This document shows, one piece after another, positions 1-64,000 of a stretch of 64,000 nt of DNA. The translations under genes were made by a program, and so were the position numbers. How positions within the stretch are numbered: position 1 is the stretch's first letter; every line of letters starts with the position of its first letter. This DNA is from Asterias rubens (lineage: Eukaryota): assembly GCF_902459465.1 (NCBI RefSeq), contig NC_047072.1, positions 16,120,001 through 16,184,000 on the forward strand. The letters run 5' to 3'. The notes beneath the pieces were generated by a model. That model saw only the letters and a list, made by a program, of their open reading frames with translations, ran no database searches and was not told the DNA's origin.

Positions 1-494
1 TAAAGTCAGATGGCTTCTGAATGGAACCCTCGATAACATAAAGTCAGATGGCTTCTGAATGGAACCCTCGATAACATAAAGTCAGATGGCTTCTGAATGG
101 AACCCTCGATAACATAAAGTCAGATGGCTTCTGAATGGAACCCTCGATAACATAAAGTCAGATGGCTTCTGAATGGAACCCTCGATAACAAAAAGTCAGA
201 TGGCTTCTGAATGGAACCCTCGATAACATAAAGTCAGATGGCTTCTGAATGGAACCCTCGATAACATAAAGTCAGATGGCTTCTGAATGGAACCCTCGAT
301 AACATAAAGTCAGATGGCTTCTGAATGGAACCCTCGATAACATAAAGTCAGATGGCTTCTGAATGGAACCCTCGATAACATAAAGTCAGATGGCTTCTGA
401 ATGGAACCCTCGATAACATAAAGTCAGATGGCTTCTGAATGGAACCCTCGATAACATAAAGTCAGATGGCTTCTGAATGGAACCCTCGATAACA
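1..494. repeat. 38-bp minisatellite, 13 copies visible (cut by the window edge)
   Basis: Unit taaagtcagatggcttctgaatggaaccctcgataaca, almost invariant; lies in a REPS intron. Confidence 0.97.
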
Positions 495-767
495 TTAAGG
501 CAACTTTTACAAGCAACTGCCGTGCATGCTACAAAACCTTTATGGTAGCACATTAGTCTTTTTCAAACAATGTCTTACGATCCCAAAGAATAGTATGTTA
601 ACATTCAACTCTCTTCTTGGAAATTGCCTGGAACTGTCCATCTGTAAATTGCCTTGTGTGACATAGACCTTATCGCAAATATTGACAAGCGCGCGTCAGG
701 CGTGGAATGAGGTGCATGGTAGATAGACCAGCATGTGCCTCATTCAATGAATAGCCTTACTGCCTAC

Positions 768-3700
768 CTGAATGAGTTCTTTGTCTTCCTTCAGCGTCCG
801 GTGCTATCTTAACCGTCTTGCCATCCGGAGCAACATGAAGAGCAACTGGCTGGAAGATGTTAGCATCCTTTACAATCAATCAGAGAACATGTCAATCAAT
901 TTACATCCCACTAAGCAACTTTAGATCATAGCGGAAATCAAACAGGGAGGTTTTTTATGGCTAGGGAGCGTCTCACACAGTACTTACAGGGTCTGGAGAT
1001 ATGGAGGCAAAGTCAAAATTAGCAGGAGATTGTGAAGATGGCGACTGAGTGGCAGGAAAAGGAGAATCAGCAAATGTGGCCCAATTCTGTAGGATGCAAA
1101 AATAACAAGACATGGTGGTGCATGGATCAAATACAGTGCTTGGATTCAGCTGACCACTAAAGATCTTATGCATTGACGTCATCCAGCCGCCATCTTAGAG
1201 GTAAATCGATGCTGAAACAATCAAAATGCAAAGATTTTTTTGAGCGGCGCCATGTTTGGCCATGACGGCAGCTCTTTTACCTCTTGGTAAGGGCGCCCTA
1301 CTAATATGACATCATGTACATAAGTTCTATTTCATACAGCTGCTTAAGCACAAAAAGTAGCTATGCACAACAAATTTATGCTTACTGAAAAGGTTACCAG
1401 CCAAAATACCATGTCACTCATACAACTTGTGACTGGTCCTGCAAATTTTTGCCAAGCAAACAAAATCTGTGAGCAAAATTGTCTGCTTAAGCAGCTCTAT
1501 GAAATTGGGCATTGGAGGTGAAGGCGTAAATAATGTATTTGGTCAAAATCCAATACAAGGATTACAATACTTTGACATCTAGGCAAACCAATGGTCAATC
1601 CAATACAAGGATTACAATACTTTGACATCTAGGCAAACCAATGGTCAATCCAATACAAGGATTACAATACTTTGACATCTAGGCAAACCAATGGTCAATC
1701 CAATACAAGGATTACAATACTTTGACATCTAGGCAAACCAATGGTCAATCCAATACAAGGATTACAATACTTTGACATCTAGGCAAACCAATGGTCAATC
1801 CAATACAAGGATTACAATACTTTGACATCTAGGCAAACCAATGGTCAATCCAATACAAGGATCACAATACTTTGACATCTAGGCAAACCAATGGTCAATC
1901 CAATACAAGGATCACAATACTTTGACATCTAGGCAAACCAATGGTCAATCCAATACAAGGATCACAATACTTTGACATCTAGGCAAACCAATGGTCAATC
2001 CAATACAAGGATTACAATACTTTGACATCTAGGCAAACCAATGGTCAATCCAATACAAGGATTACAATACTTTGACATCTAGGCAAACCAATGGTCAATC
2101 CAATACAAGGATTACAATACTTTGACATCTAGGCAAACCAATTAGGGTAACAACATTCTTTATACATCTATTCAACATGCAAACAAGAAGAAGAAAGAAT
2201 AACATACCTCATCCTTCTCCTTCTTAGTAGAAGGTGTGGGCGGAGTTACGCTCCTTGCTGGGGTAGTCACTTGTTTCGGAACACCAACTGCAGGAATAAA
2301 GTAGGGGGCTACAAGTCAAGGTAAACACAAATAACAATTAAAGCAACATAAACCCTAGCTCATAACCTAATAATAATATCAAAGTGTTATATAGCGCACG
2401 TGTCTACCTAACAAGGTACTCAAGGCGCCGACAAACTTTCGGTAATTGAAGTTATGAATTATGAGACCAAATTATGTAGCACTTCATAAGGGTTTACAAG
2501 GTGCTACGGCGCATTTAGCAGCCACAATTAGGAACACCGATACGAACACTTCATAAGGGTTTACAAGGTGCTACGGCGCATTTAGCAGCCACAATTAGGA
2601 ACACCGATACGAACCCCTTCTCTTTTTGATAACTGCACTGGGTTCTTTTACATGCGTTTCAAAACACATGGGACCAACGGCATTACATCCCATCCGAAGA
2701 ACGAAGCAATGGTTAAGTGTCTTGCTTAAGGACACATTGTCACGGCTGGGGATTCGAACCCACACTCTGCTGTTCAGAAACACCAACATTTGAATTCGGT
2801 CCTCTTAACCGCTCGGCCACGGCACTTCCACTGCTGCTTTGATTGTTTCAAAATATTGAAATATTTCAAGATCGTGTAATCCTCTAGTTTCTTAGACATT
2901 CGTGATTTTAATAATAATAGTAATAATAATGATAATAATAATAGACATTTGTATGTCTTTTATTTGCATCTGTTTGTTTAGCCTTCGAGAAAGGGTCTAC
3001 TAAGGTCAAAATGTCTTGCAACGAACTACTTTTTGCATTTATACCATAGGTCATTTTGGTTGGTAAGCACCATGCAACACCTCATTCTATTTTCTCATCG
3101 AGACAATTGTATACTACATTGCAAATAAGTGCTTTAACAATGCTTAAATCAATCTATCAATTAATTAAAGATGCAAATGAGATGCAAATGAGGTCCAACC
3201 TTCCTCTTGATTGGGACTAATGACAGGAATGAGACTGGCTGGCAGCTGATCAGGTAAATCCACTTTGTGTTTCCTAGCAACGACAAGATGCATCGCTGTA
3301 CAGAACTCCGCTAAGGATAATGTTCCATCTTTGTTTACATCAGAAAGTTGCCTTCAAAATAAAAACATCAATATGAACTGTATCATGTCTGTAGCATAAC
3401 AATAACAAATGACAATTTATAAGGCGCTATTCCATCAAGATCATAGCACGCTTGAAAGCAATTAAAAATGGGGTAAGGTGAGTCTTTAGAACTTTATAAA
3501 ATGCAGATAGAGTAACAGCTTCCCTAATGGCAGTAGGAAGATTGTTCCAATCAATGGCCCAGCTACTAACAGCTTCCCTAATGGCAGTAGGAAGATTGTT
3601 CCAATCAATGGCCCAGCTACTAACAGCTTCCCTAATGTCAGTAGGAAGATTGTTCCAATCAATGGCCCAGCTACTAACAGCTTCCCTAATGTCAGTAGGA

Positions 3701-6700
3701 AGTTTGTTCCAATCAATGGCCCAGCTACTAACAGCTTCCCTAATGTCAGTAGGAAGATTGTTCCAATCAATGGCCCAGCTACTAACAGCTTCCCTAATGG
3801 CAGTAGGAAGATTGTTCCAATCAATGGCCCAGCTACTAACAGCTTCCCTAATGTCAGTAGGAAGATTGTTCCAATCAATGGCCCAGCTACTAACAGCTTC
3901 CCTAATGGCAGTAGGAAGATTGTTCCAATCAATGGCCCAGCTACTAACAGCTTCCCTAATGTCAGTAGGAAGATTGTTCCAATCAATGGCCCAGCTACTA
4001 ACAGCTTCCCTAATGTCAGTAGGAAGATTGTTCCAATCAATGGCCCAGCTACTAACAGCTTCCCTAATGTCAGTAGGAAGATTGTTCCAATCAATGGCCC
4101 AGCTACTAACAGCTTCCCTAATGGCAGTAGGAAGATTGTTCCAATCAATGGCCCAGCTACTAACAGCTTCCCTAATGTCAGTAGGAAGATTGTTCCAATC
4201 AATGGCCCAGCTACTAACAGCTTCCCTAATGGCAGTAGGAAGATTGTTCCAATCAATGGCCCAGCTACTAACAGCTTCCCTAATGGCAGTAGGAAGATTG
4301 TTCCAATCAATGGCCCAGCTAGTAACAGCTTCCCTAATGGCAGTAGGAAGATTGTTCAAATCATTGGCCCAGCTACTAACAGCTTCCCTAATGGCAGTAG
4401 GAAGATTGTTCCAATCAATGGCCAAGCTACTAACAGCTTCCCTAATGGCAGTAGGAAGATTGTTCAAATCATTGGCCCAGCTACTAACAGCTTCCCTAAT
4501 GGCAGTAGGAAGATTGTTCCAATCAATGGCCCAGCTACTAACAGCTTTCCTAATGGCAGTAGGAAGATTGTTCAAATCAATGGCCCAGCTACTAACAGCT
4601 TCCCTAATGGCAGTAGGAAGATTGTTCAAATCAATGGCCCAGCTACTAACAGCTTCCCTAATGGCAGTAGGAAGATTGTTCAAATCATTGGCCCAGCTAC
4701 TAACAGCTTCCCTAATGGCAGTAGGAAGATTGTTCCAATCAATGGCCCAGCTACTAACAGCTTCCCTAATGGCAGTAGGAAGATTGTTCCAATCAATGGC
4801 CCAGCTACTAACAGCTTCCCTAATGGCAGTAGGAAGATTGTTCCAATCAATGGCCCAGCTACTAACAGCTTCCCTAATGGCAGTAGGAAGATTGTTCCAA
4901 TCAATGGCCCAGCTACTAACAGCTTCCCTAATGGCAGTAGGAAGATTGTTCCAATCAATGGCCCAGCTACTAACAGCTTCCCTAATGGCAGTAGGAAGAT
5001 TGTTCCAATCAATGGCCCAGCTACTAACAGCTTCCCTAATGGCAGTAGGAAGATTGTTCCAATCAATGGCCCAGCTACTAACAGCTTCCCTAATGGCAGT
5101 AGGAAGATTGTTCCAATCAATGGCCCAGCTACTAACAGCTTCCCTAATGGCAGTAGGAAGATTGTTCCAATCAATGGCCCAGCTACTAACAGCTTCCCTA
5201 ATGGCAGTAGGAAGATTGTTCCAATCAATGGCCCAGCTACTAACAGCTTCCCTAATGGCAGTAGGAAGATTGTTCCAATCAATGGCCCAGCTACTAACAG
5301 CTTCCCCAATGGCAGTAGGAAGATTGTTCCAATCAATGGCCCAGCTACTAACAGCTTCCCTAATGTCAGTATGAAGATTGTTCAAATCATTGGCCCAGCT
5401 ACTAACAGCTTCCCTAATGGCAGTAGGAAGATTGTTCCAATCAATGGCCCAGCTACTAACAGCTTCCCTAATGTCAGTAGGAAGATTGTTCCAATCAATG
5501 GCCCAGCTACTAACAGCTTCCCTAATGGCAGTAGGAAGATTGTTCCAATCATTGGCCCAGCTACTAACAGCTTCCCTAATGGCAGTAGGAAGATTGTTCC
5601 AATCAATGGCCCAGCTACTAACAGCTTCCCTAATGGCAGTAGGAAGATTGTTCCAATCAATGGCCCAGCTACTAACAGCTTCCCTAATGGCAGTAGGAAG
5701 ATTGTTCCAATCAATGGCCCAGCTACTAACAGCTTCCCTAATGTCAGTAGGAAGATTGTTCAAATCATTGGCCCAGCTACTAACAGCTTCCCTAATGGCA
5801 GTAGGAAGATTGTTCCAATCAATGGCCCAGCTACATTGTACAATGAAAGCTATTTGACTTACATTTAGAACTTTGTTTGCTCTTGGTTACATTCAAGCGT
5901 GTGATTTCGATCGAAGAACACGTGGAGGATTGTAATGTGACAGTAAAGTGAAAATATAGAGTGCTAATTTTGTCTCTGATTAGTTGCAATGAAAGGAACA
6001 AAGATTCATCAAGTCAACATTTGTACCAGTATATTCTGAATATCTTCAGAAGAAAGCCACTTTGTATCTTACCATATTTTGGATAATTCAGCTGTTGGGA
6101 GTTTAGACTTTTCAAAGAATTCTTTAGAATCAGCACCTGTAAGTAAAACAAGTCCAACTTCCATTATCAGTAATAATCAATAATAATAATAGCTTCACAG
6201 ACTGGGAATAATGGCCATACAAACTTACTTAGTGAGAAGTACTGCAGCTATTTTAAGAAATGATTCCTTTAAAGTTATGATGGTTTGGATAATTCTCTTA
6301 CACGTAGTTAGAGTAGCGATTGTCCAAGTGTAGATGCATACAAACTGTCAAAGAACAACAACTCTTTTTGAGTAGTGGTCGAGTCCTAATGGGAGACTTT
6401 CTGGGACGATAGAGGGCAGCAGACTTACCGGGTAAATCCATTGTTCTCAGAATTATGCGCATGTTCAGAACTACGTAAACAATGGAAATTTACCCGGTAT
6501 GTCTGCTGCCGCCTAGCGTTGGAAAGTCTCCTATTGGTCCCTCTCCGAGCTGTGACTACTCAAAAGAGATCTATTGACCCTAATACTATAACGGGGCTCG
6601 AAATTAACACTGGACCGCAAGCTTGGGACCAGTGATTAAAGCATCAAGCCAGGAAACTAATAATAGGACAAGCCCATACTTCATTATGAAATATCTTTGT

Positions 6701-9700
6701 GATAAAAATGTTGACTGTGAATGTGATAACTATCTTTCAATTCTCTTTCAAGATTATCAAAGTACACTAAAACACATAAACACAAATAAAATAGATCTTC
6801 TTTGAGTGCCTGTTCAACTAATTTTGATTTTGGTCTTGTAAAAAAAAATTCTGATCCAGTAAAAATGTTGAGCTGCAAGCCCCGCAGTCTTTTGCATTTT
6901 CCACCAAAATTCAAGCCCTTCTAATCTCCACCACTCACCTGATAATAAACCCTTCGTGTTCGGTATTAACGTCTTGAACTGATTGGTGTAATACTCTCGT
7001 TGTTCTGGAGTTATCAACCAAACATCCTCACTGCTATCGTGACCTGAACTTTTATCTGAACCAGATCGATCTCGATTCTCTGGAAACTTTGCCCAGGATG
7101 TGTCACTTGATAAATTATTCACTGAGTTCGTTGTTTTTGAGTCACCTAAAAAGACAGCAAATTAAAAACATTAAAAATTGAAAAATGTCAGTATTTTTCC
7201 TAAAAAGTGTGGATTTTATTGTTGTCTTTACTGTGGAAAGCAATGAATCTACTCTTTTAAATACCAGTAGTCTTTTCCAACCTTAGACTTGCTTAAAGAA
7301 ATAAGGTTCAATTGCAACATAAACCTCACAGTATGCACTTTTTATTTTCATAAACCAAGTGTAAAACATATAATCTGAATAAACATATCATCTTGACATT
7401 CAAGTGTTGTTCAGTTGTTCTTTCATTCTCAACTCCTTGATTCCTCTTGATCATCTTGACATTCAAGTGTTGTTCAGTTGTTATTTCATTCTCAACTCCT
7501 TGATTCCTCTTGATCATCTTGACATTCAAGTGTTGTTCAGTTGTTATTTCATTCTCAACTCCTTGATTCCTCTTGATCATCTTGACATTCAAGTGTTGTT
7601 CAGTTGTTCTTTCATTCTCAACTCCTTGATTCATCTTGACTTTTAAGAAAGCACAGGCTGCATAATACCACTTCAGTGAAATATCACATTATTTTGCAGT
7701 GTCAACATTGAACTGTTTCCATCTTCAAAGTCATTTGTATGATAAGACTTATGATGTATTAGAAAAAAAAACTCTGCTAAGGTCGAAATGACAGGCCATT
7801 AACTTTTGGGGGGCATTCATGACATAGGTCTTTTTGGTGGGTAAGCAGTTTGCAACAGCTAATTCTATTTTCTCATGAAGTAATAAAAACGCATTGGCAT
7901 AGCATCAAATGAATATCAAAGACATTTAAAGCACTTCAAAAAACTACAATTATAAGCAAGGCAAAAAACCACATTATTTATAAAATCACATTAGAAATTG
8001 AAATGATTTGCAGAGTGAAAGATTTCTTAAATGAGGAGATTGTACCTTGCCGATCTCTCTCATCAAACGATGCCCATCCTTCATCAGACTTTGGCAAGAA
8101 TCCAGGAGTATTTCCCTGTTTATCTAGGATGGGTTGATGTTCACGAGCGTTGTTCGGTGATGATAAACTTGGCTGTTGCTCAATTGTATTAGGTGGGGAC
8201 AATGGAGGGTTGTCATTAAAAGGGGAGGAGTCTCGAGGTGAAGACGGTGGCGGGGAACTAGCAATATTCTGATGGCAAACAAATATCAAATCAAAATTGA
8301 AGTAAGATTTGTCAAGTTCACAAGAATGCTTGTCATCCATCCTCGCCAGGTCAAACAAATAGCATCCAGGATGGGGGTAAAAGGATCCAGAATGGGAGTA
8401 AAAGGATTTAGGATAATGAAGTATAATTCCTCTATACACAGTCTTGGCTGGTATTTTTTATATATCCTTTTTTTTATGTAAGTTGGCCCCAAACAAGGCT
8501 AAAAGCCACTCTTGGTATGGGGCTACAATAAGAACAATTATTGAATGTGAAAAGTACATAATGTAAGATTTGTAAATTAATCCTTGAGTTGAAATGATCA
8601 GCGTGTAAAACTTACAAGAGGTGGTACATGAGCTGTACGAGTTGGAGACATCGTTGGATCACCATGGGGGTAAGATCCGTGAGATCTCGGACTTGGTTGA
8701 AATTTGCCAGACAGAACAGCACTGCGATCAGGACCAAGATCTATGAAAGCTGGATTGACGAACTCCATTTGACCAGGATCATCTGGGTACAAATAGTGAT
8801 AAATAATTTCACTCCATTTGACCAGGATCATCTGGGTACAAATAGTGATAAATAATTTCACTCCATTTGACCAGGATCATCTGGGTACAAATAGTGATAA
8901 ATAATTTCACTCCATTTGACCAGGATCATCTGGGTACAAAAAGTGATAAATAATTTCACTCCATTTGACCAGGATCATCTGGGTACAAAAAGTGATAAAT
9001 AATTTCACTCCATTTGACCAGGATCATCTGGGTACAAATAGTGATCAATAATTTCACTCCATTTGACCAGGATCATCTAGGTACAAATAGTGATAAATAA
9101 TTTCACTCCATTTGACCAGGATCATCTGGGTACAAATAGTGATAAATAATTTCACTCCATTTGACCAGGATCATCTGGGTACAAATAGTGATAAATAATT
9201 TCCTTTTTCCAAACACAAACATTTCTTCTATTAACTTAAATGAAAAACTTTGATTGTAAAATGGTTTACTTTCAAACTGAATTTAGACTGGTCTATATTA
9301 CCTGGATCTGCTTGAGTTTTAACACCAGCATTTGGGCGAGCCACAAATGTTGGCAGTGGAACTTCATTCCCTGCAAATAAATGATGGTCAAAAAGTGAGT
9401 TATGTATCTTCTCACTTGGCTATGAATGTAAGTATGAATGTACATTAATAATACACAAAGCGCTAGACTAAACCAAGTTCACATGTTGAGTCCAAAATTG
9501 AATAGATGTGGGTGTCATCCGAGAGAAGGACACAGCCTTCTGTAGTGGAGCACCCAAGACTGCTGTCAAATTAAAGTAGAAAGCAGTTCAGAGTTAACAA
9601 TTCATTTCAGTTGCAAACAAATCACAATATGTCTCCGATACAATTCTTTCAGTGACATACAAAGACACATTTAAGCCAAGAATAAACATATATAAAAACA

Positions 9701-10737
9701 TGTCATGTTCTTTGTACATGCAAGTCAGTTCCCTTTCTTTTAGTGCTTGGTGATATTAAAATAAAAATGCAAAATGACCATGTACCTTGAACCATCATTT
9801 CCTTGGACACTGGTAAGGGTATAGCGTTTTGAGCCATAGCTATCAGTTTCAAAGCGATGTAGAACTGACTTCGACCAAAGTGACCAACTCGATTGGCTCC
9901 ACATATTTCAACAATCTGCAAACAGAAATGAAAAAAAAAGGAATGAAATGTTATTTATTTAGTCATATGATATGGCCTTCATGGCCTTTTTCTTTGAATG
10001 CACGCTTTTACGCGTACACTATTTCTTGACAAGGTAACGTAAATTAAACAATGTGACACATGACAAATCAGATCAAACCAGTATGCTAATTATGTGCGGA
10101 CGCTACTTAGTACTGTAGTGGACATTGTTTAGCATGACACTTGTTAGTTCTCGTAACATAACACAATTTCCTGTATTATTATCCAATAAAAAAAAACTTA
10201 AAAAGGCTAAATAAAATGTTGTAATGTTCTCTGCAAGTGCAAAATGTTTTTCAATTAATTAAATGTTTCACTTCCAGCCAGTTCAAGTTTCTGTGTTCCA
10301 AAAATGTTTGTACGGACTTTTGAAAAAAGTAATATTTGGCAGAGAGTGGAAACCAACAAATTGTCAAAAATTGATGTGTTGATGAAAAGAGTTTGCACTT
10401 CAAACAAAGTAAAACTTAGATTTATTAGAAATCGTAAGTCAAGTGAAAACCCTTTCTCCCGCTCTGCTCTGGCTGGATGAATCAATGTCAGATGAGATAG
10501 TCACAACGAACTACACAGACTTGAAACAATACAAACTACCAAATAGTACAAATAATACTCCGGTTGCTTGACACTATAATAATTTACCTGTTGCAAAACC
10601 TCTGGATTCAAACCAGACCTCAGGAAAAACTCAAATACTTCGACCGTCTTGATTCGACCTGCGCTCTCCGTATCCAGTGTGCTGAACAACGCCGAGTAAC
10701 ACTGCTGTTCTTTCGGGCTCAAAAATGATCCATCCAT
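768..10737 (-). CDS. REPS1: RalBP1-associated Eps-homology domain protein (REPS1/2 orthologue), 5' part; the gene continues beyond the left window edge
   Basis: Eleven GT-AG exons join in frame: 10737-10588, 9915-9786, 9370-9302, 8782-8616, 8268-8046, 7145-6939, 6136-6073, 3351-3200, 2308-2208, 1086-988, 867-768. The N-terminal EH-like domain ([26 protein letters not shown]) and second EH domain ([15 protein letters not shown]...[46 protein letters not shown]) match vertebrate REPS1/2 as I recall them. Confidence 0.93.
1545..2141. repeat. 50-bp minisatellite, ~12 copies
   Basis: Unit caatccaatacaaggattacaatactttgacatctaggcaaaccaatggt; lies in a REPS intron. Confidence 0.96.
2365..2825 (-). 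mobile_element. tRNA-derived SINE with an internal ~67-bp duplication and a LINE-like (TAA)n tail
   Basis: On the minus strand: A-box TGGCCGAGCGG, B-box GGTTCGAATCC, tail ...tgcgctatataacac plus (tta)n. Related copies at ~12870-13082 (-), ~37690-37855 (-), ~47370-47470 (-) and ~59580-59830 (+). Confidence 0.8.
3513..5833. repeat. 54-bp minisatellite, ~43 copies, embedded in an L2-type LINE 3' relic
   Basis: Unit acagcttccctaatggcagtaggaagattgttccaatcaatggcccagctacta. It generates the spurious 778-aa and 615-aa ORFs. The flanks translate on the minus strand to YNPPRVLRS...AF...[25 protein letters not shown]. Confidence 0.95.
7388..7640. repeat. 63-bp minisatellite, 4 copies
   Basis: Unit catcttgacattcaagtgttgttcagttgttctttcattctcaactccttgattcctcttgat, in REPS intron 5. 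Confidence 0.93.
8762..9202. repeat. 49-bp minisatellite, 9 copies, each containing the REPS exon-4 splice acceptor
   Basis: Minus-strand unit gaaattatttatcactatttgtacccag|ATGATCCTGGTCAAATGGAGT; copies start at 8762 + 49n. Confidence 0.96.
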
Positions 10738-10887
10738 GGCCAAAATAATTTAATGTCATAGCTCATATGCCTTATTTACCTTTACAGCTATCGCTGTACA
10801 ATGAGGTAACTAAGGACGAAGGAGTAGGAAGAAAATGGGGCTGAAATTGTCTTACTTTACATTCACAAAGTTCCATTACTCTCACGA

Positions 10888-10913
10888 GCTGCCATCTTGG
10901 GATGATGACGTCA
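10888..10913 (-). promoter_or_regulatory. Putative REPS core promoter elements (YY1-like CAAGATGGC and CRE palindrome TGACGTCA)
   Basis: gccatcttgg at 10891-10900 and TGACGTCA at 10906-10913, about 150-175 bp upstream of the ATG. Motif match only. Confidence 0.45.
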
Positions 10914-11798
10914 CGTTCACCAACGCCCTCTATAGACTAAGCGCAACCAACTCATCTCATAAAACTTGTTTTGTAGATTTTTGAGAAGGTGGACAAATTA
11001 ATTATTAGTTGGTTATAAGAGGATCATTTTGTTATCTTTGATTTGTGAGGCATGGGAAGTTGGAGACATGGGAAGTGATAATCTGTGTAATCTTATAGAT
11101 ATACATTTTTAAAAAGTTACTGATGAAAAGCACGTGATAGGCGGCTAGGCTAGGGTTGGGTTTTACAGATGAGACACAAACATACAATGTGTCTCATCTG
11201 GATTTATAAAATAGAGGTGTGGCAGGAGATTTTGCCCCCACCCCCACCCCCCACGGAGATTCTGTCCCCCACTATGGCGCCCTGTATTGAAACATCCTCC
11301 TTCAGCCCACATTAGTTTCCCATATGACAGATGATCTCCGGGAACAGATTTCTCTGCTCTCCGGGAGCAGGGTAGCATTACCAGAAACTTTTTAAGACAA
11401 TCATAATCAAGATCCTTTGAATAAATATCTTAATCGACTTAATTATTCATAAACCTTTGAAGTTGTCCTGGCACACGATCGAATCCAACAAGAATTGTTT
11501 TATTATTTTTTGTATAATATAGGCATATCACCGAAAACCCAAATCCGTATGATTATTTCTTTACCCATGTCTGTGGTCAACATAATCAGTTCGGATGAAG
11601 CTTTTACAATAGGTTTTGTTTAGACAATAAATGCATCTGCCTGGCGATTACAATCTCTAATGCAGTTGTAATCATAGCTGGGGATTACTGTCTCGACTTT
11701 GTACTGTCCGTATTTGATAGCAAATGAAATAATACACAATTCTCAACACAGGGATTTTAGGTACTGGTTAACAAGCGGTTGGAACTTCAGCTGTTAAG

Positions 11799-14700
11799 AT
11801 GCATTTTGATGAAATCTTAGCTCATGTTGGTGAGTTTGGCAGATTTCAACAAGTTGTGTACTTCACGGCTTGTATTTTGGTTATTCCTGTGTATTGGCAT
11901 ACAAATGTACAGGTATGTTTAACTCGAATTGGTTTGAAAATAAAATTCTGGTTTAAAATCCGTTATTCATCTTTTAGTTTTAGTGTGTAGTTTTGTTCAA
12001 GGGACTTTCGACTTGTATAAGGCCTATTTTCAAAGCTTTGAAGAAAAAAAATCAAAATGCGATTTATTGTTGATTGTTATCAACAACGAGGAATCACTGC
12101 CAGTGTTTATGGCACTTAATGTATCTTTTTGTTTTCTTCCGGTAAATAATCTAAATTAATCAGAATAATTTGTTTTCATCGATATTCAGGTCTTTTCAGC
12201 AGCAAGTACAAATCACTGGTGTACAGTGCCGGACATAAACCAAGAATGTGACGAATGGAATCTTACTAGTTCACAATGCACTGAGCAGATAATGATGCTT
12301 GGTATACCGCCCTCTATTGACACTACCTACCCTAATGATAACTGCCAACGATATAATTTGACAGGGGTACCATTGGTTTATAACACGTCCGGAGCGGATC
12401 TTGGGGTCGAGGTGATCCAGTGCGACAAAGGATGGATGTACAATGCTACTTCATATGCTACAACTATCATTTCTGATGTAAGTGATTAAATTCAATTCAA
12501 CAAAATTCAATACAAAACATTTACAATACAGCTAAAACGTAAACATTGACTGATTGAAATGTTATCTGACCCGAGAAATGAATAATAAAAAAATTGGGTT
12601 TGAGTCATTCGCAGTTAAGTCGAGCTCAAGTCTATATCAAGTGGTCTACTACAAATCAAGGGTTGTAAAATAAAACATCCTCGAAGATTAAACAAAGGAA
12701 GATAATAACAATGGGCTTCTTATTAAAGAGCTCATGGGCGGTCGCTAAAACGTAACTTACAGTGCTTCCTGCAAGGTATGTGGGGAAATCGGTATGATAC
12801 CTAATAATGTTTAAGGATAAGCACTATGATTGTTTACAAATTAATGTGGTGGATAATACAGCCAATCAAACAGAGCGAATCCCTTCTCTTTTCCATAAGT
12901 GCACTGGGTTTACACACCACACGGGACCAACGGCTTAACCTCCCGACCGAGGGATGCAGCAGTATTAATGGTTAAGTTTCTTGCAAAGTGTCACGACTGG
13001 GACTCGAACCCGCCATACTCTGTTGGGTCAGAAACACCAGAGTTTAAATCCGGTGCTGTTTCATAATAACCGTTAGGCCATGAATGGATGCGGTGTACTT
13101 TGTACCAACCTCAAAACGTGAATCATTGAACGTGTTTTTCCCCCGCAGTTTGATTTGGTTTGTGATGAAGGAAATCGAGCAGATATTGCACAGATGGCAT
13201 TCTCTATTGGAACTGTCGTAGGAGCCGTCCTATTTGGATACCTTTCCGATAGGTAACAGTTTAAATCAAACAAATATTAATAGTTTTTGGAAAAAGATAA
13301 TGTTGTCAAAAAGCAAGAAAAACAATTAAAGTGCACAACACGTTTGAGAATCAATAATTATCGGTAAATAATGATTATGACACGCAGTTGCCGACTACAT
13401 TGGACACCTTTGGTAATGAAAACAATTGTCAAAGACCAGGTGAGTGTAACTATCTCTTGGTTTACCCAAACATAATGCATAACAAATTTCTTTCTCTAAA
13501 ACTCACGCACTTCAGAGGGAGCCATTTCTCCCAATGTGATACATCAACAGCCTTCACTGCTCGTTACCAAGAAAGTTTTCATGCATCTACAATTAATTTG
13601 AGTAATAAACCAATAGTGCCTGTAATTGACTTTGATTGTGGATGAATCTCTCTGCAGGTTTGGACGTCGGTCAATCTTTCTGGTTTGTCTCCTCGTCCAA
13701 GGACTTGTTGGTTTAATTATTGCCTTCTCACCTAGTTTCATATTCTACACGATATTTCGGACCGTTCTTGGACTGGCTAACCAAACTGTGATCCAACTTG
13801 GCTTCGTCTTGGGTTAGTAAGAACTTTTGTTTTAAATAATTGTAGACAGACCATTTTGTTTTTCTATAAATAGCAATGATCGTGATTTATTATTTCCTTT
13901 TTATAATCCAGGTAATGAATTTACTGGTCCTTCGAAACGAGTTTTTGCTGGTGTGGTGATAAGTTTCTTTCTGAGTTTCGGTAATATGACATTAGCTTTA
14001 CTGGCCGCGTTCTGTCGTAGTTGGCGTCTATTACAAATCGTGATTTCTATTCCTCCACTTCTTGGGATATTATTATTGGCGTGAGTATTGTTTAATATTA
14101 ATGATTGATAAACAAACATCTGTGATAAGAAGACATTAAACAGCTACTTGAGTGTCAATTATTGTCCAGCAATTCGATGTCAAAACTTTTGTAACTTTAA
14201 TTGTTTATCATTCGATTGCAATTTTTATAATCATTTTGACAAGTCTGAATTTTTCGTTATTATCGGTCAAAATAATTAGACCCAACCTCAATGTTTTGAT
14301 AAACGCTTCTCTGATGTCATGTGTGGGATTTTGCTTTTCTGTACCTCCTTTGCTACAAATCGGCTGCAAAACAGAGCTCTCATAAAATGACGGGAGTGGT
14401 GACGTAATGGGGATAATGAGAAGTGTCTTTAAAGATATTGTTTTTCTTATAAAATAATGTAAAAAACTAGATTTCGTTTTATAATAATCGAAAACATGAG
14501 TTTAATCTAAGATCACTTGTCGTTTTCGTCCAAGCTGGTCTTAAGGTTCAAGGTTTAGTCATATCAACAGTTTCAACAAGAAATTATCACTCAAGAGCAA
14601 TCAGTTTAAAGAATACAATATATCAAGATGAAAATGATACCGCAGAGAGGGATCCATTTTAGAAGCAAAGCTTGTGGGCATTGGTCTCTAAGACATGCAT

Positions 14701-17166
14701 TTGCATTGAGGCGCAGAATATCAATTACAAATCGGTGAACTAAAAAGTCGACAAGTTGATTCAAAAATTTGCATAAAATCACGACTAACTGTGAATTCAC
14801 GCAGATTTATTCCAGAATCTGCAAGATGGTTGGTTTCTGTTGGTAAAGTTCAATTGGCAGAGAAGATCATTCGCAAGGCAGCTAAAGTCAACGGTGTTCC
14901 ACAACCAGATGTCATCTTTACTGAGAATGAAATAAAGGAATTACAGGTTTGTGTTTTTGTCTTCAACAATCTCTTTACTTTGCACACGCGCCTTGGAATA
15001 GGCAACCAGAATGGTGGCGTTCTTCAAATGCCTGACGATTGATTGTTTAATCGATTGATTTAATTATTTCTTGTATGACTGATTGGTTTATTTTATCTTG
15101 AATGATTGATTGTTTGGTAGATTGATTGATTGATTGATTGATTGCACAAAGCATTTTTATAAACTCTAACAAACTTGTTATAAATATCTCTACTTGTTCC
15201 CATATACAGGAACCAAACGAAGCGTCGGTTTTTGATTTATTGAAGTACCCAACTCTTAGGAAACGGATTCTAATCATTGTATGGATATCGTAAGTTTACT
15301 CAATACTGTGAATAATTCAATCAAATTAAACGCATAGTGTTTAATGTCATTTTAATTAAACCTTAATAAGTATAAGCAGCCATCTGTATTGCCAATTTGA
15401 AACACAAAGTCGGGCGTTTTGCACGAGAACGGCTTGCAGTACGTACACATTTGTCACAAAACTCATTTCACGATTGGCTAGTAAACAACGCGGCGGCACA
15501 TTTAGAGCGACGACGAGCCAAAAATGCAAATTGTCAGCAAAAATGGCGTCAATAATGCATGTTGTTATATTTTAGTGATTTGTCATTTACAGTGGAAATA
15601 AAGATGTAAACGTAAAAGAGAGAGAAGACGCCCCTAAATTGTTGAATGAATTTAATTGAACTGAAGACGAGCAGAGTATACTGTTCGAGACGTCGAAACC
15701 ACATTAGCTCTTCTCAGAGCCAACACTCACTCAAAAGAGATTTATACATGGTTGTACCCGCATGTTTGCTATCGATTTATAGTTTATTCTCGAACTTGAC
15801 AGCTTTGTCATAAACTACCGCGAGAGAAGAAATTAACTTTAATATGTTTGTAATTTCTCTTCTAGAATGGTTGCTGGTCTAACCTTCTTTGGGCTGACGT
15901 TAAATACTGGAGGTTCAGGAACCAGTGACTACATTTCCTTCCTACTGTCGGGGCTGATTGAGATCCCTGCCTATGTCTTATGTCTTATATTCCTCGATAA
16001 AATCGGTCGTCGTTTCATGACGGTTGGGTTTTTCTTGATTGGAGCTAGTGCGTGTTTAGTTACGGCGTGGCTTGGTAAGAAGAAGCACATTGGCACGACC
16101 AGATGAGTTTGAAAATTAAGACAATACGGTTACACCAATGTATATACTACATGTGCAATTCACAGCAAAAATACGATGGGCAAAACATTTACATAGAAAG
16201 GTGAAAACGAAATGAACTAACTTAAAATAATCAATAAATAAAAAATGGACAGAGTTAGTTATAAAAACATCAAGGGCAAAGTAGAATCATTCAATGATTG
16301 CATACTAAGCTTTAAGTGTTGTTTCATTATCAACTTCTTTGTTCCTGTAACTCCTTGAATTGTACTTGTTGCTCTTGTATGGTGTAGGCCGAACAAATAA
16401 TAATGATAATAACCTTCCAATGTTTTAGAACCTGGAATCGTGAAGACGTCCGTGTCTCTCCTTGGGAAGTTTGGTGCCTCAGGAGCTCTTTGTATTGTTC
16501 CGTTTTATTGCCTAGAACTTCTACCTACGCCCGTTAGGTAAAGGACGTTTTAATTTTTAAAGGTTATCATTTATAAGCTTTCTTTAAAATCATCTTCTTG
16601 CCCAAAATGTCTACACCTACTCATCACAGGTTGTTGCAATTATAATTGTACTGAATACAGGTCCGCTGGTATGGGACTCCAACTGATGGGTCTTGGCATT
16701 GGATCCATCTTAGCTCCAGTATGTCTTATTCTTCAAGACCTTTGGGATCCAAGCCTTATGTTGATATTTGGACTACTTTGCTTACTGTCTGCTCTACCTA
16801 CATTCATGTTACCTGAGACTGCAGGGAAAGCATTACCAGAGACAATAGCAGAAGGAGAAAGCTTTGGCAAAAAGTAAGTCTTTAAGATCTGATTATCTTT
16901 GGTAAGATCAATGCGCATATTCAAACTTGATTTTAAGTTTTAGATGTGTTTTACCTCAATTTTTTTCTTTTTTTTTCTTGTGAAATTAATTTGTACGAGA
17001 CCTCTCGCTTGTAAAAACGTGTATTTTGTGTGTTTTTGGCTTCAGAACGATCAGCAGCGAAGAAGTAACGGCAGATGACGTAATTCCAATGGCTGTGTCC
17101 TCGGTTGGAGTTCAAACCATACCTCAAGGACATTTGGAGACTTTTGTAAATCATGGATTTAAATAA
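11799..17166 (+). CDS. SLC22-family (organic cation/anion transporter-like) MFS transporter, ~567 aa
   Basis: Eleven in-frame exons: 11799-11912, 12190-12477, 13149-13252, 13658-13812, 13912-14080, 14805-14946, 15210-15289, 15866-16074, 16429-16537, 16661-16873, 17046-17166 (1704 nt). Family motifs: FDEILAHVGEFGRFQ, Cys-containing extracellular loop ending FDLVCD, GYLSDRFGRR, IPESARWL, ELLPTPVR, LPETAGKALPET. The subfamily cannot be assigned by eye. Confidence 0.92.
15661..15790 (+). mobile_element. Penelope-like element terminus with a degenerate hammerhead motif
   Basis: CTGAAGA-c-GAGCAG-agtata-CTGTTC-GAGA-CGTC; the conserved GAAA is mutated to GAGA. Lies in an SLC22 intron. Confidence 0.55.
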
Positions 17167-17433
17167 AAACGGACAAATTGTTTTGGTGTGAGAATCGTGT
17201 ATCTTAAAGTAAAGACCAGAATGAGCAGTGTGTGGAGACGCCATGCGTTGCGTTTGGTTTCGCCGTCTCGACGTATTACCACTGCAACAAAATTATTGGA
17301 AAAACAGGCAGCGCATGCAACGAGTGACTGGCAACAGCAAAAATGGACTAGGGTAGACTGGGCCCATGTCTTTACCAGCAATAATAACGACAGCTACTTG
17401 CTATTTAGATGATGCAGTGATTCCATTGGGTAC

Positions 17434-17900
17434 AATGATACCATTTCTGACATGATCTTACAGGGCATTGAGGCACTAGGCAACCACAGAGAGACTGTGC
17501 GTTTGAGTAGGGAGAAACTCTGGATTAGACGCCTCCAGACCATTCAACCCCATGGTCTGAACATCCAAGAAGGAAACGACTAATAAACCTTTTGTTTTAC
17601 CGTCTCCTTTTTTCCCCATAGCCTTCTAGCCTGAGCCTCATTCACTAATAAATTACTTTTTAAGTAGGATTTGAAACTTTGCATGGTGGAAGTAAGATAT
17701 ATAAAAGTTTGCGATAACAAGCCTTCATGCATCACCGCTGATCCACCGCCCAGTACTTAAGCAGCATGCAGCATCAGAGTCCAGCATTCTCCAGAAGACG
17801 ATCAGAGCATACTGATCGAAACGTCGAGTTAATCCAACGGTTCTTTTCAGAACCACGCCAACTAATTTAGATATTGTTATTACATGGTGTTACCGCAAAC
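17434..17900 (+). mobile_element. Penelope-like retroelement 3' relic (GIY-YIG endonuclease C-terminus plus 3' repeat with hammerhead-like motif)
   Basis: 17434-17583 translates to NDTISDMILQGIEALGNHRETVRLSREKLWIRRLQTIQPHGLNIQEGND*, matching the R...RE..WI..L.T..P.GLN pattern of Penelope endonucleases. HHR-like fold at 17789-17828. A truncated sibling lies at ~19157-19260. Confidence 0.8.
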
Positions 17901-17919
17901 TTTTATATATAAATTACTT

Positions 17920-18193
17920 TTTACCCAACCTCACCACCCTTGATGTTGTCCTTTGTGTTTCCATCTTCTTGCTTGTGGTCAAGCCATTCCCTTCTCTTCA
18001 CCCCCCCCTTTTTGTCCCCCTATTCATTGTTTATCCCCCTGCTTTTTATGTACGCTTTCTAACCCCATTCATGTATTTCCACTTCACTGCTTATGTTTCA
18101 CTTAGTTACCTGTCCACGTTTGTTGTGTTGTCATTTAGCCTTCGAGAAAGACTCTGCTAGGGTCGAAACGTCAGGCCATTAACTATTTTTTGC
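17920..18193 (+). mobile_element. Second Penelope-like terminal repeat family (gccttcgagaaagactctgctagggtcgaaacgtcaggcc)
   Basis: HHR-like architecture at 18138-18176; degenerate relatives at ~2975-3100 and ~7760-7880. Confidence 0.55.
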
Positions 18194-20093
18194 AATAATG
18201 TATTTACAATAATGTTGGTGTTAAATAAAGTGACAAGGCATGGGAAAATAAGGCGAACTGGTTTGCCTAGATACAACTCAGAGGAAGGACCAAGTATTGT
18301 GAGCGCTGACCTCTACAAATGCAGTATGCCAATAAAAAACAATCCATTTTGGGTAACCGGGGTGCGTGTGAGGCAACCCCAAATCATTAGTAGGTCAGAG
18401 TATTTCTACTGAATAAAGAGTGGCAGGAAAACAATATTCAGTCTTAAAATGATTCACGGTTTGGAATTGGCTGCGGTTGGCTGCGGTTGGAATGATTGAT
18501 TTAGGTCAAAAAAAAATTCTCAAGCGCTGAACACAAATAGATTTCAAGGAGATACCAAAAGGGCCGACAGCGATGGCCAAACTGGTGCAGTGCGCACTAC
18601 AATAAACGTTTTTATGCATTATGCATGCATGGTTGTTTGGCATAAAGTTCAGAGACGGGAATCTAACCCTACAATGGAGTTTCTGAAGGTTTTGATCAGT
18701 TTGAAATAGTTCGTCAGACAGAATCCAGGGACCTGGCCCTTGGTTGGTGATTGATTTGTTAAAGTGGATCAAAAGCCTCCTAAAGCCCCTTAGCACGATT
18801 GATTAACAACAGTGTCTGCTTCAGGGTCTGTATAGACGATGGTATCAAAATTGAAGCATTTTGATTGGCTTATTATTTTAAATAAATCTGTTCACGTGCC
18901 CAAACTATTCACGCCTTTCCCCCCGCGGACCAATAGCGATGGTTTTCAGTCCTAAATGTTTTCTATAAAACAAGACCGACACAGGCTGGTTTGACGAAAG
19001 CAGAGTCACCACTTACAGAGAGTAGCAGCACATTTAAATCTGCCATATCGAGAGACGGTATTTCACCAGGGAGAAACTTCCATTATAAAGGTATGTTTGT
19101 TATATTCATTTATAATGATCTCATCTGTATCATATATTATTGTGTAATTTTAGTTTCAGATCAGAGTATACTGATCGAAACGTCGAGTTAAAACCAACGG
19201 TTCTTTTCAGAACCACCCAACTAGAGATTATCTTTGCATGGTGTTACCGCAAACTTCATATTGTATTTCCACCATGCAAAGTTTAACATCCATCTTAAAT
19301 TTAGTTTGTTGGTTGTTTAAGAAAAGACACAAAGAAGGGAAATAGCTCAGTGGTGTAGATGGCAGTTGTAATGTTATGAAATGCTCTTCCTTCGATTGCT
19401 GAACCTCTTTCTCACATCTTTAACCTCTACTTTTTGAGTGGATCTGTGCCTCTTGTTGCAAAAACATTTCCTAATATGATATATTATTTTTTCTTCTTCC
19501 CAAAACTTCATCAAAGAATAATGTGTAATCGTTTCACTAGTTTCATTTCTCATTGCATGCTTTAGATTTACTCTGTACCGACTTGGCCCAAATTGAATTT
19601 TGCCTCTTATCCTTACATAAATCACTGCAATAATCTGATGGGCATCTTTAAGGAATACCATATTGCAACCTCCAACTGACTGTATGGTTTTTATAATAAT
19701 GAAGCAACTGCAAGTTGCATCATCAATTACTGCAATTCGAGCTCATTTTGTTTTTGCTGTCAAAACTGTTGCTGGCAGTTAAGGCACTTTATGTAATCCA
19801 CCATAATTACATAAACTGACAAACCTGTAGAGGTTTTATATCGATCTAATCGGCCATCTGGGTCACGAGAAAATAGTGAAAACAAAATAAATGCCACCTT
19901 TTGCAAAACATCGATTAAAGAGAATTGAATAAAACGCTCACTGAGCGATAAACGGGAAATTTGCTTTACTTGATTCCCATATAATGACATTTCAAAGCAC
20001 GTTTTTTACTTTAGTATCACCATCATTAGACCGTGTAAGTTTTATGTGAATCTGTGATCGATTTGTACGTTCAGACGTGGGGTTAAACTAAAA

Positions 20094-20626
20094 AGCCATT
20101 ATACACTTTCGGTAAACAGTATTGTCCAAGTCCCACACTTCGTGTATCACAACTTATATATAAAATAACAAACCTGTGAAAATTTAGGCTCAATCGGTCA
20201 TCGGAGTCGGGAGAAAATAACGGGAAAATCCACTCTTGTTTCCGCGCGTTCCGCACTTATCTTATGTCACAGGTTTTCTGACTAATTTTGTTGTGTCTGA
20301 TTTTCTTTGTGTTGTGTTTTGTTTTGTTTTTGATTTGTTTTTGGTTTTACTGCGCCTTGAACACCCAGCAAGGTGGATATGTGCGCATTACAAGGTTTAT
20401 TATTATTATTTATTATTATTATGTCATGACGTGTGTTTAGAATAAATCCGTAATTCTCGCTATCGAGAATTGATATTGTTTTAATGTTTTCTCAATAAGT
20501 AAAGAATTTCATGGAACAATATTTCAAGAGAAGTCTTTCACCATTACCTTTTGTAAACCCTGTAAATTATTTTTCTAACTCTATGAACTTTTTTCTTTCT
20601 TTCTGTACCAAAAGTGTATAATGGCT
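20094..20626. mobile_element. Non-autonomous TIR element (Kolobok-like) interrupted by a LINE/SINE tail
   Basis: TIRs agccattatacactt(tc)ggta / tacc(aa)aagtgtataatggct, with TTAA on the right flank. Internal tgcgccttgaacaccc...gcgcattacaag plus (tta)n at ~20350-20420. Confidence 0.6.
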
Positions 20627-21128
20627 TTAAGAGAGCATGCAGCACCGATATTTGCACAGTTTTATAACCTCACTGTCGCGTTTTTTGGTGTAGACTCCAT
20701 ACCGGGAAAATCATGTTTATTAAAACAAACTTCCTCCAACAGTCAACTCTTCCTTGTTCACGTTTGTTCAAGAGCTCGTTTAATTGTTTGTTTTTCTTCT
20801 TTGATAAAATTTCAGTGACAGAAAATGATGGAATTGTTACCTGAAGAGGGGACCGATCTCGCCATGGTAGTAATCACATTGTTCAGGAATCATCCGTTCT
20901 GTTGTATACGCTTTTGATCGATTGAGGTTATACGGCTCTAAAGGGAACATTACATTTATAATTGTTTGGTTTCGTTTCAGATGATTTACAAGTTGATGCT
21001 GATTTTGATCGTGGTGTCCACCGCAGATGCATTTATTCTAACTGCACTTTTAACTGCGCTTTTGATCGATTGAGGTTATACGGCTCTAAAGGGAACATTA
21101 CATTTATAATTGTTTGGTTTCGTTTCAG

Positions 21129-22696
21129 ATGATTTACAAGTTGATGCTGATTTTGATCGTGGTGTCCACCGCAGATGCATTTATTCTAACTGCACTTACG
21201 GGTGCCGGTATAATACAACCAGAACCTCTAGCAAATTGTCCGGACATGTTTACAAAGAGTATGAAAGGTAAACAAAAAGTTATGTTGACAAACGTTGAGT
21301 AAGAAAATAATTAATTGAACTAGTTTGTGTTTGCCAAGCTTCACAAGAATGACGGTGACACAGTCCCCCACGCACTTTGCATCAATACTAAGATCTCTCA
21401 TGCACACCCTCTCTTGTCCGAGTGTTTGCCAAGCTTCACAAGAATGACGGTGACACAGTCCCCCACGCACTTTGGATCAATACTAAGATCTCTCATGCAC
21501 ACCCCCTCTCTTGTCCGAGTGGTGTCGGTTTCACTCTTGTCAGAGTGAAAGTCAGTTTGTGTCACTCTGTTTGGGTGAAATAAGGAACGATCTTCACTCG
21601 AGTTCAAAGACCCGGCTTTCACCCTTAAGAGAGTTGTCCACTCTTTCTCTCTTAATGTACGACTATTATACTAGAACACATTAAATACAATGTCCCATTC
21701 GGTAGGGCTTAAACCATTTTTCGAAGAACACTAACAATTTTGTTGCATCGAACTTTTGGAGATCAGATTTCAACAAAAAGAAAAATATACTTGTATGTAT
21801 TGTCAGGGTTCAGCATTAATGGAATCGCCCAAGCGCCACTGGATCGGCCTCGCGAAAAGGGCACTGATAAAAAAGGCGGCCTTTTCAGTTCAAAACAACA
21901 ATCGGAATTCTGACTTTTTAATGCCAGCTCAACACCCATTTTTTGCATTGTCTCCTGTTTCTGTGTCCTTGTTATTTAAAGGCAGTGGACACTATTGGTA
22001 ATTGTCAAAGACTAGCCTTCAAAGTTGGTGTATCTCAACATATGCATAACATAACAAACCTGTGAAAATATGAGCTTGGTCGGTCATCGAACTTGCGAGA
22101 AAATACTGAAAGAAAAAAAACCCTTGTCACACGAAGTTGTGTGCGTTTAGATGGTTGATTTCGAGACCTCAAGTTCTAAACTTGAGGTCTTGAAATCAAA
22201 TTCGTGGAAAATTACTTCGTTCTCGAATACTATGTCACTTCAGAGGGAGCCGTTTCTCACAATGTTTTATACCATCAACCTCTCCCCATTACTCGTCACC
22301 AAAAAAGGTTTTGTGCTAATAATTATTTTGAGAAATTACCAATAGTGTCCACTGCCTTTAAGATGCTTGTTTTCATCCGCAGGACGTGGTATTTGTCTGA
22401 CTACAGAACAGTTTTGGGGTGAGACTGAACGGGATGCGGCCCAAGCCAAATGTAAGACTATGGATGCGGAGCTTTGTGACTTGGGCATGTTGTCTTATGC
22501 GTGGCAGCAGAACTACGCTGATGAACGCTGGGGCATGTACGACGTGCCAGGTCGGGACGCTAGAGTTACTCCCTGTGGCAAAAACTACTCTGGTGACGAA
22601 TGTTATACCTATAAAATGCTCATTATTGCTCCCATTCACGTCATCCCGAACACTCCCCGCCCTAGTCCTAAGCTACCCGCTTGGTGCTGTAAATAG
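21129..22696 (+). CDS. Small secreted Cys-rich protein (~150 aa) with a Link-module/C-type-lectin-fold-like domain
   Basis: Exon 21129-21267 (acceptor tttcgtttcag; MIYKLMLILIVVSTADA signal-peptide-like; phase-1 donor G|gtaaac) joins in frame to exon 22383-22696 (acceptor ttttcatccgcag; AAQAKCKTMDAELCDLGMLSYAWQQNY...PCG...AWCCK*). Eight Cys in total. An upstream exon may exist (candidate 20816-20866). AATAAA at ~23188. The fold assignment is by-eye pattern matching only. Confidence 0.75.
21980..22357. mobile_element. Non-autonomous Kolobok-like MITE (TTAA target duplication, TIR AGGCAGTGGACACTATTGGTAATT)
   Basis: Perfect TIRs with TTAA at 21976-21979 and 22358-22361. Repeated in each array unit, with an inverted dispersed copy at ~46070-46446. 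A related subfamily (aggcactggacac...gtgtccagtgtct) lies at ~23271-23550. Confidence 0.82.
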
Positions 22697-25600
22697 ACAA
22701 ACATAGTAAACAACAACAAAAACAAACATTGTTCGGTTCGGTTGTCAGGATACATATTTTGTTTATCCCTTTTCGTTTTTCCATTAACCCTGTCAAGATT
22801 TAAGTGGACTACCTAGATAATAGACTACCTGACAGCAGCGTAACCATGGCGTAACTAAGGTGTATTTTTTTTGGGGGGGGGGGGGTGCACACATTCTTCT
22901 AGGGGGGCCCTTCAGAACATTTGACCCGATAAAATATATCGGGCTTTAGATATCTCTAATACGACTTTAATTTTAGGACGGTTATTAAACATAAAGGAAT
23001 TTATTGATTTATAATTATGAACAATCAATGTTCAGTTAATTTGTTAACAATACCATATTAATTATCGCTTGTCAATTTAAAAACTGATGATTATTCTAAC
23101 TACATCTTTTTTTACTACGCTTTAATTCTTTCCTTTTGCCATTTTTACATATATAGTTTGAGTGTATTTTTGTATAAGAGAAGCTTGAATAAAATTCCTC
23201 CTCCAGGGTAAAAACAAAATTTGGATTCTTGTCCAACATCCCCTAACTAGTTATTACCCTTGTGGCTTAAAGGCACTGGACACCTTTGGTAATAATTGTC
23301 GAAGACTAACATGTAGTATTCCAATTTGGGTGTATCCCAAACAATCTGTGAGCATTTGGACTCAATGGTCATCGAAGTTGCACGAGAGCAATGAAAGAAA
23401 AGAAAAAGACTCTTGTCACCGGGTTTTCGGCTTTCAGATGCTTGAATTCGAGACAATATTTTACATAATATTAATCAACAGCTCTCCATTGCTCGTTACC
23501 AAGTAAGTTTGTATGCTACAACTATTTTGAGTAATTAGTGTCCAGTGTCTTTAAAGTGATTAGCATTTATAGGATAAATGAAATATAAAAAAGGCACAAA
23601 AAACTTTCAAAATGGCAAAACGAGAATTGAAAGTAAGGTGAAATGGGACACAAAAAATGTGAAACTCTAAGGATTGCATTAAAATGTACATTTCATGGAC
23701 CCTGAATTCTTGCGAAGCCATGCCTGGTGAAAAATGGGGGGGGGGGGGGGGGGGGGGGTAGTGCTTTCTGCTGTACCAGCCAGGCTTCTGACGGACTGTA
23801 TAGCCGTATGGACTGTAAAGGGGTTGCCCGTTTCAGCCCCAGGAGTAGGTGGCAACGGCCCCTGGAAAACAGTTAATTGTAGCCCACACCTTGAAGTGGC
23901 CTTCAGGCCTTGTGTGTCTGGCTACTTGAACAAAATAAAATAAATAAATAGATAAATAAAAGCTATTGATGTAAAAGGGTATTACTTCATATCCAACACT
24001 GGATGCATCAGAGTGATATGCCAATTGAACGACTTGGGCTAATGTCTTTATTGATACAGTGTTTAGAAAACAAAACCGAATGATTTACAATGACACAAAT
24101 ACAAACTAAGTACCAACAACATTTTGTATTATTCAGTTTATTTATTTCTTCAATATACAACTGTTTGATGTCAGCTAATTTCAAGTCTTTATTAAACAAG
24201 AGAATAAATGAAAACAATAAAACTCCAACGCATTGGTATATCATGATAAGCCTCAAGTAATATTCTTGAAATTTTAAATTCCTTGTAATCCATGTTTAAA
24301 ACTTCAAGGTTGGGATAACTTTCTTTTATTCATGCATAAGTATTGTGGGAAAGAAATGTCCTATTATTTAACTATAAAATTAACAAAATTGAGAGAGAAA
24401 GAAGCAATTTTTACCTCATTCTTAAATTCTGTAAAACTTTGATCAGTTTAAAAATATAGCTGTCTTGAAAGAAACATTTATTTCAAAAGATAATAGTCTA
24501 ATTTATAACCGATTAAAAAACATAAAAGTTTACACTAAAAGTAAGACTTTCTTAAATACAAAGCATTTTCTTAGATTTCTGAGATTTATATCAGCAATCA
24601 CAGATAAAGAATACTTCCGCCCATGTTAAGTGTCACATGAGCAGTTATAGATGCACACCAACTCTTAACATGAGTGAACATGGGTGGACCATGGGCGTGT
24701 CTGTTCCATGTAGCATTCCTGATGACGCAAATCACTATTCTTACAATGCAACAGCTTTTAATGGCTTGAAAGCATACAATATGTCCTCTCGAACGGAAGG
24801 CCTATCCCCTACAGCCTTTAAAGTGATTCCCAGAACACAACGCAGACACTGGGGGTACACAAGGCCACGTATCGAACACCAATTAAAATGGCTTTATAGG
24901 TTCCTATCAAATCTAAAAAAGCAATGTAAGATTCGTTTATAGTATCGGCTATTTCAGAACAACAACGAGAAATAAATGTCTATGAAGAAGCTTTCAGTCT
25001 ACTTGTCGAAACTTATTTAACGTCAATTGTGTTTTTGGTACTAAGATAGTTCAATGGTGGGTATTGTGATAAGTTAAGACCAACAAGTTTCTAATGATTT
25101 TGAAGACGGGGTTGCACATTGTTATTACCGTACTATTCAAATAGTGTACCAATAATGTATTTACAATAATGTTGGTGTTAAATAAAGTGACAAGGCATGT
25201 GAAAATAAGGCGAACTGGTTTGCCTAGATACAACTCAGAGGAAGGACCAAGTATTGTGAGCGCTGACCTCTACAAAATGCAGTATGCCAATAAAAAAAAA
25301 ATCCATTTTGGGTAACCGGAGCGCGTGTGAGGCAACCCCAAATCATTAGTAGGTCAGAGTATTTCTACTGAATAAAGAGTGGCAGGAAAACAATATTCAG
25401 TCTTAAAATGTTTTGATTCACGGTTTGGAATTGGCTACGGTTGGAATGATTGATTTAGGTCAAAAAAAAAATTCTCAAGCGCTGAACACAAAATGTATTT
25501 CAAGGAGATACCAAAAGGGCCGACAGCGATGGCCAAACTGGTGCAGTGCGCACTACAATAAACGTTTTTATGCATTATGCATGCATGGTTGATTGGCATA

Positions 25601-26633
25601 AAGTTCAGAGACGGGAATCTAACCCTACAATGGAGTTTCTGAAGGTTTTGATCAGTTTGAAATAGTTCGTCAGACAGAATCCAGGGACCTGGCCCTTGGT
25701 TGGTGATTGATTTGTTAAAGTGGATCAAAAGCCTCCTAAAGCCCCTTAGCACGATTGATTAACAACAGTGTCTGCTTCAGGGTCTCTATAGACGATGGTA
25801 TCAAAATTGAAGCATTTTGATTGGCTTATTATTTTAAATAAATCTGTTCACGTGCCCAAACTATTCACGCCTTTTCCTCCGCGGACCAATAGCGATGGTT
25901 TTCGGTCCTAAATGCCATATCGAGAACACATTAAATACAATGTCCCATTCGGTAGGGCTTAAACCATTTTTCGAAGAACACTAACAATTTTGTTGCATCG
26001 AACTTTTGGAGATCAGATTTCAACAAAAAGAAAAATATACTTGTATGTATTGTCAGGGTTCAGCATTGATGGAATCGCCCAAGCGCCACTGGATCGGCCT
26101 CGCGAAAAGGGCACTGATAAAAAAGGCGGCCTTTTCAGTTCAAAACAACAATCGGAATTCTGACTTTTTAACGCCAGCTCAACACCCATTTTTTGCATTG
26201 TCTCCTGTTTCTGTGTCCTTGTTATTTAAAGGCAGTGGACACTATTGGTAATTGTCAAAGACTAGCCTTCACAGTTGGTGTATCTCAACATATGCATAAC
26301 ATAACAAACCTGTGAAAATATGAGCTTGGTCGGTCATCGAACTTGCGAGAAAATACTGAAAGAAAAAAAACCCCTTGTCACACGAAGTTGTGTGCGTTTA
26401 GATGGTTGATTTCGAGACCTCAAGTTCTAAACTTGAGGTCTTGAAATCAAATTCGTGGAAAATTACTTCGTTCTCGAATACTATGTCACTTCAGAGGGAG
26501 CCGTTTCTCACAATGTTTTATACCATCAACCTCTCCCCATTACTCGTCACCAAAAAAGGTTTTGTGCTAAAAATTATTTTGAGAAATTACCAATAGTGTC
26601 CACTGCCTTTAAGATGCTTGTTTTCATCCGCAG

Positions 26634-26947
26634 GACGTGGTATTTGTCTGACTACAGAACGGTTTTGGGGTGAGACTGAACGGGATGCGGCCCAAGCCAA
26701 ATGTAAGACTATGGATGCGGAGCTTTGTGACTTGGGCATGTTGTCTTATGCGTGGCAGCAGAACTACGCTGATGGACGCTGGGGCATGTACGACGTGCCA
26801 GGTCGGGACGCTAGAGTTACTCCCTGTGGCAAAAACTACTCTGGTGACGAATGTTATACCTATAGAATGCTCATTATTGCTCCCATTCACGTCATCCCGA
26901 ACACTCCCCGCCCTAGTCCTAAGCTACCCGCTTGGTGCTGTAAATAG
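26634..26947 (+). pseudogene. Orphan copy 2 of the Link-like terminal exon (Q>R, E>G, K>R relative to copy 1)
   Basis: Near-identical to 22383-22696, with intact AG acceptor, frame and stop. No signal-peptide exon in its repeat unit. It could be a pseudo-exon or an alternative last exon. Confidence 0.7.
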
Positions 26948-29900
26948 ACAAACATAGTAAACAACAACAAAAACAAACATTGTTCGGTTCGGTTGTCAGG
27001 ATACATATTTTGTTTATCCCTTTTCGTTTTTCCATTAACCCTGTCAAGATTTAAGTGGACTACCTAGATAATAGACTACCTGACAGCAGCGTAACCATGG
27101 CGTAACTAAGGTGTATTTTTAGGGGGGGGGGTGCACACATTCTTCTAGGGGGGCCCTTCAGAACATTTGACCCGATAAAATATATCGGGCTTTAGATATC
27201 TCTAATACGACTTTAATTTTAGGACGGTTATTAAACATAAAGGAATTTATTGATTTATAATTATGAACAATCAATGTTCAGTTAATTTGTTAACAATACC
27301 ATATTAATTATCGCTTGTCAATTTAAAAACTGATGATTATTCTAACTACATCTTTTTTTACTACGCTTTTATTCTTTCCTTTTGCCATTTTTACAAATAT
27401 AGTTTAAGTGTATTTTTGTATAAGAGAAGCTTGAATAAAATTCCTCCTCCAGGGTAAAAACAAAATTTTGAATTCGAGACAATGTTTTACATGATATTAA
27501 TCAACAGCTCTCCATTGCTCGTTACCAAGTAAGTTTGTATGCTACAACTATTTTGAGTAATTAGTGTCCAGTGTCTTTAAAGTGATTAGCATTTATAGGA
27601 TAAATGAATATAAAAAAGGCACAAAAAACCTTCAAAATGGCAAAACGAAAATTGAAAGTAAGGTGAAATGGGACACAAAAAATGTGAAACTCTAAGGATT
27701 GCATTAAAATGTACATTTCATGGACCCTGAATTCTTGCGAAGCCATGCCTGGTGAAAAATGGGGGGGGGGGAGGGGGTAGTGCTTTCTGCTGTACCAGCC
27801 AGGCTTCTGACGGACTGTATAGCCGTATGGACTGTAAAGGGGTTGCCCGTTTCAGCCCCAGGAGTAGGTGGCAACGGCCCCTGGAAAACAGTTAATTGTA
27901 GCCCACACCTTGAAGTGGCCTTCAGGCCTTGTGTGTCTGGCTACTTGAACAAAATAAAATAAATAAATAGATAAATAAAAGCTATTGATGTAAAAGGGTA
28001 TTACTTCATATCCAACACTGGATGCATCAGAGTGATATGCCAATTGAACGACTTGGGCTAATGTCTTTATTGATACAGTGTTTAGAAAACAAAACCGAAT
28101 GATTTACAATGACACAAATACAAACTAAGTACCAACAACATTTTGTATTATTCAGTTTATTTATTTCTTCAATATACAACTGTTTGATGTCAGCTAATTT
28201 CAAGTCTTTATTAAACAAGAGAATAAATGAAAACAATAAAACTCCAACGCATTGGTATATCATGATAAGCCTCAAGTAATATTCTTGAAATTTTAAATTC
28301 CTTGTAATCCATGTTTAAAACTTCAAGGTTGGGATAACTTTCTTTTATTCATGCATAAGTATTGTGGGAAAGAAATGTCCTATTATTTAACTATAAAATT
28401 AACAAAATTGAGAGAGAAAGAAGCAATTTTTACCTCATTCTTAAATTCTGTAAAACTTTGATCAGTTTAAAAATATAGCTGTCTTGAAAGAAACATTTAT
28501 TTTAAAAGATAATAGTCTAATTTATAACCGATTAAAAAACATAAAAGTTTACACTAAAAGTAAGACTTTCTTAAATACAAAGCATTTTCTTAGATTTCTG
28601 AGCTTTATATCAGCAATCACAGATATAGAATACTTCCGCCCATGTTAAGTGTCACATGAGCAGTTATAGATGCACACCAACTCTTAACATGAGTGGACAT
28701 GGGTGGACCATGGGCGTGTCTGTTCCATGTAGCATTCCTGATGACGCAAATCACTATTCTTACAATGCAACAGCTTTTAATGGCTTGAAATCATACAATA
28801 TGTCCTCTCGAACGGAAGGCCTATCCCCTACAGCCTTTAAAGTGATTCCCAGAACACAACGCAGACACTGGGGGTACACAAGGCCACGTATCGAACACCA
28901 ATTAAAATGGCTTTATAGGTTCCTATCAAATCTAAAAAAGCAATGTAAGATTCGTTTATAGTATCGGCTATTTCAGAACAACAACGAGAAATAAATGTCT
29001 ATGAAGAAGCTTTCAGTCTACTTGTCGAAACTTATTTAACGTCAATTGTGTTTTTGGTACTAAGATAGTTCAATGGTGGGTATTGTGATAAGTTAAAGAC
29101 CAACAAGTTTCTAATGATTTTGAAGACGGGGTTGCACATTGTTATTACCGTACTATTCAAATAGTGTACCAATAATGTATTTACAATAATGTTGGTGTTA
29201 AATAAAGTGACAAGGCATGTGAAAATAAGGCGAACTGGTTTGCCTAGATACAACTCAGAGGAAGGACCAAGTATTGTGAGCACTGACCTCTACAAATGCA
29301 GTATGCCAATAAAAAAAAATCCATTTTGGGTAACCGGAGCGCGTGTGAGGCAACCCCAAATCATTAGTAGGTCAGAGTATTTCTACTGAATAAAGAGTGG
29401 CAGGAAAACAATATTCAGTCTTAAAATGTTTTGATTCACGGTTTGGAATTGGCTGCGGTTGGCTACGGTTGGAATGATTGATTTAGGTCAAAAAAAAAAT
29501 TCTCAAGCGCTGAACACAAAATGTATTTCAAGGAGATACCAAAAGGGCCGACAGCGATGGCCAAACTGGTGCAGTGCGCACTACAATAAACGTTTTTATG
29601 CATTATGCATGCATGGTTGATTGGCATAAAGTTCAGAGACGGGAATCTAACCCTACAATGGAGTTTCTGAAGGTTTTGATCAGTTTGAAATAGTTCGTCA
29701 GACAGAATCCAGGGACCTGGCCCTTGGTTGGTGATTGATTTGTTAAAGTGGATCAAAAGCCTCCTAAAGCCCCTTAGCACGATTGATTAACAACAGTGTC
29801 TGCTTCAGGGTCTCTATAGACGATGGTATCAAAATTGAAGCATTTTGATTGGCTTATTATTTTAAATAAATCTGTTCACGTGCCCAAACTATTCACGCCT

Positions 29901-30661
29901 TTTCCTCCGCGGACCAATAGCGATGGTTTTCGGTCCTAAATGCCATATCGAGAACCCATTAAATACAATGTCCCATTCGGTAGGGCTTAAACCATTTTTC
30001 GAAGAACACTAACAATTTTGTTGCATCGAACTTTTGGAGATCAGATTTCAACAAAAAGAAAAATATACTTGTATGTATTGTCAGGGTTCAGCATTAATGG
30101 AATCGCCCAAGCGCCACTGGATCGGCCTCGCGAAAAGGGCACTGATAAAAAAGGCGGCCTTTTCAGTTCAAAACAACAATCGGAATTCTGACTTTTTAAC
30201 GCCAGCTCAACACCCATTTTTTGCATTGTCTCCTGTTTCTGTGTCCTTGTTATTTAAAGGCAGTGGACACTATTGGTAATTGTCAAAGACTAGCCTTCAC
30301 AGTTGGTGTATCTCAACATATGCATAACATAACAAACCTGTGAAAATATGAGCTTGGTCGGTCATCGAACTTGCGAGAAAATACTGAAAGAAAAAAAAAC
30401 CCTTGTCACACGAAGTTGTGTGCGTTTAGATGGTTGATTTCGAGACCTCAAGTTCTAAACTTGAGGTCTTGAAATCAAATTCGTGGAAAATTACTTCGTT
30501 CTCGAATACTATGTCACTTCAGAGGGAGCCGTTTCTCACAATGTTTTATACCATCAACCTCTCCCCATTACTCGTCACCAAAAAAGGTTTTGTGCTAAAA
30601 ATTATTTTGAGAAATTACCAATAGTGTCCACTGCCTTTAAGATGCTTGTTTTCATCCGCAG

Positions 30662-30981
30662 GACGTGGTATTTGTCTGACTACAGAACGGTTTTGGGGTG
30701 AGACTGAACGGGATGCGGCCCAAGCCAAATGTAAGACTATGGATGCGGAGCTTTGTGACTTGGGCATGTTGTCTTACTCTTATGCGTGGCAGCAGAACTA
30801 CGCTGATGAACGCTGGGGCATGTACGACGTGCCAGGTCGGGACGCTAGAGTTACTCCCTGTGGCAAAAACTACTCTGGTGACGAATGTTATACCTATAAA
30901 ATGCTCATTATTGCTCCCATTCACGTCATCCCGAACACTCCCCGCCCTAGTCCTAAGCTACCCGCTTGGTGCTGTAAATAG
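30662..30981 (+). pseudogene. Orphan copy 3 of the Link-like terminal exon (Q>R plus in-frame Ser-Tyr duplication)
   Basis: Same exon with a 6-nt insertion (tcttac), giving LSYSYAW. Acceptor and stop intact. Confidence 0.7.
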
Positions 30982-33900
30982 ACAAACATAGTAAACAACA
31001 ACAAAAACAAACATTGTTCGGTTCGGTTGTCAGGATACATATTTTGTTTATCCCTTTTCGTTTTTCCATTAACCCTGTCAAGATTTAAGTGGACTACCTA
31101 GATAATAGACTACCTGACAGCAGCGTAACCATGGCGTAACTAAGGTGTATTTTTAGGGGGGGGGGGTGCACACATTCTTCTAGGGGGGCCCTTCAGAACA
31201 TTTGACCCGATAAAATATATCGGGCTTTAGATATCTCTAATACGACTTTAATTTTAGGACGGTTATTAAACATAAAGGAATTTATTGATTTATAATTATG
31301 AACAATCAATGTTCAGTTAATTTGTTAACAATACCATATTAATTATCGCTTGTCAATTTAATAACTGATGATTATTCTAATTACATCTTTTTTTACTACG
31401 CTTTAATTCTTTCCTTTTGCCGTTTTTACATATATAGTTTGAGTGTATTTTTGTATAAGAGAAGCTTGAATAAAATTCCTCCTCCAGGGTAAAAACAAAA
31501 TTTGGATTCTTGTCCAACATCCCCTACTTAGTTATTACCCTTGTGGCTTAAAGGCACTGGACACCTTTGGTAATAATTGTCGAAGACTAACATGTAGTAT
31601 TCCAATTTGGGTGTATCCCAAACAATCTGTGAGCATTTGGACTCAATGGTCATCGAAGTTGCACGAGAGCAATGAAAGAAAAGAAAAAGACTCTTGTCAC
31701 CGGGTTTTCGGCTTTCAGATGCTTGAATTCGAGACAATGTTTTACATAATATTAATCAACAGCTCTCCATTGCTCGTTACCAAGTAAGTTTGTATGCTAC
31801 AACTATTTTGAGTAATTAGTGTCCAGTGTCTTTAAAGTGATTAGCATTTATAGGATAAATGAATATAAAAAAGGCACAAAAAACCTTCAAATAGGCAAAA
31901 CGAAAATTGAAAGTAAGGTGAAATGGGACACAAAAAATGTGAAACTCTAATGATTGCATTAAAATGTACATTTCATGGACCCTGAATTCTTGCGAAGCCA
32001 TGCCTGGTGAAAAATGGGGGGGGGGGGAGGGGGTAGTGCTTTCTGCTGTACCAGCCAGGCTTCTGACGGACTGTATAGCCGTATGGACTGTAAAGAGGTT
32101 GCCCGTTTCAGCCCCAGGAGTAGGTGGCAACGGCCCCTGGAAAACAGTTAATTGTAGCCCACACCTTGAAGTGGCCTTCAGGCCTTGTGTGTCTGGCTAC
32201 TTGAACAAAATAAATAAATAGATAAATAAAAGCTATTGATGTAAAAGGGTATTACTTCAAATCCAACACTGGATGCATCAGAGTGATATGCCAATTGAAC
32301 GACTTGGGCTAATGTCTTTATTGATACAGTGTTTAGAAAACAAAACCGAATGATTTACAATGACACAAATACAAACTAAGTACCAACAACATTTTGTATT
32401 ATTCAGTTTATTTATTTCTTCAATATACAACTGTTTGATGTCAGCTAATTTCAAGTCTTTATTAAACAAGAGAATAAATGAAAACAATTAAACTCCAACG
32501 CATTGGTATATCATGATAGGCCTCAAGTAATATTCTTGAAATTTTAAATTCCTTGTAATCCATGTTTAAAACTTCAAGGTTGGGATAACTTTCTTTTATT
32601 CATGCATAAGTATTGTGGGAAAGAAATGTCCTATTATTTAACTATAAAATTAACAAAATTGAGAGAGAAAGAAGCAATTTTTACCTCATTCTTAAATTCT
32701 GTAAAACTTTGATCAGTTTAAAAATATAGCTGTCTTGAAAGAAACATTTATTTTAAAAGATAATAGTCTAATTTATAACCGATTAAAAAACATAAAAGTT
32801 TACACTAAAAGTAAGACTTTCTTAAATACAAAGCATTTTCTTAGATTTCTGAGATTTATATCAGCAATCACAGATATAGAATACTTCCGCCCATGTTAAG
32901 TGTCACATGAGCAGTTATAGATGCACACCAACTCTTAACATGAGTGGACATGGGTGGACCATGGGCGTGTCTGTTCCATGTAGCATTCCTGATGACGCAA
33001 ATCACTATTCTTACAATGCAACAGCTTTTAATGGCTTGAAAGCATACAATATGTCCTCTCGAACGGAAGGCCTATCCCCTACAGCCTTTAAAGTGATTCC
33101 CAGAACACAACGCAGACACTGGGGGTACACAAGGCCACGTATCGAACACCAATTAAAATGGCTTTATAGGTTCCTATCAAATCTAAAAAAGCAATGTAAG
33201 ATTCGTTTATAGTATCGGCTATTTCAGAACAACAACGAGAAATAAATGTCTATGAAGAAGCTTTCAGTCTACTTGTCGAAACTTATTTAACGTCAATTGT
33301 GTTTTTGGTACTAAGATAGTTCAATGGTGGGTATTGTGATAAGTTAAAGACCAACAAGTTTCTAATGATTTTGAAGACGGGGTTGCACATTGTTATTACC
33401 GTACTATTCAAATAGTGTACCAATAATGTATTTACAATAATGTTGGTGTTAAATAAAGTGACAAGGCATGTGAAAATAAGGCGAACTGGTTTGCCTAGAT
33501 ACAACTCAGAGGAAGGACCAAGTATTGTGAGCGCTGACCTCTACAAATGCAGTATGCCAATAAAAAAATATCCATTTTGGGTAACCGGAGCGCGTGTGAG
33601 GCAACCCCAAATCATTAGTAGGTCAGAGTATTTCTACTGAATAAAGAGTGGCAGGAAAACAATATTCAGTCTTAAAATGTTTTGATTCACGGTTTAGAAT
33701 TGGCTACGGTTGGAATGATTGATTTAGGTCAAAAAAAAAATTCTCAAGCGCTGAACACAAAATGTATTTCAAGGAGATACCAAAAGGGCCGACAGCGATG
33801 GCCAAACTGGTGCAGTGCGCACTACAATAAACGTTTTCATGCATTATGCATGCATGGTTGATTGGCATAAAGTTCAGAGACGGGAATCTAACCCTACAAT

Positions 33901-34902
33901 GGAGTTTCTGAAGGTTTTGATCAGTTTGAAATAGTTCGTCAGAGAGAATCCAGGGGACCTGGCCCTTGGTTGGTGATTGATTTGTTAAAGTGGATCAAAA
34001 GCCTCCTAAAGCCCCTTAGCACGATTGATTAACAACAGTGTCTGCTTCAGGGTCTCTATAGACGATGGTATCAAAATTGAAGCATTTTGATTGGCTTATT
34101 ATTTTAAATAAATCTGTTCACGTGCCCAAACTATTCACGCTTTTCCTCCGCGGACCAATAGCGATGGTTTTCGGTCCTAAATGCCATATCGAGAACACAT
34201 TAAATACAATGTCCTATTCGGTAGGGCTTAAACCATTTTTCGAAGAACACTAACAATTTTGTTGCATCGAACTTTTGGAGATCAGATTTCAACAAAAAGA
34301 AAAATATACTTGTATGTATTGTCAGGGTTCAGCATTAATGGAATCGCCCAAGCGCCACTGGATCGGCCTCGCGAAAAGGGCACTGATAAAAAAGGCGGCC
34401 TTTTCAGTTCAAAACAACAATCGGAATTCTGACTTTTTAACGCCAGCTCAACACCCATTTTTTGCATTGTCTCCTGTTTCTGTGTCCTTGTTATTTAAAG
34501 GCAGTGGACACTATTGGTAATTGTCAAAGACTAGCCTTCACAGTTGGTGTATCTCAACATATGCATAACATAACAAACCTGTGAAAATATGAGCTTGGTC
34601 GGTCATCGAACTTGCGAGAAAATACTGATAGAAAAAAAACCCCTTGTCACACGAAGTTGTGTGCGTTTAGATGGTTGATTTCGAGACCTCAAGTTCTAAA
34701 CTTGAGGTCTTGAAATCAAATTCGTGGAAAATTACTTCGTTCTCGAATACTATGTCACTTCAGAGGGAGCCGTTTCTCACAATGTTTTATACCATCAACC
34801 TCTCCCCATTACTCGTCACCAAAAAAGGTTTTGTGCTAAAAATTATTTTGAGAAATTACCAATAGTGTCCACTGCCTTTAAGATGCTTGTTTTCATCCGC
34901 AG

Positions 34903-35216
34903 GACGTGGTATTTGTCTGACTACAGAACGGTTTTGGGGTGAGACTGAACGGGATGCGGCCCAAGCCAAATGTAAGACTATGGATGCGGAGCTTTGTGAC
35001 TTGGGCATGTTGTCTTATGCGTGGCAGCAGAACTACGCTGATGGACGCTGGGGCATGTACGACGTGCCAGGTCGGGACGCTAGAGTTACTCCCTGTGGCA
35101 AAAACTACTCTGGTGACGAATGTTATACCTATAGAATGCTCATTATTGCTCCCATTCACGTCATCCCGAACACTCCCCGCCCTAGTCCTAAGCTACCCGC
35201 TTGGTGCTGTAAATAG
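34903..35216 (+). pseudogene. Orphan copy 4 of the Link-like terminal exon (same protein variant as copy 2)
   Basis: Intact acceptor, frame and stop; carries the R/G/R variants seen in copy 2. Confidence 0.7.
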
Positions 35217-37195
35217 ACAAACATAGTAAACAACAACAAAAACAAACATTGTTCGGTTCGGTTGTCAGGATACATATTTTGTTTATCCCTTTTCGTTTTT
35301 CCATTAACCCTGTCAAGATTTAAGTGGACTACCTAGATAATAGACTACCTGACAGCAGCGTAACCATGGCGTAACTAAGGTGTATTTTTAGGGGGGGGGG
35401 TGCACACATTCTTCTAGGGGGGCCCTTCAGAACATTTGACCCGATAAAATATATCGGGCTTTAGATATCTCTAATACGACTTTAATTTTAGGACGGTTAT
35501 TAAACATAAAGGAATTTATTGATTTATAATTATGAACAATCAATGTTCAGTTAATTTGTTAACAATACCATATTAATTATCGCTTGTCAATTTAATAACT
35601 GATGATTATTCTAATTACATCTTTTTTTTACTACGCTTTAATTCTTTCCTTTTGCCGTTTTTACATATATAGTTTGAGTGTATTTTTGTATAAGAGAAGC
35701 TTGAATAAAATTCCTCCTCCAGGGTAAAAACAAAATTTGGATTCTTGTCCAACATCCCCTAACTATAGTTATTACCCTTGTGGCTTAAAGGCACTGGACA
35801 CCTTTGGTAATAATTGTCGAAGACTAACATGTAGTATTCCAATTTGGGTGTATCCCAAACAATCTGTGAGCATTTGGACTCAATGGTCATCGAAGTTGCA
35901 CGAGAGCAATGAAAGAAAAGAAAAAGACTCTTGTCACCGGGTTTTCGGCTTTCAGATGCTTGAATTCGAGACAATGTTTTACATAATATTAATCAACAGC
36001 TCTCCATTGCTCGTTACCAAGTAAGTTTGTATGCTACAACTATTTTGAGTAATTAGTGTCCAGTGTCTTTAAAGTGATTAGCATTTATAGGATAAATGAA
36101 TATAAAAAAGGCACAAAAAACCTTCAAAATGGCAAAACGAGAATTGAAAGTAAGGTGAAATGGGACACAAAAAATGTGAAACTCTAAGGATTGCATTAAA
36201 ATGTACATTTCATGGACCCTGAATTCTTGCGAAGCCATGCCTGGTGAAAAATGGGGGGGGGGGGGGGGGGGGGGGGGTAGTGCTTTCTGCTGTACCAGCC
36301 AGGCTTCTGACGGACTGTATAGCCGTATGGACTGTAAAGGGGTTGCCCGTTTCAGCCCCAGGAGTAGGTGGCAACGGCCCCTGGAAAACAGTTAATTGTA
36401 GCCCACACCTTGAAGTGGCCTTCAGGCCTTGTGTGTCTGGCTACTTGAACAAAATAAAATAAATAAATAGATAAATAAAAGCTATTGATGTAAAAGGGTA
36501 TTACTTCACATCCAACACTGGATGCATCAGAGTGATATGCCAATTGAACGACTTGGGCTAATGTCTTTATTGATACAGTGTTTAGAAAACAAAACCGAAT
36601 GATTTACAATGACACAAATACAAACTAAGTACCAACAACATTTTGTATTATTCAGTTTATTTATTTCTTCAATATACAACTGTTTGATGTCAGCTAATTT
36701 CAAGTCTTTATTAAACAAGAGAATAAATGAAAACAATAAAACTCCAACGCATTGGTATATCATGATAAGCCTCAAGTAATATTCTTGAAATTTTAAATTC
36801 CTTGTAATCCATGTTTAAAACTTCAAGGTTGGGATAACTTTCTTTTATTCATGCATAAGTATTGTGGGAAAGAAATGTCCTATTATTTAACTATAAAATT
36901 AACAAAATTGAGAGAGAAAGAAGCAATTTTTACCTCATTCTTAAATTCTGTAAAACTTTGATCAGTTTAAAAATATAGCTGTCTTGAAAGAAACATTTAT
37001 TTTAAAAGATAATAGTCTAATTTATAACCGATTAAAAAACATAAAAGTTTACACTAAAAGTAAGACTTTCTTAAATACAAAGCATTTTCTTAGATTTCTG
37101 AGATTTATATCAGCAATCACAGATAAAGAATACTTCCGCCCATGTTAAGTGTCACATGAGCAGTTATAGATGCACACCAACTCTTAACATGAGTG

Positions 37196-37312
37196 GACAT
37201 GGGTGGACCATGGGCGGACCATGGGCTGACCATGGGCTGACCATGGGCTGACCATGGGCTGACCATGGGCTGACCATGGGTGGACCATGGGTGGACCACT
37301 GGCTGACCATGT
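37196..37312. repeat. ~11-bp repeat (ccatgggctga) in the MAP3K7 3'UTR, coinciding with the array breakpoint
   Basis: About 9-10 imperfect copies beginning ~70 bp after the MAP3K7 stop codon. Confidence 0.85.
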
Positions 37313-37379
37313 GAGCACCAGTAGCAGTATGTGAAGTCAGGCAAAGGGTTGTTTGGAGTTGATCTCAATCATCAATTGG

Positions 37380-54827
<17,448 letters not shown>

Positions 54828-56553
54828 CTCTGAGATTGTTTACCTTCATTTATTTACAAAGAGTTTCATGTTCGATAACTTTACTCCACTACATCATGAC
54901 TTCCTGATGACACAGTGCACACAATGCATTCAGACAGTGTTCTGAATAGTAACTCGTCCCATGACTGGCTCGTCCTTCCGAATAAAGCATGTAGTTACTG
55001 ACTCGACCGGACCAGCTCTGCGAATTTCCCTATACACCCACACAAGCATGAGGTCGTCATGTGTCTGTTAATGGTGTTATCAGCGCTGCAATAGGACGAC
55101 TTGGCCCGTCATACAGATATTTTGCAGACGGCAGTCAAGCTGGTTAAATCATACCGTAGGAGGGCGTGCTGTAGCAATTTACAACTGACGTCTTGGGCCA
55201 AATTGTGTGGAAACTGCTGGATTTTGTTTTCTGATAAAACTACTGGACTTAATAACGCTTGTGATTTTTAACCCAAATTAATTGAGAATTATAACAGCTG
55301 GACTTACCCCTTGTGTTTTTTCAACTAATGGCCAAAATCTGGGTCGAAGAGTGACCCACATTGGGATTAGCATTCTCGTTTAGGATGTGTCAATGAGCTA
55401 ACAACTAAAGTTGGGCTTTGATTTGTTAATATTATTTTTAAAAAATACCTGCCCCACCCAAACAATTTTTTTTTTAAAATAAAACATCTCTAATGACATA
55501 CATGAAGGTAACACAAGAAATTTGACATTAAAGTTTTAATATCAAAGAACAGTTTACTTGGTTCTTCGTTCTGGTTTATTTCTCTGTCAATATTTAACAT
55601 TCTAAACTTCTCAAGAAACGGTTCCTTCTACAAGAAACCATGAACATAAAAGTGCTCACTGCTTACAATGGATTCTCATAGCAAAGTGCCAGGCACAGTC
55701 AACTTTTGTACCATGTTTTTTCTATTTTCATTGACTGAGCTGAGAAACTATAAATGAGGGCATTTTTGCTGAAACATTGCATGACTGTACCCTGTCCAGT
55801 AATTTTAAAATTTACATGAATGGACTTAGAAAAGAAAAACAAAACCTGTAATCTTCTGTCAAAATGGCAACACAACATGATATATAAAAAACACATAATT
55901 TACTCAAGTTACTCTCATGACTTGATACTGACTTGGTGCAGAATCGGTCAAGTCTATAATAGATGCAAACGAATAGTTAATGGTCTGACATTTTGACCTT
56001 GGCAGAGTCTTTCCCTCATTCTCCAAAACACCTCCTTCACCAAGATGTTTCGACTTGGATAAAGATTGGTACATGTATGCCTTATAAGTTATAATGATAA
56101 GTGTATTTGGTTTGTTCCAAATCCTACAAAAATCAACAACTTCCTGCAGAAGATTTTGGAGAATTTGAACCGTGAATTGCTCTGAAGAATGTTTTGACCA
56201 CCAACCAGATTGGTTAGGTTGTTCATAATATAATATCATAGAGTGTTTGGCAATTACATGTACACAGTACTTCTGAGCAGTCATTAATAACTTATTGTTC
56301 ACTCAATGAAATAACTTACTAAAAACCGAGTTAAAGAGTTTTACAGAAATAGTTATTTCACCTAACATTAAAGTTTTGTAGTAAAAGTTTTCTTTACTCT
56401 GTTTCAAATGTCATTAACTTAAGAAAGAAACAGGTAGCGTGTTTTACACAAATAGGTCAATGTTTTCTAATATTTTTTGGTTGTTAAGTTCTTCCCTCAA
56501 ACACAAATGGAACATTCAGGAAGACATCACATGTCACCTGGATGCATAGTAGT

Positions 56554-63197
<6,644 letters not shown>

Positions 63198-63262
63198 TTT
63201 GGGGATTTATTTGGAATATTACCACACGTCGAACTGGATATATCGCACTATCAACACACACG

Positions 63263-63275
63263 TTTCCGCGCCAAA
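63263..63275 (-). promoter_or_regulatory. E2F-type site upstream of RBBP4
   Basis: tttccgcgccaaa contains TTTGGCGC on the minus strand, ~70 bp upstream of the ATG. Motif match only. Confidence 0.5.
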
Positions 63276-64000
63276 TCTAACGCCGTTGTTCGAGTGTGTC
63301 ACACATTGCTTAGATGGTAACCAAGCTCATCTGTTAATTTGCGTTTGAGTTAACAAAGTACCAGTGGAAACGTAAAGAAAGTCAAGAGAGGGCGCTTAAC
63401 CAGTTGTCTGTGATGTGGATCTCGAAGGAAAACCACAGACATGCCGGGGGAGGTGGGGGGGGGGGGGGGGTGGCTACACATACCCATGCACATACCGACC
63501 CACAATTTGGGCGTTATTGGTATTTTTGGAATTTCGAGCAAAAATTGTGTTTTAAAGGCAGCTCGACGAAAATAATAGTCTCCCAAGATAGATAAAGTTC
63601 CTTATAGGGTTAGAGTTAGGGAACTGTACTTGCTGTGGGATGGAGGTAGCTCCATGTTGTAGGGGGGGGGGGGTTGTGATTGTGTGGTGCAACCACAATT
63701 TTTATTAGAAAAACTAAAACATGTATATTGTGTATCATTTATATACTTTTACTGCAGCATTTTATTTCACACAGGGCCAAGCAGTTATGGATTTCACTTC
63801 GCCCCTTTAATACATTCTTGCAAATTAATTTAATGTTTACATTTTAATTAACACTTGACACTGAGAAGTGCATTGCCCAGCAACCTTACTATGTGTCTGT
63901 ACTAACGAACCAAAGAATCATAAATGTTTTATGCTATTCAAGGGTTGTTTGTACACGGCCCCTCCACTTGACTCCCTCGTACCGTAGGACTTAGACCTTC

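What the first reader, a model, noticed from the sequence alone, without database searches (positions are those of the whole stretch)
8616..9302. Nine stacked splice acceptors in REPS, eight of which lead straight to a stop codon
Seen in sequence: the 49-bp unit spans the intron 3/exon 4 boundary, so AG acceptors sit at exon starts 8782, 8831 ... 9174. Only the last one reached (8782) continues into coding sequence ([11 protein letters not shown]). The other eight read DDPGQME-TGA and would truncate REPS at ~123 aa, leaving only the first EH-like domain. Removing eight units restores a 127-nt intron. Established: the spliceosome usually takes the first AG after a branch point. Inference: either the cell bypasses eight near-identical sites, or repeat copy number acts as a dosage control through NMD, or this allele is hypomorphic.
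Basis: partly seen in the sequence, partly recalled or inferred. Interest (0 to 1): 0.72.

Follow-up and report, generated by a model that had tools for sequence, protein, structure and literature searches.

The report
Splice-acceptor minisatellite in starfish REPS1 gene
A young 49-base tandem repeat has copied the splice acceptor of one exon of a starfish endocytosis gene nine times, but every transcript examined uses only the last, original copy, so it looks like a harmless exon-boundary minisatellite of a kind already described in amphioxus and in the human F7 gene.

Summary
On the minus strand, window 8762-9202 holds 9.0 copies of a 49-bp unit. Each unit is 29 nt of intron 3 (ending in AG) plus the first 20 nt of exon 4 of the Asterias rubens REPS1-like gene. 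Each unit junction creates an in-frame TGA.

Short-read contig depth supports a multi-copy array of about 6-9 units per haplotype. The unit occurs nowhere else in the genome. The sister species A. amurensis has exactly one unit, so the expansion is young and lineage-specific.

Transcript contigs from three studies, and all four RefSeq isoforms, join donor 9302 only to the last acceptor, 8782. No array sequence appears in any RNA contig set.

My reading: this is a neutral "mirage", an exon-boundary minisatellite as described in amphioxus, and the acceptor-side mirror of the human F7 intron-7 VNTR. The eight upstream copies are silent pseudo-acceptors removed with the intron. This genome is full of young minisatellites (12% of the window), and the scan has already noted two similar arrays on other DNA of this genome (GATD1, sAC).

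A small NMD-cleared leak, and therefore a copy-number effect on dosage, is not excluded. The array genotype of the RNA animals is unknown, and contigs hide rare isoforms.

The parts
9302..9369 (-). Exon 3 of the REPS1-like gene. The donor follows it (…CAGATCCAG|GTAATA, GT at 9301-9300).
   Evidence: Transcript contigs X15, X16 and X3 cover 9302-9369 and join it to 8782 and to 9785. Sequence read.
8783..9301 (-). Intron 3 as actually spliced: 519 nt, GT..AG. It is 99 nt of unique sequence plus 8 full units plus the intronic 29 nt of unit 9.
   Evidence: Joint 8782/9302 'skips 519, CT..AC' in three RNA runs. Unit list.
8762..9202 (-). 49-bp x 9.0 minisatellite. Each unit is 29 nt of intron 3' end (putative branch point, pyrimidine tract, CAG) plus the first 20 nt of exon 4.
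   Evidence: Short-read depth about 6x the flanks. Unit unique to this locus.
8811..9202 (-). Units 1-8: eight pseudo-acceptors (first 'exon' bases 9174, 9125, 9076, 9027, 8978, 8929, 8880, 8831). Each is followed 20 nt later by an in-frame TGA formed at the unit junction (9154-9152, then every 49 nt down to 8811-8809).
   Evidence: in-silico splicing: stop at codon 126 for all eight. None is used in any transcript contig.
8616..8782 (-). Exon 4 (167 nt), entered through the authentic acceptor (AG at 8784-8783) of unit 9. It encodes (D)[20 protein letters not shown]…VPPL.
   Evidence: The [17 protein letters not shown] motif is invariant in five starfish sequences.
8046..8268 (-). Exon 5. Its downstream junctions mean that a stop in an extended exon 4 would be premature.
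   Evidence: The loose end at 8044 matches the start of exon 6 at about 7144.
9785..9915 (-). Exon 2 (EH domain 1, second part).
10588..10743 (-). Coding part of exon 1. The annotated Met is at 10737 (MDGSF…).

Best explanation
This is a young minisatellite, specific to the Asterias rubens lineage, that arose by tandem duplication of a 49-bp segment straddling the intron 3/exon 4 boundary of the REPS1-like gene (an exon-boundary minisatellite, or 'mirage'). The gene is still spliced from donor 9302 to the most downstream acceptor (8782), the only copy followed by the rest of exon 4. The eight upstream copies behave as silent pseudo-acceptors and are removed as part of an intron lengthened from about 127-140 nt to 519 nt. 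What is shown: the array, its copy-number support, its absence in the sister species, and exclusive use of 8782 in assembled transcripts. What is inferred: each unit carries its own branch point, pyrimidine tract and AG; the exon-adjacent copy wins because 3' splice-site recognition is reinforced by the real exon body and its downstream donor (exon definition), whereas the pseudo-sites have only 20 nt of exon sequence followed by A/T-rich intron; and any rare use of a pseudo-site gives a stop-containing mRNA that NMD would remove. The array itself has no function. It is one of many neutral minisatellites in a genome prone to making them.
For: The array is real and multi-copy (and the X1 depths), and it is unique to this locus. 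A. amurensis has one unit with the same flanks and a 140-nt intron. Acanthaster and Patiria also have single acceptors. Transcript contigs from three studies join 9302 to 8782 with no other joint, and all four RefSeq isoforms share that junction. Run X3 shows introns 1, 2 and 4 at about 3-9x against exons at about 105-125x, yet shows no array k-mers, although these would be amplified 6-9 fold. No truncated 123/125-aa product is in the 5.8-billion protein collection. The window carries 18 young minisatellites, 12% of its bases. All five arrays inside this gene are single-copy in A. amurensis, so arrays arise here indiscriminately. There is precedent for such arrays leaving splicing intact: amphioxus mirages, including globin BflGb6 (3' intron end plus 5' exon part) (PMC3087553; PMC3902484), and the human F7 IVS7 VNTR, where only the exon-adjacent site of 5-9 identical donors is used (PMC1557585).
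Against: The RNA evidence consists of assembled contigs, which drop rare isoforms, and the tool warns that a filter may leave records out. The array genotype of the RNA animals is unknown, and they are not the genome individual. NMD would hide pseudo-site use at steady state. All nine sites are identical from -29 to +20, and early globin duplication experiments gave contradictory results on which copy is chosen (summarised in PMC1557585), so exclusive distal choice is not a foregone conclusion. The branch point was not mapped.
Confidence: 0.75

Rival explanations
1. Leaky pseudo-acceptors: a meaningful fraction of pre-mRNAs splice to one of the eight upstream copies, and the stop-containing mRNAs are destroyed by NMD. 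Copy number would then tune REPS1 dosage, making this allele hypomorphic.
For: The nine sites are identical from -29 to +20. The upstream ones are transcribed first and lie closer to the donor. Downstream exon junctions exist, so the stops are premature. Intronic VNTRs that shift splicing towards NMD isoforms are known, for example TERT VNTR6-1 (PMC11830802, abstract seen). Contigs cannot show rare or degraded isoforms.
Against: No array k-mers occur in three RNA contig sets, including X3 with exon depth about 125 and visible neighbouring introns. If the animals carry the array and nothing was filtered, that bounds steady-state array-containing RNA at roughly 2% or less. The genome individual appears to carry long arrays on both haplotypes, which is not what a clearly deleterious allele would suggest. 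Amphioxus mirages and the F7 VNTR leave splicing intact.
Confidence: 0.15
2. Assembly artefact: the true locus has one or very few units, and the nine copies come from long-read mis-assembly.
For: Variant-specific unitigs for units 3-6 were not seen among the laid X1 contigs, so the four unit variants are unconfirmed. X1 may come from the same individual as the assembly.
Against: The two repeat unitigs in short-read contigs have 6.0-6.3 times the flank depth, including the 60-nt unitig made only of unit-to-unit junction k-mers, which cannot exist in a single-unit allele. The unit occurs nowhere else in the genome.
Confidence: 0.04
3. Purposeful truncated isoform: a pseudo-acceptor is used in some tissue or stage to make a 123-aa protein with the first EH domain only.
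For: The stop lies just after the first EH domain and the conserved DPDDPGQME stretch.
Against: No such transcript or product was found. The sister species lacks the array altogether, so any such isoform would be a very recent novelty. The product would come from an NMD-target mRNA.
Confidence: 0.02

Closest known systems
[quoted passage not shown]
   Same: They are head-to-tail repeats of tens to about 160 bp whose unit spans an exon-intron boundary and so multiplies a splice signal. BflGb6 duplicates the 3' end of an intron plus the 5' part of the exon, exactly as here. Regular splicing is not disturbed, and copy number differs between haplotypes (PMC3087553; PMC3902484).
   Different: The phylum differs (echinoderm, not cephalochordate). 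Here the unit junction creates an immediate in-frame stop. Length polymorphism and somatic instability were not tested here.
Human F7 intron 7 37-bp VNTR (5-9 identical 5' splice sites)
   Same: A minisatellite whose first unit contains the authentic splice junction. Several identical pseudo-sites lie inside the intron, and physiologically only the exon-adjacent site is used (PMC1557585).
   Different: F7 multiplies the donor and this array multiplies the acceptor, which needs a branch point and pyrimidine tract as well. The F7 result rests on 50 minigene constructs, whereas here there are only assembled transcripts.
Regulatory intronic VNTRs that shift splicing, e.g. TERT intron 6 VNTR6-1
   Same: An intronic minisatellite in a protein-coding gene, with a conceivable route to an NMD isoform depending on repeat length (PMC11830802, abstract).
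   Different: The TERT VNTR does not contain the splice site itself, and its effect on isoform ratios was measured. No isoform shift is seen here.
Tandem (NAGNAG-type) alternative acceptors
   Same: Several AG acceptors sit in a row at one exon start.
   Different: Those lie 3-18 nt apart, share one branch point and pyrimidine tract, and both are used, giving subtle in-frame variants (papers listed). Here the sites are 49 nt apart, each has its own upstream signals, and only one is used.

Membership tests
Exon-boundary minisatellite ('mirage') | Head-to-tail tandem repeat with a minisatellite-size unit | tested here: met
   49 bp x 9.0, 98% matches
Exon-boundary minisatellite ('mirage') | The unit spans a real intron/exon boundary, so the splice signal is multiplied | tested here: met
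   The boundary at 8782/8783 is fixed by transcript contigs. The unit is 29 nt of intron plus 20 nt of exon.
Exon-boundary minisatellite ('mirage') | Regular splicing is not disturbed and the mRNA uses the authentic site | tested here: met
   Three RNA contig sets and four RefSeq isoforms use only 8782. Rare isoforms are not excluded.
Exon-boundary minisatellite ('mirage') | Length instability or polymorphism between haplotypes and individuals | not testable with these tools
   There are only indirect signs. The sister species has one unit, units 5 and 6 share a variant, and depth fits either 9/9 with variants or about 6-7 on average without them.
F7-type pseudo-splice-site VNTR | Identical pseudo-sites are silent while the exon-adjacent site is used | tested here: met
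   This is the acceptor-side mirror of the F7 donor case.
F7-type pseudo-splice-site VNTR | Pseudo-sites are intrinsically functional when the authentic site is removed | not testable with these tools
   This needs minigenes.
Regulatory splicing VNTR (dosage control via NMD) | The isoform ratio or mRNA level depends on copy number | not testable with these tools
   There are no genotyped individuals with raw RNA reads. No stop-containing isoform is seen in contigs or in the protein collection.
NAGNAG / adjacent tandem acceptors | Acceptors at most about 18 nt apart that share upstream signals, with both used | tested here: not met
   Spacing is 49 nt and only one site is used.
REPS1 (RalBP1-associated Eps-domain protein) | Two EH domains and orthology to named REPS1 proteins | tested here: met
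   Pfam EH, E 5.5e-29, two stretches. Window exons are 100% identical to A. rubens REPS1-like isoform X3. Orthologues occur across metazoa.

The most novel reading that the evidence does not exclude
The nine identical acceptor modules are not fully silent. A copy-number-dependent fraction of pre-mRNA is lost to stop-containing, NMD-degraded isoforms, which would make this polymorphic minisatellite a natural quantitative modifier of REPS1 dosage in A. rubens. It would also be a ready-made natural model for how branch point and 3' splice site are chosen among identical competitors, the acceptor-side counterpart of the F7 system.
Probability: 0.12. Interest if true: 0.5.

Novelty: new member of a known kind. 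Interest (0 to 1): 0.25.

Why it matters
In itself it matters little, because the gene appears to be spliced normally. It does add an echinoderm example, and a clean acceptor-side one, to the small set of exon-boundary minisatellites known from amphioxus and the human F7 gene. Together with the two similar arrays already noted in this genome, it suggests that A. rubens produces such structures often. Nine identical branch-point/pyrimidine-tract/AG modules in a natural gene, with a one-unit sister species as control, would be a convenient system to test exon-definition against proximity or scanning models of 3' splice-site choice. For annotators it is a warning that such arrays are not alternative-exon or truncation devices.

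Tried and rejected
- **ORF-level protein search** with the exon-4 ORF, to find other individuals' contigs: blank.
- **Exact look-ups** of isoforms X2 of A. amurensis and Patiria: not on record. This was solved by using the longest isoforms.
- **Exact look-up of the antisense ORF** across exon 4 and unit 9, to find other contigs with the array: blank.
- **P0132** turned out to be only an exon-1 fragment from a metagenome scaffold.
- **Search for a truncated 123/125-aa product:** none found.
- **Dispersed-repeat origin of the unit:** rejected, as the unit is found only here.
- **Alternative haplotig in the assembly:** none.
- **RNA hairpin placing the acceptor AG in a loop:** it is present in every unit alike, and the fold is not better than shuffles (z -1.47), so it cannot explain site choice.
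- **Variant unitig in X1:** I first read the X1 depth of 75 in bin 9064-9160 as a variant-specific unitig. It is just the 7-nt overlap of the 9154-9202 unitig (7 x 1042 / 97). The four unit variants therefore remain unconfirmed by short reads.
- **Other splicing routes:** recursive splicing or 9-nt micro-exons using GGTCAA as donor were considered and dropped, because there is no GT at the exon 3/unit junction and the introns would be 40 nt.
- **Tool limits:** No raw reads were available, only contigs.

Full report
**What is there.** I read the region on the minus strand. Exon 3 ends …CAGATCCAG and is followed by GTAATA. Then come 99 nt of unique intron, then nine head-to-tail copies of a 49-nt unit (one search lists them), then the rest of exon 4.

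Tandem Repeats Finder gives 8762-9202, period 49, 9.0 copies, 98% matches, score 854. The repeat finder shows strict 49-nt register.

Units 1, 2, 7, 8 and 9 are identical. Unit 3 has TAG for CAG at the acceptor, unit 4 has one T>G, and units 5 and 6 share one A>T. That shared variant shows that already-variant units were duplicated again.

Each unit is 29 nt of intron ending in AG plus the first 20 nt of exon 4. The last T of a unit and the first GA of the next form a TGA in the reading frame.

Only 8782 stays open. The other eight stop after DDPGQME, which gives 123 aa from the annotated Met. The intron is 519 nt, or 127 nt without eight units.

**The gene.** The exon-4 peptide finds a single 100% match, an 802-aa protein. 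Its source names it ralBP1-associated Eps domain-containing protein 1-like isoform X3 of Asterias rubens. It has two EH domains. The genome size of 417.6 Mb in 150 contigs fits.

The stretch [17 protein letters not shown] across the exon 3/4 junction is invariant in A. rubens, A. amurensis, Patiria, Acanthaster and one further starfish contig. The junction is therefore under strong protein-level constraint.

**Is the array real?** The 98-nt two-unit probe hits only this locus in the whole assembly. The unique intron flank has no second copy or haplotig.

In Logan contigs of a DNA run that holds 95% of the stretch (X1, possibly the assembly's own sample), the flanks have depth 152-166. Two repeat unitigs stand out:
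- One is a 49-nt unitig equal to one unit (9154-9202), with depth 1042.
- The other is a 60-nt unitig made only of unit-to-unit junction words (8781-8840), with depth 975.

The ratios to the flanks are 6.29 and 5.96. Counting 31-mers in the assembled array predicts 5.68 and 5.97.

If the four unit variants are real and were popped as bubbles, this fits nine units on both haplotypes. If they are long-read errors, it means about 6-7 identical units per haplotype on average. Variant-specific unitigs were not among the laid records, so I cannot decide between these.

Either way a single-unit locus is excluded, because junction words cannot exist in one unit. A 9/1 heterozygote (predicted ratio about 3.3) does not fit either.

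**Origin.** The A. amurensis orthologue (L007) has the same donor, the same unique intron sequence apart from two small indels, and one copy of the unit. Its exon 4 follows directly, and the intron is 140 nt. Acanthaster and Patiria also have a single acceptor, behind long unrelated introns. The expansion therefore happened in the A. rubens lineage after the split from A. amurensis.

It is not special to this spot. The 64-kb window holds 18 distinct young minisatellites (periods 10-179 nt, 88-100% matches), together about 7.8 kb or 12% of the window. All five arrays lying in introns of this one gene correspond to single-copy sequence with directly adjoining flanks in A. amurensis. In such a genome some arrays will straddle splice sites by chance. 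Earlier notes of this scan list two more in the same genome, GATD1 on the acceptor side and sAC on the donor side. I did not check those arrays myself.

**Which acceptor is used?** Two RNA-like runs and one of unrecorded type with an exon-like coverage pattern, from three studies (X15, X16, X3), gave contigs identical to the window's exons. Each contig joins 10588|9915, 9785|9369, 9302|8782 and 8616|8268, all GT..AG on the minus strand. The contigs run on through …GGAGTTCGTC…, so the joint is unambiguously to the last unit. No other joint was reported at a threshold of 2%.

All RefSeq isoforms X1-X4 of A. rubens carry the same junction.

In X3, neighbouring introns are visible: intron 2 at depth about 6, intron 4 at 7-9, and intron 1 at about 3, against exons at 105-125. 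Intron 3 shows nothing, neither its unique 99 nt nor the array, although array words would be amplified 6-9 fold.

Suppose those animals carry the array and no filter removed such contigs. If Logan also discards words seen fewer than about twice (from my memory of how Logan is built, not from any tool output), array-containing RNA would be about 2% or less of the mRNA; this rough bound covers unspliced RNA and pseudo-site isoforms together.

A search for a truncated product of the right length found none.

The limits are plain. Contigs hide rare isoforms, the tool warns that holes prove nothing, NMD would lower the steady state of such isoforms, and the array genotype of the RNA animals is unknown.

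**How it most likely works.** The AG-free zone upstream of each acceptor reaches back only 29 nt, to the GGAG of the previous unit. By the established first-AG-downstream-of-the-branch rule, the branch point used for 8782 must therefore lie within or just before unit 9, that is, in duplicated sequence. A branch in the unique intron part would meet eight good CAG/TAG sites first. Each unit is thus probably a complete 3' splice-site module. This is an inference, since the branch was not mapped.

What distinguishes the last module is only what follows position +20: 147 nt of real exon and a donor at 8616/8615. The pseudo-sites are followed instead by A/T-rich intron sequence. I therefore infer that exon definition (downstream donor plus exon-body enhancers) selects the exon-adjacent copy.

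This matches the human F7 intron-7 VNTR, where only the exon-adjacent site of 5-9 identical donors is used although the others are functional (PMC1557585). A hairpin that puts the AG in a loop exists in every unit and is not significant, so it explains nothing. Any residual pseudo-site use gives a premature stop upstream of many exon junctions and would be expected to be degraded.

**Comparison with what is known.** Tandem repeats spanning exon-intron boundaries were named 'mirages' in amphioxus (Adh3, troponin C, globins, PGBD5). Globin BflGb6 duplicates the 3' end of an intron with the 5' part of the exon, differs in copy number between haplotypes, and does not disturb splicing (PMC3087553; PMC3902484).

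The present array meets the three defining features I could test. Polymorphism could not be tested.

It is not a NAGNAG-type tandem acceptor, given the 49-nt spacing and single site used. There is also no evidence that it acts like regulatory VNTRs such as TERT VNTR6-1.

This is a new member of a known kind, a neutral exon-boundary minisatellite in a minisatellite-rich starfish genome. Interest is low to moderate. Its main value is as a natural acceptor-side model for splice-site choice.

Noticed in passing
window 1-499, 1547-2142, 3513-5834, 7387-7639, 8762-9202 versus L007: All five large, young minisatellites in introns of the A. rubens REPS1-like gene (38, 50, 54, 63 and 49-bp units, up to 43 copies) are single-copy with directly adjoining flanks in A. 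amurensis. This suggests a recent burst or high rate of minisatellite birth in A. rubens, unless the amurensis assembly collapsed them all.
   Followed up: partly
L005:158-706 (897-nt contig of GCA_014845345.1): A contig of another starfish assembly carries exons 2, 3 and 4 of the REPS1 orthologue fused without introns 2 and 3. It is still flanked by intron-like sequence with an acceptor (…tgcag|ATTGTT) and a donor (…CTCTTG|gtaagt). This could be real loss of adjacent introns, a retro-copy, or partly spliced RNA in a DNA assembly.
   Followed up: no
window 8616-8782 (exon 4, around GKF|QPSPRS), L006:13080-13100, L008:5825-5840: Both Asterias species lack a 16-17-aa segment (PPxxWxVGQVxGxxGP) that is conserved in Patiria, Acanthaster and L005. 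In Patiria and Acanthaster an intron follows …PPTDW. Asterias seems to have an in-frame deletion together with loss of that intron.
   Followed up: partly
window 8486-8534 (intron 4): A short stretch has depth about 13,000 in DNA contigs (roughly 80x the flanks). Many contigs end there with unrelated loose ends, in RNA runs too. This looks like a high-copy dispersed repeat fragment inside intron 4.
   Followed up: no
P0001 residues 115-131; window exon 3/4 junction: The motif [17 protein letters not shown] between the two EH domains is invariant across five starfish sequences, while its surroundings vary. It may be a short linear binding motif. Its function is not known to me.
   Followed up: no
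window 11799-16877, + strand: A run of ORF pieces on the opposite strand just upstream of REPS1 (MHFDEILAHVGEFGRFQQ…, …LIGASACLVTAWL…, …LPETAGKALPETI…) looks like the exons of an SLC22-type organic ion transporter. This was judged by eye only.
   Followed up: no

What the first reader, a model, noticed from the sequence alone, without database searches (positions are those of the whole stretch)
21129..37215. One signal-peptide exon followed by four variant terminal exons: a possible alternative-last-exon array for a secreted lectin-fold protein
Seen in sequence: the leader exon (21129-21267) occurs once. The exon encoding the whole Cys-rich domain occurs four times (22383, 26634, 30662, 34903), each with the same phase-1 AG acceptor, an open frame, a stop and its own downstream AATAAA. 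The copies encode three protein variants: Q/E/K; R/G/R; and R/E/K plus a Ser-Tyr insertion. Inference: splicing the single leader to any copy would give an in-frame secreted protein, a compact diversification architecture next to the innate-immune kinase TAK1. At ~99% identity, intact frames are not evidence of selection, so copies 2-4 may be dead duplicates or an assembly expansion.
Basis: partly seen in the sequence, partly recalled or inferred. Interest (0 to 1): 0.75.

Follow-up and report, generated by a model that had tools for sequence, protein, structure and literature searches.

The report
Recent tandem copies of last exon
A small secreted Link-module-like protein gene of a starfish has had its last exon and neighbouring DNA copied head to tail about 3.7 times very recently, but every assembled transcript examined uses only the first copy, so this looks like an ordinary young partial gene duplication and not a diversity-generating exon array.

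Summary
A 4.25-kb unit is repeated 3.7 times head to tail (21673-37216). Units differ by 0.54-0.69% substitutions. Each carries the whole domain-coding last exon with an identical acceptor, an open frame and a stop.

The array is not an assembly artefact. Independent marine metagenome contigs span a unit-to-unit junction and reproduce unit 2's 220-bp deletion.

The protein (150 aa: signal peptide, then an 8-Cys domain) belongs to an uncharacterised, mostly marine family. Its high-confidence model matches Link modules (TSG-6, aggrecan G1, LYVE-1).

The alternative-last-exon reading is not supported. In four RNA data sets from three studies, the spliced contigs join 21267 to 22383. They carry copy-1 letters at every diagnostic site they cover; no copy 2-4 letter appears.

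Variation in the exon copies is no different from that in flanking non-coding DNA. All three ways of splitting the four units into pairs occur, which indicates exchange between units.

The unit also contains the distal ~0.8 kb of the 3'UTR of the convergent neighbour, read as TAK1. That gene uses the last copy.

Earlier notes of this scan describe similar young partial tandem duplications elsewhere in this genome.

Verdict: young, probably neutral partial duplication. Low interest.

The parts
18193..18958 (.). Segment A: upstream sequence whose copy (95.5% identical) forms the tail of each full repeat unit
   Evidence: BLAST of unit 3 against the window: 33421-34183 matches 18193-18958. Alignment of A with the unit tails.
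20910..21057 (+). Partial tandem duplicate of the leader's 5' half (acceptor, ATG, first ~69 coding nt), without a splice donor
   Evidence: Read directly. RNA contigs start their leader piece at the downstream acceptor, 21127/21129.
21129..21267 (+). Leader coding exon: ATG, signal peptide and a conserved Cys-Pro motif. Single copy, outside the repeat. Preceded by an AG acceptor, so a 5'UTR exon lies further upstream.
   Evidence: Translation. Spliced contigs in X3, X4 and X8. The Cys-Pro motif is shared with P0004, P0013 and P0037.
21673..25922 (.). Repeat unit 1 (part of the intron, last exon, 3'UTR, copy of the distal neighbour-gene 3'UTR, 452-bp segment X at 24698-25149, copy of A)
22383..22696 (+). 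Copy 1 of the domain-coding last exon (Q/E/K), coding part. This is the copy found in all transcript contigs. The 3'UTR continues to at least 23295.
   Evidence: zero other letters in the coding exon in four runs, and A at 22410 is unique to unit 1.
25923..29950 (.). Repeat unit 2 (lacks about 220 bp of a SINE-like element)
   Evidence: Metagenome contig L003 reproduces the deletion.
26634..26947 (+). Copy 2 of the last exon (R/G/R); no transcript evidence
29951..34191 (.). Repeat unit 3
30662..30981 (+). Copy 3 of the last exon (R/E/K with a 6-nt Ser-Tyr insertion inside helix 2 of the domain); no transcript evidence
34192..37216 (.). Repeat unit 4, partial; ends at the original right-hand flank
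34903..35216 (+). Copy 4 of the last exon (R/G/R); no transcript evidence
36412..37379 (-). 3'UTR of the convergent neighbour (read as TAK1). It overlaps the end of unit 4, and its distal ~0.8 kb is part of every unit.
   Evidence: RNA contigs in X4, X8 and X5 cover 23893-24697 (unit-1 numbering). The X4 contig has three other letters, equal to the three unit-4 differences in that span; X8 and X5 have two each. They run 24-30 nt past 24697, which is the unit-4 boundary 37216. Their depth does not follow that of the Link-like mRNA. Strand is inferred.
37217..37300 (.). 12-bp microsatellite (GACCATGGGCTG)n at the right breakpoint of the array
37380..37478 (-). Last coding exon of the neighbour gene (32 codons plus stop, AG acceptor)
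   Evidence: Translation. Identification as the TAK1 C-terminus rests on my recollection of the human TAK1 C-terminal sequence. Pfam gives nothing.

Best explanation
This is a very young partial tandem duplication, most likely a copy-number variant.

The ancestral locus held a two-coding-exon gene for a small secreted Link-module-like protein (+ strand). It converged on the 3' end of the neighbouring kinase gene, read as TAK1 (- strand). A 4.25-kb unit was amplified to 3.7 copies by unequal exchange. The unit consists of the 3' part of the intron, the last exon with its 3'UTR, the distal part of the neighbour's 3'UTR, 452 bp of filler, and a copy of an upstream segment.

The promoter, the 5'UTR exon and the signal-peptide exon were not copied. 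Copies 2-4 could therefore only be expressed by splicing from the single donor at 21267. In practice the donor pairs with the first acceptor it meets, and the transcript is then processed at downstream 3' ends. Only copy 1 is represented in mRNA.

Symmetrically, the convergent neighbour runs into the array from the other side and uses the last unit. The inner copies evolve neutrally and exchange sequence with each other.

Shown: the array, its independent confirmation, the splice junction, copy-1 alleles in the transcript contigs, the Link-like fold. Inferred: the order of events, first-come-first-served splicing as the reason, the silence (as opposed to rarity) of copies 2-4, and the strand of the second transcript.
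For: Array anatomy.

Independent DNA: contig L001 spans a unit tail into the next unit's exon (27812-31090, 99.4%). L003 equals unit 2 including its deletion and starts exactly at the unit boundary.

Transcripts: contigs in X3 (1164 nt, depth 244), X4 (1075 nt, depth 300) and X8 (703 nt, depth 9) join 21127-21265 to 22381-23295 (22381-22857 in X8). This is the same join as 21267|22383 because of a 2-nt ambiguity. There are no other letters at 22410, 22524 or 22614 and no 6-nt insertion. The X3 and X4 contigs also show copy-1 letters at the 3'UTR sites 23081-23160. X5 has a matching exon contig. A at 22410 is unique to unit 1.

No selection signal: 3 of 314 exon sites vary against 30 of 2474 non-coding sites (Fisher p = 1). 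All three exon substitutions are non-synonymous, and there is one in-frame indel.

Exchange between units: the bipartitions 12|34, 13|24 and 14|23 each occur at three sites. The recombinant exon haplotypes R/G/K (P0001) and Q+SY/E/K (P0002) occur in wild DNA.

Other notes of this scan report similar young partial duplications in the same genome (unchecked).
Against: The RNA evidence is from assembled contigs, which collapse minority variants. A minor share of transcripts ending in copies 2-4 cannot be excluded; I would not trust the data below roughly a third.

Only four runs were laid, and their tissues and conditions are unknown.

In X3, unit-1-type RNA continues to about 25297, so transcription can pass several AATAAA motifs.

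All four frames are intact, and the acceptors are identical.

Copy number in other individuals was not measured.
Confidence: 0.75

Rival explanations
1. A working alternative-last-exon array. The single leader is spliced to any of the four terminal exons, giving three slightly different secreted proteins, perhaps in particular cells or after immune challenge.
For: Four identical acceptors, open frames, stops and poly(A) signals. In X3, RNA of unit-1 type extends about 2.6 kb past the stop, so read-through occurs. Another note of this scan reports a gene in this genome with swappable terminal exons (unchecked).
Against: No contig in four runs carries a copy 2-4 letter in the exon. With equal use, G at 22410 would be the majority letter. 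The variants differ by three residues and one 2-residue insertion in a conserved helix, at the neutral rate. Units differ by only 0.5-0.7%, too young for intact frames to mean anything.
Confidence: 0.1
2. Assembly expansion. The individual has fewer units (one or two), and the assembler over-counted a repeat.
For: Copy number was not verified by read depth here. The long homopolymer run in unit 1 (22870-22875) disagrees by 5 letters with the X3 and X4 RNA contigs, so local assembly errors exist.
Against: A unit-to-unit junction, the unit-2 deletion and the Ser-Tyr insertion all occur in independent metagenome assemblies. The units carry distinct private substitutions and indels. At least two units in tandem are certain.
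Confidence: 0.1
3. Copies 2-4 are expressed from their own start sites in the duplicated upstream segment (the unit tails), giving leaderless transcripts.
For: RNA contigs with the letters of segment A cover 25150-25900 in X4 and X5, so A-type sequence is transcribed.
Against: Those contigs carry the letters of the original A (18193-18958), not of the unit tails. Their depth does not follow the mRNA: 0 in X3, where the mRNA depth is 244. No contig joins a tail to an exon copy. A leaderless product would lack the signal peptide and the conserved N-terminal Cys.
Confidence: 0.03

Closest known systems
Link module (Pfam Xlink PF00193; TSG-6, CD44, LYVE-1, aggrecan G1, HAPLN, stabilin-2), part of the C-type-lectin-like superfamily
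   Same: About 100 residues with the order strand, helix, helix, then five strands. The best structural matches are all Link modules (TM 0.55-0.68, probability 1.0). The family profile hits aggrecan G1 (E = 2e-4) and CD44. Some relatives pass the Pfam Xlink threshold.
   Different: This protein scores 15.5 bits against a threshold of 27. The family has its own signature: six conserved Cys within the domain, an IPNTPRP motif and a C-terminal Cys-Cys. Hyaluronan binding is untested. The family members found are unnamed or 'uncharacterized'.
Alternative 3' terminal exon arrays (Drosophila lola and mod(mdg4); alternative last exons in general). From my own knowledge, not tested here.
   Same: One common 5' part followed by several terminal exons, each with an acceptor, a stop and poly(A) signals.
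   Different: Those arrays have old, diverged exons coding distinct domains, and each isoform is documented. Here the copies are over 99% identical including non-coding DNA, and only the first is seen in transcripts.
Young partial tandem gene duplications / copy-number variants, including those other notes of this scan report in the same genome (GST 5' cassettes; NRDE2 terminal exon x4)
   Same: Head-to-tail units of a few kb with near identity in coding and non-coding DNA alike. Only part of a gene is copied. Only the copy in the normal position is used.
   Different: Here the unit straddles the 3' ends of two convergent genes, so each gene uses the unit nearest its own promoter.

Membership tests
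Link module (Pfam Xlink PF00193) | Score at or above Pfam's gathering threshold (27 bits) | tested here: not met
   15.5 bits, E = 0.021 for copy 1; nothing for copy 3. Relatives P0007 (34.4) and P0006 (27.4) pass. 8 of 21 aligned members match at E <= 0.01.
Link module (Pfam Xlink PF00193) | Link/CTLD-type alpha-beta fold | tested here: met
   AlphaFold2 model with pLDDT 90.9 and pTM 0.82. Foldseek top hits are TSG-6 2pf5, aggrecan G1 9dft/9dff and LYVE-1 8os2, and stabilin-2, HAPLN1/2 and aggrecan, at TM 0.55-0.68.
Link module (Pfam Xlink PF00193) | Two conserved disulfides (C1-C4, C2-C3) | not testable with these tools
   Conserved Cys lie in helix 1 (C23), at C31, C64 and C73, and at the C-terminal pair C101/C102.
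Link module (Pfam Xlink PF00193) | Binding of hyaluronan or another glycosaminoglycan | not testable with these tools
Alternative-last-exon array | Several terminal exons, each with acceptor, open frame, stop and poly(A) signal behind one shared donor | tested here: met
Alternative-last-exon array | Transcripts that join the shared exon to each terminal exon | tested here: not met
   Four runs from three studies show only copy-1 letters in the spliced contigs. Contig-level data are blind to minor isoforms.
Alternative-last-exon array | Variant exons maintained or diversified by selection | tested here: not met
   Exon variation is 3/314 against 30/2474 in non-coding DNA, p = 1. The Ser-Tyr insertion falls in a helix that has no 2-residue insertion in any of 20 relatives.
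Young partial tandem duplication / copy-number variant | Head-to-tail units nearly identical in coding and non-coding DNA alike | tested here: met
   0.54-0.69% substitutions over 2.8-4.2 kb.
Young partial tandem duplication / copy-number variant | Junction between units present in independent DNA | tested here: met
   L001 (ENA metagenome contig) spans 27812-31090 at 99.4%.
Young partial tandem duplication / copy-number variant | Copy number varies between individuals | not tested
No DNA depth was obtained.

The most novel reading that the evidence does not exclude
The downstream copies are used at a low level or only in certain cells or conditions. The array would then be an alternative-last-exon system caught at birth: four identical acceptors competing for one donor, with protein variants already segregating and recombining in the population. 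A side reading is that the amplified block, which holds the 3' ends of two convergent genes, acts as a buffer of spare terminators between them.
Probability: 0.1. Interest if true: 0.45.

Novelty: new member of a known kind. Interest (0 to 1): 0.2.

Why it matters
As it stands, this is a routine structural variant. It is useful mainly as a caution that intact, repeated terminal exons in this genome need not be alternative exons.

Two modest points of value remain.
(1) The gene appears to be missing from the protein collections searched. It belongs to an uncharacterised family of divergent Link-like domains (IPNTPRP...CC signature). Some relatives carry the domain several times or beside a PAN domain. 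Link modules are best known as hyaluronan binders in vertebrates, so this family could be worth a biochemical look in echinoderms.
(2) The block straddles the 3' ends of two convergent genes, and each gene uses the copy nearest its promoter. This is a tidy natural illustration of first-come-first-served RNA processing.

Tried and rejected
- Word-based protein search with the exon found only the gene's own variants, P0001 and P0002, from metagenome DNA. No full-length 150-aa product is on record.
- Two exact-pattern scans of JGI metagenome contigs, one for the spliced junction and one for an exon core, found nothing.
- The contigs carrying the 56%-identical relative P0003 are too short to show its locus. 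The contig carrying P0002 could not be fetched.
- Pfam found nothing in the two conserved ORFs inside the unit (24637-24939 +, 25438-25752 -), so the unit does not look like a coding transposon. Pfam also found nothing in the two neighbour-gene exon pieces.
- Two paper searches gave nothing specific.
- I considered that segment A might hold the gene's 5'UTR exon, which would give each unit a promoter. I rejected this because the depth of A-type RNA does not follow the mRNA depth.
- I considered that the RNA contig at 23893-24697 was read-through from the Link-like gene. For X4, X8 and X5 I rejected this because of their other-letter counts (X4 equals unit 4 exactly), their continuation past the unit-4 boundary, and their uncorrelated depth.
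Full report
**1. What is in the sequence**

A self-comparison of 20000-39000 against the window shows one head-to-tail array from 21673 to 37216.
- Unit 1: 21673-25922.
- Unit 2: 25923-29950, lacking about 220 bp of a SINE-like element.
- Unit 3: 29951-34191.
- Unit 4: 34192-37216, partial, stopping after the first 3025 bp of the unit.

Units differ by 0.54-0.69% substitutions plus a few indels.

Each unit carries the same exon, at 22383, 26634, 30662 and 34903. The 20 nt before each AG are identical. Each exon is in frame with the 139-nt leader exon (21129-21267, phase 1), has a stop, and has ATTAAA and AATAAA motifs about 290 and 490 nt further on.

The leader lies outside the repeat. Three details were missed.
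- The leader's 5' half, with its acceptor and ATG, is itself duplicated in tandem at about 20910-21057, without a donor.
- An AG acceptor sits directly before the ATG, so a 5'UTR exon must lie upstream.
- The last ~770 bp of each full unit is a 95.5% copy of 18193-18958, upstream of the leader.

**2. How the array is built**

Call the upstream segment A, the leader region B (18959-21672), the exon-bearing segment C (21673-24697) and the right flank D (37217 onward). The locus then reads A-B-C-X-A'-C-X-A'-C-X-A'-C-D. X is 452 bp found nowhere else in the window (24698-25149).

The right breakpoint lies at the edge of a 12-bp microsatellite. Eight extra letters sit at each A'-to-C joint.

The simplest history is a duplication of A-B-C with filler X, loss of B from the new copy, and then amplification of C-X-A' by unequal exchange. 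This order of events is inference.

All three possible pairings of the four units (12|34, 13|24, 14|23) are each supported by three sites. No single tree can produce this, so the units exchange sequence.

**3. Is it an assembly artefact?**

No. The only close protein match in 5.8 billion sequences is P0001, from three ENA marine metagenome contigs.
- L001 runs from a unit tail into the next unit's exon (27812-31090, 99.4%).
- L003 equals unit 2 including its deletion, and begins exactly at the unit boundary.

P0001 is R/G/K. Its cluster mate P0002 is Q with the Ser-Tyr insertion, then E/K. Neither haplotype is in this assembly, so the variant sites recombine in the wild.

The exact copy number in this animal was not checked.

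**4. The protein**

The leader codes a plausible signal peptide followed by a Cys-Pro motif. The last exon codes 103 residues with seven Cys.

Sequence evidence:
- Pfam gives only a sub-threshold Xlink match (15.5 bits against 27).
- An exhaustive HMMER search of 1.84 billion representatives finds 33 relatives at E <= 0.001. Some carry several stretches matching this domain, and one has a PAN domain beside it.
- The alignment shows conserved Cys, a WG motif, GRDA, IPNTPRP and a terminal Cys-Cys.
- Two relatives pass the Xlink threshold.
- The family profile hits aggrecan G1 (E = 2e-4), CD44 and LYVE-1.

Structural evidence:
- AlphaFold2 with this alignment gives pLDDT 90.9 and pTM 0.82.
- All top structural matches are Link modules: TSG-6, aggrecan G1, LYVE-1, stabilin-2 and HAPLN, at TM 0.55-0.68.

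The only named relative is an 'uncharacterized protein' of Asterias amurensis (P0037). Its gene has the same two-exon plan, with the intron at the same place five residues before the first strand. Earlier notes of this scan name the genome as Asterias rubens. I did not verify that beyond this congener match.

**5. Which copies are expressed**

Anything from units 2-4 therefore had to pile onto unit 1 and show as other letters.

The four runs (X3, X4, X8, X5; three studies) proved to be RNA, because they contain spliced contigs:
- X3: 1164 nt, depth 244.
- X4: 1075 nt, depth 300.
- X8: 703 nt, depth 9.

Each contig joins 21127-21265 to 22381 onward. A 2-nt ambiguity makes this the same join as 21267|22383. 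X5 has a matching exon contig.

No run shows any other letter between 22383 and 22696, or the 6-nt insertion. A at 22410 is private to unit 1. The X3 and X4 contigs, which reach 23293-23295, also carry unit-1 letters at the 3'UTR sites 23081-23160.

If the four acceptors were used equally, G would be the majority letter at 22410. So copy 1 dominates in every run. Contigs hide minority variants, so rare use of copies 2-4 is not excluded.

The X3 and X4 contigs pass the AATAAA at 23188 and break at a SINE-like repeat near 23295. In X3, RNA of unit-1 type (C at 24484, A at 24677) continues to about 25297 and then drops to zero. The 3' end is therefore not settled, and it may differ between samples.

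**6. Selection**

Three of 314 exon sites vary among the copies, against 30 of 2474 non-coding sites (Fisher p = 1). All three exon changes are non-synonymous, which is unremarkable for three changes. The Ser-Tyr insertion sits in helix 2, where none of 20 relatives has a two-residue insertion. Nothing here suggests constraint or diversifying selection.

**7. A second gene shares the block**

In X4, X8 and X5 a separate contig covers 23893-24697 (unit-1 numbering). The X4 contig has three other letters, equal to the three unit-4 differences in that span (23990, 24484, 24677). The X8 and X5 contigs have two each. The contigs run 24-30 nt past 24697, which is the unit-4 boundary at 37216; I take those extra letters to be the flank's microsatellite, though they were not shown.

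The depth of this contig does not follow the Link-like mRNA (319 against 27 in X5; 49 against 9 in X8).

Just beyond, on the minus strand, lies a short terminal coding exon (37380-37478) with an AG acceptor and a stop. Its product resembles the C-terminal coiled coil of human TAK1 as I recall it. The kinase exons lie further right on the same strand.

I therefore read this RNA as the neighbour's 3'UTR. Its distal ~0.8 kb belongs to the repeat unit. The neighbour uses the last unit, and the Link-like gene uses the first.

**8. Verdict**

This is a real, very young, probably neutral partial tandem duplication at the meeting point of two convergent genes. The alternative-last-exon idea is unsupported at the resolution available. 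The protein is a new member of a divergent Link-like family.

Similar partial tandem duplications were noted elsewhere in this genome by this scan.

Noticed in passing
window 36412-37478 (- strand): The neighbour gene's last coding exon (37380-37478) and its 3'UTR run into repeat unit 4. About 0.8 kb of that 3'UTR is therefore present four times. RNA contigs whose other-letter counts fit unit 4 cross the array boundary.
   Followed up: partly
window 20910-21057: A 148-bp tandem duplicate of the leader's acceptor, ATG and first 23 codons. If its acceptor were used, it would give a 30-codon upstream ORF ending in a stop. The RNA contigs use the downstream acceptor.
   Followed up: partly
window 23489-23679 joined to 24714-25781 (run X4, depth 35): One RNA contig skips 23680-24713 without GT-AG ends. 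It joins segment X to a tail that carries the letters of the upstream segment A. This may be a structurally different unit in that animal. Unexplained.
   Followed up: no
window about 18167-19190: Segment A and the sequence after it are transcribed in X4 and X5 (depth 35-39) but not in X3 or X8, independently of the Link-like mRNA. Gene and strand unknown.
   Followed up: no
window 21974-22362, 23250-23545 and 46064-46451: SINE-like elements with very high word depth in all RNA runs (up to millions). They break the transcript contigs. Unit 2 lacks about 220 bp of the one in the 3'UTR.
   Followed up: no
window 37734-38315: A 10-bp microsatellite of about 58 copies, just right of the array, in an intron or flank of the neighbour gene.
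   Followed up: no
window 3427-5868, 44218-45615, 59942-60523: Three large minisatellites that give long spurious ORFs in several frames.
   Followed up: no
window 22870-22875: The long G run in unit 1's 3'UTR is 5 letters longer than in the X3 and X4 RNA contigs, and 4-5 letters longer than in units 2-4. This is a possible homopolymer assembly error or a polymorphism.
   Followed up: no
proteins P0005, P0006, P0007, P0010 (relatives, not in the window): The same Link-like domain occurs in several matched stretches (nine in P0005). P0010 has a PAN domain, and P0005 has PKD/Ig-like matches, in otherwise unnamed proteins.
   Followed up: partly
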